Source: Candidatus Omnitrophota bacterium (GTDB taxonomy: Bacteria > Omnitrophota > Omnitrophia > Omnitrophales > Aquincolibacteriaceae). From it: a stretch of DNA of 64,000 nt. Where the stretch lies: assembly GCA_022709525.1 (NCBI GenBank), contig JAKLIQ010000001.1, forward strand, positions 274,679 through 338,678, read 5' to 3'. The number at the start of each line of letters is the position of its first letter. Within the stretch, counting starts at the first letter, position 1. This document shows positions 1-64,000 of the stretch, one piece after another. The notes beneath the pieces are model-generated. The model was not told the DNA's origin. It saw only the letters and a list, made by a program, of their open reading frames with translations, and did not search any database. Made by a program: the position numbers and the translations under genes.

Positions 1-76
1 AGACAAAGTGTCTTCAAACAAGGGTAGGGCCTTGCAATCGCAGGGGATTTTTTAAATCATCGGGGACCGAAAGTCC

Positions 77-3000
77 GTGAATTTAAAAATGGATTCCGAC
101 AACATAAAAAAATATCACAAAGAGCTTTCCGCCCTTTCCAGGGCTCTCTCTGGCTATCTTCAGGAATTGCCCCGCGCCGGCTACCTCTGGCCCTTTTTCA
201 TAACGCGTTTCCTGGATAAACTCGGGAAACTCAAACAAGGGAAATTCCGGTATGCCACTCCGAGCCAGCACAATTTCGTGATGTCCGACATCATGGTAAA
301 AAAAGCCATCGGAAGCATCGTCTGCCGGGAAATGGCAGGTAGCAGCCGCCAATACAGGAGAAAAGACCGGGCGATCCATCAAAGACTTTCCGGGCTTTAC
401 GATGAGGTTCAGACATGCCAGGCAAAAGACCGGGCCGTTGACGCGGATATCCTCCGCAGGATCAGGAATCTGGAAAAAAGCCGGTCCTTTCTTCAAAACA
501 GGATCCAGGAGCGGAAACTGAGATTCCAAGGCGAATTGAGCGAAGCATTCATCGCCATTTTTGAAAGCGAAACGGCATCGTTAAGCCCTGTAAAAGACCT
601 TCGGGACTATGAGACCCTTTTATTCCGCCTGACCGATGCCGTCCGGTCCAACGATCAGAACGCCATTAAGGCCGGGGCTCAGGCCTTGGCCGAAAAGCTT
701 CAAGTTCCCGGGGAGCTCTTCTCGCAAAGTCTCGCCGGCCGCCGCATCGGCAATCATGAACTGAACCTTCTTGGTAAATTCATCAAAGCCCTTGAAAACT
801 CAAAACAATACCCGGATGCCGTCGCCGCTCTTAAGGAGTTCAGCCGTTACCGGAAGGGCAAGCTTTTTGTCGCCCAGCTTCGCGAGGTCAAGGGAACCCG
901 GATCTCGGACGCGTTCGTTAAAAGCAAGCAGGCGCAGTGTTTTGAATATCTTGTTAAAGGCCAGCGTTTGTTCTTTGCGGCCATGGTGGCTTTTGTTCCG
1001 TCGCTTTTAGTCTACGGGGTCGACAGTATTCCTTACCTGCCGGCCGTCACGCTCTTTTGGATGGTCGTTTGTTTTGGGGTGACCTATTATATTTCCTGGG
1101 TGCCCTCCCACAAGATATCGCTTTTCCTCATGAGCGTTTTCGCGGATATTCCGGGGCATAAGAAAGTCCGGGATGTCGTGTCCTATATCCATACCCGCTA
1201 CAGCGAAAAGGACCCTCTTAAGATCGATTATGTCATCGCCAAAAAAAGCGAGAACGACGCGGATGCCGAGATCGCGCGCTTCTATTTCAGAAAATCCATC
1301 CAGGCGCTTGCCCCCACGCTTGAAACCTTCGGCAAAAAACTTCTTTTAGTGTTCCACCTCTGGTCCGACACCAAAGAGGACAAGATCATCGATTATGAGA
1401 TCAAGATGATGCAGGGGCTTCACGGGGAGTTCCCGCAGGAGAACCTGATCTTCTGTTATGCCAACCGTTCAAAAAGCGAATGGTTCGACAACACAAAATT
1501 CGGCATGGCAAAGGCCGGGGGGTTTGCCGGCAAAGTGGGCTGCATCGGTAACTTCCTTCATTTCATGAATACAGGGGAGACCAAGCCCCGCCTTTTCATC
1601 GATGAAGGGTTCGAGGCGACCCAAAACCGTAACGTGCCCCTTTTCTGTCATTTCTGGTCGAGTGACCTGGTCCGGGCTTTTGGGATCCAGCAGGGCAAAG
1701 AGCGCCTTGACCAAGAAGGGATCCTTCGGAAGATCCTGGGGGGCGAAGATGTCGCGATCGATCCGGAAAAAATATCAGAATACTGTTTCATGATGGATGA
1801 TAAGAACGAGCTCTATCCGGGCGAACTGGAAAAAGCGATCGCCATCATGGCCCACCCTGAGAACAGCCATATCGTGATCGGCCAGCCGCATATCACCATC
1901 ACGCCGCCTTTCCACGAGGGAAAAGCCAAGGAGAGCACTTTTTGGAAGATCATGAAAGGCGAGCGGGACATCGAGAACGAGATCAATACCAAGATCGTTT
2001 CGGGCCTCTACGGCAAAGAAAGGGCTTTTTTCGGCAAGGGATTTATCCGGACCAAACTTTATTACGAGCGGGTCTTCAAGAACGAGACCCTTTCGCCTAC
2101 CAAATTGCGTTCGCACGACTGGCAGGAATCCATTTTCAGCCGGAATTGCGAAGGCTTTTTCGGGGCGAAACGTTTCATCGTCAAAAAGATCCTGGAGCGG
2201 CCGGGAACCGCTGTCTTGAGGGTCGAATTGCCCGATGCGACCTCGTTCATCAAAATAGAAAAAGAAGAGGACGGTTCCGTGGCCGTTTCTCATCTGGACC
2301 TTTTTTCCGGCGTGTACAGATTTTCAAGGACCTTCCGCCATCTTGAGGGTCTGGACATGGACGAAACCGTCAAATACGTGGCCAATTTCTACGGCAACGC
2401 GGTTTTTGTCGGCGAGCGCGATCAGCTGCATTTTGTCACTCACATCATCCGCGACGAACGGTGGTTGATCGGCGATTTCCAGGCCCTCCGGACGCTGATC
2501 GCTTATTGGAAGATCCTGACGCCTTACCATCAATGGCATTTCAGCTGGGCCATGGGGAGGATCCTGCTCGATGTCGGGCTTTTTGTTTTCATTATGCTGA
2601 TGTGCCTGCTTTGGATCTTTCAGTTCTTTTTTGTTCTGCCCACCAGTTCGAGCGCCTATTACGTCACGCTGGTACTGGCGTTCTTCGGCATTATCGTGGT
2701 GCATCGGTTCATCGATCCCATGCGGTATTTCGTGCGGCGGGCGCATGCCGAAGGGCGCGCCGTCAGGCCTTTGGCTTTTACGGTCGAATTCGTCAACCAA
2801 TTCTTCCGCAGCGTCATGCTGACGCTTGAAACGACCATGTCCGCCCTCCAGCTCACCATCATCAAGCCGCTTTTGACGCATCTTGTGTACCGGGCTGAAA
2901 AATACAACAAAGTCCCCGAATGGAAGACTTCCAGCACGCTTTCCCTTATGGAGCTTGAAGAAAAGATCACGCCCCAGGAGTTCAAGGATATCAAGATCGA

Positions 3001-6000
3001 TGAGGCCCAGAAAGCGGGGCTTTTTATTACCGGAATCGCGGCCACTTATGTGCTGACGGGAATCGCGCCCTTCGCCGTGCTCGGTATTTTCGGCATCTTG
3101 CCGTGGGCGGGTTCTCTGATGTTCGGGCGTTACGTGATCCAAGCCATGGGGCGAGTCAGGGATTACCGTGACATTCCGGTTCCTTTTAAGCAAAAGGTCA
3201 AAAGCGCGTGCATCGGGCTCGGAGTTTTTCTCCTCGCCCTTTCCGCGATCGGCGCCGTGAGGAATATTCCGACTGAAAATAAACCCGAGATCGTCAAATT
3301 ACTTTTACCTGAAAGCAGGGACCGGTACAGCTATTCCGACAGCGAGAACAGGCTGCTTGAAAAAATGCGCACGGATCTGGAAAAGATCGAGTTCTATATC
3401 CCGGAGAAGGTCGTCAAAAGCAAGTTAACGCCTCTTTTAAAAACCCGGGAGGGAAAGGCCGAGCAGCTTTTTGAGATCGAACCGTTGCTGGAAAGGCTGA
3501 CAAACGCCATCCCTACCCTCAAACCTCAAAAAAGGGAAGTGATCGCTCCCCCGATCAAGGCCTTGCCGGCACCGCTCGAGGCGCCCGAGATCTCGGATCC
3601 CGAGGCGTTCCAAGATTTTTTCAAGGTGGCGCACAAAATGGGCAACCAGCGGTTCCTTCTTTCGGTCCTCCTAGCCGGCGGCAAATTTTTTCTTTCCATG
3701 GAATTCTTTCCGGCGGCCATCGCGATCCTCGCGATCGACCGCGTGGAAGGGCTTGGCATGATCCTGAAATATTTCAGGAAATACCCCTGGTTCACGCTCA
3801 AGGACCCGCTGGCCGCGCAATTCTGGTTCGAGGCCAGCAAGCTTAGCGGTCTTTCGATGAAGAGGATCGCTAAAGTTTTTCTATGGGAGGAAACAAAAAA
3901 ATATTGGGATTGCGATTTCGCCCACCAGCGGAGCGTCTGGAAACGTTATGAATATTTGCAGCGGGGGGTGCTTTCGCTTTATTACGGAGGTCTTGAGGTC
4001 AATGAAGAGAATCTAAGGAAATTTTTTACCGAATACGCGCGGATGGAGGAATTCCACAAGCGTTATCCTTACGTTCCCCTCAAGCCGTTCCGGCCCATCC
4101 CGGAATCGGTCATGCTTCTTTTTAAAATACTGGGCACGGGCATTTTTTACGTTCCTATTTTTGATACAGCATTTTTACTGGACATCCCCTTCGGGACCGT
4201 GCTTAGCATTGTCGAGACCATCGTTACACCGTACGGCGGGAAGCTCGAATACCTGATCACGATGGCCATGAAGAACAATATCTCGGTCGATGAGGTCATG
4301 AACAGGATCGGTTTCGATTACATTAATTACGCCTGGAAAAAGACCAAGATCCCCGGCGAAATGTATAAGGTGAACAAAGAACGCTATCTGGAGGATTTCA
4401 GAAGGAAAGGCGTGGAGAAGGTGGCTTGCGAAAAAAGCAACATCAAGCTCATATGCCTTATTTCGGATTACCGTATGGCCTCGGAGATCTGGAATGCCCT
4501 CGACAAGGGGGCGCATCCGACGAACGCCCAGTTGCTTGCGATCAGCAACCAGCTCCACAAAGATCTGAAGAAGATCTGGAAAACGCTCGGGAAAAAATAC
4601 CCCGCTCTGCGCGACGGTTTCAAAGCTAAAGGTATCGGAGAGAACCTCGCGGCGCGGTATTACGTGATCCGCGAAAAATACGGGTGGGGGATCGATCAAT
4701 TCGTGGATTACCTGGCGCCGCAGCTCGAGGAAGTCCGCAAGCTCAAGGAAGAGGATTTTCAGATCGACGAGAATATCATCCACGAGATCATGTTCCAGAA
4801 CGAGATCCGGCAGAACCAGCTTTATGACGATCCGAGACTTCTGGAATTCGAGCACCGCGACGCCATCGCTTCACTGGAAAAGAAAGTGGAGAAACAGTCC
4901 GACGCCGGCAAACAAATGACGGGGTATCTCTGGCTCTCGGCCCTGATCGCGGACGCGAAGAACAACGACATCGCCGCGACGCCACAAGAGCTTGTGGATA
5001 AATTCATGGAGATATACCGCAAGGGGAACTCCATCGGCTACACTTCAAAGCCCTGGTGGGATAAAAGCGGTTATTTGACGCTTATTTACTACAAGGCCCG
5101 CTTCCAGGACGTCGATTCGCTTTTCAAATATTTCAAAAAGGAATTCGATTATTCCAACGCGTGGCATGCCGAAAAAATGCCTCTGCCCGAAGGTTTTGTC
5201 GACGGCGCCGCTTCCAGCGCTTTCCGTGACATGGGCTATACTCCCGAAGAGGTCAAGATGCTCGTGGCCGAGACCCCCGAAAAACTCAAAGCCGACATCG
5301 CCTATGAATTCCTGGCGGAACTTTTCTTGACGGCCCAGTACAACGGTATCCAGGTAAAGCCGCGCGAGCTCGCGTCGGAATTCATGGTTTTCTATCGCGC
5401 CGGTCTCGCGTCTCCCTATGACCGGATCCCGTGGTGGAGCGTGGGCGGCTACCTCGTGCTTGAATATTACAAGAACAAAGAGCGGCGCGGGTGGAAGGAT
5501 ATGAACGATTACTTTTCTTTTTATGCCAAGACCTTTGCCCAGATCAACCGGTGGTTGACGGAGGATCTTGCCCTGCCCCCGGGCTTTGAGTATGAGAACG
5601 CTTTCCGTCTCCAGGTCATCAAAAGGAAATTGCCTTCCGATCCAAGGGTCTCCGCGGAAGAGAACAAGGGCGTGCTGCAGGTGATCGAGGATAATGTCCA
5701 GAATGAGACCGGGCTTATCAAACGGTACAACGCCTATATGACCTTGGCCAGGATCAAGGAGGATTATCAGCTTGATTTCGGCCGCGAGCTGGACGACGCC
5801 GGGGTCCTGAAGCTTGCCCAGACGCTCATGATATTTTGGAAAGAGCTTCCTGCCCGGTACCCCCAATTGCCTTTTTTTGTTCCGGGAATTGTGGAGAAGC
5901 TCGCTATCGACTCTTTCGCGTTCTCGGACCCGCATGAGATCGAAAAAACCGCGCACCTTGCCGAGATCAATGCGTTCTGGGACACCCCGATCCCTTCTTC

Positions 6001-7624
6001 GATCGAAGACGCTCTTCGCAACGAGATCGAAGCCAGGACCGGCATATGGATCGCGGACAGGAAGGGACTGCACTACGCCGCCCTGCAGACAGCCATCGGC
6101 ATTTTAAACGGCCTTGGCGTCGAACTTTCCAGTCCCCACATCGTTCAGATCCTGCAGATAAGGCGTTTGATCAAAAGCGTTGCTTCCCGTTATCCCGATC
6201 TTGATCTTTCCAGGGAAGGAAGCTCTGAATGGATCGCGGTATTCGCTTTGAAGAAAGGGATACCTTTTCCAGAACTCGAGGAAAAATACCTTAAACCCAT
6301 GCAGGAGTTGTACAAACCGGCCGAGAACGCTTATACCCCGTATGAGCTCGAATTAGCGGTGGAGCGGGTCCGGTCCATCAATCAAAGGGATATGGCCCTG
6401 ATCACCGAGACTTATGGCCTCAAAGATAAGGGCTATATCTCCGAACCCAAGACCGCCTCGAGGGACGTCCTTCTCAACACGATCTGGTACCACCTTCAAA
6501 GAAGCTACGACATCGGGGCCGATCCCGGCGATCTGCGGGATTTCTTCAAGATCCTCGGGGCCGTCAAAAGGTCCAATATGGAAGAACTTGTTCAGATCCG
6601 CGACATCGAGCACCTGGAGGAATGGCAGGGGAAGATGGACTCCATTTCCTATCAGCTGCTTCCCATTTATAAAAATCCGAAAGCACTGACCCGCGTCAAA
6701 TCGGGCGATGATTTCCTCTACCGGTTCCTCGCCAATTACCAACTTGTGCGCGAAGATAAGATCATTTCCGCGGAATTAAGAGAAACAACCGCCGCCGAAA
6801 AAGACGTTTCCGAATCCCTCCGGTTCCTCTGGCCCCTTTGGATGTCAATGGGCGATGTCTCGGCTTCCGTGATGCAGCGCATCACCTCGAAGATGGATGC
6901 GGCGGGGCAGATGTACCGCGAAATATTAGGCATAGAACCCGAGGCGGACTCCGCCGTCAAATTCAATGAAGCGGTCAACCTGCATCTTCTCGGAAAATAC
7001 GGCAAGTTCCTTGTCAATCAAAGGACCTTGTATCAGCGCTCGCAGACTTCCTGGTGGACCAACTACATGGTAAAGATCGCCTACAAAAGGCTTTTCGGCG
7101 AGCATTTGGAAGAAAGTACCAGGAAAGGCCGCCGGGTCCTGAAGAACATGCAGACCTGGTACAGCCGCGTCAAATTGCGCGATCCCCACAGGATCGTGCT
7201 GCAGGAAATGATGCAAGGTTTGGCGAACCACGGTTCCGTCAAAAGGATAGGTCTTTTCAGGCCGGTTTTCTCGGGCAAGGACGAATATCATAAAAGACTC
7301 GCGAGGTTCCGGGATTACATCCGCCACCTTGATGACGAGATCGTCGCGCTCAAAGAAGAAAAACGCTACACCGCCAATCTGGAAAAAATAAGGGCGGAGG
7401 TCCAAAAGGATCTTATCCGGCTTGAGAACGCCCCAGAGGAGCTCTCTCTTATGGCCGTAGAGGCCGAACGGCTCCTCGGGATATGCCAGAAGAGGCACAG
7501 CATTGATTCCACGTTCGTTACCGCGCTTATCTTCTCGGGCTTGTTCATTTATTATCTGCTGACCCGCCTTGTCTTTTTTGCCCGCAAGGCCGCTTTGGGC
7601 GTTCACCGCGCTCAACCCGCGTAG
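77..7624 (+). CDS. Giant (~2515 aa) multi-pass membrane protein of unknown function with an internal tandem duplication
   Basis: Single uninterrupted 7.5-kb ORF (GTG at 77, alternative ATG at 89). There are at least four hydrophobic helix clusters (aa ~300-350, ~800-880, ~975-1060, ~1190-1220). A ~100-aa duplicated segment is present (ELVDKFMEIYRKGNSIGYTSKPWWDKSGYLTLIYYKARF... / ELASEFMVFYRAGLASPYDRIPWWSVGGYLVLEYYKNKERR...). No catalytic motif recognised. Confidence 0.6.
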   Translation: MNLKMDSDNIKKYHKELSALSRALSGYLQELPRAGYLWPFFITRFLDKLGKLKQGKFRYATPSQHNFVMSDIMVKKAIGSIVCREMAGSSRQYRRKDRAIHQRLSGLYDEVQTCQAKDRAVDADILRRIRNLEKSRSFLQNRIQERKLRFQGELSEAFIAIFESETASLSPVKDLRDYETLLFRLTDAVRSNDQNAIKAGAQALAEKLQVPGELFSQSLAGRRIGNHELNLLGKFIKALENSKQYPDAVAALKEFSRYRKGKLFVAQLREVKGTRISDAFVKSKQAQCFEYLVKGQRLFFAAMVAFVPSLLVYGVDSIPYLPAVTLFWMVVCFGVTYYISWVPSHKISLFLMSVFADIPGHKKVRDVVSYIHTRYSEKDPLKIDYVIAKKSENDADAEIARFYFRKSIQALAPTLETFGKKLLLVFHLWSDTKEDKIIDYEIKMMQGLHGEFPQENLIFCYANRSKSEWFDNTKFGMAKAGGFAGKVGCIGNFLHFMNTGETKPRLFIDEGFEATQNRNVPLFCHFWSSDLVRAFGIQQGKERLDQEGILRKILGGEDVAIDPEKISEYCFMMDDKNELYPGELEKAIAIMAHPENSHIVIGQPHITITPPFHEGKAKESTFWKIMKGERDIENEINTKIVSGLYGKERAFFGKGFIRTKLYYERVFKNETLSPTKLRSHDWQESIFSRNCEGFFGAKRFIVKKILERPGTAVLRVELPDATSFIKIEKEEDGSVAVSHLDLFSGVYRFSRTFRHLEGLDMDETVKYVANFYGNAVFVGERDQLHFVTHIIRDERWLIGDFQALRTLIAYWKILTPYHQWHFSWAMGRILLDVGLFVFIMLMCLLWIFQFFFVLPTSSSAYYVTLVLAFFGIIVVHRFIDPMRYFVRRAHAEGRAVRPLAFTVEFVNQFFRSVMLTLETTMSALQLTIIKPLLTHLVYRAEKYNKVPEWKTSSTLSLMELEEKITPQEFKDIKIDEAQKAGLFITGIAATYVLTGIAPFAVLGIFGILPWAGSLMFGRYVIQAMGRVRDYRDIPVPFKQKVKSACIGLGVFLLALSAIGAVRNIPTENKPEIVKLLLPESRDRYSYSDSENRLLEKMRTDLEKIEFYIPEKVVKSKLTPLLKTREGKAEQLFEIEPLLERLTNAIPTLKPQKREVIAPPIKALPAPLEAPEISDPEAFQDFFKVAHKMGNQRFLLSVLLAGGKFFLSMEFFPAAIAILAIDRVEGLGMILKYFRKYPWFTLKDPLAAQFWFEASKLSGLSMKRIAKVFLWEETKKYWDCDFAHQRSVWKRYEYLQRGVLSLYYGGLEVNEENLRKFFTEYARMEEFHKRYPYVPLKPFRPIPESVMLLFKILGTGIFYVPIFDTAFLLDIPFGTVLSIVETIVTPYGGKLEYLITMAMKNNISVDEVMNRIGFDYINYAWKKTKIPGEMYKVNKERYLEDFRRKGVEKVACEKSNIKLICLISDYRMASEIWNALDKGAHPTNAQLLAISNQLHKDLKKIWKTLGKKYPALRDGFKAKGIGENLAARYYVIREKYGWGIDQFVDYLAPQLEEVRKLKEEDFQIDENIIHEIMFQNEIRQNQLYDDPRLLEFEHRDAIASLEKKVEKQSDAGKQMTGYLWLSALIADAKNNDIAATPQELVDKFMEIYRKGNSIGYTSKPWWDKSGYLTLIYYKARFQDVDSLFKYFKKEFDYSNAWHAEKMPLPEGFVDGAASSAFRDMGYTPEEVKMLVAETPEKLKADIAYEFLAELFLTAQYNGIQVKPRELASEFMVFYRAGLASPYDRIPWWSVGGYLVLEYYKNKERRGWKDMNDYFSFYAKTFAQINRWLTEDLALPPGFEYENAFRLQVIKRKLPSDPRVSAEENKGVLQVIEDNVQNETGLIKRYNAYMTLARIKEDYQLDFGRELDDAGVLKLAQTLMIFWKELPARYPQLPFFVPGIVEKLAIDSFAFSDPHEIEKTAHLAEINAFWDTPIPSSIEDALRNEIEARTGIWIADRKGLHYAALQTAIGILNGLGVELSSPHIVQILQIRRLIKSVASRYPDLDLSREGSSEWIAVFALKKGIPFPELEEKYLKPMQELYKPAENAYTPYELELAVERVRSINQRDMALITETYGLKDKGYISEPKTASRDVLLNTIWYHLQRSYDIGADPGDLRDFFKILGAVKRSNMEELVQIRDIEHLEEWQGKMDSISYQLLPIYKNPKALTRVKSGDDFLYRFLANYQLVREDKIISAELRETTAAEKDVSESLRFLWPLWMSMGDVSASVMQRITSKMDAAGQMYREILGIEPEADSAVKFNEAVNLHLLGKYGKFLVNQRTLYQRSQTSWWTNYMVKIAYKRLFGEHLEESTRKGRRVLKNMQTWYSRVKLRDPHRIVLQEMMQGLANHGSVKRIGLFRPVFSGKDEYHKRLARFRDYIRHLDDEIVALKEEKRYTANLEKIRAEVQKDLIRLENAPEELSLMAVEAERLLGICQKRHSIDSTFVTALIFSGLFIYYLLTRLVFFARKAALGVHRAQPA

Positions 7625-7732
7625 TTTTTAAAATCCTCTCTTCCCGCGGGTCCGGTAAAACCTCCCTTGATAGGGAAGCCGCGGGAGTTTAGAATAACCC
7701 CGCTTGTTCTTATCCGGAGGGAGCCGTCTTCA

Positions 7733-8569
7733 ATGGAAAAAATCGGGATCATTGTTAATCAAAAGAAAAAAGGCGCTATTGAGCTTGGCGAAAAGCTCAA
7801 GGAATGGCTTGCGAAACGGGACATTCCGGCGAAGGACTCTTCATCCGCATCGATCGAGGAGCTTATCGAAGGCTCGACCTTTCTGATCTGTCTCGGTGGC
7901 GACGGGACCATTCTTTCGGTTGTAAGCCGTATGAAGGCCCGCGTAGTCCCGATCCTGGGCGTTAATTTCGGGAAGCTCGGTTTTTTAACGGAAGCCAAGG
8001 CCGACGAAGTTTTTGAGGAGCTGAACGCGTATCTTCATCAAAAGCCCCTGGTGGATAAGCGTCTGATGCTTTCCTGCACCGTTAAAGGCAAGAAGAACGT
8101 TCAAGATCGGCGTTTTGTCGCTTTAAATGATATCGTGATCAGCCGGGAAGGCCTGGCGCGCATCCTGCAGCTGGATGTTATTATCTCGGGGGAGAAATTC
8201 ACGAGTTTCCGCGGGGACGGCCTCGTGATCGCTTCGCCGACCGGGTCCACCGCCTACTCGCTTTCGGCGGGCGGCGCGGTCGTGCATCCGAAACTTGAAG
8301 CGTTGCTGATCACGCCTATATGCCCTCATGCTTTGAATCTGCGCGCGCTTGTCATCGCGGCGGATGAAAAGATCACGGTCCGCATCCGCACCGAACATCC
8401 CAACGAAAAAGCCCTCCTGACCGCGGATGGTCAAGAAAAGATCGAAATCGACGATAGCTATATTGTCGAGGTAACCCGTTTTCACATGCCTTTGACTCTG
8501 GTCAAAAGCACGAAGCGGAGCTATCTCGAGACGCTCAGGGAGAACTTCAAGTTCCCCGATTTTGAATAG
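7733..8569 (+). CDS. nadK: NAD+ kinase
   Basis: GGDGT motif (LICLGGDGTILSV), NFGKLGFL and GDGLVIASPTGSTAYSLSAGG motifs typical of NadK/PpnK. The ATG at 7733 follows a GGAGGG RBS; the ORF track begins upstream at 7667. Confidence 0.85.
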   Translation: MEKIGIIVNQKKKGAIELGEKLKEWLAKRDIPAKDSSSASIEELIEGSTFLICLGGDGTILSVVSRMKARVVPILGVNFGKLGFLTEAKADEVFEELNAYLHQKPLVDKRLMLSCTVKGKKNVQDRRFVALNDIVISREGLARILQLDVIISGEKFTSFRGDGLVIASPTGSTAYSLSAGGAVVHPKLEALLITPICPHALNLRALVIAADEKITVRIRTEHPNEKALLTADGQEKIEIDDSYIVEVTRFHMPLTLVKSTKRSYLETLRENFKFPDFE

Positions 8570-8607
8570 CGCCCTTTCAAAAGGAGGGTAGTTCTATCGT
8601 CAAACTT

Positions 8608-8961
8608 TTGATCGTCGATGATGAAAAAATGATCTGCGAGGAATTCCGCGAGACCCTCGAACAAGAGGGGTATGAGGTCGATTGCGCCTTAAACGGCAAG
8701 GATGGTATCCAGAAGATCCAGAAAAACGATTACAATCTTGTTTTTCTTGATTCCGCGATGCCTATGATGGACGGCAAGAAAGTCCTGGAACGGATCCGCC
8801 ATTTCAGCCGCGTGCCGGTGGCCTTTATCACGGGATTTCTTCCCGAACATAAAGAAAAGGAGATCCTCCACCTCGGCGCGATGGTGTGCCTGCGGAAACC
8901 CTTGGACCTTGACCGCGTCAAAACCGTTATTCATACTGTGGCCCGTTCTGCACGTGACTGA
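8608..8961 (+). CDS. Single-domain response regulator (CheY-like receiver)
   Basis: LIVDDE N-terminus, acidic pocket and the phospho-acceptor region LVFLDSAMPMMDG; ~117 aa with no output domain; TTG start after an AAGGAGGG RBS. Confidence 0.7.
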   Translation: MIVDDEKMICEEFRETLEQEGYEVDCALNGKDGIQKIQKNDYNLVFLDSAMPMMDGKKVLERIRHFSRVPVAFITGFLPEHKEKEILHLGAMVCLRKPLDLDRVKTVIHTVARSARD

Positions 8962-9004
8962 TCCCGGATTTTAGATTTAAATTTTCAAATTTGAGATTTT
9001 AACC

Positions 9005-10369
9005 ATGTCCGACATTCGAGTAAGGTTCGCTCCATCTCCAACGGGGTATCTCCACATCGGCGGCGTCCGCACCGCGCTTTTTAATTATCTCTATGCCCGC
9101 CAGCAGGGCGGGAAATTCCTCCTTCGCATCGAGGATACCGACCGCCAGCGCTCAACGCCGGAATTCGAACGCGAAATCCTTGATTCCCTAAAGTGGCTCG
9201 GTCTTGATTGGGACGAGGAATTGGTCCATCAAAGCAAGCGGCTTGATAGGTACCGCGAGATTGCGCAGGAGCTGATCGCCAAAGGGGCGGCCTACGAATC
9301 GGAGGGCGCGATCAAATTCAAGATGCCCCAGACCGCCGTCAAAGTCTATGACATTGTCCGCGACGAAGTGGCTTACGATTCAAAAGAGTTCGACGATCTT
9401 GTCATCATGAAATCCGACGGGTTTCCGGTCTTTCATCTTGCCGTAGTGGTCGACGACCATGATATGGGGATCACGCATGTGATCCGCGGCGAGGACCATC
9501 TGACGAATACGCCGCGTCACATCCTGCTCCAGCAGGCGCTCGGGTGGAAATCGCCCAAGTACGCGCATCTTCCGCTCATTTTCGGTTCAGACGGTACGCC
9601 GCTTTCCAAACGCCACGGCGCGGTGGCCGTCACCGAATACCGCAATAAAGGTTTTCTTCCGCAGGGACTCGTCAATTATCTTGCGCTTTTAGGATGGAAT
9701 CCGGGGACCCCGCAGGAGATCTTTACGCTGCCTGAGCTTGTGAAGCAATTTTCCTTGAAACGCGTTATCAAGTCGAACGCCCAGTTCAATCCCGAAAAAC
9801 TCCTTTGGGTGAACGGCCAGCATATCCGCGCTTTACCCGGCGAAGTTTATGAAGACCAGATCACGGCGTTCTGGAAAGAGAAGCCCCATTCTCCATCAAA
9901 AGAATTAAAAATTAATGGGACTAGCCCTGGCAACCTTTCATCAGAAAAAGATAGAGGCCAGGGCAAGATACCGGAGATGTCCGAAGAAAAATGGCGAAAG
10001 CTGATCGCGCTTTACCGGCCGCGCATCCAAACCTACGGGGATCTTAAGGACCAAGCGGCTTATTGTTTCGCCGAACCGGAATATAAAGACGCCCAGCTCA
10101 TGAATGAGATCAAAGGGAATAAGTCTGTTACCGGCCTTCTTAAACAGCTTTATGGCGTTCTTGAGGAGTTAGGCGATTTCGAAGAGGTTGAGTTATTGGA
10201 TCAAAAAACGAAACAGGTGGCTGAAGAGGCGGGATTAAAACCCAAAGATATCATCCACCCGCTTCGTTTTGTCCTGACAGGCGGCACCGCCAGCCCCGGC
10301 ATTTTTGAGCTTATGAGCCTTCTCGGCAAAGACACCTGTCTCAAGCGGCTCTCCGCCTTTCTTTCCTAA
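9005..10369 (+). CDS. gltX: Glutamyl-tRNA synthetase
   Basis: Class I aaRS signature RFAPSPTGYLHIGGVRTALFN (HIGH-type) and the GluRS catalytic-core pattern; 454 aa. Confidence 0.9.
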   Translation: MSDIRVRFAPSPTGYLHIGGVRTALFNYLYARQQGGKFLLRIEDTDRQRSTPEFEREILDSLKWLGLDWDEELVHQSKRLDRYREIAQELIAKGAAYESEGAIKFKMPQTAVKVYDIVRDEVAYDSKEFDDLVIMKSDGFPVFHLAVVVDDHDMGITHVIRGEDHLTNTPRHILLQQALGWKSPKYAHLPLIFGSDGTPLSKRHGAVAVTEYRNKGFLPQGLVNYLALLGWNPGTPQEIFTLPELVKQFSLKRVIKSNAQFNPEKLLWVNGQHIRALPGEVYEDQITAFWKEKPHSPSKELKINGTSPGNLSSEKDRGQGKIPEMSEEKWRKLIALYRPRIQTYGDLKDQAAYCFAEPEYKDAQLMNEIKGNKSVTGLLKQLYGVLEELGDFEEVELLDQKTKQVAEEAGLKPKDIIHPLRFVLTGGTASPGIFELMSLLGKDTCLKRLSAFLS

Positions 10370-10509
10370 TATTTCCCATATCCTTCTTGATGGGGAGAGG
10401 TCTTTCTTGGATTTTTATTTAAAATAATATAAGTTATTATAATTAAGCAAATATAAATGACAATACACTTGTCTATACAATAAATTTGTGATATTCTTGA
10501 GGTAGTAGC

Positions 10510-10782
10510 GTGAAGGTTAAATGGTGCGTTGAAAAGGATCGGGTGCTTAAATTTCGTTACGGCATTTCTTTTGGAAGATTAATAAAATGCCGGAAAATAG
10601 GGGTAATGCCACATCCCGCAAGAAGGAACCAGCGGTTGATGTTTTTTGAGCGGGGAGGGTATGTGTGGGTCATTCCGTTTATACAAGGCGAAGATGAGCT
10701 ATTCTTGAAAACATTTTACCCGAGCCGGAAGTACACCCGGCTTTATAAAGAGGGGTGGTTCCATGAAAAAAAAGAAGATTGA
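10510..10782 (+). CDS. BrnT-like (DUF497 family) type II toxin
   Basis: ~90 aa. The central GISF... segment and the C-terminal ...GYVWVIPFIQGEDELFLKTFYPSRKYTRLYKE resemble the BrnT/DUF497 ribonuclease toxin layout. GTG start. It lies in an AT-rich insert between gltX and glnS. Confidence 0.5.
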   Translation: MKVKWCVEKDRVLKFRYGISFGRLIKCRKIGVMPHPARRNQRLMFFERGGYVWVIPFIQGEDELFLKTFYPSRKYTRLYKEGWFHEKKED

Positions 10783-11035
10783 TTGGGATAAGATCAAGTT
10801 GGATCCAGAAGAGCAGGAAATTGAGGATGCCGCCGGAACGGTTCCCTATGAACCGGTGAGTAAGGAAGAGTTTCTCAGGATCAAGGAAGCGATAGACCAG
10901 TATAACAAGAGCTCAGTGCTTAATATGCGCGTCAACCCTGACGTTATCATGAGAATCAAAGAAAAGGCAAAAAGGCTAGGTGTTAAATACCAAACTTTTA
11001 TTGCCGCAATTCTTGATCGGGTCGCGCGAAGCTAG
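10763..11035 (+). CDS. BrnA-like antitoxin (ribbon-helix-helix C-terminus)
   Basis: ~90 aa, overlaps the 3' end of the upstream toxin-like ORF by 20 nt. The C-terminus (MRVNPDVIMRIKEKAKRLGVKYQTFIAAILDRVA) is a typical CopG/RHH segment of BrnA-family antitoxins. Confidence 0.5.
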   Translation: MKKKKIDWDKIKLDPEEQEIEDAAGTVPYEPVSKEEFLRIKEAIDQYNKSSVLNMRVNPDVIMRIKEKAKRLGVKYQTFIAAILDRVARS

Positions 11036-11058
11036 GGAATCTGATATAATTCCGTCCT

Positions 11059-12744
11059 ATGGAGCCCGAAAAGAAACCCTCTAACTTTATCCGCGACATC
11101 ATCGATCAGGATATCGCCAACGGCAAGAACGGCGGACGCGTCCACACGCGTTTTCCGCCGGAACCGAACGGCTATCTTCATATCGGACACGCCAAGGCCA
11201 TCTGCATTAGCTTCGGGATCGCGCGCGACTACAAAGGGCTTTGCAACCTCCGTTATGACGACACCAATCCCGTCAAAGAAGACGTCGAATACGTCGATTC
11301 GATCCGCGAAGACGTTCATTGGCTCGGCTTCGATTGGGGGGACCGGGAATATTACGCCTCCGATTATTTCGATCAGCTTCACCAGCACGCCATGACGCTT
11401 ATCAAAAAAGGGAAGGCCTACGTTTGCGATTTGAGTCCGGAGGAACAGCGCCTGCATCGCGGGACGCTCACGGCGCCGGGCAAAGAAAGCCCGAACCGCA
11501 GCCGGTCAGTCGAAGAGAATCTCGATCTTTTTGAGCGCATGCGAAAAGGCGAATTCGCCGAAGGGTCGCGGGTCCTGCGCGCGAAAATCGACATGAATTC
11601 GCCCAATATCAACATGCGCGATCCGACGATGTACCGGATCAAGAAAGCGTCGCATCACCGGACCGGCGACAAATGGTGTATTTATCCGATGTATGATTTC
11701 ACGCACTGCATCTCGGATTCGATCGAAGGGATCACGCACTCGCTTTGCACGCTCGAATTCGAGAACAACCGCCCGCTTTACGACTGGTTCCTGATCGAGC
11801 TCGGGATCCACCGCCCCCAACAAATTGAATTCGCGCGGCTGAATCTAACGCACACGGTCTTAAGCAAGCGCGTCCTTCTGAAACTGGTCCAGCAGAAAAC
11901 CGTCTCCGGATGGGATGATCCGCGGATGCCGACGATCTCCGGGTTTCGCCGCCGGGGCTATACGCCTTCTTCCATAAGGAATTTTTGCGATCAGATCGGT
12001 GTCGCGAAATTCAATAGCACGATCGACATGGTCGTGCTGGAGAATTCGATCCGCGAGGAGCTCAACAAGACTGCGCCGCGCATGATGGCTGTTTTGAAGC
12101 CGCTTAAAGTCGTGATCACGAATTATCCGGAAGGGAAGGCGGAGGACCTTGAGGCCGTCAATAATCCCGAAGACCTTTCCGCAGGTTCGCGTAAGATCCC
12201 TTTCAGCCGCGAGATCTATATCGAAGAAGAAGATTTCCGCGAAGTGCCGCCGCCGAAATATTTCCGATTGGCGCCCGGCCAGGAAGTGCGTCTCCGCTAC
12301 GCTTATTTCATCAAATGCGAAAAAGTGATCAAAGATCACGCGGGTAAGATTAAAGAAATTCATTGCACTTATGACCCCGCAACGCGGGGTGGGAATAATC
12401 CTCCGGACGGTCGCAAGGTCAAAGGGACGATCCATTGGGTTTCGGCCGAACACGCCGTTTCCCCGGAGGTTCGCCTTTACGATCATCTGTTTGCTGCCAA
12501 AGATCCCAATGATTTTCCCGAGGGGAAAGATATTTTTGTGAACCTGAATCCGAACTCATTGGAAATCCTGAAAAGCGCGAAGCTTGAGCCAGCATTAGCT
12601 CAAGTGAAAGCAGGAGAACGCGTCCAATTCGAACGGATGGGTTATTTTATTGCCGACGCTAAGGATTCCCAACCTGGCAAACCGGTTTTCAACCGTATTG
12701 TGACGCTTCGCGACACCTGGGGCAAGATCGAAAAAAAGAGTTAG
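11059..12744 (+). CDS. glnS: Glutaminyl-tRNA synthetase
   Basis: [25 protein letters not shown] (HIGH motif) and a GlnRS-type catalytic core with the C-terminal anticodon-binding beta-barrel region; 561 aa. Confidence 0.9.
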
Positions 12745-13045
12745 ACTGCCCGAACGCCACTCACAGACGACCTACTTTCCCCATTGAAATCCCGATCCTG
12801 CTTTACCGGGTGGCCAAGGGAGAGTGGAAGATCAAAAAAGTCGTTGATAAAACAACCGCTCTAAGGCGTGTTTACGATCCCATCAAATACAGGCCCAGAG
12901 TTGTCCGGGCGCCTTACCCGGGTCCCATGGGACATTCCAATTTTTACCAATGGTGTAGGCGGGAATTGTAGAGAGACATTTATAATAAAGGCCTGAAAAC
13001 AAGCTTCGCCCCAGGGCTTGGAACGGATAAACTCTATAGCAAGGC

Positions 13046-13076
13046 TTGACAATATCATATTCTGAATGCAGAATAT
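13046..13076 (+). promoter_or_regulatory. Candidate promoter/operator of the abiE pair: TTGACA -35-like hexamer followed by an 8-bp inverted repeat ATATTCTG-aatg-CAGAATAT
   Basis: TTGACA at 13046-13051 and a perfect 8-bp-arm palindrome at 13057-13076, ~20 nt upstream of the AbiEi start. AbiEi antitoxins are known to autorepress via inverted repeats in their promoter. Confidence 0.3.
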
Positions 13077-13094
13077 GTCCTGCGGAGACATAAA

Positions 13095-13928
13095 ATGACA
13101 TTAAAGTATAATGTTGCAAAAACCCTTGGTTCCAAGGCGGCCTTGCTGATTGCCGCACTCTACGAGGAGAAGCTCTCTATCTTCAGGTTAACGGATGTCC
13201 AAAGGATTTTGGCGATCAAAAAGCCGTCTGCCACAAATTTTGTTCGGAAACTCGTCAACAGGGGAATTGCATCAAGACTGAAGCCGGGGCTCTTTATCCT
13301 GGTTCCCTTTGAGTTGGGCAAAGAACGTGAATATTTGGGGGACCCCCTGATCGTCGCTCGTGAGATCGCCTGCGGCAAGGGATATTATTTTTCTCATGGC
13401 AGCGCGATGCAAATCCATCAAATGCTGACACAGCCCCAGTTACTTGTATACGCTTCGGTGCTCAAACCGCGGCGCCCGGTCCGCGTGCTCGGCGCTGAGT
13501 TCCAGTTCATCCACACGCCCAGGAAATACTTTTTTGGCGTCGCCGATCATTGGGCCACCAAAGAGACGCAAGTAAAAGTGAGCGATCTTGAGAAAACGGT
13601 GATCGACGGTCTGAGACAGCCTGAATATTGCGGAGGTTTGACCGAGGTCGCAAAAGGCCTTTGGATGAGGCATCAAGACATGAACCCCGCCCGCCTCATT
13701 GAATACGCAAAAAAAACCGGGGTCGGGGCCGTAGTACGCAGGTTGGGATATTTAATGGAACTTTACAAAATTGGAGCGGCCCAAGATCTGGAAGCACTGC
13801 AAAATACACTCACCGAAACTTATATGCGTTTGGATCCCCGCTTGCTGGCCGAGGGGAAATTCCTGCGTCGCTGGAGATTGCAGCTCAATGTTTCTCCGGA
13901 AGAACTCTTAGCCGTCGTGAGGACCTGA
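13095..13928 (+). CDS. AbiEi-like antitoxin/transcriptional regulator (type IV TA / abortive infection)
   Basis: 277 aa. The N-terminal wHTH-like region and overall layout match COG5340/AbiEi-family proteins. Its stop lies 3 nt before the AbiEii-like gene. Confidence 0.65.
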   Translation: MTLKYNVAKTLGSKAALLIAALYEEKLSIFRLTDVQRILAIKKPSATNFVRKLVNRGIASRLKPGLFILVPFELGKEREYLGDPLIVAREIACGKGYYFSHGSAMQIHQMLTQPQLLVYASVLKPRRPVRVLGAEFQFIHTPRKYFFGVADHWATKETQVKVSDLEKTVIDGLRQPEYCGGLTEVAKGLWMRHQDMNPARLIEYAKKTGVGAVVRRLGYLMELYKIGAAQDLEALQNTLTETYMRLDPRLLAEGKFLRRWRLQLNVSPEELLAVVRT

Positions 13929-13931
13929 CCC

Positions 13932-14765
13932 GTGATTCCTCAACGCAATCTCTCTCTACTCTCCAATGAACTTGCCCGCAAAGGCGGACGCCGTATTCCG
14001 GAATCCGTGCTTGAACGCGATTATTGCCTTTCATGGTTTCTCGTAGGCTTATCTCAATGCAGTCTTCGCGAGATCCTTTTATTCAAAGGCGGGACCGCGA
14101 TCAAGAAATGCCACATCGCTGATTACCGTTTTTCCGAAGATCTCGATTTCACTTTTGCGAATGAAATCCCTTTTGAGAAGGTCCAGGAAGACCTTGAACA
14201 AGTGTTCCCTAAAATCGAACAGCAATCGGGCATTAAATTCAATTTCAGCCGGCTTGACCGGCACGCCCATCAAAACAGCCACACTTTTTTTCTGGGTTAC
14301 GAAGGCCCTTTGCCGGCCATGGCTCCCAAGGAAGTCAAAGTGGACATTACGATCCGTGAACGGGTTGTCTTTTCGCCGCAGGAAAAGCCGGTTCTCGCGG
14401 AATACGCCCAATATGAGGACATCCCGAAGAATTCCAAGGTGCGTGTGTACTCCCTCGATGAAATAGCCTCTGAAAAGGTTGTTGCCCTCTCAGACCGAGC
14501 GCGGAATGAACCGCGCGATCTTTACGACTTGTGGCATCTCACCTCAAATCAGCATGTCGATATTGCAGAGATCTTCGACGCCATCGGTGAAAAGCTGACG
14601 TTCCGCAAAAGAAGTTCGGACACTGTGGGAGAAGAATTTTCCAAAAAAGAGGCGCGGCTCAAAAAGCTTTGGAGCGAGCGGCTTTCGGCCCAGGTTTCCG
14701 TACTCCCGGAATTCGACGAGGTTTACCGGACCGTAAAACGGGAACTCCGGCAAGCCGGATTTTGA
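13932..14765 (+). CDS. AbiEii/AbiGii-family nucleotidyltransferase toxin
   Basis: LFKGGTAIKKCH..YRFSEDLDFTF: the hallmark N-terminal motifs of the DUF1814/AbiEii nucleotidyltransferase family. GTG start. Confidence 0.75.
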   Translation: MIPQRNLSLLSNELARKGGRRIPESVLERDYCLSWFLVGLSQCSLREILLFKGGTAIKKCHIADYRFSEDLDFTFANEIPFEKVQEDLEQVFPKIEQQSGIKFNFSRLDRHAHQNSHTFFLGYEGPLPAMAPKEVKVDITIRERVVFSPQEKPVLAEYAQYEDIPKNSKVRVYSLDEIASEKVVALSDRARNEPRDLYDLWHLTSNQHVDIAEIFDAIGEKLTFRKRSSDTVGEEFSKKEARLKKLWSERLSAQVSVLPEFDEVYRTVKRELRQAGF

Positions 14766-14847
14766 AAGACCCCAGGACATTACTCTCGAGATTCAATTTA
14801 CAGCCTCTCCGCCTATCTGATTTACTGTCCGATGCGCATTCAAACGG

Positions 14848-16563
14848 CTACGGCTGAGCCGGTTCTTTCGGCTTCAGGTCCTGGATAATGCCGAGGACGC
14901 GGGGATCGTGGCGCAGGATGTCGGCCTTGATCTTGAGGACACGGGCGCGCAGATTCAGCATGTCTTCGGGCTTAAACCTTTTTTGATAAGGATCATAGTC
15001 CGTTTTCTCCGGATCCTTCCCCGGAACATAGAAAAAACGCCGTTCAATGCATCGCTGGCTTTGCCCGCGGTCGTACCGCGCCATAAAACCCACGCTGACC
15101 CGGCCCCCGCCGATCTCCCATAGCAGCATATTGCTCGCCCTAGCGGTCTCCCTGTTCATCAGTGCTTCAAAATCCCGTTTTTCTACGAGCCGATTATTCC
15201 CCTCAAAGATCCCTTCGTAGAACCGCTTGTATTCCTCGCTTTTCCAAACACTCTCAGGAACACCCGGAAGAAAGAGAGCGCTCCCATCCCGGTTTTTCCG
15301 GTAAAAGGAGCTGAGCCTTGATGAAAAGATCCGGCAGCATTCCGGGGATAGACCTTCAAGATGCGGCTCGAGTGGATACTCTTCCGTAAATTCCTCAGGA
15401 AAGAACAGATAGATGACGGCCTTTTCATTGCAAGAAGAGTACTTCATCCGCCCGGCCATCTCGCAGAAAAGACGGGAAAGAAAATACCGCATGAACTCCG
15501 TGCCTTTGCTTTCCAGCTCGATCAAAAGATGCTTCCCGGAATCCAGGATGTCCTTGATGTCCAAAGGATATCCCTGCGTGACGGGATATTTTTCGAGTCG
15601 CAGGGTATTTCCCCATTTCGTGAGTTTTTTTGCCAACTCAACGCGCGCTTTCCGGAGAGAATCAAAGCGCCATAGGTATTCCCGCGTCAGATCGATCTCG
15701 TTAAGCGCTATGGCTCCGCGCTTGTCCTCTAAGAGCAGAAGGAGATCCTCCAGCGTGTAGGGTTTCCCGCTTTTTTCAAGAGACGTCATCAGCCGTTCCA
15801 GGATACCCGCTCCCGGGCCGTCCCAATCAAGCTTAAGGTGGTCTTTCAAAAAATCAATACTCCCTTTCCCGTAAAATGGCGAATAACTCGCGGAAAGATC
15901 CGGTTGTTTTAACGAGAAGTAAAAAAAGGCTTGCCCCGTTTCGGAACCTCTTTCCCTTAACACATACGTTACTTCCCGGAGAAGGTCCTTCTGAGTCTCG
16001 GAGGCGAGGATCAGGACCGAATGGCCGTATTTAACGTCAGCTTCCAGCGCCTTTTGTAACGTGGAACGGGCGTAAGCTCCCGGCGGACCCAATACCTGCA
16101 GTGGGAAGGCGGGATCAAAAAGAGAAACTGAGACAGGATCACCCGTGACAAGATCCAGGCCCAGGACATCCCGGCTTTTCTGCCGGTCCATGGCGGCCTT
16201 TGCCGCCCGTATTTTTTTCGATCTCCTTCCAAGGATCCATGTTGAAAGAGCCAAGCTGGCCGCAAAAGAATGGGTCCACACCCAGAGCATAAAGATACTG
16301 CACCCATACAAAAATCCGGACTCCCACATCCCCCAAAATTGCTCTCCAAGGAATGGCATGAAGGAAAACCCACGCCCCCCGTGCATGGCATAGTCGATAA
16401 AATCATACGTCCACAAAATGGCTATGATAAGAAACGGGGAATAGCCGGGGACCGGGCCCAAAAACTTTCGGAGCGGCCAGGCACAGAATCGGCCAAGCCA
16501 GCAAGTCCAACCCAAACAAAGCATGAAGAAAACCTCCCAAAAACCCGGATATTCGTCGTCCAT
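14848..16563 (-). CDS. VirD4/TraD-like type IV coupling protein homologue with apparently degenerate Walker A/B motifs
   Basis: N-terminal hydrophobic helices are followed by a domain with the T4CP spacing pattern. The P-loop position reads VLGPPGAYARST (not GxxGxGK[ST]). It is followed by GHSVLILASETQ (where T4CPs have hhhhDpKGE) and ...FFYFSLKQPDLSASYSPF (where they have hhhhDP....NPL). A later hhhh-PEE stretch (IYLFFPEEF) sits at the Walker B DE position. The ATG at 16561-16563 overlaps the stop of the upstream gene by 1 nt (TGATG); the ORF track's longer start at 16656 is less likely. Confidence 0.45.
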   Translation of the reverse strand: MDDEYPGFWEVFFMLCLGWTCWLGRFCAWPLRKFLGPVPGYSPFLIIAILWTYDFIDYAMHGGRGFSFMPFLGEQFWGMWESGFLYGCSIFMLWVWTHSFAASLALSTWILGRRSKKIRAAKAAMDRQKSRDVLGLDLVTGDPVSVSLFDPAFPLQVLGPPGAYARSTLQKALEADVKYGHSVLILASETQKDLLREVTYVLRERGSETGQAFFYFSLKQPDLSASYSPFYGKGSIDFLKDHLKLDWDGPGAGILERLMTSLEKSGKPYTLEDLLLLLEDKRGAIALNEIDLTREYLWRFDSLRKARVELAKKLTKWGNTLRLEKYPVTQGYPLDIKDILDSGKHLLIELESKGTEFMRYFLSRLFCEMAGRMKYSSCNEKAVIYLFFPEEFTEEYPLEPHLEGLSPECCRIFSSRLSSFYRKNRDGSALFLPGVPESVWKSEEYKRFYEGIFEGNNRLVEKRDFEALMNRETARASNMLLWEIGGGRVSVGFMARYDRGQSQRCIERRFFYVPGKDPEKTDYDPYQKRFKPEDMLNLRARVLKIKADILRHDPRVLGIIQDLKPKEPAQP

Positions 16564-17318
16564 CAAAGCACCTCTTTTAAGGCGAAACTCCCGCGCCAGG
16601 TCCTCAGGACCGCCCGCTCCCCGAATTCCATGAGTTCCTTGTAGAGGACAAAGCACATGCGGTCAGCCCATCTTTCGCCCGCTTCTTTCATGACCTTTCC
16701 CCGGATGGAGGCATCCCCGCAAACATAGAAAATGTAACGTATCTTCGGATCGCGCTCATAGACCTCGAATATCTTCCGGTAGGTGTGTGCCTTCTTGACA
16801 TGCAGCTCCACTTCGATGGCGATCCCTTTGCCGTTCCTTCTAAATACGCCGTCCGGCACTTTCCGCTCTCCCTTCGTCCCAGCCCGTAATACTTTCTCGC
16901 TTTTCCAGTCTTTGCACATCCCGAGCCGCTCAAACAAGAACCTCACATCCGTCACTTTTTTGTCATGATCATAGAATGCGATCTCGATCGAATCCTGGGC
17001 ATCAGGAGCACCAAAGCCGCGAACGCCGACTATGCATCCGGCCTCTCTCAGAGCCTCTATACCCGCCTTACCTAAAAGATAGCTTTCAGGTTCGTCAGCT
17101 AAGGTTTTAACCGCTTTCAAATAGCCGAATTTTTTAAGCTTCCTGATCCGGATCTTGGCATAGCTTCTGGCTCCATCAAAGATGTTCTCGATCACATGAG
17201 GCCTTGTTAAAAACTTCTGTTCCACGATCATCTTCATCAGCCGGATATCCCTTTCCGTCACATCCAGATATTTCCAGTTCTGTTTCTTAGGTTCTCTCTT
17301 ACCAGGTGTAGCCTCCAT
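16563..17318 (-). CDS. Replication-relaxation family protein (plasmid/ICE-type wHTH protein)
   Basis: 251 aa; an N-terminal wHTH-like segment (LDVTERDIRLMKMIVEQKFLTRPHVIENIF...) and overall size match the replication-relaxation family, which is usually found beside coupling proteins on conjugative or mobilisable elements. Confidence 0.5.
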   Translation of the reverse strand: MEATPGKREPKKQNWKYLDVTERDIRLMKMIVEQKFLTRPHVIENIFDGARSYAKIRIRKLKKFGYLKAVKTLADEPESYLLGKAGIEALREAGCIVGVRGFGAPDAQDSIEIAFYDHDKKVTDVRFLFERLGMCKDWKSEKVLRAGTKGERKVPDGVFRRNGKGIAIEVELHVKKAHTYRKIFEVYERDPKIRYIFYVCGDASIRGKVMKEAGERWADRMCFVLYKELMEFGERAVLRTWRGSFALKEVL

Positions 17319-17348
17319 TTAATTATACCTCCGCCGATCAATCGTTTC

Positions 17349-17464
17349 TGTTTGCCCGCCACGATTCGACACCGAAGACCACACTCTCGCTCCCATAAGA
17401 GGAGAGAGTGTGGTCTTCGGTAACTGCTGCCAAAAGCAGTAGGGACGAAACGTGGCGGGCAAAC
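17349..17464. repeat. 116-bp nested inverted repeat (outer arms gtttgcccgccacgattcg/cgaaacgtggcgggcaaac; inner perfect 18-bp stem accgaagaccacactctc/gagagtgtggtcttcggt)
   Basis: Seen directly in the sequence. It lies in the 325-bp gap between the small ORF at 17644 and the replication-relaxation gene. It is a candidate oriT/nic region or a structured RNA. Confidence 0.6.
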
Positions 17465-17643
17465 GAGTTACGATGCTTTCGCCTCCACCTTGGTATATAC
17501 GCCCTGCGGAATACATACCAAAGTAGATCCGAAAGTGCAGGAAATCCCGAAAATCCAGATCATTTTCACCGGAGCTTTCATGGAATTTTTCAGGCCAGAA
17601 TTTGCGAGGGAATAGCCGCGAGTGTAGTGTTGCGGGGTTCATT

Positions 17644-17841
17644 TCAGGCGGTCTCTTTTGCCTTTTCCGGGGCCTGGCGGGCCGGGGCTTTCGGGTTTTT
17701 CAAAAGCCCGCGCTTCTCGGCAAGACGGAGCACGCCTTTGGCTAGAAGCTCGCAGGCTTGATCGAGCCTTTCTTCGTCGGAGAGATGGGCATAAACCCGG
17801 TAGACGGGACTTCTGAAGGTGTTCGGGGAAACCACTTTCAT
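17644..17841 (-). CDS. Small (65 aa) hypothetical protein translationally coupled to the upstream wHTH gene
   Basis: Its ATG overlaps the stop of the 17838-18308 ORF (ATGA). No recognisable motif. Confidence 0.35.
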   Translation of the reverse strand: MKVVSPNTFRSPVYRVYAHLSDEERLDQACELLAKGVLRLAEKRGLLKNPKAPARQAPEKAKETA

Positions 17842-18308
17842 TGCGGCTGCTTGTCCTCTACACCAAGAGCCGTGGGAAGGATCTGCTTGGCGCTTTCGGA
17901 AAGATAGAGAAGCTTGGGATTGCCGCGCTCAAGAAAACCAAATTCGATCAAAAGACGGATGCGCTGGAAACCGGCTTTGGCTTTCTTGGAACGGTTGTCC
18001 CAAAAACACCGGGAAAGATCCGCAGAGGTTTTCGCGCCCTCGACCTGCAAAAGCTGGAAGATCAAAAGATCGCGGGCTGTCAGTTGCACGGACCGGACTT
18101 TGGGGAACCTGCCGGGGATCCTATGGCTTTGGGATGTTGTTGGATTTTTTAAGCTTGCGGTTGCCTGTTGTAATGCCACTGCTTCAGTTGGTTCTTTGTG
18201 CATGGTGCATTCCGTTCCTTTCGGACCCTGGTAATCAAGCCTCCGGTGATGTGATGCCCCCTCATGGGACATGGAGTTAAGAGCTTGCCGTTCAACATTT
18301 ACGAACAT
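17838..18308 (-). CDS. Hypothetical wHTH-type DNA-binding protein
   Basis: The C-terminal half (LTARDLLIFQLLQVEGAKTSADLSRCFWDNRSKKAKAGFQRIRLLIEFGFLERG) looks like a winged helix. The true start is probably internal: M at 18272, or M at 18203 which is preceded by a GGAACGG RBS-like sequence. Confidence 0.4.
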   Translation of the reverse strand: MFVNVERQALNSMSHEGASHHRRLDYQGPKGTECTMHKEPTEAVALQQATASLKNPTTSQSHRIPGRFPKVRSVQLTARDLLIFQLLQVEGAKTSADLSRCFWDNRSKKAKAGFQRIRLLIEFGFLERGNPKLLYLSESAKQILPTALGVEDKQPQ

Positions 18309-18612
18309 TTCTAAGCTTGAAATAAATTTTCACGAACATCGATCAGATCCATTAAGCCCGCCGGAAAGACTCCGGATTCGCCGGAAACCAAAACATCAAT
18401 TCCCCCCAAACAAGCCTCTCATGGGAGGTCGAGTTACGACATGGACATTCACACCAAACGAACCTTTCTAAGCTAGAAATAAATTTTTCAGCGGTGTCGG
18501 CCGCGGGTGTTTTCGCTCCGTCGGCCTCCTTTCATCCCCTCATGGGAGGTCCGTTTAAGACAGGGGTGTGAACGTTTTGTGAAGGTTTTTAAGCTTGAAA
18601 CAAATTTTATCT
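18301..18612. repeat. Iteron-like direct repeats: three ~30-bp copies of acgaac(a/c)tttctaagct(t/a)gaaa(t/c)aaatttt and two ~20-bp copies of cc(t)ctcatgggaggtc(g/c)(a/t)tt
   Basis: A-type repeats at ~18301-18333, ~18458-18490 and ~18588-18612; B-type at ~18415-18435 and ~18537-18557. They lie in the 560-bp divergent intergenic region between the wHTH gene and the secreted calpain-like gene. Confidence 0.6.
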
Positions 18613-18984
18613 CAAGGTACCGACCACCCGGGTAAGAGCCCTGGAATGGTTAAGCTCATTGAAGGGTTAAAAACTTTGGGGATAAGGAAAAAGAAAACCG
18701 TCTTAAAGTTTTCTCGTCTTTTTTATGTTCGGTCTTCCAGGCGGATCCAGCCATTGCGGTGTGACGAAGAAATATTCGGAGAGGAGTAAGGGCCGAAAGA
18801 GCCCAGTATCGCTAGAACAAAAGATAGAAGAAACTATATTTCACTATAAACGCTAGTTTTTGCTATGAGGTATTTCGGGCAGGACTTCTTCAAAGGGTAT
18901 TTTAAGATGCTATTCTTTAGTCAGGATGAAGGAAGGTACCGTTGGAACAGCAATAAAGCGGAAGGTTACGCCAAACGGGTGAGA

Positions 18985-21900
18985 ATGATTATGCGAGACG
19001 CAAAGAAGGTGAATACGAAAAAGCTCATCGCTATTTTTACTGCCATCAGTTTGGCATTTTTGCAGGCCGCCCCGGTTGGAGTCGCGGCAAATACCCCTGC
19101 TGATCAGCTTGATGGTAGTGGAGTACATGTACCTGTCAAGTCTGCCACAGATGCACCATCGGAACCCTCGTCTGCGCAGGCGGTAATTCCTCCCAATTTT
19201 TTGATGGATACTGGCGGAATATCAAAAACCGAGGAAACGGAAATTCCGCAAAATGATGAAATCCAGGCGGTTAATCAAGCATTGGACAGTGATCAGCAAG
19301 ATGCTGTTAGTGAATTGGCCCAATATGCTCAAAACCTGACAGATTCAGCACAGCACACCCAATTTGAGGCAGCGTTATCGGAGGCTGCGCCGGATGCTCA
19401 ATACCGATACCGAATTGGTGCTAATGGCGATCAGAGCTGGTCGTGGACGAGCGCGGATGGTGAGACAACCTATACTTTGCATCAGGATCATCGCATGGTC
19501 CCGATCGGGATCGACGGGCAGATGGAAGAGGAAATTCTCTGGAGTTTTGAAGCTTTAAGCATTGTTATGAAAACAGAAGTAGAGCAATGCAGGAGCCAAC
19601 TTCCAGCCGATTCACTGGCCTACTTTGAGGAAGCGCTATCGCAAACAGATGATACAACTGTATTCTCAAGAACCACAATCGGGACGGATACCATTTATCA
19701 ATGGAACGACAAATCGGACGCATCAAAACTTTACACGATTTCTTTTCATCCTGGGCCCAGCGGGACTATCGAAGCGGCTTTCAGCGTTCAAATTGCGATG
19801 ATGCCTTGGGGACTAACGCATTTGGGGCCGATGTTAACAGATATGGCGCAAAGGACACAATTTGAAACAGCCATTTTAGATGTCGCTCCACTTACCCGTG
19901 ATAATTTTGAAACACTCCTTTTGAGAACGACAGATTCAATCGGACGAGTCACATCCTGGACCTGGACGAGCGCGGATGGGCAGACGACGTATGTTTTGCG
20001 CCAGGATCGACGCATAGTTCCTGTTGGAATTGATGGAGAGACGCACGAAGAGGTTCAGTGGAGTTTTGAAATAAAGAGTCAGATATCGGCGTCAGAGGTT
20101 CAGGAAAATATCAACCAAATTGCAAATGAATATGTTCGGGATCAGGCGCAGCAAGCTTTTGATCAATCCGTAGATAATGGGCAACAGACTTTTACAAAGA
20201 TTGTAAACGGTGGAGACATTATCTATCAATGGAATGATGTTATGGATGCATCGGTGGTCCAAACCCTTTTTTACGCACAAAGCCCAATGGGTGGTAACTG
20301 GTCTTTCAGTACGCAAACAGCTTTGGCACCTCAAGGTCTTTCACATCTTGCGGAGAACCTAACGGAAGTTGCTCAACGCGCCCAGTTTGAAACAGCGATC
20401 CTGGATGCCGCGCCATTGAGTCAGGATAATTGGCAGACGCTTCTTACGAGAATCACGGATACCAATGGTCGCGTTACCTCGTGGAGTTGGGTAAATGCTG
20501 ATGGAGGAACGACATATACCTTGCACGAAGATAAGACAACAGCTGGCGCTTCGACATGGAGTTTTGTCGCCGTAATCCAAGTTTCAACCGAGGAAACAAG
20601 GCAAGAGCTCATGTCGTGGGGGACAACTTCTCCTGAACACCTTCAAGTCTTTGAACAAGCGGTTCAACTTGGAGCTGTGTTTACTAAAACCATAAGCGGC
20701 GATCAAGTAAGCTATCAATGGAATTTGCCAATGAGCGGGCTGGCACAATATACCCAAAACCTGACGGATCCAGAACAGCGTACCCAGTTTGAAGCAGCCC
20801 TTTTGGCCGGCGGATACAGCACTCAGTCCTTCAATGGCGGCGGCTCTAATTCTTGGCGTTGGACAAGCGCGGACGGAAATACGGTTTATTTATTGGTTAA
20901 TAATAAATTTCAAGTGCCTATGCCGGACGGCAGCCAGTGGTTTATTGATGAATGGGGATTTTCAGCTGAAAACCAAGTGAGTGCTCAGGACATTAGGGAT
21001 CAGTTGCAAAATATCGGAACTCCCGAGGAACGCAATATGGCGGAGAATGCAATTGCTGACGGAGCGGTATTCAAAAAAATCACAATGGGCGCAACGGCTC
21101 AGTTCCAATGGGAAAGCGTTAGCGACCCAGAGCTTACTTATCAGCTTATGATTATTGACGATAGACTATCGTTTGCTACGATGTTTAATCAAGCTTCGGA
21201 CATTCAGTATGATGCTCAAGGCAATGTAATCAGTACTACATATCGAAACTATGACTGGGATTCCTTGCTTTGGCTGTATATGCCTTCATACGCTACAGTC
21301 TATCCCTCGCCCTCGACAATAAAATATTATGACTCGCAGGGAAATCTCCTTCGCGAATTAATATGGGGCGAATATGGAAACAGAACTCTAATTGTCTATG
21401 GTGACGCCTCCGTAATGGAGATTCCTGGAAAAGTCGAGGTCTATAGCTTTGATCAAAATCTTTATTCCACGCTTTATTATGATCAAAGGGGCTTCCTCAT
21501 ATCTTATGAAGTTTTACCCACTTTTATGAATCAGCTTCGGGCAGCTTTTCCGGCTTTTGAAGTTTCTTCACCGGTTTATATTTCAGGCAGCAACCCTTCT
21601 CTTTTTCAAATTACTATCACCAATCCATCGCCTGCTATGGGGGCATTAAATCAAATGAGTTTCCATGTGGATCAGGAGGGACAAATAGATTTTGATACGC
21701 TCGAAATCACCTATGAAGATACGGAATTTCAATGGTTTGGGGATCAGCTTCTTCTAGGACAAGTAAAAGATTTGCAGCCGAACGCCAATGATATTGAGAT
21801 CCTTACTCTAATATCTCAATTAACCATCGATTATGTCGACACGAACGGAACGATCCAGTTTACTTTGAATGGAACGCCTTACATGGCGGACGCAACGCTA

Positions 21901-23319
21901 TTTTCCATTATTGATACTTACTTGTACGACGATGCCGTGATAAATCGATCAGAAATGCTGTCGCTTTTTGATCGGGTTGAAGATGATGGCATTGTTTCTA
22001 ACGTTGAGTTTAACATTTTAAAAGCGATACAAAACAATCCTAATCATTATCCGGAGCTTGATTATGTGCGTAATCTCACGGATGCGGTAGTCTTTGGTTC
22101 CCTTGCCAATGCCACCTACCAGGGAACTCTGTTGGGGAATCTTTATGGCGGCTCGACTGCAGACCACCTAGAGAAACTGGTGAATAAATGGTTCTTAGGT
22201 TTGGATCATCCGCTTGTGACTACAGATTACTATGGTACTCCTATTTATCAGCAAGTTGCCGGCAATCTTTTTGTGGATGGTGTAAGCTATGCCGATATAT
22301 CACAAGGTGTTATCGGGGATTGTTATTTAATAGCTGCGCTGGGTGAAACGGCGCTTCGAACTCCGGACATTATTACCGATATGTTTATTGACAATGGTGA
22401 CGGCACCTACACGGTTCGATTTTTTAAGGATGGCATGGCCGAATATGTCACTGTTGATCGTCAGCTCCCGGTTCTTTCAGAATTTTTGATTTATGGCGGT
22501 TCGGCTGGTGGAACAACACATATGGCTGATCCCGATGCTGAATTATGGGTAGCGTTAGCTGAAAAGGCTTATGCCCAAATAAATGCAAAATGGAATTCTT
22601 ATGCAGAAAACTCTTATGATGACATCGGTAGAGGCGGGTATATTGATCGAGCCCTTCAAGCGATTACCGGTTTTGCAACTAATACATATGATCTTTTGAA
22701 TAACTTTACCTCAATAGTGTCATCTTGGGCAGCCGGCGGTCTCATAGGGTTGGCGTCGCGGTACGATGCCGTTTCCCCCGTAGTGAGCGGCCACGCGTAT
22801 ACACTGGTAGATTACGATGCGGTAACGCAACTATTTACGCTCTTGAATCCATGGGGGCTCGTCATGACTAATCTTTTGACATTGACTTGGAGTGAGCTTG
22901 AACGGAGCTTCGAAAATTTTTCTGTGGCAACTGGAAGTACAAATACCACGGCGGCAGAACTTGTTTCCAACCCTCAAACAGAAGGCCAGTCCACAACCGG
23001 TTCTGCAGAGGTCGCGTCCCAGAGAAATCCATCTTATGAATCAGTTGTTCAGCTTGAAGCTGCGCCAAATAAAGATGCCGCTGAAAATGTGTTGGATGTG
23101 GGTCTCGAAAAGGAAGAGCAAGAACGACCTGAGGTGGTAGAAAAAAGCACTAAACGCTTTAGAAATCGTTCCGAAAGGCGCTCCAGGGACAGCTATCAGA
23201 CCAGCACTGTTGAAGCGAAACACTTTTTTAGCGAACCGCTTTCCTATCAAAGCGTACTCGATGATTTTTTGTTTCAAAACTTTATCGCACACATGACCCA
23301 AAAGCGTCTCACGGGCTAA
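18985..23319 (+). CDS. Secreted ~1440-aa tandem-repeat protein with a C-terminal calpain-type (peptidase C2-like) cysteine protease domain
   Basis: The likely start MIMRDAKKVNTKKLIAIFTAISLAFLQAAPVGVAA is a signal peptide. The ATG at 18985 follows GGTGAG; the ORF track starts at 18865. Four ~170-aa repeats contain TQFE(A/T)A(L/I)L...W(S/T)WTSADG.TTY.L.QD.R.VP.GIDG..EE..WSFE. The C-terminal domain has QGVIGDCYLIAALG (calpain catalytic Cys), ~165 aa later SGHAYTLVDYD (His), and LLNPWG (Asn). The gene is visibly more AT-rich than its neighbours. Confidence 0.7.
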   Translation: MIMRDAKKVNTKKLIAIFTAISLAFLQAAPVGVAANTPADQLDGSGVHVPVKSATDAPSEPSSAQAVIPPNFLMDTGGISKTEETEIPQNDEIQAVNQALDSDQQDAVSELAQYAQNLTDSAQHTQFEAALSEAAPDAQYRYRIGANGDQSWSWTSADGETTYTLHQDHRMVPIGIDGQMEEEILWSFEALSIVMKTEVEQCRSQLPADSLAYFEEALSQTDDTTVFSRTTIGTDTIYQWNDKSDASKLYTISFHPGPSGTIEAAFSVQIAMMPWGLTHLGPMLTDMAQRTQFETAILDVAPLTRDNFETLLLRTTDSIGRVTSWTWTSADGQTTYVLRQDRRIVPVGIDGETHEEVQWSFEIKSQISASEVQENINQIANEYVRDQAQQAFDQSVDNGQQTFTKIVNGGDIIYQWNDVMDASVVQTLFYAQSPMGGNWSFSTQTALAPQGLSHLAENLTEVAQRAQFETAILDAAPLSQDNWQTLLTRITDTNGRVTSWSWVNADGGTTYTLHEDKTTAGASTWSFVAVIQVSTEETRQELMSWGTTSPEHLQVFEQAVQLGAVFTKTISGDQVSYQWNLPMSGLAQYTQNLTDPEQRTQFEAALLAGGYSTQSFNGGGSNSWRWTSADGNTVYLLVNNKFQVPMPDGSQWFIDEWGFSAENQVSAQDIRDQLQNIGTPEERNMAENAIADGAVFKKITMGATAQFQWESVSDPELTYQLMIIDDRLSFATMFNQASDIQYDAQGNVISTTYRNYDWDSLLWLYMPSYATVYPSPSTIKYYDSQGNLLRELIWGEYGNRTLIVYGDASVMEIPGKVEVYSFDQNLYSTLYYDQRGFLISYEVLPTFMNQLRAAFPAFEVSSPVYISGSNPSLFQITITNPSPAMGALNQMSFHVDQEGQIDFDTLEITYEDTEFQWFGDQLLLGQVKDLQPNANDIEILTLISQLTIDYVDTNGTIQFTLNGTPYMADATLFSIIDTYLYDDAVINRSEMLSLFDRVEDDGIVSNVEFNILKAIQNNPNHYPELDYVRNLTDAVVFGSLANATYQGTLLGNLYGGSTADHLEKLVNKWFLGLDHPLVTTDYYGTPIYQQVAGNLFVDGVSYADISQGVIGDCYLIAALGETALRTPDIITDMFIDNGDGTYTVRFFKDGMAEYVTVDRQLPVLSEFLIYGGSAGGTTHMADPDAELWVALAEKAYAQINAKWNSYAENSYDDIGRGGYIDRALQAITGFATNTYDLLNNFTSIVSSWAAGGLIGLASRYDAVSPVVSGHAYTLVDYDAVTQLFTLLNPWGLVMTNLLTLTWSELERSFENFSVATGSTNTTAAELVSNPQTEGQSTTGSAEVASQRNPSYESVVQLEAAPNKDAAENVLDVGLEKEEQERPEVVEKSTKRFRNRSERRSRDSYQTSTVEAKHFFSEPLSYQSVLDDFLFQNFIAHMTQKRLTG

Positions 23320-23451
23320 TGGTTTCCCTAGCGCTTCAAAATCTTTTGGCAAGACTGCGGTAAAGCAATTTTGACCCGCGGGTCGGAAGTTTTGCCTTTG
23401 GCCCGCTTTAAAATGTCTTTCTTTTTTTGCCTCGAACAGATAATATGCGCC

Positions 23452-25158
23452 ATGCACCCCGAACAGAAGAAAGACAGATTCGTTAATTGCGCCGTTTATA
23501 CCCGCGTATCCGTCGATGAGCGAGCCGCGACGCAAGCTTATTCCACGCTCGACAATCAACGGGATAGCTGTCTCTCCTATATCGAAAGTCAAAAGTCCGA
23601 GGGCTGGCGAGTCTTTAAAACCTATGAAGACTCCGGCCAGTCCGGCGGATCGCTTAACCGCCCCGCCATCAAGCAGTTGATCCATGACATCAAGAAAAAG
23701 CTCATCCAGGTTGTCGTTGTTTACAAGATCGACCGTCTCACGCGAAGCCACCGGGATTTTTATTCGCTTCTGGAAGTTCTGAACGAAAACGGCGTTACCT
23801 TCGTTTCCACCACCCAGCATTTTGAAACCAACTCCCCGGCGGGAAGGCTTTTATTGCACGTCATGCTTGAGTTCGCGCAATTCGAACGGGAAATGGCACA
23901 GGAGCGGACGTACGACAAACGCATCGCGATGGCTCGTAAAGGCATGTACTGCGGAGGAAGGGTGCCGCTTGGATACGACACAAAGAACAAGAAGCTTATC
24001 ATCAATCCCGAAGAGGCCAAGATCGTGCAGCTTTGTTTTGAGCTTTATCCTAAACTCGGGTCCATGGCAAGGGTCAGCCAGCGGTTGAACGAGCTGGGTT
24101 ATCGCACGAAAAAATTCTACGACAAAAGCAAAAAAAACACCGGAAGCAGAGGAAGCATCAAATTTGATAAAAAGAAAGTTTCGACGATCCTGGCCAATCC
24201 TCTGTATATCGGGAAGGTGCGTTTTGTAGATAAAAGCAAAAAAACCTATCTTTTTGATGGGGAGCACAAACCTATCATTAAAGATCTTAAGGTCTGGGAT
24301 GGGGTCCAGAACCTGCTCGTCAGTAACCGCGAAACCCGCAAGAGTTTTAAACAGAATAAATATGAAATGCTCTTTCAGGGTCTTGTCCGCTGCGGAGAAT
24401 GCGGAAGTACGATGAGCAATGCCTCCAAAAGAAAAAACGGGAAGGTTTATCTTTATTATCGCTGTATCGAGGCCATCGCGAAGGGCAAGGATTATTGCTC
24501 CATTCGTACTGTTTCCGGAGAAGCGCTTGAGGAGCTTCTTATTGCAGAATTTAAGGCCCTCGGCAAAAATCAGACGCTTCTCAGGAGATCCATTGAAAAG
24601 GCTAACGGTTTGGCCAAGAAGGGACTTGCGCCCTTGCAGAGGGAGAAAGACGCTGTGGAGGCCCAATTAACGAAAATAAACGGGGATTTAAAGCGGCTGG
24701 TAAATATCATGAAGTCCGAAGATATGCCTCAGAGAAGAGTTCAAACCCTTCTGAGCGAAATGTCGGACCTGGAAGCATCCAAGGAAAAGCTGGAATATGA
24801 GACCCACCGCATTAATACCAACATGCACCATCTTAGCCGGCACGTTATCGACGCGGAGACCTTCACCAAGCTTTTTGCGGAGTTCCCGGCAGTTTTCGAC
24901 ACCTTTGACTTTGAGGAAAGAAGGAAACTCATTGTTCTCTTGGTCAAAGAAGTGATTTATACTCCAACCAAGATCACCGTTAAATTCTGGGGGGATTTAC
25001 CAGAAATGGATTTTGACATTAAGCATCCGCCGGACTGGACACCGCCGCCGGATGACGATGGTGGAGAGGCTAGGGGTAGACCCGGAAATTCCGCCACACA
25101 ACCGGCGGGCAGGCAGGTTTGCTCAAGAGTGTCGAATGGCTGGGGAACTAGGATTTGA
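23452..25158 (+). CDS. Large serine recombinase (resolvase/invertase catalytic domain + recombinase + zinc-ribbon/coiled-coil regions)
   Basis: N-terminal CAVYTRVSVDE...QRD and VVVVYKIDRLTRS motifs of the serine-recombinase catalytic domain. A Cys-rich CGECGSTMS...YRC zinc-ribbon segment is present. The length (~570 aa) is typical of phage/ICE large serine integrases. The 3' end as called overlaps tRNA-Gln, so the true C-terminus is uncertain. Confidence 0.8.
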   Translation: MHPEQKKDRFVNCAVYTRVSVDERAATQAYSTLDNQRDSCLSYIESQKSEGWRVFKTYEDSGQSGGSLNRPAIKQLIHDIKKKLIQVVVVYKIDRLTRSHRDFYSLLEVLNENGVTFVSTTQHFETNSPAGRLLLHVMLEFAQFEREMAQERTYDKRIAMARKGMYCGGRVPLGYDTKNKKLIINPEEAKIVQLCFELYPKLGSMARVSQRLNELGYRTKKFYDKSKKNTGSRGSIKFDKKKVSTILANPLYIGKVRFVDKSKKTYLFDGEHKPIIKDLKVWDGVQNLLVSNRETRKSFKQNKYEMLFQGLVRCGECGSTMSNASKRKNGKVYLYYRCIEAIAKGKDYCSIRTVSGEALEELLIAEFKALGKNQTLLRRSIEKANGLAKKGLAPLQREKDAVEAQLTKINGDLKRLVNIMKSEDMPQRRVQTLLSEMSDLEASKEKLEYETHRINTNMHHLSRHVIDAETFTKLFAEFPAVFDTFDFEERRKLIVLLVKEVIYTPTKITVKFWGDLPEMDFDIKHPPDWTPPPDDDGGEARGRPGNSATQPAGRQVCSRVSNGWGTRI

Positions 25159-25210
25159 ACCTAGACTAGGTGATCCAGAGTCACCTGTGCTACCGTTACA
25201 CCATTCCCCA
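25137..25210 (-). tRNA. tRNA-Gln (anticodon CUG)
   Basis: The reverse complement folds as a cloverleaf: acceptor TGGGGAA/TTCCCCA, anticodon stem GGTGA/TCACC with loop CTCTGGA (anticodon CTG), T-arm CTAGG-TTCAAAT-CCTAG, discriminator G and an encoded CCA. Confidence 0.8.
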
Positions 25211-25416
25211 ACGTAGCTATTTGAAAAAACCTTATTGCGGCAACTCAACATCTGTTACTTAATCATTCGGGGTTCGCAGTCCCGGCTGATCTTCAGCCGG
25301 GGCACCATTCCCCAATGAAAAGCGAACAAAAAACGGAATTCCGGAGAACAAAAAGGACCCAAGTCGCAGGATTATAGCGGGTCTTCAGAACACCGACAAG
25401 AATTCTTCTGACGGGA

Positions 25417-25849
25417 GTGTTTATGGCCATCACAAAAGAAGAGCTGCTCGATCTTTTAAAAAGGGCCTACGAAATGGAAGAGGTCATGGCTTCCACCTTA
25501 CTCAAATTGGCCGAGAAGCCCATTTCGGGGGACAATATTTCCCAGGAAGCAAAAAACAAAATCTCTGGAGTTATCTCAGTCATCAAAAATGACACCCTGG
25601 AGCATCGGAAGATAGTTTCGGAGCTCGTGAAGCGGGTTTCTGGGGGAACTTGTGGATTCTAACGTCTTACTTCAGCGGGTTCGGCAGCTCAATGCGATCG
25701 ATAAAAACGCTCTGGCTATTTATACCGACTTAATGAAAAAGGTTGAGCATCCCGATCTTGTTAAAATTTTTCAGCGACTCGTACGGGATGAAACCAAACA
25801 TGTAAGGCTTGAGAAAGAGCTATTCTCACTTCTTCAAAGCAAGGCCTAG
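25417..25849 (+). pseudogene. Ferritin-like/rubrerythrin-like four-helix-bundle gene split into two frames (25417-25662 and 25652-25849)
   Basis: Both halves carry E..H motifs typical of di-iron ferritin-like helices (NDTLEHRKIV; VRDETKHVRLEKEL) and are separated by a +1 frame change near 25652-25662. This could be a genuine frameshift mutation, a programmed shift or a sequencing error. Confidence 0.3.
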
Positions 25850-25867
25850 ATTTTTCCAAGGAATACT

Positions 25868-27214
25868 ATGACGGTCCGAGGATTGAAAGAATGGGCTAAG
25901 GTTGCGGAGGTCTTTCTTTGGCTGATTTTAGGAGCCACCACCGTTTTTTACGTGATCTCCATAAAATGGCCGCTATTCTTAGACATCAGTTATTACTTCA
26001 TCGTTACTCTCCTGGTCGTGGATTCAGCTTTCTCTTATTGGTTCACGACAAGTGTTTTTAATGATAAAAAATTCGTTCCTCTTCCAACAGCTGAAAACAA
26101 ACCGGTTCCCAGGACCACGTTTATTGTCAGCGCCTATCTGCCCAACGAAGTGGCGGTCATTGAATGCACGCTCCTGAACATTCTTCAAAAAGTCAAAAGG
26201 CCGGCTGACGGCATCGAGGTCATTTTGGCTTACAACACGCCTCATATGGAGGAACTTGAACTAAAGCTTCGGGAGCTTACTTACCGGTGGCCTGAACTGA
26301 TCCTTGCCAATGCTTACGGGTCACGGAGCAAAAGCGAAAATCTAAATTACGCGATCGATCTGGCAAGCGGTCGCATGATAGCACTCTTGGATGCGGATCA
26401 TCTGGTCTCAGAAGATTGTCTCGCGCTTGCCTGGCGATGGCTTGATGAAGGTTACGATGTGGCGCAAGGCAGGTGCAAGGTGCGTAACTGTGAGGAAAGT
26501 ATTCTCGCGAAGCTTGTCGAGATCGAATTCGAGATCATTTACGGCGTTAATCATCTGTCCCGGTCGATCATTTTTGACACGGCCCTTTTCGGAGGGTCCA
26601 ACGGATATTGGAAAGTCGAGGTCCTAAAAAAAGTGAAATTTCTTGAGAATATGCTGACCGAAGATATCGATACAACGCTTCGCGGGGTTCTCGAGGGTTA
26701 CCGGTTCGTGCATGATCGCAGCATTGTCTCTTCGGAATTGGCCCCGACAACGATCCCAAGCTTTTGGTTTCAAAGAAAACGATGGTCTCAGGGGTGGTTC
26801 GAATGTTCGATGAAATATCAAATAGCCATTTGGAGAAATCGGTATTTGAATTTCCAACAAAAATTCATATGGACCATGCTTTTGACCTGGCGCATATTTT
26901 TTGATGTGGTCAGCATGCTGCTTTTTCCGGTCGTTTTTGCTTTCTGGCTTCATTTGGGAAGGATCGCCTTTCCCGTGAATGCGTACATTCTTTTTGCATT
27001 AGTTTTCATTCTTTTTAGCGGGCCTTATCAGGCGTTGATCGCCTATAAAAACGCCGCTCCACCGAAAGCTCCGGTCTGGGAATATCTATTCTATTCTTTC
27101 TTTGTATGGCCCTACACCGTGTTCAAAACCGTTATCCACATCATCGCCATCCGGGATCAGCTAGCAGGGGAGCATTCGTGGATTGTTTCAAAAAGGACCG
27201 CGGCAAAAATATGA
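25868..27214 (+). CDS. Family 2 glycosyltransferase, membrane-integrated processive synthase type (cellulose/chitin/hyaluronan-synthase-like)
   Basis: N-terminal and C-terminal TM helices; GT-A core with DAD (LLDADH), TED (LTEDID) and the Q..RW motif (FQRKRWSQGW). Confidence 0.75.
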   Translation: MTVRGLKEWAKVAEVFLWLILGATTVFYVISIKWPLFLDISYYFIVTLLVVDSAFSYWFTTSVFNDKKFVPLPTAENKPVPRTTFIVSAYLPNEVAVIECTLLNILQKVKRPADGIEVILAYNTPHMEELELKLRELTYRWPELILANAYGSRSKSENLNYAIDLASGRMIALLDADHLVSEDCLALAWRWLDEGYDVAQGRCKVRNCEESILAKLVEIEFEIIYGVNHLSRSIIFDTALFGGSNGYWKVEVLKKVKFLENMLTEDIDTTLRGVLEGYRFVHDRSIVSSELAPTTIPSFWFQRKRWSQGWFECSMKYQIAIWRNRYLNFQQKFIWTMLLTWRIFFDVVSMLLFPVVFAFWLHLGRIAFPVNAYILFALVFILFSGPYQALIAYKNAAPPKAPVWEYLFYSFFVWPYTVFKTVIHIIAIRDQLAGEHSWIVSKRTAAKI

Positions 27215-27663
27215 AACTAAAGGGACATAAAGACTTTATGAGCGAAGCTATCCGGGAAGCCCGGAAAGGCCTTCGCGAAGGAGGCATTCCGATCGGTTCG
27301 GTTCTGGTCAAACGGGGCAGGGTGATCGGTCGCGGGCATAACCGGCGCGTCCAAAAAAGATCGGCCGTTCTTCACGCGGAAATGGATTGTCTCGAGAATG
27401 CGGGACGGCTTAGCGCCAAAGATTATAAAAAATGCGTGATCTATTCGACGCTTTCACCCTGTGATATGTGTACTGGCGCCATCCTTCTCTACAAGATCCC
27501 CATCGTCGTGATCGGCGAGAACAAAACTTTCAAAGGTCCGGAAGCTTATTTTAAAAAACGGGATGTTAAAATCATCAATTTGGATCTTGTCGAATGCAAA
27601 AAAATGATGAGAAATTTTATTGCCGCAAAACCCGGTCTCTGGAACGAAGATATCGGAAAATAA
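27211..27663 (+). CDS. CDA-fold zinc deaminase (TadA/guanine-deaminase-like)
   Basis: H-A-E zinc motif (VLHAEMDCLENAG) and PC..C motif (TLSPCDMCTGAI). The ATG overlaps the GT2 stop by 4 nt (ATGA). The ORF track's upstream extension lies inside the GT2 gene and is rejected. Confidence 0.7.
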   Translation: MKLKGHKDFMSEAIREARKGLREGGIPIGSVLVKRGRVIGRGHNRRVQKRSAVLHAEMDCLENAGRLSAKDYKKCVIYSTLSPCDMCTGAILLYKIPIVVIGENKTFKGPEAYFKKRDVKIINLDLVECKKMMRNFIAAKPGLWNEDIGK

Positions 27664-27889
27664 TGCTGTGCGTTGTTGCATCGCAGATCCTGCACTGAAA
27701 AAGTCGGAAAAATTTATAGAAAGTTTAGTGCGGCGCTCCCTTCAATAAAATCTTTATGAGAACCAGTGCCGTTTGGTGTTCGGGAGACGGGAAGATAGTA
27801 GAATAAAGCGTTTTTTAAAATACCGTTTTTCAATACCCCGCAAGTCAGCTATAATCCCTTCCCAATCGAAATCGGCAAAGAGGTTTCCT

Positions 27890-30116
<2,227 letters not shown>

Positions 30117-30167
30117 ATCCTCTCCGGGCGATTGACATTTGAACTAAAAGAGATAGGATAGCCAGTT

Positions 30168-30189
30168 AATTGTTCCTGATTTCACAATT
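30168..30189 (+). promoter_or_regulatory. Candidate Rex operator (AATTGTtcctgatttcACAATT)
   Basis: The right half-site TTCACAA matches the Rex box consensus (TTGTGAA-n-TTCACAA) exactly and the left half TTGTTCC partially. Perfect 6-bp outer inverted repeat AATTGT/ACAATT. It lies 13 nt upstream of the NuoE-like gene and downstream of a TTGACA at 30132. Confidence 0.4.
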
Positions 30190-30201
30190 TCGAAGGGCCC
30201 G

Positions 30202-30765
30202 ATGAGCGTTCCATCGCAAAAAACCCAGCAAACCCAAGCCTCCTCCAGCCAACCCTGCGGCTGTCAGCCCTCCGAAGAGGAAATGCTTCGCAGTCTCGAT
30301 GCCGTGATCGACGGTTTCAAGAAAACCGATGGCGCCTTGATCCCGATCCTTCAGACCGCGCAGAACCTTTTCGGTTATCTCCCCGCCACCGTCCTCAAAC
30401 ACATCAGCATGCGGCTCAATATCCCTTATAGCGAAGTCACGGGGGTTGTCAGTTTCTACTCTTTCTTTTCCACCGTGCCGCGCGGGAAGCATGTCATTCG
30501 CGTTTGTCTCGGGACCGCCTGCTACGTCCGCGGCGGCAAGGAAGTGCTCGAGGCGTTTAAAAAGAACCTCAAGATCAACGTAGGAGAGACCACGCCCGAC
30601 CGGATGTTCTCGCTTGAAGTCGGACGCTGTTTCGGGGCGTGCGGCCTGGCGCCTGTAGCCATGATCGATGAAGATGTCCATCAGCGGGTCAAATCCGCCA
30701 AGATCCGCGAGATCATCAGCCAGTACCAGCACGAAGGAGAAGACGTCAAGGAGGCCAAGTCATGA
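30202..30765 (+). CDS. NuoE/HydC/HndA-like [2Fe-2S] thioredoxin-fold subunit (first flavin-based module)
   Basis: Matches the NuoE 24-kDa subunit pattern: VSFYSFF, CLGTACYVRGG and the later C-loop RCFGACGLAPVAMID. Confidence 0.8.
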   Translation: MSVPSQKTQQTQASSSQPCGCQPSEEEMLRSLDAVIDGFKKTDGALIPILQTAQNLFGYLPATVLKHISMRLNIPYSEVTGVVSFYSFFSTVPRGKHVIRVCLGTACYVRGGKEVLEAFKKNLKINVGETTPDRMFSLEVGRCFGACGLAPVAMIDEDVHQRVKSAKIREIISQYQHEGEDVKEAKS

Positions 30766-33700
30766 CCGGGTCTCCGCAAAAACTTGCTTCCATACAGGAC
30801 CTCAACAAGTTCAAAAAATCCGCCCTGGATGAAAAAAAGAAAAGCGCTTCGAAAAAAAAGATCCTCCTTTGCGCCGGCGCCGGCTGCATCGCGTCCGGTT
30901 CACTTCAGCTTAAAAAAGCCCTCACCGAAAAGATCAAGGATGAAAAACTGGATATCGAAGTGATCGAAACGGGATGTCTCGGGCCCTGCGCGCAAGGGCC
31001 GGTCATCGTGGTGGAGCCGGACCGTGTTTTCTATGAAAACCTCAAGCCGGCGGATGCTTCCGATATTGTGAACGAGCACCTCCGTAAAGGGAAGCCCGTC
31101 GAGCGGCTCATGCCCCGCGATATCAAGAGCGGCCAATCCGTTCCCAAGCAGGATCAGATGGATTTTTTCCAGAAGCAGACCAAAATCGTGCTCCGCAATT
31201 GCGGCGGGATCGATCCTTTAAAGATCGGCGACTACATCGCCCAAGACGGTTACCAGTCGCTGGCCAAGGTCCTGACCTCCATGAAACCGGAGGAAGTGAT
31301 CGAACAGGTCAAAAAGTCCGGGCTTCGCGGCCGCGGCGGCGCGGGATTTCCGACCGGCATGAAATGGGAATTCACGCGTAAGGCGCCGGGCGATGTCAAA
31401 TATGTGATCTGTAACGCGGACGAAGGGGATCCCGGCGCTTTTATGGACCGGAGCGTCCTGGAAGGGGATCCGCACAGTGTGATCGAAGGCATGGCGATCG
31501 CGGCGTTCGCGGTCGGAGCTTCGCGCGGCTTTGTCTATGTGCGCGCTGAATACCCACTTGCGGTTTCGCGCCTCACCAAGGCCATCGAACACGCCAACGA
31601 AACCGGCCTGCTCGGGAAAAATATTTTGGGGACCGGTTTTCATTTCGATCTTGAGATCCGCATGGGTTCCGGCGCTTTCGTCTGCGGCGAAGAAACAGCT
31701 CTTATGAATTCTATCGAAGGGAAGCGCGGCGAGCCGCGGCCAAGGCCTCCCTTTCCGGCCCAGAGCGGGCTATGGAATAAACCCAGTCTCCTGAACAACG
31801 TCGAAACCTACGCGAACATACCGGTCATCCTTTTAAAAGGTTCGGAGTGGTATGCGTCTCTGGGGACGGAATCAAGCAAGGGAACCAAGGTATTTGCTCT
31901 TGCCGGCGCTATCCGGAACACCGGCCTTGTGGAAGTGCCGATCGGAACACCTCTTGGGGAGCTCATTTATGATATCGGCGGGGGGATCAAAGGCGGCAAA
32001 AAATATAAAGCTGCGCAGATCGGAGGGCCTTCCGGCGGCTGCATCCCGAAAGAATATCTGAACGTTCCGCTGGATTACAAGACCTTGGAAGACCTCGGCG
32101 CCATCATGGGCTCCGGCGGCCTGATCGTGATGGATGAAGACTCCTGCATGGTGGATGTGGCGCGATTCTTCCTTGATTTCGTGCAGGATGAATCCTGCGG
32201 CAAATGCGTGCCGTGCCGCGTGGGGACCAAACGCATGCTCGAGATCCTGGAACGCATTTGTTCGGGGCAGGGGGAGGAAGGCGACGTTGAGAGGTTGATC
32301 AAGCTGGGCGGAGAGATTAAAGAGACCTCGCTTTGCGGTTTGGGCCAAACGGCTCCCAATCCCGTTCTTTCCACCATCCGCCATTTCCGCAAGGAATACG
32401 ATCAACATATTCGCGAAAAACACTGTGAAGCGGGCGTTTGTCCGTCCCTCGTGCGAGCTCCGTGTCAAACCGCGTGCCCCGCAGGAGTGGATGTTCCCGG
32501 TTTTGTGTCGCTGGTGGGAGAAAAACGTTACGCGGAGGCGCTCAAACTTCATCGCGAACGGAATCCCTTTGCCGCGGTGTGCGCGCGCGTCTGTTTTCAC
32601 ACTTGCGAGGATAAATGCCGGCGGGCGACGCTTGATGATTCCGTTTCGATACGCGGCATTAAACGTTTCATGGTCGACCAGGAAGTTGTGATCCAGGTGC
32701 CGGAGGTCCGTCACAATGAACAAAATGCCGCGCGCAAGATCGCGATCATCGGGGGAGGTCCGGCAGGGCTTTCCTGCGCTTATTTTTTAGCACGGCTTGG
32801 CTACCGGCCGACCGTTTTTGAATCAGAGCCGAGGCCGGGCGGAATGCTTGTTCAAACGATCCCGGCGTACCGTCTGCCGCGCGAAACGCTCGCCCGGGAA
32901 ATAAGAATGATCGAACAATTAGGCGTGACCATGGAGACCAACAAGCGGTTGGGTCGGGATTTTACGCTGCAGGAGCTTCGCGATAAAAAATACGATGCGA
33001 TCTTTATCGGGATCGGTGCTCCGGAGTCTTTCGGGCTTGGGATCGCCGGCGAAGACGCCGAAGGCGTCGTGATGGCGCTTCCGTTCTTGAGGGAATACAA
33101 CATCCGCGGGTCTGTTCCCGTCGGAAAACAAGTGGTCGTCGTAGGCGGCGGCAACGCGGCGATCGACGCGGCCCGGACCGCGCTTCGCTTGGGAGCCAAG
33201 ACCGTCACAGTGCTTTACCGGCGCAGCCAGGAAGAAATGCCGGCCTACGCGGAGGAAGTGCGCGAGGCGATCTATGAAGGGATCAAGTTGATGCCGCTCA
33301 CTCATCCCGTGGAGATCCTGAAATCGAAAGAAGGCAAAGTTTGCGGTGTCCAGTGCATGACGATGAAACTCGGCGAATACGATCGCAGCGGCCGGCGGTG
33401 CCCGACCGCGGACGGGGCCGACCAATTTAAATTAGAGGCGGACCAGGTGATCGTCGCGATCGGTCAAACGCTTCAGCCGGGGAAACTTTTTGAGCTCAAA
33501 GACGCCGAGATCAAGATGACGCAGCATAAATTCATTTATGCGGATTCCGTGACCGGACAAACTTCTGTTTCCGGTATTTTTGCCGGCGGCGATGCGGCGT
33601 CCGGCCCCTGGTCGGTGGTGGCAGCGATCGGCGCGGGGGAGCGCGCGGCTGTGGGGATCGATCATTATCTGACCGGCGAAGATCATGCCTTTTGGCGGGA

Positions 33701-33911
33701 GGAAAAAGTCGTGGATACGGATTTTGATCCCGATGTGGATCCGGTCCCTTACCCGCGGGAAGCCGTCCGTTCGATCCCGGTCGAGAAAAGGAAACATAAT
33801 TTCGACGAAGTCGAGCTTCCCTGGAATGAAAATGTGGCACAGCGCCAGGCCAAACGCTGCCTTCGTTGCGATTACGGGAAAACAGTGACCCGGAGAGGAA
33901 GCAAGTCATGA
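30762..33911 (+). CDS. Triple-fusion flavoprotein: HndB-like [2Fe-2S] thioredoxin domain + NuoF/HydB-like FMN-NAD(P)H subunit + C-terminal GltD/NfnB-like NADPH oxidoreductase
   Basis: The N-terminus has the CAGAGC...GCLGPC pattern. The NuoF core has GLRGRGGAGFPTGMKWEF and SCGKCVPCRVG. From ~aa 600 on there are CEAGVCPSLV..CQTACPAGVD cluster motifs followed by IAIIGGGPAGLSCAYFLARLGYRPTVFE and VVVVGGGNAAIDAA dinucleotide folds, as in NfnB/GltD. The start overlaps the upstream stop (ATGA). Confidence 0.8.
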   Translation: MTGSPQKLASIQDLNKFKKSALDEKKKSASKKKILLCAGAGCIASGSLQLKKALTEKIKDEKLDIEVIETGCLGPCAQGPVIVVEPDRVFYENLKPADASDIVNEHLRKGKPVERLMPRDIKSGQSVPKQDQMDFFQKQTKIVLRNCGGIDPLKIGDYIAQDGYQSLAKVLTSMKPEEVIEQVKKSGLRGRGGAGFPTGMKWEFTRKAPGDVKYVICNADEGDPGAFMDRSVLEGDPHSVIEGMAIAAFAVGASRGFVYVRAEYPLAVSRLTKAIEHANETGLLGKNILGTGFHFDLEIRMGSGAFVCGEETALMNSIEGKRGEPRPRPPFPAQSGLWNKPSLLNNVETYANIPVILLKGSEWYASLGTESSKGTKVFALAGAIRNTGLVEVPIGTPLGELIYDIGGGIKGGKKYKAAQIGGPSGGCIPKEYLNVPLDYKTLEDLGAIMGSGGLIVMDEDSCMVDVARFFLDFVQDESCGKCVPCRVGTKRMLEILERICSGQGEEGDVERLIKLGGEIKETSLCGLGQTAPNPVLSTIRHFRKEYDQHIREKHCEAGVCPSLVRAPCQTACPAGVDVPGFVSLVGEKRYAEALKLHRERNPFAAVCARVCFHTCEDKCRRATLDDSVSIRGIKRFMVDQEVVIQVPEVRHNEQNAARKIAIIGGGPAGLSCAYFLARLGYRPTVFESEPRPGGMLVQTIPAYRLPRETLAREIRMIEQLGVTMETNKRLGRDFTLQELRDKKYDAIFIGIGAPESFGLGIAGEDAEGVVMALPFLREYNIRGSVPVGKQVVVVGGGNAAIDAARTALRLGAKTVTVLYRRSQEEMPAYAEEVREAIYEGIKLMPLTHPVEILKSKEGKVCGVQCMTMKLGEYDRSGRRCPTADGADQFKLEADQVIVAIGQTLQPGKLFELKDAEIKMTQHKFIYADSVTGQTSVSGIFAGGDAASGPWSVVAAIGAGERAAVGIDHYLTGEDHAFWREEKVVDTDFDPDVDPVPYPREAVRSIPVEKRKHNFDEVELPWNENVAQRQAKRCLRCDYGKTVTRRGSKS

Positions 33912-35680
33912 CGAAAGTTTTGATCAATCACCAGGAGGTGGAAGTTCCCGCAGGAGCGACCATCCTTGAGGCGGCCCGGAAGCTTGGGGTGGAGATCCCG
34001 ACCCTTTGTTACCTCGAAGGGAAGCTTCCGATCGGCGCTTGCCGCGTTTGCCTTGTCGAAGTAGAAGGGGCGAAGCGCCTTGTGGCTTCCTGTTCCACGC
34101 CCGTGACGGAGGGGATGCGGGTCCATACCAATAATAAGAAAGTGCGCGAAGCGCGGCGAACGGTCGTGGAGTTGATCCTAAGCGAACACGAAGGGGCTTG
34201 CCAGTACTGCACGCGCAGCGAAGATTGCGAACTTAAAAAAATAGCGTCCCATTTAGGCATTGAGGATGTTCACTACAAAGGCGAGAAACCCCCGGTCCAT
34301 ATCGACGCAAGCACGCCCGCGCTTGTGCGGGATTCGGGCAAGTGTATCAAGTGCCGCCGCTGCGTGACAGTTTGCCGCGAAGTCCAGGGCGTTGGCGCGC
34401 TTTTTCCGCAAAACCGCGGTTATAAAACCGTGATCGGACCGGCTTTCGCGATGGACCTGGATCATGTCGCTTGCGTCCAATGCGGGCAATGCGCCGCCAT
34501 CTGTCCGGTCGGGGCGATCCAGGAAAAGAACGATATTGATAAGGTCTGGGAAGTGATCGAGAACGGGACCAAGCATGTTGTGGTGCAGACGGCCCCGGCG
34601 ATCCGGGCCGCCCTCGGGGAATGCTTCGGCTACTCTCCCGGAACGCTTGTCACAGGAAAAATGGTGACGGCGTTACGCCGGCTTGGCTTTAACGCGGTTT
34701 TTGATACGAATTTTGCCGCCGATCTGACCATTATTGAAGAGGGAAACGAGCTTCTGACGCGCCTTAAAAAGGCCCTTGTCGACAAAGAGCCCGTATCGCT
34801 TCCGATGTTCACGAGCTGCTCTCCGGGCTGGATCAAATTCGCCGAGTATTATTACCCGGAATTCCTGCCGAACCTTTCCACGTGCAAGTCGCCGCAGCAG
34901 ATGTTCGGCGCTCTGGCCAAAACCTACTATGCCGCGCAAAAAGGGATCAAGCCCGAGGATATCGTTGTGGTTTCGGTCATGCCGTGCACCGCGAAAAAAT
35001 TCGAAGCTCAACGCCCGGAAATGAACGCGAGCGGTTTCCAGGACGTCGATTATGTCCTCACGACGCGCGAACTCGGCTTCATGATCGAATCAGCCGGGAT
35101 CGATTTCAAGAATTTGGAAGATGGCCAAATGGATTCGCCGCTTGGCCTTTCAACGGGCGCCGCGGATATCTTTGCCAACACGGGCGGCGTGATGGAAGCG
35201 GCCTTGCGGACCGTCTATGAGGTTGTAACCGGCCGGGAATTTCCTTCCGCGGACCTCCGCCTGGCTCCGGTCGAGGGTCTTAAAGGCATTAAAGCCGCTT
35301 CGCTTGTGATCCAGGGGACGCTCCCTGAGTGGAATTTTCTTGAGAATGTTGAAGTGAAAGTCGCCGTGGCGCACGGCCTCGCGAACGCGGCCGATCTGCT
35401 GGACCAGATCAAGGAAGGAAAAGCCAGTTTTCATTTTATCGAGATCATGACCTGTCCCGGGGGCTGTATCGGCGGGGGTGGCCAGCCGCGTTACACGGAC
35501 GATTCGGTCCGTTTGGCGCGCATTAACGCCATCTACCAGGAAGATGCCGGAAAAAAGCTCCGCAAATCCCATACAAATCCCCAGATCCAGAAACTCTACG
35601 AAGAATACCTCAAGAAGCCGCTCGGGGAGCGGTCCCACCACCTGCTTCATACGCATTATCACGAACGGACCAAGGTTTAA
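33908..35680 (+). CDS. [FeFe]-hydrogenase large-subunit homologue (HydA-like) with a non-canonical L1 motif TSCSPGW
   Basis: N-terminal 2Fe-2S and two 4Fe-4S ferredoxin motifs are present. H-cluster motifs L2 (VMPCTAKKFE) and L3 (EIMTCPGGCIGGGGQP) are canonical. L1 reads FTSCSPGW (canonical TSCCPxW); the Ser codon TCT is at 34820-34822. The ATG overlaps the upstream stop (ATGA). Confidence 0.8.
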   Translation: MTKVLINHQEVEVPAGATILEAARKLGVEIPTLCYLEGKLPIGACRVCLVEVEGAKRLVASCSTPVTEGMRVHTNNKKVREARRTVVELILSEHEGACQYCTRSEDCELKKIASHLGIEDVHYKGEKPPVHIDASTPALVRDSGKCIKCRRCVTVCREVQGVGALFPQNRGYKTVIGPAFAMDLDHVACVQCGQCAAICPVGAIQEKNDIDKVWEVIENGTKHVVVQTAPAIRAALGECFGYSPGTLVTGKMVTALRRLGFNAVFDTNFAADLTIIEEGNELLTRLKKALVDKEPVSLPMFTSCSPGWIKFAEYYYPEFLPNLSTCKSPQQMFGALAKTYYAAQKGIKPEDIVVVSVMPCTAKKFEAQRPEMNASGFQDVDYVLTTRELGFMIESAGIDFKNLEDGQMDSPLGLSTGAADIFANTGGVMEAALRTVYEVVTGREFPSADLRLAPVEGLKGIKAASLVIQGTLPEWNFLENVEVKVAVAHGLANAADLLDQIKEGKASFHFIEIMTCPGGCIGGGGQPRYTDDSVRLARINAIYQEDAGKKLRKSHTNPQIQKLYEEYLKKPLGERSHHLLHTHYHERTKV

Positions 35681-35754
35681 CGCCGATTTTTTTCTTGCCT
35701 CACTATGAAAATTTTGATAATATCTCAATCGTTCGATTTTTCACGAATTCTTCT

Positions 35755-36372
35755 ATGAAGAAACTTCCCCGAAAGATCATCACAAGGGTCTTGCTTTACA
35801 TACGGACCCTCGAAAGCTTGATCAAGGAAAAGCGTTTCCTGGTCTCCTCGAAGCAGCTTTCCGAGATCACGGGGCTTTCGGACGTGAAGATCCGGAAGGA
35901 TATCTCGAATTTTAAAAAGATCGGAAAGCCGCGGATCGGTTATAAAACGCTTGATCTGAAGAGGACGCTTGAGAATTATCTGATCCAGGGCAATACGGTG
36001 CGCGTCGTGCTTTTTGGCGCGGGGAACCTGGGTTCGGCGATCCTGCGATACCCCGGATTCCGGAAGGGCAACGTGAGATTGGTTGCGGCGTTCGACGCGT
36101 TGCGGCGCAAGACCGGGAAGAAAGTCGGGGGCGTTCACATTTATCCGGTCGAGCGTTCGCCGGAGATCATCCGGCGGTGCCGGGCGGATATCGGGATCAT
36201 TGCCGTCCCCAAAGAACACGCTCAAGAAGTGGCGGATTTTATGGTATTATCGGGGCTGCACCGGATCATTAATTTTGCTCCTTGCCCGATCAGCGTGCCG
36301 GCCAAGGTCCAGGTCCGGAACATTGATTTTACGATTGAGTTCCTGTCGCTTTTCTGCGATACCCAGAAATAG
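35755..36372 (+). CDS. rex: Redox-sensing transcriptional repressor Rex
   Basis: N-terminal wHTH (IITRVLLYIRTLESL...FLVSSKQLSEITGLSDVKIRKDIS) and C-terminal Rossmann fold (VVLFGAGNLGSAILRY) characteristic of Rex/AT-rich DNA-binding protein. Confidence 0.8.
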   Translation: MKKLPRKIITRVLLYIRTLESLIKEKRFLVSSKQLSEITGLSDVKIRKDISNFKKIGKPRIGYKTLDLKRTLENYLIQGNTVRVVLFGAGNLGSAILRYPGFRKGNVRLVAAFDALRRKTGKKVGGVHIYPVERSPEIIRRCRADIGIIAVPKEHAQEVADFMVLSGLHRIINFAPCPISVPAKVQVRNIDFTIEFLSLFCDTQK

Positions 36373-36384
36373 ACGGAGGGAAAT

Positions 36385-36735
36385 ATGCGATACGCGACCC
36401 AAGAGACGCTCAAAGAATTCAACCGCCTGATGGTAAGCATCCGCAAAGCGGTGCCGAAAGAATACGACGCGTTCATGAATGAAAAAAAGGTCATGACGCG
36501 ATCCGGGAAGCTTCCCGAGAAGATGAAATGGCTGTTGCTTTTGACTGCCAGCGTGGCGCAAAAATGCCCCGTTTGCATTCCGCGTGCGGTCCAGCATTGC
36601 CTGGAAGCCGGTTGGACGAAAGAGGAAATGCTCGAGGCCTGCATGGTCGCGGTGCTTGTAGGCGGTTCGAGCGCCATGACGTATGTGACTGTTGCAGCCA
36701 AGGCGATCGAAGAGCTTCATAAAAAGAAGAAATAG
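36385..36735 (+). CDS. Carboxymuconolactone decarboxylase/AhpD-like family protein with CxxC
   Basis: ~116 aa; a CPVCIPRAVQHC motif within a helical AhpD-like core. Confidence 0.6.
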   Translation: MRYATQETLKEFNRLMVSIRKAVPKEYDAFMNEKKVMTRSGKLPEKMKWLLLLTASVAQKCPVCIPRAVQHCLEAGWTKEEMLEACMVAVLVGGSSAMTYVTVAAKAIEELHKKKK

Positions 36736-36771
36736 AACTTAATATTTTTTGTTATCAAAGGAGTTATTGGA

Positions 36772-37263
36772 ATGGATAAAGCGGTGATCGAACAGGAAGT
36801 GCGGGAGATCGCGGATTCCTGGAAGGGTAAGGAAGGGAACCTTATCATGGTGCTCCACCAGATCCAGAACCGCTACGGTTATGTTCCGCGCGAAGTTTCG
36901 CTTGTTCTTTCCGAGATCCTTGATGTACCGCTTGCCCGCATCTACGAAGTGATCACTTTCTATCATTTTTTCCGCCTGACCCCGCCTGGCAAACACACGA
37001 TCTCCGTTTGTATGGGAACGGCCTGTTATCTCAAAGGAGGCGCCGAGATCCTGGGCGAATTAGAGCATCTTCTTTGTGTTAAGCCGGGGGAGACGACCAA
37101 AGACGGTCAATTCCATCTCGAGGTCGTGCGCTGTCTTGGCTGTTGCGGGCTGGCCCCGGTGGTGAAGATCGGTGAAAAAGTCTACGGCGGCGTGAAAAAG
37201 AAAGACGTCGGCGACATTATTACCCAGTATTCTGAGGATTCGGAAGCCAAGACGGCGGCCTGA
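36772..37263 (+). CDS. hndA: NuoE/HndA-like [2Fe-2S] subunit of tetrameric [FeFe]-hydrogenase
   Basis: VITFYHFF, CMGTACYLKGG and RCLGCCGLAPVVKI motifs; 163 aa. Confidence 0.8.
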   Translation: MDKAVIEQEVREIADSWKGKEGNLIMVLHQIQNRYGYVPREVSLVLSEILDVPLARIYEVITFYHFFRLTPPGKHTISVCMGTACYLKGGAEILGELEHLLCVKPGETTKDGQFHLEVVRCLGCCGLAPVVKIGEKVYGGVKKKDVGDIITQYSEDSEAKTAA

Positions 37264-37274
37264 GGAGAAAGTAT

Positions 37275-37625
37275 ATGGCGAAAATAACCAGGAAAGACCT
37301 TGAAGCTTTGAAGCAAAAACATACCGGCGAGGATCGTAATTGGATCCGCGTAGGCTTCAGCACCTGCGGGATCGCCGCGGGGGCCCAGGAAGTCTATGAC
37401 ACTCTTGTTGAGGAAAGCCGCAAGCACAATGCGGATGTGGAGATCAAAAAGTGCGGTTGCGTCGGGATGTGTTCGGCAGAACCGCTTGTGGAAGTCCACG
37501 TTAAGAACATGCCGACGGTCTTCTACGGCAAGGTCGACAAAGAAGTGGCGACCAAGATCATGGAAAAACATGTTTGCGGGAAAATGCTCGTCAATGACCG
37601 CATCTACGACATGAGGCTTTCTTAA
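37275..37625 (+). CDS. hndB: Small thioredoxin-like [2Fe-2S] ferredoxin subunit (HndB-like)
   Basis: 116 aa with the CGIAAGAQ...C GCVGMCSAEPLVEV cysteine pattern; sits between the NuoE-like and NuoF-like genes as in hndABCD. Confidence 0.6.
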   Translation: MAKITRKDLEALKQKHTGEDRNWIRVGFSTCGIAAGAQEVYDTLVEESRKHNADVEIKKCGCVGMCSAEPLVEVHVKNMPTVFYGKVDKEVATKIMEKHVCGKMLVNDRIYDMRLS

Positions 37626-37640
37626 AGGAAATCAGGGAAT

Positions 37641-39380
37641 ATGGCCAAAACCGTTTTTGTCAAAGACACCGCGATCACCGGAAAAGACAGAACCCGCGAT
37701 TTTTACGGATTCTTTCTTGGCGGCCTCAGAGAAAAGGGCCTTGAGAACGACGTTCAACTTGTTCGCGTCGCAGATATTGGCGTCTACGGCCAGGGCATGG
37801 TCGTACGGGTATTGCCTGAAGATTTTCTCTATGTCAATGTCCAGGATAGCGACATTCCTGCCGTCATTACCGAAAGCGTGATCGGCGGCAAACCGATCAA
37901 AGATAAACTTTTTACCCAAGCCTCAAAGCAAGCGCGCATTGTGCTTCGCAACTGCGGCGTGATCGATCCGGAAAGCATCGAAGATTACATCGCCCGCGAC
38001 GGATATCAAGCTCTCGCCAAAGTCCTCGGCGAATACACGCCCGAGAAAACCGCTCAGGAGATCAAGGCCTCCGGCCTTCGCGGCCGCGGAGGCGCCGGTT
38101 TTCCCACCGGAATGAAATGGGAGATCACGCGGAAAGCGCCGGGCGATCAGAAATACATGATCTGTAACGGGGACGAAGGGGATCCGGGCGCTTATATGGA
38201 TCGCAGCGTCCTGGAGGGCGATCCGCATTCGGTGGTCGAAGGGATGATCATCGGCGGCTATGCCATCGGCGCTTCCAAAGGTTATTTTTATATCCGGGCG
38301 GAATACCCTCTCGCGATCGCGAGGATCGAAAAAGCTATTGAGCAATGCCGGAAGCACGGGATCCTGGGTGAAGGCATCTTGGGATCCTCGTTTAATTTTG
38401 ATCTTGAGATCCGTCTCGGTGCCGGCGCGTTCGTTTGCGGCGAAGAAACGGCGCTGATCGCGTCAATTGAAGGGAAGCGCGGTTACCCGAGTCCGCGCCC
38501 TCCGTTCCCGTCCATTAAAGGTCTCTGGGGCAAGCCTACTTGCATTAATAATGTCGAAACCTTGGCGAATATCCCGGTCATTATTTTAAAGGGAGGTTCA
38601 TGGTTCGCCGGCATCGGGACCGAAGGTTCCAAGGGGACCAAGGTGTTCGCCGTAACCGGAAAAGTAAAGAATTCGGGATTAGTAGAAGTCCCGATGGGAA
38701 CAACGATCGAAGATATCGTCTATGGGATCTGCGGGGGAGCATTGAGCGGAAAATCCGTCAAGGCGATCCAGACCGGCGGCCCTTCGGGCGGTGTGATCCC
38801 CAAAGAATATTTCCAGACCAAAGTGGATTATGAAAGCCTCCAAAAAATGGGATCCATTATGGGTTCCGGCGGCATGATCGTGATGGATGAGGACGATTGC
38901 ATGGCGGATATTGCGAAATTCTATCTCGGATTTTGCGTCGATGAATCCTGCGGAAAATGCGCGCCGTGCCGTATCGGTGGAACGCAAATGCTCCGGCTCC
39001 TTAAGAAAGTCACGGATGGGGAGGGAACCCGCAAAGATCTGGACCAGCTCGAACAGATCTCGTTCGCGATGCAAAAGGCCTCGCTTTGCGGGCTCGGCCA
39101 GACGGCGCCGAACCCCGTGCTTTCCACTTTGCATTATTACCGCAGCGAATATGAAGCGCATGTCGACAAGAAGAAATGCCCGGCCTGCAAATGCGAAAAA
39201 CTGATCCGGTTCCTGATCATGAGCGAAAAATGCGTCAAGTGCGGCATGTGTTTCAAGGCGTGTCCGGTAGGCGCCATTTCGGGGAACCGTGAAAGCGGTT
39301 ATCTGATCGACCAGACGAAATGCGTCCGCTGCGGGCAGTGTTTCGAGGTCTGCAAACCGCGCGCGATCAGCCGCAGCTAA
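37641..39380 (+). CDS. hndC: NuoF/HydB/HndC-like FMN- and NAD(P)H-binding subunit with C-terminal 2x[4Fe-4S] ferredoxin domain
   Basis: GLRGRGGAGFPTGMKWEI, SCGKCAPCRIG, and C-terminal CVKCGMCFKACP / CVRCGQCFEVC motifs. Confidence 0.85.
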   Translation: MAKTVFVKDTAITGKDRTRDFYGFFLGGLREKGLENDVQLVRVADIGVYGQGMVVRVLPEDFLYVNVQDSDIPAVITESVIGGKPIKDKLFTQASKQARIVLRNCGVIDPESIEDYIARDGYQALAKVLGEYTPEKTAQEIKASGLRGRGGAGFPTGMKWEITRKAPGDQKYMICNGDEGDPGAYMDRSVLEGDPHSVVEGMIIGGYAIGASKGYFYIRAEYPLAIARIEKAIEQCRKHGILGEGILGSSFNFDLEIRLGAGAFVCGEETALIASIEGKRGYPSPRPPFPSIKGLWGKPTCINNVETLANIPVIILKGGSWFAGIGTEGSKGTKVFAVTGKVKNSGLVEVPMGTTIEDIVYGICGGALSGKSVKAIQTGGPSGGVIPKEYFQTKVDYESLQKMGSIMGSGGMIVMDEDDCMADIAKFYLGFCVDESCGKCAPCRIGGTQMLRLLKKVTDGEGTRKDLDQLEQISFAMQKASLCGLGQTAPNPVLSTLHYYRSEYEAHVDKKKCPACKCEKLIRFLIMSEKCVKCGMCFKACPVGAISGNRESGYLIDQTKCVRCGQCFEVCKPRAISRS

Positions 39381-39409
39381 AGTTTATATAGAGAAAAAAG
39401 GAAAGATCC

Positions 39410-41161
39410 ATGGTTAAGGCTGTTATCAACGGATTAAAGGTTGAAGTGCCCGAAAAGACGACGATCCTCGATGCCGCGCGTAAGGCGCAGATCAAGATCC
39501 CGACCCTTTGCAAACATCCGGATTCTTACCTTCACGCCTCCGCCGCCTGCGGTATCTGCCTTGTGAGGGTCAAGGGTTCAAAGAAAATGCTTCGGGCTTG
39601 CTGCACGCCGCTTGAAGAAGGCATGGACATCATCACTCATGATCCCGAGATCGTGGCGATCCGGCGGACCGTTGTGGAGCTTTTTCTTTCCAATCATCCG
39701 AATGAATGTTTAACCTGCGGCCGGAACAATAATTGCGAACTGCAATCCCTTGTGGCGGATTTCGGGATCCGTGAAGAGTTTTATGAAAAGATCGTAAAAG
39801 ATATCCCCAAGGATGATTCGACAGGGAATATTGTGCTGGAGCCCCGGAAATGCATCAATTGTGCGCGCTGCGTCGATGTCTGCCAAAACGTTCAAGATGT
39901 ATGGGCGCTTACGTTCCTCCACCGCGGGTTCAATACAAGAATGGCTCCCGCCGGCGATATCAGTCTTGCAGACTCGCCTTGCGTTCGTTGCGGTCAGTGC
40001 GCCGCGCATTGTCCGACCGGAGCGATCTTCGAAAAAGACGATACCGTGCTCGCCTGGAAAGCGCTTCGCGATCCGGAACAGTATTGCGTGGTTCAGATCG
40101 CGCCGGCGGTCCGCGTCGCTCTTGGCGAGGCCTTCGGTTTTCCGCTCGGCGCTAATGTGACCAAAAAAATCTACACCGCCCTCCGCCGCATGGGCTTCAA
40201 GGCGATCTTCGATACCAATTTCAGCGCCGATGTGACCATCATGGAGGAGGCGAGCGAATTCGTCGAACGTTTTGCGCACAAAAAGGGCCCTCTTCCGCTT
40301 ATTACGACCTGCTGTCCCTCATGGGTGGATTTCATGGAGAAATTCCATCACGATATGATCCCGCATTTTTCATCCGCGAAATCACCTCACGAAATGATGG
40401 GTGTTCTGGTGAAGACCTATTACGCCGAAAAGAACAAGCTCGATCCGGCGAAATTAAAGGTGATTTCCGTCATGCCATGCACGGCCAAGAAATTTGAGAT
40501 CTCGCGCAGCCATGATATGTCGGCTTCCGGGTTCCAGGATGTCGACGTGGTGCTCACAACACGCGAGCTTGCCCGCATGATCAAACAAGCCGGTATCGAT
40601 TTTTCGAATCTTCCGGAAGAAGATAGCGATCATATCCTGGGAGATTACAGCGGCGCTGGAACGATCTTTGGAGCTACGGGCGGCGTGATGGAAGCGGCAT
40701 TGCGCACCGCTTATTCTTTTGTGACCGGCAAGAAACTTCCCAAAGTGGAGTTTGAAAATGTTCGCGGCTTGAAAGGCGTTAAGGAAACTTCGATCAAGAT
40801 CGAGGGCGCGGAAGTGAAGATCGCGGTCGCGCACGGTTTGGCGAACGTAGAATATGTGCTTGATCAAGTCCGCAAAGCCCAGAAAGAAGGCAAGCCGCTC
40901 CCGTATCATTTTATCGAGGTCATGGCTTGTCCCGGCGGTTGCGTGGGCGGCGGCGGCCAGCCTTATGGCGTGACAGACGAGCTTCGCACCGCTCGCGCGA
41001 AAGGGCTTTATTCGGACGACGAAGCGCAGACCGTTCGCTGCTCGCATGAAAATCCGTACGTGCAGCAGCTCTATAAGGAGTTTCTCGGTAAACCGTTGAG
41101 CGAAAAGGCGCATCACCTGCTTCATACGAAATATCAACCGTTACCGATCTATCGGCGGTAG
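39410..41161 (+). CDS. hndD: [FeFe]-hydrogenase catalytic subunit (canonical H-cluster motifs)
   Basis: N-terminal 2Fe-2S + 2x4Fe-4S domains; L1 TTCCPSW, L2 VMPCTAKKFE, L3 EVMACPGGCVGGGGQP. Confidence 0.85.
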   Translation: MVKAVINGLKVEVPEKTTILDAARKAQIKIPTLCKHPDSYLHASAACGICLVRVKGSKKMLRACCTPLEEGMDIITHDPEIVAIRRTVVELFLSNHPNECLTCGRNNNCELQSLVADFGIREEFYEKIVKDIPKDDSTGNIVLEPRKCINCARCVDVCQNVQDVWALTFLHRGFNTRMAPAGDISLADSPCVRCGQCAAHCPTGAIFEKDDTVLAWKALRDPEQYCVVQIAPAVRVALGEAFGFPLGANVTKKIYTALRRMGFKAIFDTNFSADVTIMEEASEFVERFAHKKGPLPLITTCCPSWVDFMEKFHHDMIPHFSSAKSPHEMMGVLVKTYYAEKNKLDPAKLKVISVMPCTAKKFEISRSHDMSASGFQDVDVVLTTRELARMIKQAGIDFSNLPEEDSDHILGDYSGAGTIFGATGGVMEAALRTAYSFVTGKKLPKVEFENVRGLKGVKETSIKIEGAEVKIAVAHGLANVEYVLDQVRKAQKEGKPLPYHFIEVMACPGGCVGGGGQPYGVTDELRTARAKGLYSDDEAQTVRCSHENPYVQQLYKEFLGKPLSEKAHHLLHTKYQPLPIYRR

Positions 41162-41246
41162 AATATCATTTCATAGCATTGCAAGTTCCTGAAGAAAAGG
41201 CCCTGTAAAGGGCTGACGCTAAGGGAAGGAAAATGGAAAAGTTTTG

Positions 41247-41285
41247 AATCCCAGTTTCTTTCCTAAGGAACTGGGATTTTTTTTA
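41247..41285 (+). terminator. Rho-independent terminator after hndD
   Basis: Stem aatcccagtt / aactgggatt with a 12-nt loop, followed by a run of eight T residues. Confidence 0.6.
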
Positions 41286-41301
41286 AGAAACGGAGGCGCA
41301 A

Positions 41302-41553
41302 ATGACGGATAAAAGGCTTGGATTTGTCGGCATTATCATCGAAGACAGGAAAAAAGCCGCGCATGCGGTCAACGATCTTCTTTCAGAATTCGGGGATATG
41401 ATCGTCGCCCGCGTCGGTCTGCCGTACCGGGAACGCCATTGTTCCGTGATCACGCTCATCGTGGACGCAAACACGGATGAGCTCGGCGCCTTGACGGGGA
41501 AGCTCGGCGCCCTGGAAGGCGTTTCCGTCAAATCAGCGCTCACAAAATCCTAA
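41302..41553 (+). CDS. Small ACT/NikR-C-like putative [FeFe]-hydrogenase system regulator
   Basis: 83 aa (GFVGIIIEDRKKAAHAVNDLLSEFGDMIVARVGLPY...CSVITLIVDA) immediately upstream of hydF. Proteins of this size and pattern accompany hydEFG in many genomes. Confidence 0.5.
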   Translation: MTDKRLGFVGIIIEDRKKAAHAVNDLLSEFGDMIVARVGLPYRERHCSVITLIVDANTDELGALTGKLGALEGVSVKSALTKS

Positions 41554-41561
41554 AGGCATTT

Positions 41562-42824
41562 ATGGAAAAAACTCCAAAATCGATGAGACTTCAGATCGGT
41601 ATCTTCGGCAGGACCAATGTCGGAAAATCCAGCTTTCTCAACATGGTCGCGGGCCAGGACGTGGCGATCACTTCGCCGGTGCCGGGGACAACGACGGATG
41701 TGGTTGAAAAAGTGATGGAGCTTCTGCCGGTCGGCCCGGTGGTGTTCCTGGATACCGGCGGTCTTGACGATGATTCCACGCTCGGTTCCAGGCGCGTGGA
41801 GCGGACCCGAAAGATATTTGACCGCTCGGATGTTTCCATCCTCATTCTGGACGCGGATCGCTGGACGGAATTTGAAGAAGAAGTGGTTCGCGAAGCGCAG
41901 GCGAGGAAAAGCCCGCTCATTCTTGTCGTGAATAAAAGCGATCTTACGCCGCCCTCCGCGGTTTTTCTGGAGAAAATAAAACAAAAAACCTCCCGCATTC
42001 TGGTCTGTTCGAGCACGGACCGGGCGCGGCGCGACGAGTACGTGAATCTTCTGAAGCAATTTTTACTCGAGGTCTGCCCCGAAGATTTCCTAATGGCGCC
42101 CGCGATGCTTGGGGACCTCATGCCGAAAGGAGGACTTGCCATCCTGATCATCCCGATCGATTTTGAGGCGCCTAAGGGCCGCATCATCCTGCCCCAAGTC
42201 CAGGCGATCCGCGATGCCCTGGACCATGATTCGATGACGCTTGTGGTCAAGGAAAGCGAATATAAGGACGCGTTACAAAAATTAAAAACACCTCCCGACC
42301 TTGTGGTCTGCGATTCCCAAGTGGTCGACCGGATGGTCGCTGAGACGCCGCCCGGCGTGAGGTGCACGACTTTCTCCATTCTTTTGTCACGCATTAAAGG
42401 GGATATTGCCGAAATGACAAAGGGCGCGCTCGCGGTCGAGAGCCTCAAAGAAGGCGATAAGATCCTTATTTCCGAATCCTGCAGCCATCACGCGATCGAA
42501 GGGGATATCGGCCGGATCAAGATCCCGAAATGGATCCAGAAATACTTGGGCTGCGAGATCAAGATCGGCGTTTGCGCGGGGCGGGATTTCCCGGACGATC
42601 TGAAAGATTACAAACTGATCATTCAGTGCGGTTCCTGCATGCTGACGCGACGGGAAACGCTGGCGCGTATCCAGAAAGCAAAGCAGGCCGGGGTTCCGAT
42701 CACCAATTACGGGCTGTGCATTTCCTACCTCCAAGGAGTGCTCGAACGAGTGATAGAGCCTTTTCCAGATGCCCTTAAAGCGTTTCAAGAAAATAAAATC
42801 AATATCAAGGAAATCCTGCGATGA
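41562..42824 (+). CDS. hydF: [FeFe]-hydrogenase maturation GTPase HydF
   Basis: G1 motif GRTNVGKSS, G3 LDTGG, NKSD G4-like motif, and the C-terminal cluster-binding region with CSHH...C...C. Confidence 0.85.
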   Translation: MEKTPKSMRLQIGIFGRTNVGKSSFLNMVAGQDVAITSPVPGTTTDVVEKVMELLPVGPVVFLDTGGLDDDSTLGSRRVERTRKIFDRSDVSILILDADRWTEFEEEVVREAQARKSPLILVVNKSDLTPPSAVFLEKIKQKTSRILVCSSTDRARRDEYVNLLKQFLLEVCPEDFLMAPAMLGDLMPKGGLAILIIPIDFEAPKGRIILPQVQAIRDALDHDSMTLVVKESEYKDALQKLKTPPDLVVCDSQVVDRMVAETPPGVRCTTFSILLSRIKGDIAEMTKGALAVESLKEGDKILISESCSHHAIEGDIGRIKIPKWIQKYLGCEIKIGVCAGRDFPDDLKDYKLIIQCGSCMLTRRETLARIQKAKQAGVPITNYGLCISYLQGVLERVIEPFPDALKAFQENKINIKEILR

Positions 42825-44305
42825 CGCCCGAAACCGCTTGGATCGCCCAGCGCATCAAGCAGGATCAGATCAACCGTTATCTCGATCGAGGCCGCGATTT
42901 TATCGACGATAACGCGATTTGGGATGAGATCAAAAAAGCGGCGGAACCTGATGCGGCGACGGTTCGCACCATTCTCGCTAAATCGCTTGCCGTCCAAACG
43001 CTTGCCCCTGAAGAATTGGCTCAATTGATGCTTGTCAGGGATCCCGGACTGCTCGAGGAGATGAAAGCGGCGGCATTTGCGGTTAAAAAGAAGGTTTATG
43101 ATAACCGGATCGTGACGTTTGCGCCGCTTTATATGGGCAACTTTTGCGTCAATAACTGCGCCTATTGCGGGTTCAAACGGGAAAATACGGAAGCGAAACG
43201 GCGCGTTCTCAGCATGGAGGAGATTCGCAGAGAGACCGAGAGCCTCGCGGGGAAGATCGGCCACAAGCGCATTATCGCTGTTTACGGCGAACATCCGCTT
43301 ACGGGGATCGATTACATCCTTGAAAGCATGCGGACGATCTATGATGTTAAAGTCCTAACGAAGCACGGTTACGGGAATATCCGCCGCATCAACGTGAACG
43401 CCGCCCCGATGTCGATCGAGGAATTAACGCGTCTGAAGGACGGCGGGCTGGGAACTTATCAGGTGTTCCAGGAAACTTACCATCACGAAACCTACGCAAA
43501 ACTCCATCCCAAGGGAACGCTTAAATCGGATTATCACTGGCGGCTTTATGCGATGCACCGGGCGCTCGAGGCGGGCATCGATGACGTAGGGATCGGCGTC
43601 CTTTTCGGGCTTTATGATTGGCGCTTTGAGATTATGGCGCTTCTTTATCACGCGATCGAACTGGAAGCCAAGCTCGGGATCGGCCCGCATACGGTCTCAT
43701 TCCCGCGCATGGAGCCCGCGCTTAATTCCGATTATGCAGAACATTCGCCTTACAAAGTTTCGGATGAGGATTTTAAAAAGATCATCCTTCTTATCCGTCT
43801 AGCCATTCCTTATACCGGTATGATCATTACCGCGCGTGAAACCGCGCAGATGCGCCGCGATGCGATCGGCCTCGGGATCACGCAAACGGACGCTTCCACC
43901 AAGATCGGGATCGGCAGCTACAGCGAAGAAGGAAGCGAACAGGAGTCAAAGCGACAGCAATTCATGCTGGGCGATACGAGGAGCTTGGATGAATTGGTAA
44001 AGGATTTCGCGGACATGGGGCATATCACTTCTTTCTGCACGGCCGGTTATCGTTGCGGCCGCACTGGCAAATGCATCATGGATCTTTTACGAAGCGGCAA
44101 AGAAGGCAAATTCTGCAAATTGAACGCTGTTCTGACATTCCAGGAATGGCTCGATGATTTCGCGACGCCCGCAACGCGCGAAGCGGGCCTCCGCGTGCTT
44201 GAAAAAGAACTTGAAGAGATCCGCGCGACAAACCCTCAGGGTTTTCCCGTCTTTTTTCAATTCTTGGAACGCGTCCGGAAAGGGGAGCGGGACCTTTTCC
44301 TGTAA
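42821..44305 (+). CDS. hydG: [FeFe]-hydrogenase maturase HydG (radical-SAM tyrosine lyase)
   Basis: CVNNCAYCGF radical-SAM motif, a ThiH-like core and a C-terminal Cys-containing extension (CTAGYRCGRTGKC). Overlaps hydF by 4 nt. Confidence 0.85.
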   Translation: MTPETAWIAQRIKQDQINRYLDRGRDFIDDNAIWDEIKKAAEPDAATVRTILAKSLAVQTLAPEELAQLMLVRDPGLLEEMKAAAFAVKKKVYDNRIVTFAPLYMGNFCVNNCAYCGFKRENTEAKRRVLSMEEIRRETESLAGKIGHKRIIAVYGEHPLTGIDYILESMRTIYDVKVLTKHGYGNIRRINVNAAPMSIEELTRLKDGGLGTYQVFQETYHHETYAKLHPKGTLKSDYHWRLYAMHRALEAGIDDVGIGVLFGLYDWRFEIMALLYHAIELEAKLGIGPHTVSFPRMEPALNSDYAEHSPYKVSDEDFKKIILLIRLAIPYTGMIITARETAQMRRDAIGLGITQTDASTKIGIGSYSEEGSEQESKRQQFMLGDTRSLDELVKDFADMGHITSFCTAGYRCGRTGKCIMDLLRSGKEGKFCKLNAVLTFQEWLDDFATPATREAGLRVLEKELEEIRATNPQGFPVFFQFLERVRKGERDLFL

Positions 44306-44314
44306 CGATCGGCC

Positions 44315-45373
44315 ATGGCAGAACTCACGCGCAAAGAAATGCTCGGTTGGCTCAGCGAGAAAGATCCCCAGAAGCTCGAAGAGCTTTTCCGCGAAGCGCG
44401 AGCCTGCGCGATCCGCCATGTCGGCCCCAAGGTTTATTTCCGCGGGCTTATCGAGTTCAGCAACTTTTGCTCGAAAGACTGTTATTACTGCGGTATCCGG
44501 AAAAGCAACCGGAATCTGGAACGTTTTTCTCTAACCGAAGCCGAGATCTTGGAATGCGCGAAAGCGGCTTACGAAATGGATTATGGCTCGATCGTTCTTC
44601 AGTCCGGCGAGCGGCAGGACGGCGTCTACGCCGGTTTTATCGAGGATATTCTCCGTAAGATCAAAAAAATGACTTCCGGGAAACTTGGGATCACGCTTTC
44701 TCTCGGAGAGCAAGCCCCGGAAACCTATGAGCGATGGTTTGAGGCCGGAGCACACCGTTATCTTTTGAGGATCGAAACCAGCAGCCCCGCGCTTTATCAA
44801 CGTCTCCATCCGGCGGATCACTCCTTTGAAACGCGCAAGAGATGCCTCGAGGCGCTTTGCCGGATCGGCTATCAGGTCGGCACCGGCGTGATGATCGGAC
44901 TTCCTTTTCAGACCCATGAGGACCTGGTAGGGGACATCTTCTTTTTCAAAGACCAGGATATCGATATGATCGGGATGGGGCCTTATATCGCGCACGCGGA
45001 TACGCCCCTCAAGGCCCAAATATCGGATTATGATCCTTCAGAGAATTTCCGGCTGGGGCTTGTCATGGTGGCGCTTACGAGGCTTTTCCTTAAAGATGTC
45101 AATATTGCGGCCGCGACAGCGCTTCAGACGCTTGATGTCCAAGGAAGAGAAAAAGGGGTATTGGCGGGCGCAAACGTCATCATGCCCAATATCACGCCGA
45201 CGGACTACCGGAAGCTTTATCGGCTTTATGATAACAAACCCTGCTTGGACGAAAATGCCCGCCAATGCAAAAACTGCCTCGAGCAGCGGATCCGCGCGGC
45301 CGGCGCGAAGATCGGTTACGGCGAATGGGGGGATGCCCCTCATTTCATGAGGAGGAAAAGCGCTGCCGTTTAG
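44315..45373 (+). CDS. hydE: [FeFe]-hydrogenase maturase HydE (radical-SAM, BioB-like)
   Basis: CSKDCYYCGIR radical-SAM motif; 352 aa with a biotin-synthase-like fold. Confidence 0.85.
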   Translation: MAELTRKEMLGWLSEKDPQKLEELFREARACAIRHVGPKVYFRGLIEFSNFCSKDCYYCGIRKSNRNLERFSLTEAEILECAKAAYEMDYGSIVLQSGERQDGVYAGFIEDILRKIKKMTSGKLGITLSLGEQAPETYERWFEAGAHRYLLRIETSSPALYQRLHPADHSFETRKRCLEALCRIGYQVGTGVMIGLPFQTHEDLVGDIFFFKDQDIDMIGMGPYIAHADTPLKAQISDYDPSENFRLGLVMVALTRLFLKDVNIAAATALQTLDVQGREKGVLAGANVIMPNITPTDYRKLYRLYDNKPCLDENARQCKNCLEQRIRAAGAKIGYGEWGDAPHFMRRKSAAV

Positions 45374-45511
45374 CGCGGTTTTCAGGGCCGGCGGGGATTT
45401 TGCCGCCCTGAAGATTCTCTGGAATTTTTCCAAAAATATGATAGAACATACGCCTTCGGAATCATGAGCATCCCTTGTCAACCGGCTCCATTTTAAAAGG
45501 AAGAGGCGGCC

Positions 45512-45895
45512 ATGGATAAAAAAGAGTTTTACGCAAAGTCGGAAAAGATCATCAACGAGACTTTCGAAACGATGAAAAAATACGCCAAAGTCGTGGCGGA
45601 AAAGACCGGCGAAGCGGCGCATGTCACGAGGCTTCTCATTCAGAAAGCGGCGCTCGAACATCAGATGGCAAAATCATTCTCGCAGCTCGGTAGCCAGGTC
45701 TATCAAAAAGCCGTGCGGCAAGGGGAGATGGTCTCTCTTGCGGATCCGGAGGTCGCCAAGATCATCGAAGAGACCAAAAAGATCGACACGGAGCTCGGCC
45801 AGGTTGAAGCAGTGCTCGAAAAAGAGCGCAAGGCCCGGGGAGTCAAGGAAGCCAAGCTGAAAGCCGTCCGCAAGAAAACGGTTAAGACCTCATAG
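45512..45895 (+). CDS. Hypothetical coiled-coil protein (127 aa)
   Basis: AAGGAAGAGG RBS; K/E-rich helical sequence; no recognisable domain. Confidence 0.4.
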   Translation: MDKKEFYAKSEKIINETFETMKKYAKVVAEKTGEAAHVTRLLIQKAALEHQMAKSFSQLGSQVYQKAVRQGEMVSLADPEVAKIIEETKKIDTELGQVEAVLEKERKARGVKEAKLKAVRKKTVKTS

Positions 45896-45914
45896 TTTAT
45901 TTTAAAAAATTCAT

Positions 45915-45996
45915 GCGAGCGTGGTGAAACTGGCAGACACATCAGCTTGAGGGGCTGACGCCGCAAGGCATGGAGGTTCAAGTCCTCTCGCTCGCA
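45915..45996 (+). tRNA. tRNA-Leu (anticodon GAG), type II with long variable arm
   Basis: Acceptor GCGAGCG/CGCTCGC, anticodon stem TCAGC/GCTGA with loop TTGAGGG, long variable arm, T-arm GGAGG-TTCAAGT-CCTCT, discriminator A; CCA not encoded. Confidence 0.8.
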
Positions 45997-46090
45997 CTTT
46001 TTTCATTAAAAAAGTACGTCATCGTGACGGCTTAAGGTTGGCCATCTACGATGAACGCACTTGTTCTCATCCCTAACCCAGAGGTTATAA

Positions 46091-47476
46091 ATGTCCATGT
46101 CTTCCGCAACGATCTCGCCCTTCATTTTCCGTGAATATGATATCCGCGGCATTGCCGGCAAGGACCTTACCGAAGAAGTTGCTTTAAATATCGGGAAAGC
46201 GTTCGGCACCGTGCTTAAGCGCGACGGCAAGCAAAAGGTTGTGATCGGTCATGACCATCGCTGGAGCGCGGAATTCCTTTTTCGTGGGCTTTCCGCCGGC
46301 CTTCAAAGCTGCGGTCTTACGGTCATGGATATCGGCCTTGTCCCCACGCCGCTTATTTATTTCTATGTCACGAATAATCATCTTGACGCGGGCGTCTCGC
46401 TGACAGGGTCTCACAATCCACCGGACGAGAACGGCTTTAAATTTCAGCACGCGAGCCGCTCGTTTTATGGCAAGGAGATCCAGGGGCTTCGCCAGCTGAT
46501 CGAAAAACAGGATTTTGTTTCCGGCAAGGGCGTGGTTGAACGGCTCGATCATGAGGCTGTGGTTCGTTCTTATCAGGATTTCATCGCAAAGGATTTTCAT
46601 TTCAAAAAGAAGCTTAAAGTCGTGATCGATACCGGGCACGGGATGGCGGCCGTGACCGCGCCCGCGCTGATCCGGCGCCTTGGTTGCGATGTGACCGTGC
46701 TTTTCGAGAATCTCGATCCCAAAATGCCGGATCATCAAGCCGATCCTTCCGTTCCGTCGAACATGAAAGACCTCCAGAAAAAAGTCGTCGAAATGAAAGC
46801 TGACATCGGAATCGCCTTCGACGGAGATGCCGATCGCCTCGGCGTCGTTGATGAAAAAGGAAAGATCATCTATGGCGACAAACTTCTTCTTCTTTACGCC
46901 CGCGAGATCCTGACCCGTAAACCCGGCGCCATCATTATCGGCGATGTTAAAAGCTCCAAGCAAGTCTATGACGATATCGCGAAACGCGGCGGCAAGCCCA
47001 TCATGTGGAAAACGGGGCATTCGCTCATCAAGGCTAAAATGAAAGAAACGGGCGCGGAAATGGCGGGCGAGATGAGCGGTCATATGTTCTTCAAGGACCG
47101 TTGGCTTGGGTTTGATGACGCTGTTTACGCCGCGTGCCGGATCCTTGAGATCGCGGATAAGGCGGACGGCCCTTTTTCATCGCTTTTGGCGGATGTTCCC
47201 GATCTTTGCTCTACCCCCGAGATCCGAGTCGATTGTCCCGATGCGATCAAGTTCAGGGTGGTCGGGCAGGCGGTCGCCGATCTTAAGAAAAAATATGAAG
47301 TCGTTGATATTGACGGCGCGCGCGTACAATTCCCCGACGGCTGGGGGCTTGTCCGCGCTTCCAATACCCAGCCCGTGCTCGTGATGCGCTTTGAAGCCAA
47401 GACCGAGAGCCGCCTTGCGGAGATCCGGGCGATCATCGAGAACGAGATCAAGCGCATCATGCAAGAGATCCGCTGA
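46091..47476 (+). CDS. Phosphomannomutase/phosphoglucomutase (alpha-D-phosphohexomutase)
   Basis: Active-site Ser loop TGSHNPPDENGFKF; metal-binding DGDADR; four-domain PMM/PGM layout. Confidence 0.8.
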   Translation: MSMSSATISPFIFREYDIRGIAGKDLTEEVALNIGKAFGTVLKRDGKQKVVIGHDHRWSAEFLFRGLSAGLQSCGLTVMDIGLVPTPLIYFYVTNNHLDAGVSLTGSHNPPDENGFKFQHASRSFYGKEIQGLRQLIEKQDFVSGKGVVERLDHEAVVRSYQDFIAKDFHFKKKLKVVIDTGHGMAAVTAPALIRRLGCDVTVLFENLDPKMPDHQADPSVPSNMKDLQKKVVEMKADIGIAFDGDADRLGVVDEKGKIIYGDKLLLLYAREILTRKPGAIIIGDVKSSKQVYDDIAKRGGKPIMWKTGHSLIKAKMKETGAEMAGEMSGHMFFKDRWLGFDDAVYAACRILEIADKADGPFSSLLADVPDLCSTPEIRVDCPDAIKFRVVGQAVADLKKKYEVVDIDGARVQFPDGWGLVRASNTQPVLVMRFEAKTESRLAEIRAIIENEIKRIMQEIR

Positions 47477-48540
47477 TGAACTGGGCCGTTATTATGGCGG
47501 GCGGGAGCGGGACACGCTTCTGGCCCGAAAGCCGCAGGCATCACGCCAAACAATTCCTGAATCTTTTCGGCCGAAAAACCCTCATCGAAGAGACTTTCGA
47601 CCGGATTAAAAAGGTCGTTCCTGTTTCGCGCATCCTTGTTTTTACGGCCGAAAATAAGGCCGCTTCAACGGCAAAGCTTCTCGGGGTCCCGCGCTCGCAA
47701 GTGATCGGCGAGCCGCTCGGCCGCAATACCGCGCCTTGCGCCGTTTGGGCCGCGTCCCTCATCTTGAAAAAAGATCCCGCCGCGGTGTTGGGTATTTTTC
47801 CGGCCGATCATTTCATTAAGGATCGCGCGGCTTTCACAAAAATCCTCCGGGTGGCCTACGAACAGGCTGCCCGGGAGGGGATGCCCGTGACGCTTGGGAT
47901 CAAGCCGGACCGCCCTCATACAGGGTATGGTTACCTTGAGCTTGCCGAAAAGAAAGCGACGGTTCGCGGTACCCCGGTTTTTTTTCTCAGGCGCTTTCAT
48001 GAAAAACCAGGATTGCCGCGGGCCCGGAAATATTTCCGCTCCAAGAAATTCCTGTGGAACGCCGGGATCTTTGTCTGGCGCGCGGACTGCCTGCTTGAAA
48101 CGGCGCGCCGCGAATTGCCTTCTGTTTTCCGCGCCGCCGTCAGGATCGCCGCGGACGGTTTTTCCCAGCAAAAGATCAAAAAGATCTTTTCCCGTATTCC
48201 GCATATTTCGATCGATCATGGGATGATGGAAAAACTTCCGAGGGGCATTTTGACCATTCCAGCTTCGGTCGGCTGGAGCGATGTGGGAAGCTGGGCGACG
48301 CTTCGCGATCTTTTGACGGTCGACAAGGACAAGAACCTTTCGATCGGCACGAATATCCTGGTTGAGAGTTCGGGCAATGTCGTGAAAGGATCAGGGCGCC
48401 CGATCGTGGCCGTGGGCCTCCAAGACCATGTGGTCGTGGATACCGAGGATGCCGTGCTGGTTTGCCCTTTAAGCGAAACAGAATCGATCCGCAAGATCGT
48501 CGTTGAACTGCACAAAAGAAAGATGCATCACTTACTTTAA
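47476..48540 (+). CDS. manC: Mannose-1-phosphate guanylyltransferase
   Basis: N-terminal MAGGSGTRFWP nucleotidyltransferase motif; ~354 aa. The start overlaps the upstream stop. Confidence 0.8.
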   Translation: MNWAVIMAGGSGTRFWPESRRHHAKQFLNLFGRKTLIEETFDRIKKVVPVSRILVFTAENKAASTAKLLGVPRSQVIGEPLGRNTAPCAVWAASLILKKDPAAVLGIFPADHFIKDRAAFTKILRVAYEQAAREGMPVTLGIKPDRPHTGYGYLELAEKKATVRGTPVFFLRRFHEKPGLPRARKYFRSKKFLWNAGIFVWRADCLLETARRELPSVFRAAVRIAADGFSQQKIKKIFSRIPHISIDHGMMEKLPRGILTIPASVGWSDVGSWATLRDLLTVDKDKNLSIGTNILVESSGNVVKGSGRPIVAVGLQDHVVVDTEDAVLVCPLSETESIRKIVVELHKRKMHHLL

Positions 48541-48553
48541 CAAGGAGAACACC

Positions 48554-48757
48554 ATGAAGACGTTGATCGTGATTTTGGCAGTGTTTTTTTCGATCACAAC
48601 CCTGTCGGGTTGCGCAAGCAGTTGCAAAAAGTGCAGCGGAAGCAGTCCCGCGGCAACAGTGGTTCCGGTGGAGACCGTAACCGTTGTAGCCCCGGAACCG
48701 GCGGCAGAGCCTGCTGAAGAGCAAGTGCCCGAGGCGGCAAAGCGCTACATTAAGTAG
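48554..48757 (+). CDS. Small lipoprotein (lipobox LSGC)
   Basis: MKTLIVILAVFFSITTLSGC signal peptidase II-type signal after an AAGGAGAA RBS. Confidence 0.45.
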   Translation: MKTLIVILAVFFSITTLSGCASSCKKCSGSSPAATVVPVETVTVVAPEPAAEPAEEQVPEAAKRYIK

Positions 48758-48772
48758 ACCTTCCAAGGAGAT

Positions 48773-48830
48773 CGCTCCGGGGCGGCCGGCTGAAACAGCC
48801 GTTCCCGGAGCGGTCTTTTTAATAAAACCA
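48773..48830 (+). terminator. Rho-independent terminator
   Basis: Stem cgctccggg / cccggagcg with a long loop, followed by gtcttttt. Confidence 0.55.
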
Positions 48831-48843
48831 GCGTGAAATAGAA

Positions 48844-49674
48844 ATGACTCTTTTCCAATCGATCATCCTGGGCATCGTCCAGGGTCTTACGGAATTCCTG
48901 CCCATCTCAAGTTCCGGGCATTTGGTGCTCTTTCAAAACCTCTTTGGGATGAAAGAACCGATGCTTGCCTTCGATATCGCCGTCCACGGCGGCACGCTGG
49001 TTGCGGTCCTCGCTTTTTTTTATAAGGACATCCTGGTCATTGTGAAGGACTTGGCGGGAGACCTCCGGAAAGCCGTAGCGTCCAAAGATGTTCCTCGGGC
49101 GGGTGTTTTGCCGCAGCATCAAGGGCTTTGGGCTTGCATCTTGATCACGCTTGTTCCGACCGGCATCATCGCCGTTTTTTTCAGGTCTTGGATCGAAACC
49201 GCTTTTTCAAAACTTGTCTTTGTCGCGATCGCATGGCTTGCCATGGGAGCGCTTCTGATCTTAAGTCAACGTTTCTCCAAGGGGCAAAAGGATCTTTCGG
49301 CGATCCATTATGGCGATGCGCTCTGGGTGGGGTTGGCCCAGGGGATCGCTCTTTTGCCCGGAGTTTCGCGTTCGGGAAGCACGATCCTTGCCGGCATGCT
49401 CCTGGGGATCAAAAAAGAGGATGCCGCAAAATTCTCGTTTCTGATCTCTATCCCCGCGATCCTGGCCGCGATCATCATGGACCTCAAAGAAAGCATTCAA
49501 TATTTTTCTTCCCAGACAACAATTGTTCTGGCCGGTTTTTTTGCCGCCGCCGTGACGGGATATCTTGTGATCCGTTGGCTGATGCGGATCATTCAGCGCG
49601 GCCATTTCTTTCTTTTTGGTTACTATTGCATTGCGGCCGGCCTTTTCGCGCTTACTCTCACGATCCTCTCCTGA
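48844..49674 (+). CDS. uppP: Undecaprenyl-diphosphate phosphatase
   Basis: N-terminus GIVQGLTEFLPISSSGHL typical of UppP/BacA; 8 TM helices. Confidence 0.85.
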   Translation: MTLFQSIILGIVQGLTEFLPISSSGHLVLFQNLFGMKEPMLAFDIAVHGGTLVAVLAFFYKDILVIVKDLAGDLRKAVASKDVPRAGVLPQHQGLWACILITLVPTGIIAVFFRSWIETAFSKLVFVAIAWLAMGALLILSQRFSKGQKDLSAIHYGDALWVGLAQGIALLPGVSRSGSTILAGMLLGIKKEDAAKFSFLISIPAILAAIIMDLKESIQYFSSQTTIVLAGFFAAAVTGYLVIRWLMRIIQRGHFFLFGYYCIAAGLFALTLTILS

Positions 49675-49677
49675 TCC

Positions 49678-50856
49678 ATGAAAACCGTTCAATGCGTCCT
49701 CCAAAGAGGCAAAGAACGGCCGGTCCGCAACCGTCACCCCTGGATCTTTTCAGGGGCCGTTGATCAGATCGAAGAAGGATTTGAGGCTGGCGACCTTGTA
49801 AGGGTCCTCTCCGACAAAGAAGAATTTCTCGGCATCGGTTATTTCAATCCGAAATCCCAGATCGTCGTCCGCATGCTCGCGTTCGAGGATACCCCTATCG
49901 ACGAAGCCTTTTTTGACAGAAGGATCTCCCAAGCGGTCGAAACCCGGAAACGTTTTTTGCCGCCCGATACGAACGCCTACCGGCTCATTCATTCCGAAGG
50001 GGATCTTCTTTCGGGGCTTGTCGTGGATGTTTACGGGGAATTCTTGGTCGTGGAGTTCAATACGGCCGGGATCGATGCGTGGAAACCGGTGATCGTCAAG
50101 ATCCTCCAAAAGCATTTTCCAAAATATTCGATCTTTGAAAAAAGCGATTCCGACCTTCGCAAATGGGAGGGGCTCAAGCGTTCCGTGGGCGCGCTTACGG
50201 GTTCGGAGCCCCCCGAGACAATTGAAATTAAGGAGCATGGCCTCCTTTTTAACGTAGATATTCGCGGCGGACAAAAGACGGGATTTTTTCTCGATCAGTG
50301 TGAGAGCCGTGAAATCGTAAGGGGATTAAGCGCGGAGAAACGGGTACTCAATTGCTTCGCCTATACGGGGGGATTTTCCGTTTATGCGGCCAAAGGCGGC
50401 GCAAAGGAAGTCGTGTCCGTAGAATCCTCGGAGTCGGCCGTTCAGCTTGGCCGGGAGAATTTTGAAAAAAACAAATTAACTCAGGAACAAAGCGTTTGGG
50501 CCCAGCAGGATGTTTTTGATTACTTGCGTGCGACGCAAAAGGTTTTTGACCTGATCATCCTCGACCCGCCGGCCTTTTGTAAAAGTAAAAATCAGATCCG
50601 GGATGCCGCCCGTGGCTACAAAGATATCAATCTCCAGGCTTTCAAAATACTCCCCAAGGGCGGCCTGCTTTTCACGTTCTCGTGTTCTTCCTATATCACA
50701 CCGGATCTTTTCCAGAAGATCATCTTCGGCGCGGCCTCGGACGCAAAACGCGATGTCCGGATCCTTAAAAAAACCTCTCACGCTTTTGACCATCCCATCA
50801 ATATCTACCATCCGGAAGGCGAGTATCTTAAAGGCCTTCTTTGCGAGGTGTTTTAA
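49678..50856 (+). CDS. rlmI: 23S rRNA m5C methyltransferase RlmI-like (PUA + class I SAM MTase)
   Basis: N-terminal PUA-like region; SAM-binding LNCFAYTGGFSVYAA; catalytic DPPAF motif. Confidence 0.7.
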   Translation: MKTVQCVLQRGKERPVRNRHPWIFSGAVDQIEEGFEAGDLVRVLSDKEEFLGIGYFNPKSQIVVRMLAFEDTPIDEAFFDRRISQAVETRKRFLPPDTNAYRLIHSEGDLLSGLVVDVYGEFLVVEFNTAGIDAWKPVIVKILQKHFPKYSIFEKSDSDLRKWEGLKRSVGALTGSEPPETIEIKEHGLLFNVDIRGGQKTGFFLDQCESREIVRGLSAEKRVLNCFAYTGGFSVYAAKGGAKEVVSVESSESAVQLGRENFEKNKLTQEQSVWAQQDVFDYLRATQKVFDLIILDPPAFCKSKNQIRDAARGYKDINLQAFKILPKGGLLFTFSCSSYITPDLFQKIIFGAASDAKRDVRILKKTSHAFDHPINIYHPEGEYLKGLLCEVF

Positions 50857-50861
50857 CGGCT

Positions 50862-51395
50862 ATGGGCGAGATCTATGTCGGAGTGAAATTCAAAGTGGTC
50901 TATGAAGCGCCGGAATCCGTGAATGATCCGCGGATCGCGGAACTTATCCGGATCGGGAAAATATTGACGGATAAGGGATTTTGCCCCGAGAACAGCGGGA
51001 ACATGAGTTTTCGCGTCCAAAAAGGTTTTGCGATCACGGCAGCCGGCTCGAAACTCGGCGAACTCACTTCTAATGACTTTGTTCTCGTAAAAAAAGTCGA
51101 TCTTTCCCGCAAAGTAGTTTTCTGCGCCGGCAAAGTCCAGCCGAGTTCCGAAGCGATGATGCACCGGATGATCTACGATGCGCGGGATGATATCGATGTT
51201 ATTTTGCATGCCCACACTCTTGATCTTAAAGGCGCTGTCGTGACCGAAAAAGAATATCCTTACGGGACGTTTGAATTCGCCCGTTCCGCGGCCCAAGCGG
51301 TCCAAAAACATGATCTTATTGTTTTAAAGGGCCACGGCTTCGTATCGGTGGCGAAAACGGTCCCGGAGGCCTACGAAAAGCTCGCGCTTTCTTAA
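50862..51395 (+). CDS. Class II aldolase/adducin-family protein
   Basis: ENSGNMSFRV and HAHT motifs of the class II aldolase fold. The ATG is 6 nt after the rlmI stop; the ORF track begins at a TTG at 50841. Confidence 0.6.
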   Translation: MGEIYVGVKFKVVYEAPESVNDPRIAELIRIGKILTDKGFCPENSGNMSFRVQKGFAITAAGSKLGELTSNDFVLVKKVDLSRKVVFCAGKVQPSSEAMMHRMIYDARDDIDVILHAHTLDLKGAVVTEKEYPYGTFEFARSAAQAVQKHDLIVLKGHGFVSVAKTVPEAYEKLALS

Positions 51396-51417
51396 AACAC
51401 CGTGTTATAATCCGCTC

Positions 51418-51975
51418 ATGGCGAACATCCAGATCACCACCGAATTCACCCCGAACCCGAACTCGCTGAAGTTCAATGTGAGCGTTCCTATCTGTACCCA
51501 CGGAACGGTTCATTTTGCCTCCAAGGCCGAGTCAGGGAAATCGCCCCTTGCGGCCAAGCTTTTTGAGATCGAACATGTCAAAGAAGTGATGATCGGTCCC
51601 GATCTTGTGACGATCACGCGCGATGACGGGGTCCAGTCGTGGAGTTCTTTGATCTCGAAGGTGACCGAGACGATCCGTGAGTTTCTTGTTTGCGGGAAAA
51701 CGAGCCCCAAAGTCTGCGAGAAATGCGCGGATGCCACGAATCCGAAGTCGGATATCGAGAAAAAGATCATCGAGATCATGGACGAGCAGATCCGCCCGGC
51801 TCTTGCCCGGGACGGCGGTGACGCGGTCTTCTGCGGTTTTGAGAATGGCGTTGTGAAGCTCCACCTGAAGGGCGCGTGCTCCGGATGCCCGAGCGCGACC
51901 ATGACGCTTAAAATGGGAATCGAAGCCTACCTCAAGGAATACATCCCCGAAGTCAAAGAAGTTGTCCGGGTCTAA
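51418..51975 (+). CDS. nfuA: NfuA/NifU-like Fe-S cluster carrier (Nfu_N + NifU C-terminal CxxC domain)
   Basis: C-terminal GACSGCPSATMTLKMGIE with upstream IRPALARDGGD; an N-terminal Nfu_N-like domain. Confidence 0.7.
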   Translation: MANIQITTEFTPNPNSLKFNVSVPICTHGTVHFASKAESGKSPLAAKLFEIEHVKEVMIGPDLVTITRDDGVQSWSSLISKVTETIREFLVCGKTSPKVCEKCADATNPKSDIEKKIIEIMDEQIRPALARDGGDAVFCGFENGVVKLHLKGACSGCPSATMTLKMGIEAYLKEYIPEVKEVVRV

Positions 51976-51977
51976 AA

Positions 51978-52048
51978 TCGGGGCTTGTACCTCGTTCCTC
52001 GGGACTCGCTTTTTTTGAGGAGCGAATCCCTAGTCCCGAGTCCCTTTA
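51978..52048. repeat. REP/MITE-like nested-palindrome repeat, copy 1
   Basis: Contains the gggactcg / cgagtccc units and a central hairpin shared with five other intergenic copies. Confidence 0.6.
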
Positions 52049-52113
52049 TCCTTTTTTAAAAACGCCGATACTTTAGCCAAGGGAAATCTTTCATTTCGTT
52101 TTAGGAGGGGATA

Positions 52114-52290
52114 TGGCTAAAAAAGTTCTGAAAAAACTTTCCACAAGCAGAGTTACAACGTTCAAGATCCGCAACCGGCGGGGCTACGCCGCTCTATGTA
52201 TGGGGAATTTGACCGAAGGCAATACGGTCAGTATCGCTCTGGCCCGCATGGCCAAGGCGGTTAAACGGATGGGATATCTTCTGGCGTGAG
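52114..52290 (+). CDS. Possible small protein (58 aa, MAKKVLKKLSTSRVTTFKIRNRRGYAAL...)
   Basis: GGAGGGG RBS 6 nt upstream of the ATG; basic; below the ORF-track length cutoff; sits between two REP-like copies. Confidence 0.2.
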
Positions 52291-52308
52291 CGCCAGAGGC
52301 GGGACTTG

Positions 52309-52377
52309 TCGCTCGGGACTCGTACCTCGAAAAACGAGGAACCAAAACGAGTCCCGAGGAACTAGTCCCGAGCCCCG
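52309..52377. repeat. REP/MITE-like nested-palindrome repeat, copy 2
   Basis: gggacttgtcgctcgggactcgtacctcgaaaaacgaggaaccaaaacgagtcccgaggaactagtcccgag. Confidence 0.6.
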
Positions 52378-52387
52378 GCTTTATTGA

Positions 52388-52558
52388 CTAACGTCCGCTG
52401 GCGTCCTTACGCTTCGCGAAGCAATCCTTGCAGTAGACCGGACGGTCTTCTCTTGGCTTGAAAGGAACTTCACATTCCTTTTTGCATTCTCCGCAGACCG
52501 CTTTGTGCATTTCACGCGGCGCGCCTCCAAATCCACGGCCTCCCTGATCGAAACCCAT
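52388..52558 (-). CDS. Small zinc-ribbon protein with Gly/Arg-rich N-terminus
   Basis: CGEC-x(~19)-CKDC four-Cys ribbon (CGECKKECEVPFKPREDRPVYCKDCF). The ATG at 52558 is preceded by an AGGAGGA RBS; the ORF track starts at a GTG at 52579. Confidence 0.45.
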   Translation of the reverse strand: MGFDQGGRGFGGAPREMHKAVCGECKKECEVPFKPREDRPVYCKDCFAKRKDASGR

Positions 52559-52629
52559 GTTATCTCCTCCTGTTGGCACTGATGTCAGTGCAGTTGTGGG
52601 AAAAAAATTCCCGAAAAGCTGTTTAATAT

Positions 52630-53061
52630 TTAATGACTTTCACGATGCGGACGGGGGCCCTTCCGGTGGCGAAAGAACGGCTTTTCGCCGTGGCCGAACC
52701 CGCGAGGCCCTGCGCCTGGTTTTCTGTCAAAGGGACGCCCCTGGCCAAAGCTTCCTTCTTTTGGCCGGTCATGTGAAAAGCCGCTTTCCCTGGGGCGTTC
52801 ATGAGGAAAACTCCGTTCCCTGGGTCCGCGGTTAAAATCCCTTTTGCCGTGAGAATGTCCTCCGTGGCCGAAAGAGGGGCGGAAAGGTTTTGAGAAACGT
52901 CTTTCGCCGGAAGACCTCTCCGGGGATTGACCGATCAGGAGATCTATTTTTTTCTCCAAAAAGTTCAACTGCTGTTGCATCTTTAGGATCAAAGATACAA
53001 CATCCGTGCCGGCTTGCGGCAAACCGGAAAGATCCGCGTCTTGTTTTATGTGTTCGCTCAT
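52630..53061 (-). CDS. Hypothetical protein with an N-terminal helix and an Arg/Gly/His/Pro-rich low-complexity tail
   Basis: AAGGAG RBS 8 nt upstream of the ATG at 53061; repeats of (R/K)xxGF/SH in the tail; function unknown, possibly nucleic-acid binding. Confidence 0.4.
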   Translation of the reverse strand: MSEHIKQDADLSGLPQAGTDVVSLILKMQQQLNFLEKKIDLLIGQSPERSSGERRFSKPFRPSFGHGGHSHGKRDFNRGPRERSFPHERPRESGFSHDRPKEGSFGQGRPFDRKPGAGPRGFGHGEKPFFRHRKGPRPHRESH

Positions 53062-53145
53062 TGTGTGCCGGCTCCTTTTTCATGATAGTTTTGATTTAAC
53101 ATAAGGGAGGAAATTTTGTTCCTAAGAGGTTTTGTCGCTCGATCC

Positions 53146-53661
53146 CTAATCTTCTCCGGCAAGCGTCAGAGCCGAAAGGACCGAAGGATTGATCCGTGAT
53201 GTGCGGCCCATGCTTTTCCGGATCCTACATGCTGTTTCCTTTAAAGTCCATTTGAATACGCAGGAAAGTTCTCCCACAAGGCCCTTCGCGGAATGCTCGA
53301 GCGCTTGGCGTTTTTTTTGATCTTTCGCTTCGAATTTGTCATAAGCAAGAGATAAAAGGCCGTGAGCCAAGTTCCAGGCCTGCGCTTGCGGGCTCGAAGG
53401 CGTTTCAGCCGCCGGACGACCTTTGCCATTCCCGGCTTTTAAATAGTGAAGGATCTTATTGGCCTCTTTCGGGGAAACAAGGCCATGAAAACCCGAAACT
53501 TCCATATCAGCGGCCGAGATGATAAAACGAGATTTCATCCTGGCGGCTATTTTAGGGACCAATGAATAGGACGGACCCCGGTGGTCGGATGAGCTCGACG
53601 GGGTGATCCTGTCAACACGGCACAGTCCATGGACTGGATGAAAAAGCAGGTCGCCGTTCAT
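53146..53661 (-). CDS. CarD/CdnL-family RNA-polymerase-interacting transcription factor
   Basis: The N-terminal segment GDLLFHPVHGLCRVDRI...YSLVP has the CarD_CdnL_TRCF domain pattern (hydrophobic GD..VHP.HG.G.V). Start taken at the internal M at 53661. Confidence 0.5.
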   Translation of the reverse strand: MNGDLLFHPVHGLCRVDRITPSSSSDHRGPSYSLVPKIAARMKSRFIISAADMEVSGFHGLVSPKEANKILHYLKAGNGKGRPAAETPSSPQAQAWNLAHGLLSLAYDKFEAKDQKKRQALEHSAKGLVGELSCVFKWTLKETACRIRKSMGRTSRINPSVLSALTLAGED

Positions 53662-54012
53662 GATCTTTTCTTTTTTCACAGGGTTCTTTCTTTTGGGTCC
53701 AGGCGGTTCATTTGTTCGATAGATTTCAGGCATGGCTTCAAGCAAGACGGGCTTTTTTCAACGTCAGCGCAACTTACGGAAATGCCAAATTCTCTCGCTT
53801 CGCCCTCTTTCCGTCTCCAGAGCGGACGGGGCAAGCGCGGGAAACTTTTCAAATCAACAGTTACGCAGCGCTCGTAACGGAAGACAGTATACAGCGGTTT
53901 GCCCGGGAGGGGGCATTTATTCCATCATTCTGGTTCCTGCCCGTTTCTATTCATTTTGACACCTCCTGATCCTTCCGTTAATATAATGAAAATCAACAAG
54001 TTACGGAGAATC

Positions 54013-54993
54013 ATGGCACGAGTTTTGAGCGGTACAAGGCCCACCGGCAAGCTTCATCTCGGGAATCTTCTCGGCGCCCTTGAAAATTACAAGAAACTCC
54101 AGGGTGAAGACGCCTTTTTCATGATCGCCGATCTGCACGCCCTCACGACCGAATACGAGGACAAGACCAAGATCGCCGAGAACGTGATGGAGGTCGTGGT
54201 CGATTATTTGGCGAGCGGCCTTGATCCGGACCAATGCACGATGTTCGTGCAAAGCGAAGTGCTGGAACACGCCAATCTCGCATTGCTTTTTTCCATGATC
54301 ACGCCGCTTGGATGGCTCGAGCGGAACCCGACTTATAAAGATCAGCTTCGTGAGCTAAAGGGGAAAGACCTTCATACGCACGGTTTCCTGGGTTACCCCG
54401 TACTTCAGGCCGCGGACATCGCGATCTATAAAGCGGAAAAAGTCCCGGTTGGCGAAGACCAGCTGCCGCATCTGGAATTGACCCGCGAGATCATCCGGCG
54501 GTTCACGCATCTTTACGGAAAAAAAGTTTTTCCCGAGCCGGAAGCCGTGCTGACACAAGCGCCGAAAGTCCCGGGACTTGACGGGCGCAAGATGAGCAAG
54601 AGCTATGATAATTGCATTTATCTTGCCGACTCCAAGGACGCAGTGACCAAAAAGGTCAAAACCATGGTGACGGACCCGGCGCGGAAGATCCGTTCAGACA
54701 AAGGCCATCCGGAAGTCTGCCCGGTTTATTTTTATCACAAACTTTTTAACAAAGACCAGGCGCTAACGGTCGCCAAAGAATGCAAAAATGCGGAACGCGG
54801 CTGCGTGGATTGCAAAATGGAAATGGCCGCGAAGCTCAACGAGTTCATGGATCCTATCAGGGAAAGACGTGAATCATGGATGAAGAAAAAAACGGAAGTG
54901 TGCGAGATCCTCAAACGGGGAGCCAAGAGGGCTCGGGAAGTGGCGGGCGAGACCCTCAAGGAAACTCTCCGGGCGATGGGTCTGGCATCGTAG
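54013..54993 (+). CDS. trpS: Tryptophanyl-tRNA synthetase
   Basis: VLSGTRPTGKLHLGN (HIGH-type) and KMSKS motifs; ~326 aa from the ATG at 54013. The ORF track extends to a TTG at 53899. Confidence 0.85.
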   Translation: MARVLSGTRPTGKLHLGNLLGALENYKKLQGEDAFFMIADLHALTTEYEDKTKIAENVMEVVVDYLASGLDPDQCTMFVQSEVLEHANLALLFSMITPLGWLERNPTYKDQLRELKGKDLHTHGFLGYPVLQAADIAIYKAEKVPVGEDQLPHLELTREIIRRFTHLYGKKVFPEPEAVLTQAPKVPGLDGRKMSKSYDNCIYLADSKDAVTKKVKTMVTDPARKIRSDKGHPEVCPVYFYHKLFNKDQALTVAKECKNAERGCVDCKMEMAAKLNEFMDPIRERRESWMKKKTEVCEILKRGAKRAREVAGETLKETLRAMGLAS

Positions 54994-55784
54994 CTTCTTC
55001 CGAAACGCCCCAGGCGACGCCCCCTCCTCTGACCCCTGAAGCTCCCAAGGGGCCGGACCCGCTTCATGTCAAGGTCGCGGTCTATGACGGTCCGCTCGAT
55101 CTTCTTTTAGACCTCATTAAGAAAAACGAGATGAATATTTATGACATCCCGGTCGCGGAGATCACCCAGCAATACCTGGAGTATTTGAAGGTGATGAAGC
55201 AGCTGGACCTTGAGGTCGCAGGCGAATTCATTGTGATGGCCGCGACGCTCATTTATATTAAATCCAAGATGCTGCTTCCCACCGAGAAGGACGAAGAAGA
55301 AGGCGAGGGTGAGGATCCGCGCGCGGAGCTGGTGCGGAAACTTCTCGAATACCAGGCTTTCAAGGAAGCCGCCAAAGAGCTCGGGCTCCTTCAGACCGAA
55401 CGCGGCAAGATGTTCACGCGCCAGATCACGGATTACTATCTGGGGGAAATGGACCCCGAGGATGCCGGCGTTGATACTTTCAGTGCGAATTTCTTCGACC
55501 TGATCGTCGCGTTCCAGAACGTGCTGGCCAAAAAAGGGCCGAAACGCGAGCATGAGGTGTTCGAAGAGGTCATCTCGATCGAAGAGAAGATGATCCAGAT
55601 CCAGTCCTATCTCGCGGAAAAAAAGAAAGTTTCCTTCAATGAGCTTTTTTCAGAGCGTTGGACGCGCAACGAACTGATCGCCACATTCTTGGCGATCCTC
55701 GAGCTTGTCCGGACACGTTTCGCCTGGGTGCGGCAGGACAAGCAGTTCGGTGAGATCGTCATCGAAAAACGGGAGGGGAATTAG
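54876..55784 (+). CDS. scpA: Segregation and condensation protein A
   Basis: FDGPLDLLLDLIKKNEMNIYDIPVAEITQQYLEYL core. The N-terminal ~60 aa are Gly/Ser/Pro-rich low complexity and overlap the trpS 3' end, so the real start may be downstream. Confidence 0.75.
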   Translation: MDEEKNGSVRDPQTGSQEGSGSGGRDPQGNSPGDGSGIVASSETPQATPPPLTPEAPKGPDPLHVKVAVYDGPLDLLLDLIKKNEMNIYDIPVAEITQQYLEYLKVMKQLDLEVAGEFIVMAATLIYIKSKMLLPTEKDEEEGEGEDPRAELVRKLLEYQAFKEAAKELGLLQTERGKMFTRQITDYYLGEMDPEDAGVDTFSANFFDLIVAFQNVLAKKGPKREHEVFEEVISIEEKMIQIQSYLAEKKKVSFNELFSERWTRNELIATFLAILELVRTRFAWVRQDKQFGEIVIEKREGN

Positions 55785-55877
55785 CACTGTTTTTTATTTA
55801 ATTTCTACGGGTTAACAGTACAATACTGCGAACCCATAAAATTAATATCAACGCAGTATTAGTACACCCAACACATT

Positions 55878-56705
55878 ATGAAACTGACCGCGGCGCAAGA
55901 ACGGGAAAAACAGGCCAAACTTCGGGTTTTACGCAAAGAGCTGGACCAGGAGATCCAGGAACAGCTCGAGGAGAAAAATGCCCTTGAGGGGCTGACGGAC
56001 GCCCAGAGGTTCCAGGTCGAATCTTTGCGGGAAGAAGACTTGCAGGATCCCGCCAAAGCCAAGCTGGTGGTGGAAGCGCTTATTTTTGCCTCCTCGAAAC
56101 CGCTAACGCCGGCCGAGATCCGCAAGGTCACCAAAGCCCTTACTGTAAACCAGATCGAGAAGATCGTGGCTGAACTGAAAGAAGAATATAAAACAAGCGG
56201 CCGCTGCTTCGAGCTGCTTGAGATCGCCGGCGGTTATGAGCTTTCCACCAAAAAGGAATTCGCGCCCTGGATCCTGAAGATCGAGCTTCAACGCAAGGCG
56301 CGTCAAGCCACGCAATCGGCGCTAGAGACGCTTGCGATCCTGGCCTACAAGCAGCCGCTTACGCGCGCCGAGATCGAAGCGCTGCGCGGTGTCGATACAA
56401 GCGGCGTGCTGACAACGCTCATGGAAAAAGGTTTCATCAAGATCGTCGGAAAAAAAGAAGTTCCGGGACGGCCGTTCCTTTACGGGACGACGGAAAAATT
56501 CCTGGAGCATTTCGGGCTCAAACAGTTGCAGGACCTTCCGAGCATTGAAGAGATCCGGCAAATGGTGGAAAGCTCGGTAAAGAAAGATGAATTGATCGGA
56601 ACGAAAAAGATCGTGGATGTCCCGCAAGAAGGAACTACGCCGCCTTCCGGAACACCGGCGGCGGATGTGTCCGAAGCAAAAAATGAACTAAACGATACTT
56701 ACTAA
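55878..56705 (+). CDS. scpB: Segregation and condensation protein B
   Basis: Two wHTH repeats (ALIFASSKPLTPAEI... and LAILAYKQPLTRAEIEALRG) typical of ScpB. Confidence 0.8.
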   Translation: MKLTAAQEREKQAKLRVLRKELDQEIQEQLEEKNALEGLTDAQRFQVESLREEDLQDPAKAKLVVEALIFASSKPLTPAEIRKVTKALTVNQIEKIVAELKEEYKTSGRCFELLEIAGGYELSTKKEFAPWILKIELQRKARQATQSALETLAILAYKQPLTRAEIEALRGVDTSGVLTTLMEKGFIKIVGKKEVPGRPFLYGTTEKFLEHFGLKQLQDLPSIEEIRQMVESSVKKDELIGTKKIVDVPQEGTTPPSGTPAADVSEAKNELNDTY

Positions 56706-56709
56706 TACG

Positions 56710-56755
56710 ACCCTGTACACACCGGGTGTGGCGCGCCACACCCGGTGTGTACAGG
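56710..56755. repeat. Perfect 46-bp palindrome (ccctgtacacaccgggtgtggcg|cgccacacccggtgtgtacaggg)
   Basis: Seen directly; it lies between the scpB stop and the pheA start, with no T-run on either side. Confidence 0.7.
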
Positions 56756-56776
56756 GTGAAAAAAAGGCGGGGGATT

Positions 56777-57856
56777 ATGGACCTGAGCCAAATAAGAAAG
56801 AAGATCGACGAATTGGACGAGAGGATCATCCGGCTTTTGAACGAGCGCACGGACCTTGCGCGCGAAGTCGGGAAAATGAAGATGGAAGCCGGCAAGGAGA
56901 TCTACGCCCCCGAGCGGGAAAGCGAGATCTACCGGAAGATCGATGCTTTGGCCGAGAAGGGCGTTCTGCCGAAGGACGCGCTCAAATCCATCTACCGCGA
57001 GATCATGTCGGCCTCGCTGGCCCTTGAAAAGCCGCTGACGATCGCCTATCTCGGACCCGAGGCGACCTTCACGCACCTGGCTTCGCTTTCGAAGTTCGGT
57101 TCCAGCGTCCATTACCGTTCCTGCGCCAGCATCAACGAGGTTTTCCGGGAGGTGGAACAGGGCCGCGCGGATTACGGCGTGATCCCGATCGAGAATTCCA
57201 TCGAGGGGGCTGTCAGCCACACGCTCGATATGTTTATCGATTCGGAGCTCAAGATCTGTTCGGAGATCTATTTTGAGATCTCGCACAATCTCATGACGAA
57301 CGTTCCCAATATGAAGCAGATCAAGCGGGTTTACTCCAAGGCTGAGGTGTTCGGGCAGTGCCGGATGTGGCTTGAGGCGCATCTGCATCACGCCGAGCTG
57401 ATGGAAGCTTCCAGTACGGCGGCAGCGGCCAAACGCGCGGCTGACGAAGACGGCGCAGCAGCGATCGGTTCCCGGCTTGCCGCGACGCTCTATAATCTGC
57501 CGATCCTGGCCGAAAGCATCCAGGATTTCTCGAACAATGTGACCCGCTTTCTTGTGATCTCCAAGCAGATCCCGGCGCGGACAAAACATGACAAGACCTC
57601 CATGCTTGTTTCGATCCGCGACAAGGTCGGGGCGCTTTATGAAATGCTCCTGCCGATCAAGAAGTATCGCGTCAACATGACCAAGATCGAATCGCGCCCT
57701 TCGAAGAAAAAGGCGTGGGATTATTATTTTTATATCGATCTCGAGGGGCATGTCGGGGACCCGAACATCCGCAAGATGCTCGCGGATATGGAAAAAAAGG
57801 TCAAATTCCTCAAAGTGCTCGGTTCCTATCCCGCGGCGGGGAAGACGAAAGACTAA
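56777..57856 (+). CDS. pheA: Bifunctional chorismate mutase / prephenate dehydratase
   Basis: N-terminal AroQ chorismate mutase helix (IRKKIDELDERIIRLLNERTDLAREVG), a PDT domain and a C-terminal ACT domain. Confidence 0.85.
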   Translation: MDLSQIRKKIDELDERIIRLLNERTDLAREVGKMKMEAGKEIYAPERESEIYRKIDALAEKGVLPKDALKSIYREIMSASLALEKPLTIAYLGPEATFTHLASLSKFGSSVHYRSCASINEVFREVEQGRADYGVIPIENSIEGAVSHTLDMFIDSELKICSEIYFEISHNLMTNVPNMKQIKRVYSKAEVFGQCRMWLEAHLHHAELMEASSTAAAAKRAADEDGAAAIGSRLAATLYNLPILAESIQDFSNNVTRFLVISKQIPARTKHDKTSMLVSIRDKVGALYEMLLPIKKYRVNMTKIESRPSKKKAWDYYFYIDLEGHVGDPNIRKMLADMEKKVKFLKVLGSYPAAGKTKD

Positions 57857-57865
57857 AAAGACGTT

Positions 57866-57950
57866 GGGACTCGCATCTCGGGCCTCGGGACTCGCAAGGC
57901 GTAAGAAGTGAAGAACTGCGAGGAACGAGTCCCTAGTCCCGAGTCCCTTG
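57866..57950. repeat. REP/MITE-like nested-palindrome repeat, copy 3
   Basis: gggactcgcatctcgggcctcgggactcgcaagg...gaggaacgagtccctagtcccgagtccc. Confidence 0.6.
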
Positions 57951-57996
57951 CGCAGGTTTTGATAACACATGATCATTACAAATGAGATTTTAAAGT

Positions 57997-59094
57997 ATGT
58001 TACCTTTTAAACCACATATACAGTCGATCAAGCCGTATGAGCCGGGGAAGCCCATCAAGGAGCTTCAGCGGGAATACGGGATTCGCCATGTCATCAAGCT
58101 CGCGTCCAACGAGAACCCGCTCGGGCCTTCAGGGAAGGCGATCAGCGCGATGCGCAAGGCGATCCGCGAGGTCCATCTCTATCCGGAGGGAAGCTGCTAC
58201 TATCTTTTGGACCGTTTAGCGAAGGAGCTGGATATTGATCCCGGGCACATTCTTTTCGGGAACGGTTCCAATGAGATCATTGAACTTTTGGCGCGCGGTT
58301 TTTTATCCGAAGGCGACGAGGTCATATCGTCCGAAATGACTTTCCTTGTCTACCCGATCCTTTCGCAGGTCTGCGGGGCAAAGTTCAAGGCCGTACCGAT
58401 GAAAGATCACCGCTATGACCTGGAGGGAATCCTCCGGGCGATCACGCCGAGGACCAAGCTTATTTTTATCGCCAATCCCAATAATCCGACCGGAACCTAT
58501 GTGACCGCAGCGGAAGTCGAGGAGTTCCTTTCCAAGGTTCCGGAACATGTGGTTGTTTGTTTCGACGAGGCCTATGTGGATTTTGTGGACGCCGAGGATT
58601 TTCCCAAAATGCTGGAATATGTAAAATCAGGGAAACCGAATCTGGTGGTCTTGAGGACTTTTTCGAAGGCCTACGGTTTGGCGGGGCTTCGCATTGGTTA
58701 CGGGCTGGCTTCGAAGGAGATGATCCAGTATTTCCATAAGATCCGTCAGCCCTTTAATGTGAACTCGGTCGCCCAAGCGGCGGTCGTGGCGGCGCTGGAT
58801 GACACATTCTTTCTCTGGCGGACCAAGTGGCTTGTGGTGCGCGGCAGAAAATTCTTCTACCGTAAACTCAAGAAATTGGGATTAGAATATCTCCCGAGCC
58901 AGTCAAATTTCATCCTGATCCGTATGAAAACGGACGGGTACGAGGTTTATCAGTATTTATTGCGGCAGGGGATGATCGTCCGGCCGATGAACGCTTATCA
59001 ATTGCCGGATTGGATCCGCGTTACGATCGGGCGTCGCAGCCAGAATGTGCAGTTGATCCGGTTGTTGAAAGGTTATCTAGAGAAAAAAACTTAA
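57997..59094 (+). CDS. hisC: Histidinol-phosphate/aromatic aminotransferase (class II PLP aminotransferase)
   Basis: KLASNENPLGPS N-terminal motif and the PLP lysine region RTFSKAYGLAGLRIGY; embedded in an aromatic amino-acid operon. Confidence 0.8.
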   Translation: MLPFKPHIQSIKPYEPGKPIKELQREYGIRHVIKLASNENPLGPSGKAISAMRKAIREVHLYPEGSCYYLLDRLAKELDIDPGHILFGNGSNEIIELLARGFLSEGDEVISSEMTFLVYPILSQVCGAKFKAVPMKDHRYDLEGILRAITPRTKLIFIANPNNPTGTYVTAAEVEEFLSKVPEHVVVCFDEAYVDFVDAEDFPKMLEYVKSGKPNLVVLRTFSKAYGLAGLRIGYGLASKEMIQYFHKIRQPFNVNSVAQAAVVAALDDTFFLWRTKWLVVRGRKFFYRKLKKLGLEYLPSQSNFILIRMKTDGYEVYQYLLRQGMIVRPMNAYQLPDWIRVTIGRRSQNVQLIRLLKGYLEKKT

Positions 59095-59097
59095 GAT

Positions 59098-59177
59098 GGG
59101 ACTCGCCCCTCGGGGCTAGGGACTCGTCAAAACAAGAAACCGAAAACGAGTCCCAAGGAACAAGTCCCGAGTCCCAA
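59098..59177. repeat. REP/MITE-like nested-palindrome repeat, copy 4
   Basis: gggactcgcccctcggggctagggactcgtcaaaacaagaaaccgaaaacgagtcccaaggaacaagtcccgagtccc. Confidence 0.6.
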
Positions 59178-59193
59178 AAGGAGAAGCAAAAGC

Positions 59194-60210
59194 ATGATCA
59201 TTGTCTTAAAGAAAAGCGCAACGCCGCAAGAGTTGGAACACATCTGTCAAAAGGTGCGCGAACTGGGGCTCACGCCGAACGTTTCGCGCGGCATCGAGCG
59301 CACCGTGATCGGCGTGATCGGAGACGAAGAAAAATTGCAGGTCCAGCCGATCGAGGCCTTCCCGGGCGTCGAATCGGTCATGGCGATCCTCAAGCCCTAC
59401 AAGCTCGCAAGCCGTGACTACAAGGCCGAAAATACCGAATTCGAGATGTCGAACGGCGTCAAAGTCGGCGGCAAGAAGATCGTCGTGATGGCCGGCCCGT
59501 GCTCGGTGGAAAATTACGATATGCTTTTAGGGCTCGCGAAAGCCGTCAAAAAGGCCGGAGCGACATTTCTCCGCGGCGGCGCCTTCAAGCCGCGAACATC
59601 GCCTTATTCTTTTCAGGGGCTCGGCGAAGAGGGCTTAAAATACCTTCGCCAGGCGGCCGATGAGGTTGGGCTTTTAGTCGTGACCGAGGTGATGGATACC
59701 CGGCAGGTCGAGCTCGTCTCGCAATACGCCGACATGCTCCAGATCGGCGCCCGCAACATGCAAAACTTTGATCTTCTTAAAGAATGCGGCATGACGAAGA
59801 AGGCGGTACTTCTCAAACGGGGATTAAGCGCCACGGTCAAGGAACTCCTCATGTCCGCCGAATACCTGCTTTCCAAAGGGAATTTCAAGGTCCTGCTGGG
59901 CGAGCGCGGCATCCGCACTTTTGAGACCGCGACCCGGAACACTTTAGATCTCAATGCGATCCCGGTGATCAAAAAAGAGACGCATCTTCCGGTCTTGGTC
60001 GATCCTTCGCACGGGACGGGATACCGCGATTTTGTAGCGCCCATGGCGATGGCGGGTGTCGCAGCCGGGTGTGATGGCCTGATGGTTGAAGTTCACCAAA
60101 ACCCCGAAGAGGCAAAAAGCGACGGCGAGCAATCGGTGCTGCCATCACAGTTCGAGGAAATGATGCGTAAAGTGCGTCTCGTCGCGCAAGCGGTGGGACG
60201 GGATATTTAA
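59194..60210 (+). CDS. 3-deoxy-7-phosphoheptulonate (DAHP) synthase, class I-beta, with an N-terminal ferredoxin-like regulatory domain
   Basis: KDO8P/DAHP synthase TIM-barrel core (VMAGPCSVEN...LRGGAFKPRTSPYSFQGLG) preceded by a ~70-aa N-terminal extension, as in Thermotoga-type enzymes. Confidence 0.8.
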   Translation: MIIVLKKSATPQELEHICQKVRELGLTPNVSRGIERTVIGVIGDEEKLQVQPIEAFPGVESVMAILKPYKLASRDYKAENTEFEMSNGVKVGGKKIVVMAGPCSVENYDMLLGLAKAVKKAGATFLRGGAFKPRTSPYSFQGLGEEGLKYLRQAADEVGLLVVTEVMDTRQVELVSQYADMLQIGARNMQNFDLLKECGMTKKAVLLKRGLSATVKELLMSAEYLLSKGNFKVLLGERGIRTFETATRNTLDLNAIPVIKKETHLPVLVDPSHGTGYRDFVAPMAMAGVAAGCDGLMVEVHQNPEEAKSDGEQSVLPSQFEEMMRKVRLVAQAVGRDI

Positions 60211-60214
60211 AAAC

Positions 60215-60292
60215 CGGGACTTGTTCCTCGTACCTTGGGACTCGAAAAACGAGGAACCAGAACGAGTCCCTAGTCCCGAGTGACGAGTCCCA
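60215..60292. repeat. REP/MITE-like nested-palindrome repeat, copy 5
   Basis: gggacttgttcctcgtaccttgggactcgaaaaacgaggaaccagaacgagtccctagtcccgagtgacgagtccc. Confidence 0.6.
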
Positions 60293-60314
60293 TTTATGTT
60301 GAAGATAAACAAAA

Positions 60315-61160
60315 GTGAAAAGCATGACTTTTAAGAAAATAGCTATTGTAGGGCTCGGGCTCATGGGCGGTTCACTGGCCGCGGCCTGCCGTAAAGGATT
60401 TCCCAAAGCCCGGATCATTGGGATCAGTCGCAACCGCGCCGCTCTCGCGTTGGCTAAGAAAAAGAAATGGGTCCATGAAGCGACGCGCGATATCAAACTT
60501 GGCGCGAAGCAAGCGGATCTCGTCGTTCTTTGCACGCCCGTCGGTACTTTTCTGCCTTACCTCCGGCTGATCGATAAAGTTTGCGCCAAAGGCGCGCTTG
60601 TGATGGATGTCGGAAGCGTCAAGGCCTCGGTTCTGAAGGAAGCGAACTCCCGGAAATGGAAGAACCTTTTCTTCGTCGGATGTCACCCTATGGTCGGATC
60701 GCACAAACGCGGTATCGGAGTCGTGAATCCCGAGCTCTATAAAGGCGGCCTGGTCTTGATCGCGCGCGACGGCAAAACATGCCCGTTAAGCTACGCCCGG
60801 GCCAGGAAGTTCTGGCTTAAATTATCATCCCGTCTCATAGTCTTATCGCCTCAAGTCCACGATAAACTCGTGGGAGAGATCAGCCATCTGCCGCATGCGA
60901 TCGCGTTCTGCCTGATGCATACGGCGTCGGCACCCGCCCTTAAGGTTGCCGCGTCCGGTTTCCGGGACATGACGCGCATTGCCTCCTCCGACCCCTCGGT
61001 CTGGCAGCCGATCTTTTCTGCCAACCGCGCCGCGGTCCTTGGCGCTTTGGACCGCTTTGAAAAAGAGCTCAAAAGGTTCAAACAGATTCTTCGAGCTCGG
61101 AATCCAAAGCTCCTTTCTGGCTACCTCGAAAAAGCGCAGCAGCGACGGAAGGCACTTTAA
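60315..61160 (+). CDS. tyrA: Prephenate dehydrogenase
   Basis: N-terminal Rossmann fold IAIVGLGLMGGSLAAA and a TyrA-type catalytic domain (CHPMVGS). Confidence 0.8.
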   Translation: MKSMTFKKIAIVGLGLMGGSLAAACRKGFPKARIIGISRNRAALALAKKKKWVHEATRDIKLGAKQADLVVLCTPVGTFLPYLRLIDKVCAKGALVMDVGSVKASVLKEANSRKWKNLFFVGCHPMVGSHKRGIGVVNPELYKGGLVLIARDGKTCPLSYARARKFWLKLSSRLIVLSPQVHDKLVGEISHLPHAIAFCLMHTASAPALKVAASGFRDMTRIASSDPSVWQPIFSANRAAVLGALDRFEKELKRFKQILRARNPKLLSGYLEKAQQRRKAL

Positions 61161-61166
61161 TTTAAG

Positions 61167-61225
61167 CGGGGACTTGTCGCTCGGGACTTGTACCTCGAAA
61201 AAATGAGAAACTCAAACGAGTCCCG
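61167..61225. repeat. REP/MITE-like nested-palindrome repeat, copy 6
   Basis: gggacttgtcgctcgggacttgtacctcgaaaaaatgagaaactcaaacgagtcccga. Confidence 0.6.
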
Positions 61226-61407
61226 ATTTTTCGGATTCTTCGAAAAATCCCCCTTCCCAAATTCAGAAGATATGTTATACTGCTCACGTTCGCGCCGATT
61301 TCGGCTCCGGCCCATGTGCCAGGAACTGAAAGGGGAAAAACGGCGACGGACCCCCATTTTCATGCAATCCCAATGAGAAGGGGACTCTCAAGGAGGTTTT
61401 CCCTAAG

Positions 61408-62970
61408 ATGCAATCCAATTTTTCAGAGCTATACGAGAAGTCTTTTCAAGACATTAAGATCGGCGAGGTCGTCAAAGGCACGGTGATCGCGGTCCACGAA
61501 CGTGACGTGGTCGTGGATATCGCCTACAAGGCCGAAGGCATCCTGCCGAAGGACGAGTTTCCCAATCCGGAAACCTTGACCGTCGGGTCGGAAGTCGAAG
61601 TGCTTTTTGAAGGTTTTGACGATGTGGAAGGGACAGCGATCCTCTCCAAGCGCAAGGCCGACCGCCAGAAGACCTGGAACGACATTCTCTCGAACGCCGA
61701 AGAAGGCGCCATTGTGGACGGGCGTATCTGCCGTAAAGTGCGCGGCGGTTTCATGGTCGATATCGGCATGGAAGCGTTCCTGCCGGCGTCGCTTGTCGAC
61801 ATCAAACCGGTCCGCAACCAGGACATGTTCATCGGGTTGCAGAGCAAATTCCTCGTCGTAAAGATCAATCATAAACGTAAAAATGTCGTTGTTTCCCGCA
61901 AAGACCTTCTCGAAAAAAGCCGCAATGAAGCCCGCACCGAGAAGCTGAGCACCCTCAAGGTCGGCCAGCTTGTGAAGGGCAAGGTCAAGAACATCACCGA
62001 TTTCGGCGTTTTTATCGATATCGGGAATCTTGACGGGCTTCTCCATATCACCGATATGAGCTGGGGACGCATTTCGCATCCTTCGGACCTTGTGAAGATC
62101 GGCGATGATATTGAAGTGGTCGTCATTTCGATCGATCAGGTCAAGCAGAAGATCTCCCTCGGCCTCAAGCAAAAAGGAACCGATCCCTGGAGCACGGTCG
62201 AACAGCGTTACGCGATCGGCAACCAGATCCGCGGGAAGGTGGTCAATATCCTTCCGTATGGCGCTTTTGTGGAGCTCGAGCCTGGCATCGAAGGCCTTGT
62301 CCATATCAGCGAACTGTCCTGGACCAAGCGTGTCAACCATCCGAGCGAGATCCTTTCGATCGGCATGGAGCTTGACGTTGTGATCCTGAGTATGGATACC
62401 GCGGCCAAGAAGATCTCCCTGGGCGCCAAGCAAGCGCAGGAGAATCCTTGGACAACGGTTGCTGAAAAATTCCAGGTCGGGAGCCGCGTCAAGGGAACGA
62501 TCCGCAATCTTACCGATTACGGCGCGTTCATCGAGCTGGAACCCGGCATTGAAGGCCTGCTCCATGTTTCCGATATTTCCTGGACCCACAAGGTCGCCAA
62601 ACCCTCGGATGTCCTCAAGAAGGGGGACGCCTTAGAGGTTATGGTCCTTTCAGTGGACACGGAAGCCAAGAAGATATCGCTCGGAATGAGGCAGTTGACC
62701 GACGATCCTTGGGGCGAGCTCACGAAGAATTTCCTCACAGGCCTTGAGCTTCAGGGAAAGGTCACCAGGATCGTGAACTTCGGCATTTTCGTGGAACTCG
62801 AGAATGGCCTTGAGGGGCTCATCCATGTTTCCGAGATCCCGGATTGCTCGGCGCAGGACCTGGCGAAGCGTTTTACCGTCGGCGATACGCTCCGTTGCAG
62901 TATCCTGAACGTGGATCACGAAGGCCGCAAGATCGCGTTGACCTGCAAGAACGAACCGATTACCGCGTAA
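61408..62970 (+). CDS. rpsA: 30S ribosomal protein S1 (six S1 domains)
   Basis: Repeated S1 OB-fold units (G.V.G.V..I...G.FV.L..G..GL.HISE) across 520 aa. Confidence 0.85.
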   Translation: MQSNFSELYEKSFQDIKIGEVVKGTVIAVHERDVVVDIAYKAEGILPKDEFPNPETLTVGSEVEVLFEGFDDVEGTAILSKRKADRQKTWNDILSNAEEGAIVDGRICRKVRGGFMVDIGMEAFLPASLVDIKPVRNQDMFIGLQSKFLVVKINHKRKNVVVSRKDLLEKSRNEARTEKLSTLKVGQLVKGKVKNITDFGVFIDIGNLDGLLHITDMSWGRISHPSDLVKIGDDIEVVVISIDQVKQKISLGLKQKGTDPWSTVEQRYAIGNQIRGKVVNILPYGAFVELEPGIEGLVHISELSWTKRVNHPSEILSIGMELDVVILSMDTAAKKISLGAKQAQENPWTTVAEKFQVGSRVKGTIRNLTDYGAFIELEPGIEGLLHVSDISWTHKVAKPSDVLKKGDALEVMVLSVDTEAKKISLGMRQLTDDPWGELTKNFLTGLELQGKVTRIVNFGIFVELENGLEGLIHVSEIPDCSAQDLAKRFTVGDTLRCSILNVDHEGRKIALTCKNEPITA

Positions 62971-62979
62971 ATTCAGTCG

Positions 62980-64000
62980 ATGACGAGCCCCAAGAACCGA
63001 AGAGTCGTCATCACGGGTCTTGGGGTCGTTTCCTCGATCGGTTTCGGCAAAGAGGCCTTTTGGGATTCCCTCATCAAAGGCCGGAGCGGCGTTTCCAATA
63101 TTGCCGCTTTTGATACAACGCAGTTCACCACCCATTTCGCCGGTGAGATCAAGAATTTTGATCCTTCCGCCTACATCCTTCCCAAAAAACTGAAGCGCAT
63201 GGACCGCACGACCCAATACGCGGTCGTGGCGTCCAAAATGGCCGTTGCAGACGCGAAGCTCGATCTTTCCGCCACCGAGGTGCGCGAACGCACGGGCGTG
63301 ATCATCGGAACGGCGCTTGCCGGCGTCGGTTATATTCTTGAGCAATCCGCGACCCTCATGCAGAAAGGTCCGATGCGGATCAATCCCTTTACGGCGCTCG
63401 CTTCTTTTCCGGACGCCTGCGCGGGGAATGTCTCGATCGAATTAGGCGTTAAGGGCCCGAGTTTTTCGATCGCAACGGCCTGCTCCTCCGCTTCGGACGC
63501 CTGCGGTTATGCGCTTGCGGCGATCCAAAGCGGGAAACTCGATTTTCTTATCATGGGCGGCGCGGAGGCCACGATTTTCCCAGGGATCGTGGCGTCTTTT
63601 TGCGTCGCGCGGGCGCTTTCGACCCGCAACGACCAGCCCGAAAAAGCATCGCGTCCCTTTGCGATGGACCGGGATGGGTTCGTGCTCGGGGAAGGGGCGG
63701 GGATGTTGGTCCTGGAAGAATATGAGCATGCCAAAAAACGCGGCGCGCACATTTATGCCGAGATCCTGGGTCACGGCATGACCTGCGACGCGTATCACAT
63801 GACCGCGCCAGACCCGGAAGGCACTGAAGCGGCGCGGGCTATGAAGCTTGCCATGGAAAGCGCGGGAGTGACTCCGGAGGAGATCGACTATATCAACGCC
63901 CACGGGACCTCAACGTCTTTAAACGATAAGACCGAGACCCTCGTGATCAAAAAAGTATTTGGCCCGCGCGCCTATCAAGTCCCCATCAGCTCCATCAAAT
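62980..64000 (+). CDS. fabF: 3-oxoacyl-ACP synthase II (partial, continues beyond window end)
   Basis: N-terminus RRVVITGLGVVSSIGFGKEAFWDSLIKGRSG and the active-site Cys region PSFSIATACSSASDA of KAS II; no stop before position 64000. Confidence 0.8.
   Translation, partial: MTSPKNRRVVITGLGVVSSIGFGKEAFWDSLIKGRSGVSNIAAFDTTQFTTHFAGEIKNFDPSAYILPKKLKRMDRTTQYAVVASKMAVADAKLDLSATEVRERTGVIIGTALAGVGYILEQSATLMQKGPMRINPFTALASFPDACAGNVSIELGVKGPSFSIATACSSASDACGYALAAIQSGKLDFLIMGGAEATIFPGIVASFCVARALSTRNDQPEKASRPFAMDRDGFVLGEGAGMLVLEEYEHAKKRGAHIYAEILGHGMTCDAYHMTAPDPEGTEAARAMKLAMESAGVTPEEIDYINAHGTSTSLNDKTETLVIKKVFGPRAYQVPISSIK

Follow-up and report, generated by a model that had tools for sequence, protein, structure and literature searches.

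A candidate HydABC-type [FeFe] hydrogenase from Omnitrophota with a GltD-type cassette in the position of the ferredoxin domain

Three adjacent genes in a 64,000-nt stretch of a Candidatus Omnitrophota genome (contig JAKLIQ010000001.1; hereafter, the window) appear to encode a cytoplasmic [FeFe] hydrogenase of the HydABC/BfuABC type, in which two [4Fe-4S] clusters and FAD, forming an NADP(H)-binding arm, would stand in for the ferredoxin-reducing arm of HydB (clusters B3/B4). Our best explanation, which we hold tentatively and with somewhat less than even confidence, is that the enzyme works independently of ferredoxin and couples H2 to both NAD(H) and NADP(H). The architecture has already been published in silico and is not new as such.

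A translationally coupled trio

The trio lies on the forward (+) strand, as do all features described here. It comprises hydC (bfuC, 30202-30765), encoding a 187-aa NuoE-like protein (Pfam 2Fe-2S_thioredx, E=5e-50) with predicted C1 [2Fe-2S] ligands C102, C107, C143 and C147; a hydB::gltD fusion (bfuB, 30762-33911) of 1049 aa, assigned from Pfam and structure matches; and hydA (bfuA, 33908-35680), assigned from Pfam and NCBIfam as a 590-aa M3-type [FeFe] hydrogenase catalytic subunit, whose listed open reading frame begins earlier, with a TTG at 33866. The hydC/fusion and fusion/hydA junctions are 4-bp overlaps, and the three genes are translationally coupled. The original prediction had described a NuoE-like subunit, an HndB::NuoF::GltD triple fusion and a HydA homologue, and had proposed annotation domain by domain; the Pfam search returned exactly this content for all three genes. 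Because the identical 1049-aa protein occurs on 6 contigs from JGI, ENA and NCBI, and full-length relatives exist elsewhere (at least 599 matched stretches in the species-genome collection, 592 of them confirmed), the fusion is not an assembly artefact.

Pfam divides the fusion into a thioredoxin-like 2Fe-2S domain (aa 27-105), Complex1_51K (183-354), SLBB and NADH_4Fe-4S (465-549), followed by Fer4_20 (552-641) and Pyr_redox_2 (659-959). The N-terminal thioredoxin-like domain (30840-31076) carries the B5 [2Fe-2S] ligands C37, C42, C72 and C76, conserved in 79-81 of 81 sequences. Behind it, the NuoF core (31308-32408; Pfam) contains the FMN/NAD(H) site, with the motifs GRGGAGFPTG and CNADEGDPGAF, and the B1 [4Fe-4S] ligands C479, C482, C485 and C525, which are invariant or nearly so in the same 81 sequences; its top solved relative is HydB of HydABC (7q4v_B, E=6e-236). 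A five-ligand His/Cys B2 site marks bifurcating HydB/BfuB proteins. Here, C462 and C500 in the NuoF core, together with H549, C555 and C560 (32406-32441), align to C438, C476, H525, C531 and C536 of A. mobile HydB, and all five are invariant in the 81 sequences except C500 (Cys in 78, Thr in 3). Judged from these ligands, the HydBC bifurcation core (C1, B1, B5 and the His/Cys B2 site) is retained in the trio.

A GltD cassette where the ferredoxin domain would be

No chain among the solved structures covers the whole fusion. The HydB-type match (E=6e-236) stops right behind the B2 motif, at residue ~565, and a circularly permuted GltD/NfnB-type cassette follows (32457-33869), delimited by its permutation, boundaries, conservation and junction alignment. 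Its best matches are the Stn/Nfn-Bfu cassettes (9bov_A, E=1.7e-113; 8oh5_C, E=6e-98), ahead of T. maritima NfnB (3e-88); it starts with R-x-P-C-x3-C-P-A and ends with R-C-L-x-C, boundaries that it shares with the StnC/Nfn-Bfu cassettes. The stretch that forms the N terminus of NfnB (~45 residues, first CxxC included) sits at the C terminus of the fusion.

The ligands of two [4Fe-4S] clusters (C568, C572, C607, C611, C615, C619, C1033 and C1036) are invariant or nearly so in the 81 sequences, and the FMN/NADH, FAD and NADPH motifs of the fusion are likewise conserved. The GltD-like part would have spoken against the original prediction had it lacked dinucleotide-binding residues; these are intact and conserved, with GGGPAG for FAD and GGGNAAID...YRR for NADPH. 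The first cassette Cys pair lies 8 residues past the last B2 Cys and aligns to the CxxxCP of the first ferredoxin motif of HndC, which places the start of the cassette where B3 would begin. These alignments indicate that the HydB C-terminal 2x[4Fe-4S] ferredoxin domain (B3/B4) has been swapped for the GltD cassette.

HydA and its altered proton relay

HydA contains Fer2_4, a NuoG-type 4Fe-4S domain, a dicluster domain, Fe_hyd_lg_C (E=5e-98) and Fe_hyd_SSU, and scores 894.6 against NF040763, the curated NCBIfam model of group-A6 hydrogenases (cut-off 765); its top solved relative is 7q4v_A (E=2e-188). In the aligned P1 motif, TSCSPGW (34811-34831), C304 is an H-cluster ligand and S305 occupies the usual position of the proton-relay Cys (CpI C299). 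Across phyla, HydA keeps its four H-cluster Cys, its P2 and P3 motifs and the rest of the proton-pathway residues. P1 reads TSCSP in 68 of the 71 readable HydA orthologues and TSCCP in 3 (5 more are unreadable or truncated), whereas every solved hydrogenase aligned here has TSCCP. Engineered hydrogenases with this Cys changed to Ser lose at least 99% of their H2 evolution activity, which qualifies any prediction of the activity and direction of HydA; by analogy, the natural substitution would bias the enzyme toward H2 uptake.

Gene neighbourhood and regulation

As originally described, the trio lies directly downstream of an nfnA-like and nfnB-like pair (27890-28717; 28719/28731-30116) and immediately upstream of rex (35755-36372; NF003995, 191.7 bits, cut-off 126), a redox-sensing repressor and candidate regulator. 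A canonical hndABCD-type hydrogenase, also correctly predicted, follows rex (36772-41161); its HndC has the 2x[4Fe-4S] C terminus and the P1 motif of its HndD is TTCCPSW. The H-cluster maturase genes hydF, hydG and hydE lie at 41562-45373 (HydG TIGR03955, 455 bits, cut-off 312). The proposal of a redox hub fits this neighbourhood, although, in the best 80 loci out of at least 592 matching stretches, nfnAB adjoins the trio only in three close Omnitrophota relatives (L001, L002 and L006) and in L033. A rex homologue adjoins it in about 17 of these 80 loci.

The 85-bp gap between nfnB and hydC holds a promoter-like site (TTGACA, 16-nt spacer, TAGGAT; 30132-30159) with 10 of 12 consensus matches, supported by position alone (a scan gave 11 sites vs 10.5 in shuffles). 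The Rex-box-like palindrome predicted in front of the trio exists: the half-degenerate TTGTTCCTGATTTCACAA (30170-30187) lies 15 nt 5′ of the hydC ATG. It is weak, however, with 2 mismatches to TTGTKAAN4TTMACAA, and no other site like it occurs in the window, where chance alone would give 0.74. Sites of a similar kind precede hydC in the Omnitrophota orthologues L001, L002, L005 and L006, with stronger boxes in L004 and L032 (13/14) and in L027 and L060 (12/14); 12 of 75 loci have a site scoring 11/14 or more, compared with 9 of 400 background windows. Rex probably couples expression of the trio to the NADH/NAD+ ratio, a link with weak support in the window and better support in some orthologous loci.

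Distribution and previous descriptions

Of at least 592 matching stretches, the best 80 were compared. Wherever the locus is sufficiently complete, hydC sits next to the fusion gene and the fusion gene next to hydA, and the trio spans about ten phyla (Omnitrophota, Spirochaetota, Hydrogenedentota, Planctomycetota, Kiritimatiellia, Verrucomicrobiota, Lentisphaerota, Fibrobacterota, Bacteroidota and Ignavibacteria). The hydrogenase design with an NADPH arm is widespread. More distant NuoF::GltD fusions exist without any HydA, so the module can serve other purposes, such as NADH/NADPH exchange or feeding a glutamate-synthase domain, a point that counts against the reading proposed below. One distant fusion (L084) is paired with a HydA N-terminal-like protein that has no H-domain.

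An earlier description of the same fusion within a well-characterised hydrogenase clade would have spoken against the original prediction. In part this applies, as the fusion was described in 2018 and 2024, although in silico only: as the second trimeric hydrogenase of Vallitalea guaymasensis L81 (peg.3894-3896; Schouw et al. 2018, PMC6163223) and as 'sub-type I BfuABC', a group A3 [FeFe] hydrogenase (Zheng & Huang 2024, mSystems, PMC11406978). We found no biochemistry on the fusion architecture, and neither paper reports any.

Proposed reaction and alternatives

Judged from the sequence, three catalytic sites are present and intact: the H-cluster in HydA, the FMN/NAD(H) site in the NuoF core and the FAD/NADP(H) site in the cassette. 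The hydrogenase reading is supported by the passage of HydA through the group-A6 model, its retained P1-P3 ligands and the presence of HydEFG in the window. For the NADP(H) arm, the precedent is the Stn cassette, whose two clusters link NADPH-FAD to a HydBC-type module, with no bifurcation at the FAD. Placement at the ferredoxin position is supported by the HydB match ending after B2 and the Nfn-Bfu/Stn-type match taking over. Electrons of the gated low-potential branch (C1/B2) would then pass through the two cassette clusters and FAD to NADP+ and not to ferredoxin, and the reaction might be 2 H2 + NAD+ + NADP+ <-> NADH + NADPH + 2 H+. We infer the stoichiometry, coupling, nucleotide specificity and ferredoxin independence from sequence. 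With in-vivo potentials of about -280 mV for NAD and about -380 mV for NADP (quoted by Schut et al.), we calculate that the pair, at a mean of -330 mV, balances H2 at roughly 150 Pa, compared with about 3 Pa for an NADH-only hydrogenase and about 0.15 bar for an NADH- and ferredoxin-dependent HydABC. Low environmental H2 favours H2 evolution from NADH and NADPH by such an enzyme.

With NADP+ only ~100 mV below NAD+, a tightly gated low-potential branch that ends there would exploit less of the bifurcation span than ferredoxin allows, which makes a simpler, uncoupled enzyme plausible. NAD(H), bound at FMN, and NADP(H), bound at FAD, would then exchange electrons with the H-cluster independently of each other, giving an NAD(P)H-dependent, non-bifurcating hydrogenase like HydAB(C) of S. 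wolfei and S. aciditrophicus, but able to use both nucleotides. Characterised HydB homologues without B3/B4 are indeed non-bifurcating, both nucleotide sites of the fusion are intact, and NADH and NADPH lie only about 100 mV apart in vivo. We nonetheless judge this alternative unlikely, as in those homologues the B2 His and the B2-B5 clusters are missing, whereas 81 sequences from about ten phyla keep the B2 ligands and B5 with little or no variation, an argument for a gated core that still operates; moreover, with no gating, an FMN-FeS-FAD wire would let the NADPH and NADH pools short-circuit. Alternatively, the GltD FAD could be a second bifurcation centre, like the FAD of NfnB, in an enzyme handling four substrates (H2, NAD, NADP and ferredoxin), with ferredoxin docking on the distal [4Fe-4S] of the cassette, as in NfnB, or on HydA surface clusters. 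Such a centre is postulated by Zheng & Huang (PMC11406978; 'FAD plus FMN-FeS') and matches the originally proposed hub. By count from alignments, the eight-Cys ligand set is also present in T. maritima NfnB and the window's own NfnB; the cassette Arg aligned to NfnB R201 and StnC R239 ('PAYRLP') is conserved, and nfnAB and a ferredoxin-type Hnd enzyme adjoin the trio. However, the FAD of StnC, the closest solved cassette relative, does not bifurcate although this Arg is conserved, the trio has no NfnA-like [2Fe-2S]/FAD partner as high-potential acceptor, and the canonical ferredoxin site (B3/B4) is gone, making a second centre improbable.

Two further alternatives are modelled on Stn. With protons in the place of ferredoxin, the Stn reaction would become 2 NADPH + NAD+ + H+ -> 2 NADP+ + NADH + H2, with NADPH as mid-potential donor, NAD+ as high-potential acceptor and H+/H2 as low-potential acceptor, and H2 could be released even at high H2 pressure. 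The order of potentials at 1 bar H2 allows it (NAD, -280; NADPH, -380; H2, -414) and the cassette is of the Stn type, but the wiring makes it quite improbable: characterised Bfu enzymes all take the mid-potential substrate through the A subunit and B1, and their low-potential exit is C1/B2 and the HydB C terminus, whereas in the trio NADPH belongs to the C-terminal branch and the A branch carries the H-cluster, the reverse arrangement. A true Stn-like transhydrogenase, interconverting NADH, NADPH and ferredoxin with the HydA-like subunit as an iron-sulfur scaffold (an inactive or sensory H-domain), would agree with the Cys-to-Ser change, given the lost H2 evolution of engineered variants, and with the L084 pairing. 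We consider it very improbable, as HydA keeps the four H-cluster Cys, P2, P3 and the remaining proton-pathway residues across phyla and clears the curated catalytic-hydrogenase model with HydEFG in the window, and the Stn ferredoxin site and defining Stn architecture are missing. The NADP-coupled bifurcating hydrogenase, which the original prediction had offered as its other reading, fits both the GltD module on the NuoF subunit and the complete HydA as third subunit.

Comparison with known systems

The trio shares HydC, the HydB core (B5, FMN/NADH, B1 and B2) and M3-type HydA with bifurcating HydABC (7q4v, 8a6t and 7p5h; characterised, among others, from T. maritima). Among solved structures, these come closest to HydA and to the first 565 residues of the fusion. 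Unlike HydABC, it has an NADP(H)/FAD cassette instead of the B3/B4 ferredoxin domain, and TSCSP instead of TSCCP in P1.

With Stn and Nfn-Bfu enzymes (8oh5, 9bov and 9n5u), the trio has in common a HydBC-type module and a circularly permuted GltD cassette, for which they are the top solved relatives. We take 9bov, annotated 'molybdopterin oxidoreductase', to be C. saccharolyticus NfnABC, and NfnA/NfnB of 9n5u to be archaeal Nfn-Bfu. In S. ovata Stn, the GltD module is inserted in StnC (aa 102-565), which has a NuoG-like and an inactive FdhF-like domain and no H-cluster domain, whereas StnB (584 aa) is an ordinary HydB-like protein whose C-terminal B3/B4 clusters are the site of ferredoxin reduction. 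Thus Stn carries the cassette in the A subunit as a mid-potential NADPH input; the trio carries it on the B subunit at the ferredoxin position, has lost B3/B4 and has a hydrogenase as its A subunit. The Stn-like label therefore holds for the cassette, with the same permutation and boundaries, and fails for the subunit layout, with GltD on the NuoF subunit and a complete HydA as third subunit.

NfnAB (NfnB/NfnL; 4ylf_B and 5jca_L) shows the same fold with two [4Fe-4S], FAD and NADPH, and 40% identity links the cassette to the NfnB encoded in the window itself, but the trio has no NfnA partner in the complex and its cassette is permuted relative to NfnB. The non-bifurcating, NADH-dependent HydAB(C) enzymes of Syntrophus aciditrophicus and Syntrophomonas wolfei also have a HydB without B3/B4 and are ferredoxin-independent; unlike the trio, they lack the B2 His, B5 and a second nucleotide site, and NADP+ is not used by S. 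aciditrophicus HydAB.

The closest likeness in architecture is to the published in silico systems. In the parts of PMC11406978 and PMC6163223 covered by reading or term search, we found no mention of the Stn-type cassette permutation or of B2 ligand retention, and the term NADPH is absent from PMC11406978 by term search. In sub-type I BfuABC and the V. guaymasensis enzyme alike, DPD_II (Fer4_20) and an FAD/NAD(P) domain take the place of B3/B4 in BfuB/HydB, and the gene order is C-(D)-B-A, with Ser common at the fifth P1 position. Contig SKQZ01000091.1 of the exemplar MAG of Zheng & Huang, CSSed162cmA_463, is one of our loci (L031), and its fusion is 69% identical. The Omnitrophota trio differs from these systems in having no BfuD and in being flanked by nfnAB, rex and hndABCD.

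Architecture and genomic setting of the trio

The trio occupies 30202-35680 (+), with a 4-bp overlap at each of its two gene junctions. hydC (bfuC; 30202-30765, +) encodes a 187-aa NuoE-type thioredoxin-like [2Fe-2S] protein (PF01257, E=5e-50) in which the cluster ligands C102, C107, C143 and C147 are all present. The hydB::gltD fusion (bfuB; 30762-33911, +) encodes 1049 aa, organized as a thioredoxin-like [2Fe-2S] domain (aa 27-105), a NuoF FMN domain (183-354), an SLBB domain, a NuoF 4Fe-4S domain (465-549), a Fer4_20/DPD_II domain (552-641) and a Pyr_redox_2 FAD/NAD(P) fold (659-959). hydA (bfuA; 33908-35680, +) encodes a 590-aa protein with the full M3 set, comprising Fer2_4, a NuoG-type His-ligated 4Fe-4S domain, 2x[4Fe-4S] and both the large and small parts of the H-domain (Fe_hyd_lg_C and Fe_hyd_SSU).

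The fusion is currently annotated as plain 'NuoF', NCBIfam having no model dedicated to it. The window derives from a 551-kb contig of JGI metagenome 3300010429, and a fusion protein of identical sequence is encoded on five further contigs (six in all). These six independent contigs, together with hundreds of orthologues, exclude an assembly or frameshift artefact as the origin of the fusion. The original prediction of a three-gene module with this domain content is thus borne out by domain matches, coordinates, identical contigs and orthologues alike.

Upstream of the trio lie NfnA-like and NfnB-like genes; downstream follow, in order, rex, a CMD/AhpD-like gene, hndABCD, a TM1266-like gene, hydF, hydG and hydE, so that the hydrogenase island brings its own H-cluster maturation genes. 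The CMD/AhpD-like gene (36385-36735, +), which lies centrally in the island and separates rex from hndA, encodes a 116-aa carboxymuconolactone-decarboxylase/AhpD-like (PF02627) CxxC protein. The small TM1266-like protein and hydF, hydG and hydE span 41302-45373 (+), and a strong terminator-like hairpin with a 15-bp stem (41246-41279) separates them from hndD. Elsewhere in the window are two very large open reading frames, of 2515 aa (77-7624, +) and 1484 aa (18865-23319, +), the latter with a calpain-type Peptidase_C2 match in the precomputed annotation.

A normal HydB core ending at the B2 site

Residues 1-565 of the fusion form a normal HydB, with HydB of HydABC (7q4v_B, E=6e-236) and the A. 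mobile NiFe-HydB (7t2r_B) as best solved relatives. The matches to solved HydB chains stop directly past the motif H549-x5-C555-x4-C560; the StnB match likewise stops at about residue 565, where the GltD cassette begins. A search of solved structures by sequence returned no chain spanning the fusion, and a domain search found no Fer4 dicluster (B3/B4) domain past residue 565, with Fer4_20 and Pyr_redox_2 in its place.

Five residues of the fusion, C462, C500, H549, C555 and C560, align to the B2 ligands of the A. mobile protein, C438, C476 (or Thr), H525, C531 and C536. They are invariant among 81 sequences, save for C500 (Cys in 78 and Thr in the other three). C555 and C560 might also be read as ligands of the first GltD cluster; this is excluded by the A. 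mobile HydB alignment, which assigns both to B2, and by the location of the apparently lacking CxxC at the C terminus. The B2 histidine is kept in virtually all bifurcating BfuB proteins (all but 8 of 1558), and non-bifurcating homologues lack it (Schut et al. 2022). Across the window protein and 80 orthologues, the ligands of B5 (C37, C42, C72 and C76) and of B1 (C479, C482, C485 and C525) are invariant or nearly so, and the orthologue alignment shows strong conservation of the FMN/NADH loops.

A permuted NADPH cassette shared with Stn

The cassette (32457-33869) starts with C568-x3-C572-P, eight residues past C560. This CxxxCP coincides in alignment with the CxxxCP of the first ferredoxin motif in the window's own HndC, and the cassette therefore begins where the B3/B4 ferredoxin domain would. 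Relative to both T. maritima NfnB and the window's own NfnB it is circularly permuted: the approximately 45 N-terminal residues of NfnB (...RNFxEV...RCLxC) are found at aa 1006-1036 of the fusion. The same permutation, with the same boundaries (R-x-P-C-x3-C-P-A at the start and R-C-L-x-C at the end), is seen in the GltD inserts of StnC (8oh5_C, 101-566), 9bov_A (101-567) and 9n5u_A, which also give the cassette its best matches among solved chains, at 383, 363 and 332 bits compared with 300 bits for NfnB.

Eight cassette cysteines (C568, C572, C607, C611, C615, C619, C1033 and C1036) are invariant or nearly so in the 81 sequences. The GltD part had been predicted to be a complete NADPH oxidoreductase, and its dinucleotide-binding residues are indeed intact: the FAD GxGxxG and NADPH GGGNAAID...YRR motifs are strongly conserved across orthologues. 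The equal boundaries in the fusion, StnC and Nfn-Bfu suggest a single mobile NADPH module that has been attached to different ports of the HydBC core, and their recurrence in both StnC and this HydB would amount to modular reuse at two such ports.

Judged by its conserved residues, the trio carries three intact substrate sites, an H-cluster, an FMN/NAD(H) site and an FAD/NADP(H) site, on an intact HydBC gating core, and it has lost the canonical ferredoxin domain.

HydA carries a natural serine in the proton relay

HydA passes the NCBI curated model for NADH-dependent group-A6 [FeFe] hydrogenases, NF040763, at 894.6 bits (cut-off 765). Its H-cluster motifs are P1 TSCSPGW, P2 MPCTAKKFE and P3 EIMTCPGGCIGGG, which keep all four Cys ligands (TSC, MPC and CxxGC). 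A sensory (group C) hydrogenase is excluded by this match to a catalytic model and by the absence of a PAS or kinase domain. Our reading of the alignments shows that HydA also keeps the residues aligned with E279, E282, R286 and S319 of the CpI proton pathway. The proton-relay cysteine itself (CpI C299), at the fifth position of P1, is a serine.

This serine is a clade trait and not an accident, because TSCSP occurs in 68 of the 71 readable HydA orthologues. In HndD, the window's other hydrogenase, the motif is TTCCPSW, and the solved hydrogenases with printed alignments have TSCCP. In engineered Cys-to-Ser variants, H2 oxidation fell to 14-16% in CaI and CpII, and H2 evolution to just 0.03-1.3% in CaI, CpI and CpII, moving the bias 11- to 260-fold toward oxidation. 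By analogy, the natural serine relay of HydA hints at a bias toward H2 uptake. A literature search for the 'TSCSP' motif returned a Melainabacteria note as its sole hit.

Distribution of the fusion

A genome scan found at least 599 matched stretches, of which at least 592 encode a relative of the fusion. The closest among the matches listed are Candidatus Omnitrophota MAGs, with 87-91% identity to the fusion. The best 80 of the at least 592 loci, at 65-91% identity, come from Omnitrophota, Spirochaetota, Hydrogenedentota, Planctomycetota, Kiritimatiellia, Verrucomicrobiota, Lentisphaerota, Fibrobacterota/Chitinispirillaceae, Bacteroidota and Ignavibacteria. Within these 80, every sufficiently complete locus has the gene order hydC-(hndB-like bfuD)-fusion-hydA; nfnAB adjoins the trio in three Omnitrophota loci and one other (L033) only, and a rex homologue does so in about 17.

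The separate HndB-like subunit BfuD is encoded between hydC and the fusion in 13 loci (L010-L012, L016, L019, L020, L023, L027, L028, L030, L031, L039 and L076), which belong to Hydrogenedentota, Planctomycetota/Phycisphaerae and several unclassified MAGs. The fusion in these loci nevertheless has its own N-terminal thioredoxin-like domain, and L010-L012 also have a gap of about 1.6 kb 5′ of the fusion.

An exhaustive representative search revealed more distant full-length NuoF::GltD fusions, with 34-45% identity, in varied contexts and with no hydrogenase. At locus L084 (506-5697), the fusion accompanies NuoE and a 403-aa Fe-S protein that resembles the HydA N terminus and has no H-domain. 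Three further fusions stand alone (L085, 312-3482; L086, 6001-8997; L087, 6001-9333), and at locus L088 (5239-15156) two NuoE-fusion pairs stand in tandem, with genes for a small Fer2_4 Fe-S protein and a Glu_synthase (PF01645) protein after them. These distant fusions may be uncharacterised NADH/NADPH-linked enzymes. Their differing contexts imply that the NAD(H)-FMN/FeS/FAD-NADP(H) unit is a reusable module, of which the HydA-linked clade represents one use.

Possible regulation by Rex

A Rex-like site lies at 30170-30187, just downstream of a promoter-like TTGACA-16-TAGGAT. As a single site in the window, where 0.74 are expected, it is weak and not significant; with three mismatches allowed, nine sites are found where 6.5 are expected, and the additional ones all lie outside the other promoter regions of the hydrogenase island. 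With a count so near chance, we set the Rex box aside as strong evidence. Similar sites occur 5′ of hydC in the Omnitrophota orthologues, and much better Rex boxes occupy this position in four loci (L004, L032, L027 and L060). Of the loci, 16% have a site that scores 11/14 or more, compared with approximately 2% of background windows; backed by this enrichment, the site at the trio gives weak support to control by Rex. Between hydA and rex (35681-35754) lie an imperfect palindrome, TTGATAATATCTCAA, and, immediately 5′ of the rex ATG, a TTCAC half-site; rex may be autoregulated through them. The nfnAB and hnd neighbours, together with Rex, hint at a role in fermentative redox balancing.

A possible ferredoxin-independent reaction

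In our proposed mechanism, the low-potential branch would run from C1/B2 through the two cassette clusters to FAD and NADP+, giving the net reaction 2 H2 + NAD+ + NADP+ <-> NADH + NADPH + 2 H+. The NAD/NADP acceptor pair averages approximately -330 mV (calculated from the physiological values that Schut et al. tabulate), which by calculation is the potential of an H2 electrode at approximately 150 Pa. H2 would then be evolved from NADH and NADPH at sediment-level H2 and taken up above that level. We tentatively propose that the trio is the first Bfu-type enzyme in which the gated low-potential branch has a pyridine nucleotide at its end, coupling H2, NAD(H) and NADP(H) obligately and independently of ferredoxin. 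We know of no hydrogenase for which the reaction type NADH + NADPH <-> 2 H2 has been described.

Several other reactions would be consistent with parts of the same evidence. The three intact substrate sites would also suit an uncoupled dual-cofactor enzyme; such an enzyme is unlikely, given a B2 histidine of the kind that non-bifurcating homologues lack. In a bolder form of our proposal, two centres of a single complex, FMN-FeS and the FAD of GltD, may each bifurcate. A four-substrate hub with a second bifurcating FAD would agree with a published speculation about such a centre and would require of the cassette FAD what its StnC counterpart does not do; we regard it as rather improbable. The shared cassette could point to a Stn-like reaction in which H+ replaces ferredoxin, which we consider more doubtful still, with the cassette sitting on a different subunit here. 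Least probable of all is that the H-domain is an inactive scaffold: the serine relay departs from the usual motif, and the four Cys ligands and the match to the catalytic model speak for activity.

Should obligate H2-NAD(H)-NADP(H) coupling be correct, many uncultured anaerobes, in hundreds of species from about ten phyla (Omnitrophota, Planctomycetota, Kiritimatiellia, Spirochaetota, Hydrogenedentota and others), would have a direct, ferredoxin-free exchange of H2 with both nicotinamide pools. Their thermodynamic set-point would lie around 10^2 Pa H2, a range that to our knowledge no known hydrogenase class occupies, and genome-based modelling of H2 thresholds, NADPH supply and fermentation balances would change. 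The trio would also be a natural experiment on the Bfu mechanism, with an unchanged core, a different low-potential acceptor and a natural Cys-to-Ser proton relay. Its value is limited in that the function is wholly inferred and the architecture, in the literature since 2018 and 2024, is no new discovery; the question is nonetheless a sharp one that can be tested, and there is a cultured host.

Comparison with known systems

The architecture has been noticed in two genome papers, Schouw et al. 2018 (PMC6163223; Vallitalea guaymasensis L81) and Zheng & Huang 2024 (PMC11406978). A literature search found no biochemical or structural study of it, and it goes unmentioned in Losey 2020, Liang 2019 (Nfn fusions), Welsh 2025 and the T. 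saccharolyticum Tsac_1705 paper. According to Zheng & Huang 2024, sub-type I BfuABC occurs in Hydrogenedentota and five other phyla, with relatives lacking BfuD in other phyla and serine common in P1, and a second, FAD-based bifurcation centre was speculated. Its BfuB, like the fusion, has DPD_II and, at the C terminus, an FAD/NAD(P) domain where B3/B4 would be; the fifth P1 position, commonly Ser in this sub-type, is Ser in the trio. The exemplar MAG (CSSed162cmA_463, Hydrogenedentota) encodes a fusion 69% identical to the window's at locus L031, in the order rex-C-D-B-A, whereas the trio has C-B-A without D. Next to biochemically characterised enzymes an untested variant, the window trio is by its sequence an Omnitrophota member of this in-silico-described kind.

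With the Bfu family (Schut et al. 2022), the trio shares C1, the FMN/NADH site, B1, B5, B2 and P1-P3 of HydA, but the C-terminal ferredoxin-like B3/B4 domain is missing. Schut et al. do not cover the fusion (the terms 'NfnB', 'SudA' and 'glutamate synthase' are absent from their paper), and their family definition demands B1-B5; because the invariant six-cluster BfuBC core is required and B3/B4 are absent, the fusion falls outside the family in the strict sense. NfnAB differs in that the CxxC of NfnB is N-terminal, whereas the corresponding cassette segment is C-terminal, and the NfnA partner, with its [2Fe-2S] cluster and second FAD, is absent from the trio, a separate nfnAB pair being encoded upstream.

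The original prediction was of either a Stn-like module or an NADP-coupled bifurcating hydrogenase; the latter fits, and from the former only the origin of the cassette survives. In Stn, StnAB forms a HydBC-type bifurcating module that reduces ferredoxin at the C-terminal B3/B4 of StnB, and StnC passes NADPH electrons through a non-bifurcating cassette FAD and two clusters to the core, without an H-cluster. The trio resembles Stn/Nfn-Bfu in its NuoE-like [2Fe-2S] subunit and permuted GltD cassette (FAD, NADPH and two [4Fe-4S] clusters). Two defining features nevertheless exclude it from Stn, namely B3/B4 in the NuoF-like subunit and a cassette in an A subunit without an H-cluster. The NuoF-like subunit of Stn bears the 2x[4Fe-4S] B3/B4 that the fusion lacks, and Stn has its cassette in a NuoG-like A subunit with an FdhF-like C-terminal part, whereas the trio has it on the B subunit, alongside a complete HydA. 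As its domain architecture indicates, the trio is not Stn, but a Stn-type cassette at another port of the same core.

Follow-up and report, generated by a model that had tools for sequence, protein, structure and literature searches.

Within the window, by which we mean the whole 64,000-nucleotide stretch of a Candidatus Omnitrophota metagenome-assembled genome analysed here, two [FeFe]-hydrogenase operons and a set of H-cluster maturase genes lie on the forward strand (Table 1). The first operon, hydC-hydB-hydA, stands directly downstream of a canonical NfnAB-type transhydrogenase pair, and its hydA start codon overlaps the end of hydB (ATGA). A relaxed search for TTGT-N10-ACAA, which we take to represent the Rex consensus, returned a single site in the window, just upstream of hydC, and the same Rex-like box precedes hydC in the Omnitrophota loci L001, L002, L006, L008, L011 and L012. 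A stricter search of the window for TGTGA-N6-TCACA with at most one mismatch gave one match, at chance level and far from the operon. The second operon is canonical: its HydB2 keeps the B3/B4 ferredoxin-type domain, and its HydA2 has two adjacent cysteines in the L1 motif, as the preliminary description of this DNA had stated. Matches to the maturase models TIGR03955 and TIGR03956 were above their cut-offs.

Table 1. Features of the hydrogenase region, in window coordinates.
Feature	Position	Strand	Basis or remark
nfnA-like gene	27773-28717	+	Pfam
nfnB	28719-30116	+	Pfam; 4ylf_B, 594 bits
Rex-operator-like inverted repeat TTGTTCCTGATTTCACAA	30170-30187	+	putative site, 15 nt upstream of hydC
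hydC, NuoE-like [2Fe-2S] subunit, 187 aa	30202-30765	+	Pfam 2Fe-2S_thioredx, 5e-50
hydB-gltD fusion, 1049 aa	30762-33911	+	Pfam; alignment with HydB2; PDB matches
hydA (Ser type), M3-type [FeFe]-hydrogenase catalytic subunit, 590 aa	33908-35680	+	Pfam; NF040763; PDB 7q4v_A; AF2 model
L1/P1 motif TSCSPGW	34811-34831	+	aligned to CpI C299/C300 and A. woodii C300/S301
L2 motif MPCTAKKFE (Cys360, Lys363)	34979-35005	+	canonical; invariant in alignment A1
L3 motif EIMTCPGGCIGGGG (Cys516, Cys520)	35441-35482	+	canonical; invariant in alignment A1
rex, redox-sensing repressor	35695-36372	+	Pfam; NCBIfam NF003995, 191.7 bits; start codon uncertain
Second, canonical hydrogenase operon	36772-41161	+	hydC2, small ORF, hydB2, hydA2
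hydC2	36772-37263	+	second operon
Small thioredoxin-like ORF	37275-37625	+	second operon
hydB2	37641-39380	+	second operon; ferredoxin-type C-terminus
hydA2	39410-41161	+	second operon; L1 TTCCPSW
hydF	41562-42824	+	H-cluster maturase; Pfam
hydG	42821-44305	+	H-cluster maturase; Pfam
hydE	44315-45373	+	H-cluster maturase; Pfam

The hydA reading frame (ATG at 33908, stop codon ending at 35680) encodes, from the N-terminus, a [2Fe-2S] domain, a His-ligated [4Fe-4S] site, a 2x[4Fe-4S] domain, the H-domain and a small-subunit-like C-terminus. It matches Pfam Fe_hyd_lg_C (PF02906, 5e-98) and PF02256 (6.5e-25), and scores 524 bits against TIGR02512 (cut-off 406) and 894.6 bits against NCBIfam NF040763 (cut-off 765); by its H-domain and C-terminus the predicted protein would be the catalytic subunit of a group A [FeFe]-hydrogenase. 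Its best PDB match is 7q4v_A (E 2e-188), and an AF2 model with a pLDDT of 83 superimposes on the Thermoanaerobacter kivui and Acetobacterium woodii HydA structures with TM scores of 0.91 and 0.90. Given the scores against Fe_hyd_lg_C and NF040763, the L1 motif discussed below is not a chance occurrence.

That motif is encoded as ACG AGC TGC TCT CCG GGC TGG, the serine codon TCT occupying 34820-34822, exactly as first described. In HMMER alignments, the one with the CpI motif TSCCPGW ending at P301, HydA Cys304 falls on the proton-relay residue CpI C299 and Ser305 on CpI C300, which ligates the [4Fe-4S] moiety of the H-cluster; Ser305 was aligned in the same way with the T. kivui and A. woodii proteins. 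The preliminary description was therefore right to place the substitution at a cluster-ligand position, and right that L2 and L3 are canonical, since these read MPCTAKKFE (MPCxxKxxE) and EIMTCPGGCIGGG (ExMxCxxGCxxG). HydA departs from the strict L1 pattern TSCCPxW, in which both cysteines are required, by keeping the first and replacing the second, and it conforms to the looser published form xTSCxPxWx. The chain C304, E278, S324, E281 and R285, numbered by mapping through the CpI alignment onto CpI C299, E279, S319, E282 and R286, presumably transfers protons as its counterparts do in the established literature. Alignment A1 shows no variation at any Fe-S ligand, in L2 or L3, or at the residues corresponding to CpI E279, E282, R286, S319, C299 and K358.

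Ser305 is shared with most relatives of this HydA. Among the 120 closest protein clusters at 90% identity, serine occupies the ligand position in 118 (TSCSPGW 108, SSCSPGW 10, TSCCPGW 2), and among 80 orthologous genome loci in 78 (TSCSPGW 77, SSCSPGW 1, TSCCPGW 2), which answers the question, left by the preliminary description, of whether the serine is kept in orthologues. The loci span more than ten phyla, and include Omnitrophota, Spirochaetota, Desulfatiglans, Kiritimatiellia, Lentisphaerota, Fibrobacterota, Bacteroidota, Ignavibacteriota, Planctomycetota and Hydrogenedentota, among others. Since the serine is spelled with five different codons (TCG 31, TCT 17, TCC 14, TCA 11, AGC 2), it has been retained through synonymous change. 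The idea that a true TGT codon was misread as TCT, for which a single base change would be enough, is thereby as good as dismissed: an identical protein was recovered on three contigs (P0001, from a Candidatus Omnitrophota genome, with 12 member sequences on record), and the purified and structurally solved A. woodii HydA1 likewise carries serine.

Nor is the residue as unusual as had been supposed, because, according to Kertess et al. (2017), about 20% of the sequences of putative hydrogenases carry serine here, and we find it in 26 of about 128 representatives at 50% identity. A rough neighbour-joining/Fitch reconstruction over 126 H-domains gave at least 14 switches between cysteine and serine; the tree is crude, so we read the number as no more than a sign that the switch may have recurred. 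In a search for compensatory positions separating Ser-type from Cys-type H-domains, weak associations alone came up: one at 515, the T/A residue that precedes the first cysteine of L3, and one at 307, the G/A residue within PxW. Neither is required, as A. woodii has Ala at 515. The full-text literature search for 'TSCSPGW' had Di Rienzi et al. (2013), on Melainabacteria, as its sole match. The serine is, in sum, a common, conserved natural variant already described in an active, solved enzyme, which makes its presence here ordinary; the protein was already held in public databases, and the finding in itself carries little weight.

The less ordinary part is, judging from domain content, the HydB partner. 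Its N-terminal part comprises a thioredoxin-like [2Fe-2S] domain, a NuoF-like FMN/NAD(H) domain and an N3-type [4Fe-4S] site, with residues 31-565 matching 7q4v_B. At the C-terminus, where a canonical electron-bifurcating HydABC has the B3/B4 clusters and the proposed ferredoxin site, a GltD-like module (Fer4_20 and Pyr_redox_2; DPD_II 2x[4Fe-4S] plus FAD/NAD(P)H) takes the place of the 2x[4Fe-4S] ferredoxin domain. The nearest PDB matches of this module are 9bov_A, 9n5u_A and 8oh5_C, and it scores 383, 364 and 332 bits against the NfnABC/Stn NADPH-input modules as opposed to 300 bits against the bifurcating NfnB. The order NuoE-like gene, NuoF-GltD fusion, hydA was found at every locus of the 80-locus set with enough upstream DNA. 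Because the ferredoxin domain is swapped for a module with 2x[4Fe-4S], FAD and an NADPH site, the complex most likely links H2 to NAD(H) at FMN and to NADP(H) at FAD, rather than to ferredoxin. An assignment to HydDB group A2 (GltD-linked) was considered and set aside, as the HydDB rule would point to A3 for a neighbour with a NuoF domain; HydDB itself reads the protein downstream of hydA, where rex lies here, while the NuoF-GltD gene lies upstream.

Taken together, the sequence, its conservation, the domain architecture and the A. woodii precedent are best explained, with a probability of roughly 85%, by a HydA that is a catalytically competent group A subunit (A3/'A6', M3-type) in which Ser305 serves as a natural ligand, within an NAD(H)/NADP(H)-linked complex whose activity and substrates we infer from these data. 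HydA would act as one of three subunits, in keeping with the translational coupling of hydC, hydB and hydA. The maturase genes hydF, hydG and hydE elsewhere in the window, and the close superposition of the AF2 model on the two HydA structures, also speak for this reading. Four residues would ligate the H-cluster's [4Fe-4S] part, namely Ser305 in place of a cysteine, Cys360, Cys516 and Cys520, of which the last, which we take as the CpI C503 equivalent, would by homology bridge to the [2Fe] subcluster. The serine would then be a trait conserved in the lineage and accommodated by the scaffold. As the proton relay (Cys304, Glu278, Ser324, Glu281, Arg285) and Lys363 are unchanged, the production or splitting of H2 would proceed as it does in canonical enzymes, and the oxygen ligand would at most tune the potential of the cluster or the enzyme's catalytic bias.

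The suggestion in the preliminary description that serine might abolish H2 catalysis does not hold for A. woodii HydA1, where Ser301, within an identical TSCSPGW motif, replaces the cysteine ligand of the A1 cluster ([4Fe-4S]H) in an enzyme that is active and shows normal H-cluster FTIR signatures (Katsyv et al. 2023); since the cryo-EM maps are limited in resolution, the oxygen ligation there rests on the authors' model. That active enzyme also fails the strict TSCCPxW pattern, which is thus invalid as an exclusion criterion, and we caution against using strict matching to call a HydA inactive or sensory. In the engineered Chlamydomonas HydA1 variant C115S (numbering of that study), by comparison, [4Fe-4S] occupancy was poor and activity absent (Kertess et al. 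2017), which implies that tolerance for serine depends on the scaffold. For the HydA described here such tolerance is extrapolated from a relative of 52% identity, and why natural scaffolds should accept a serine that CrHydA1 does not is a question that these comparisons raise.

Of the rival readings, the one that survives best, albeit improbable, is that HydA has no functional H-cluster and acts as an Fe-S wire, in which case the complex would be no hydrogenase but an NADH/NADPH transhydrogenase of the Stn/NfnABC kind. The complex does contain an Stn/NfnABC-type NADPH module on a Bfu core, H2 metabolism could be left to the second, canonical HydABC of the window, and the CrHydA1 C115S result would fit a site that has lost its cluster. 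Against this, neither the remaining H-cluster ligands nor Lys363 nor any residue of the proton-transfer chain varies between phyla, a constancy that would be unexpected in a relic site, and the active A. woodii enzyme carries the identical motif. Loci L078 and L079, from the same GltD-linked clade, read TSCCPGW in an otherwise identical context, suggesting that Cys and Ser are interchangeable there. An Stn-like reaction would moreover need a ferredoxin site, and none is obvious here. The known H-cluster-less partners, StnC and NfnA, lack an H-domain entirely. StnC, put forward in the preliminary description as a HydA-like counterpart, was rejected as such, as the solved protein (8oh5_C) proved to be a 1172-residue GltD plus NuoG/FDH-like protein; HydA has its H-domain complete and lacks a GltD insert, and the best-scoring of two matched stretches covers HydA residues 4-100 for 8oh5_C and 3-99 for 9bov_A.

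Somewhat less probable still is a ligand swap, in which Cys326 (at the CpI Ala321 position, within 'LSTCKSPQ') or Cys304 binds the fourth iron instead of Ser305. A regex survey found cysteine at 326 enriched among Ser-type sequences (136/144, compared with 53/98 of the Cys-type), and a neighbouring cysteine has been suggested as a substitute in the C115A variant (Kertess et al. 2017). Seven Ser-type sequences nevertheless have Ala at 326, and half of the Cys-type ones have Cys, so the coupling is not strict, and we rejected Cys326 as a candidate ligand on these grounds. Using Cys304 would cost the proton relay, and in A. woodii the authors of the structure assign the role of the missing cysteine ligand to Ser301.

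That HydA is a HydS-type enzyme, sensory or regulatory in role and weakened in its catalysis, as raised in the preliminary description, is very unlikely. L1 deviations are typical of putative sensory hydrogenase groups, and rex adjoins hydA. HydS-type enzymes (groups C/D), though, carry PAS or signalling domains and have lost the proton-relay Cys and its pathway, whereas the HydA studied here retains Cys304 and the Glu/Ser/Arg pathway and has no PAS, kinase or extra C-terminal domain in Pfam searches. It also passes the group A 'A6' model and fails the group B model (the sole non-A model in the output), and across the 80 loci it is translationally coupled to its HydB and HydC partners (to hydC where the upstream DNA reaches).

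It is conceivable, though we hold this only tentatively, that the hydC/hydB-gltD/hydA(Ser) system has exchanged the ferredoxin branch for NADP(H), so that NADH and NADPH together would yield H2, or H2 would reduce both NAD+ and NADP+, with the serine possibly helping to tune the H-cluster to this potential window. We know of no hydrogenase for which joint confurcation of NADH and NADPH to H2, or its reverse, has been demonstrated biochemically, and the reaction of so widespread a HydB-GltD fusion complex would be of interest to the electron-bifurcation field.

Among known systems, CpI from Clostridium pasteurianum (the prototype of group A1) has the same M3 fold (TM 0.89, 39% identity) and shares every catalytic residue except the C300 equivalent, its L1 being TSCCPGW; it is monomeric and ferredoxin-dependent, unlike the HydA of the predicted three-subunit complex. 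CrHydA1 C115S has the same Cys-to-Ser change beside the proton-relay Cys, but it is an engineered variant in which cluster and activity are lost, in contrast to the natural Ser-types, which are conserved and, in A. woodii, active. A. woodii HydA1, from HydABC(D) (PDB 7Q4V/7Q4W/8A5E; Katsyv et al. 2023), has the same M3 domain order at 52% identity, an identical L1 (TSCSPGWIKF) in which Ser305 aligns with Ser301Aw by HMMER and BLASTP, and the same L2 and L3 except for MAC where the protein studied here has MTC. Both pair with NuoE-like and NuoF-like subunits, but the 599-residue A. woodii HydB still ends in the 2x[4Fe-4S] domain of ferredoxin type and lacks a GltD module.

The Stn/NfnABC (Nfn-Bfu) complexes (PDB 8OH5, 9BOV, 9N5U) share the HydBC-like bifurcating core and have the most similar GltD module. 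In these, the NuoG/FDH-like subunit, whose body has no catalytic cofactor, carries GltD as an insert behind its N-terminal [2Fe-2S] domain, and StnB keeps its ferredoxin-type C-terminal domain, whereas in the window GltD sits in HydB and replaces that domain; they have no H-domain, and the third subunit here is a complete hydrogenase. The same architecture was set out on bioinformatic grounds by Zheng & Huang (2024, mSystems, PMC11406978) as sub-type I BfuABC, for group A3 [FeFe]-hydrogenases from Hydrogenedentota, in which BfuB has DPD_II and an FAD/NAD(P)-binding domain instead of B3/B4, and BfuA is of M3a type with serine common at the fifth P1 position. Matched against that published description rather than by sequence alignment, the window complex, with its BfuB-type HydB, M3a-type HydA and serine in P1, would belong to this sub-type. 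The sources differ, Hydrogenedentota there and a Candidatus Omnitrophota genome here, and two Hydrogenedentota loci (L062 and L076) are found among the HydA orthologues.

Translation of the + strand gives ACG AGC TGC TCT CCG GGC TGG, or T-S-C-S-P-G-W, for the L1 motif of HydA, and the preliminary description was correct in every detail of its observation, including the canonical L2 (MPCTAKKFE) and L3 (EIMTCPGGCIGGGG) motifs and the TTCCPSW found as L1 of the paralogue. The likeliest hydA start is an ATG that overlaps the stop codon of the preceding gene as ATGA, and the 590-aa product has the full M3-type [FeFe]-hydrogenase layout in Pfam (Fer2_4, NADH-G_4Fe-4S_3, a 2x[4Fe-4S] region, Fe_hyd_lg_C at 5e-98 and Fe_hyd_SSU), scoring 894.6 bits against NCBIfam NF040763, 'NADH-dependent [FeFe] hydrogenase, group A6' (cut-off 765). 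HMMER alignments to solved structures pair Cys304 and Ser305 with C299 and C300 of CpI, which are the proton-relay cysteine and the [4Fe-4S]H ligand, respectively; the serine therefore does occupy the cluster-ligand position, as had been proposed. The rarity attributed to it did not hold, since the Ser-for-Cys substitution is common, conserved and previously reported.

The best solved-structure match of HydA is A. woodii HydA1 (7Q4V/7Q4W/8A5E; E 2e-188, 52% identity), which reads LPMITSCSPGWIKF at the motif and in which Ser301 stands in for one of the cysteines that ligate the A1 cluster (Katsyv et al. 2023, PMC10021017). Both HydABC enzymes of that study have a typical H-cluster and work as active, bidirectional hydrogenases. 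The substitution is compatible with full activity in this closest characterised relative. When the same position was mutated in Chlamydomonas HydA1 (C115 in that paper's numbering, next to C114), the C115S protein retained little of its [4Fe-4S] cluster and was inactive (Kertess et al. 2017, PMC5855289). Zheng & Huang give the L1 motif as xTSCxPxWx and report Ser as common in four of five BfuA sub-types of Hydrogenedentota (2024, PMC11406978), and TSCSPGW was noted in Melainabacteria (Di Rienzi et al. 2013).

Across 47 aligned sequences, the Cys-type paralogue among them, the N-terminal cluster ligands (C34/C45/C48/C62, H94/C98/C101/C107, C146/C149/C152/C156 and C189/C192/C195/C199), the remaining three H-cluster cysteines (C360, C516 and C520), K363 and the proton-transfer residues E278, E281, R285, S324 and C304 were all invariant. 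An AF2 model (mean pLDDT 83) superimposes with TM scores of 0.91 on T. kivui HydA, 0.90 on A. woodii HydA and 0.89 on CpI, and hydF, hydG and hydE, which encode the maturases, are found 6 kb downstream of hydA. On these grounds, and since HydA matches neither HydS nor StnC, we read Ser305 as an oxygen ligand that occurs naturally in a functional H-cluster; we infer both its ligation and the activity of HydA from the 52%-identical A. woodii precedent.

A swap of the ligand to Cys326, which lies in LSTCKSPQ at the position of CpI Ala321, is an alternative to ligation by Ser305. Ser-type HydAs usually carry this cysteine, and it is enriched in them, but as a statistical tendency only: Ala takes its place in seven Ser-type sequences, and half of the Cys-type ones share the Cys. 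It is therefore not required, making a swap unlikely. A scan for positions co-varying with Ser/Cys returned weak associations only, at 515 and 307, with Thr515 often replacing the Ala before the first L3 Cys in Ser-type sequences (MTC vs MAC), again a tendency only. The suggestion of a sensory HydS-type enzyme failed, as Pfam found no PAS or kinase domain in HydA and the proton relay is kept. An StnC-like identity fared no better: StnC consists of GltD and NuoG domains (Stn structure paper), and of the two stretches of chain 8oh5_C that match HydA, the best-scoring one covers query residues 4-100 only.

A TGT-to-TCT sequencing error, raised previously, is ruled out by the orthologues, in which Ser is conserved at 78 of 80 genome loci (TSCSPGW 77, SSCSPGW 1, TSCCPGW 2) and is written with five codons (TCG 31, TCT 17, TCC 14, TCA 11, AGC 2), so that it has been maintained through synonymous turnover. 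These loci come from Omnitrophota, Spirochaetota, Desulfatiglans, Kiritimatiellia, Lentisphaerota/Victivallis, Fibrobacterota, Bacteroidales/Prolixibacteraceae, Kapaibacteria/Ignavibacteria, Planctomycetota, Hydrogenedentota and others. A protein 100% identical to HydA occurs in public collections on three contigs, named as Candidatus Omnitrophota MAG, and of the 120 nearest representatives of 90%-identity clusters, spanning 70-100% identity to HydA, 118 have Ser (TSCSPGW 108, SSCSPGW 10, TSCCPGW 2). Among 150 representatives drawn more broadly from 50%-identity clusters, ~128 had a recognisable L1 and 26 of these carried Ser, in agreement with the ~20% of putative hydrogenases given by Kertess et al. 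2017 (PMC5855289). A crude NJ/Fitch analysis of 126 H-domains suggested that Cys and Ser switched at least 14 times, consistent with a position that is readily interchangeable in such scaffolds.

Features of the window and their coordinates
Feature	Coordinates	Strand	Remark
Giant ORF	77-7624		2515 aa
Synthetase gene 1	9005-10369		aminoacyl-tRNA synthetase, class I Glu/Gln-type
Synthetase gene 2	11059-12744		aminoacyl-tRNA synthetase, class I Glu/Gln-type
Calpain-domain ORF	18865-23319		1484 aa; calpain-type cysteine protease domain
Large serine recombinase	23371-25158		
nfnAB	27773-30116		canonical pair
Rex-operator-like box	30170-30187		candidate site; 15 nt upstream of hydC
hydC	30202-30765	+	NuoE-like
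hydB	30762-33911	+	1049 aa
hydA	33908-35680		
L1 motif	34811-34831	+	TSCSPGW
Cys326 codon	34883-34885		
Thr515 codon	35450-35452		
rex	35695-36372	+	directly downstream of hydA
CMD-family ORF	36385-36735		small carboxymuconolactone decarboxylase, AhpD-like, CxxC
116-aa ORF	37275-37625		weak 2Fe-2S_thioredx match
hydB2	37641-39380		
HydA paralogue	39410-41161		TTCCPSW

Three genes, hydC, hydB and hydA in that order, are translationally coupled. Upstream of hydC stands the inverted repeat TTGTTCCTGATTTCACAA (TTGTTC...TTCACAA), the sole TTGT-N10-ACAA of the 64-kb window, which resembles a Rex operator and is a candidate Rex site; six Omnitrophota loci have a near-identical box at the corresponding position (L001:4108, L002:4263, L006:4237, L008:4257, L011:4274 and L012:4262), and one stands at L017:1868 too. 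Directly upstream of the operon is nfnAB, with a PyrK-like NfnA and an NfnB whose score against T. maritima NfnB is 594 bits, and the organism therefore owns a stand-alone bifurcating GltD-type protein as well as a HydB-fused one; among loci with enough upstream sequence, a similar GltD-like gene was also detected upstream in Omnitrophota, at 9 of 16 loci. The CMD-family ORF separates rex from a second, canonical hydC-x-hydB-hydA operon, which is followed by hydFGE. The 116-aa ORF just upstream of hydB2 has the look of a B5-type domain that was split off or replaced. Elsewhere in the window, the giant ORF had no Pfam match at E<=1e-5, the anticodon-binding domains of the two closely spaced synthetases suggest one GluRS-like and one GlnRS-like enzyme, and the calpain-domain ORF and the recombinase that follows it may mark a mobile-element boundary.

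Beyond the L1 coordinates, the feature still of interest is the HydB-GltD hydrogenase complex, which is widespread but has never been purified. HydB is NuoF-like; its residues 31-565 match A. woodii HydB and, beyond a conserved H-x5-C-x4-C linker, the protein runs into a DPD_II 2x[4Fe-4S] + FAD/NAD(P)H module, whereas the paralogous HydB2 has a 2x[4Fe-4S] ferredoxin-type domain there. Among solved chains the fused module comes closest to the modules that bring NADPH into Bfu-type transhydrogenases (NfnABC 9bov_A, 383 bits; 9n5u_A, 364; StnC 8oh5_C, 332), against 300 bits for bifurcating NfnB 4ylf_B. Of the 80 loci, all those whose upstream sequence is long enough have the fusion ahead of hydA; they span more than 10 phyla and include both TSCCPGW members. 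A NuoE-like gene precedes the fusion wherever the locus extends far enough. Such complexes have been described bioinformatically only, as 'sub-type I BfuABC', with speculation about a second, FAD-based bifurcation centre in BfuB (Zheng & Huang 2024, PMC11406978). Since the GltD-type module replaces the proposed ferredoxin site and resembles the module through which NADPH enters Stn without bifurcation, we hypothesise from sequence that H2 is probably coupled by the complex to NAD(H) at FMN and to NADP(H) at FAD; when H2 pressure is low, one possibility would be that NADH and NADPH are confurcated to H2. A. woodii combines a Ser-type HydA with an ordinary HydB, and the Ser trait is therefore not bound to the HydB-GltD fusion.
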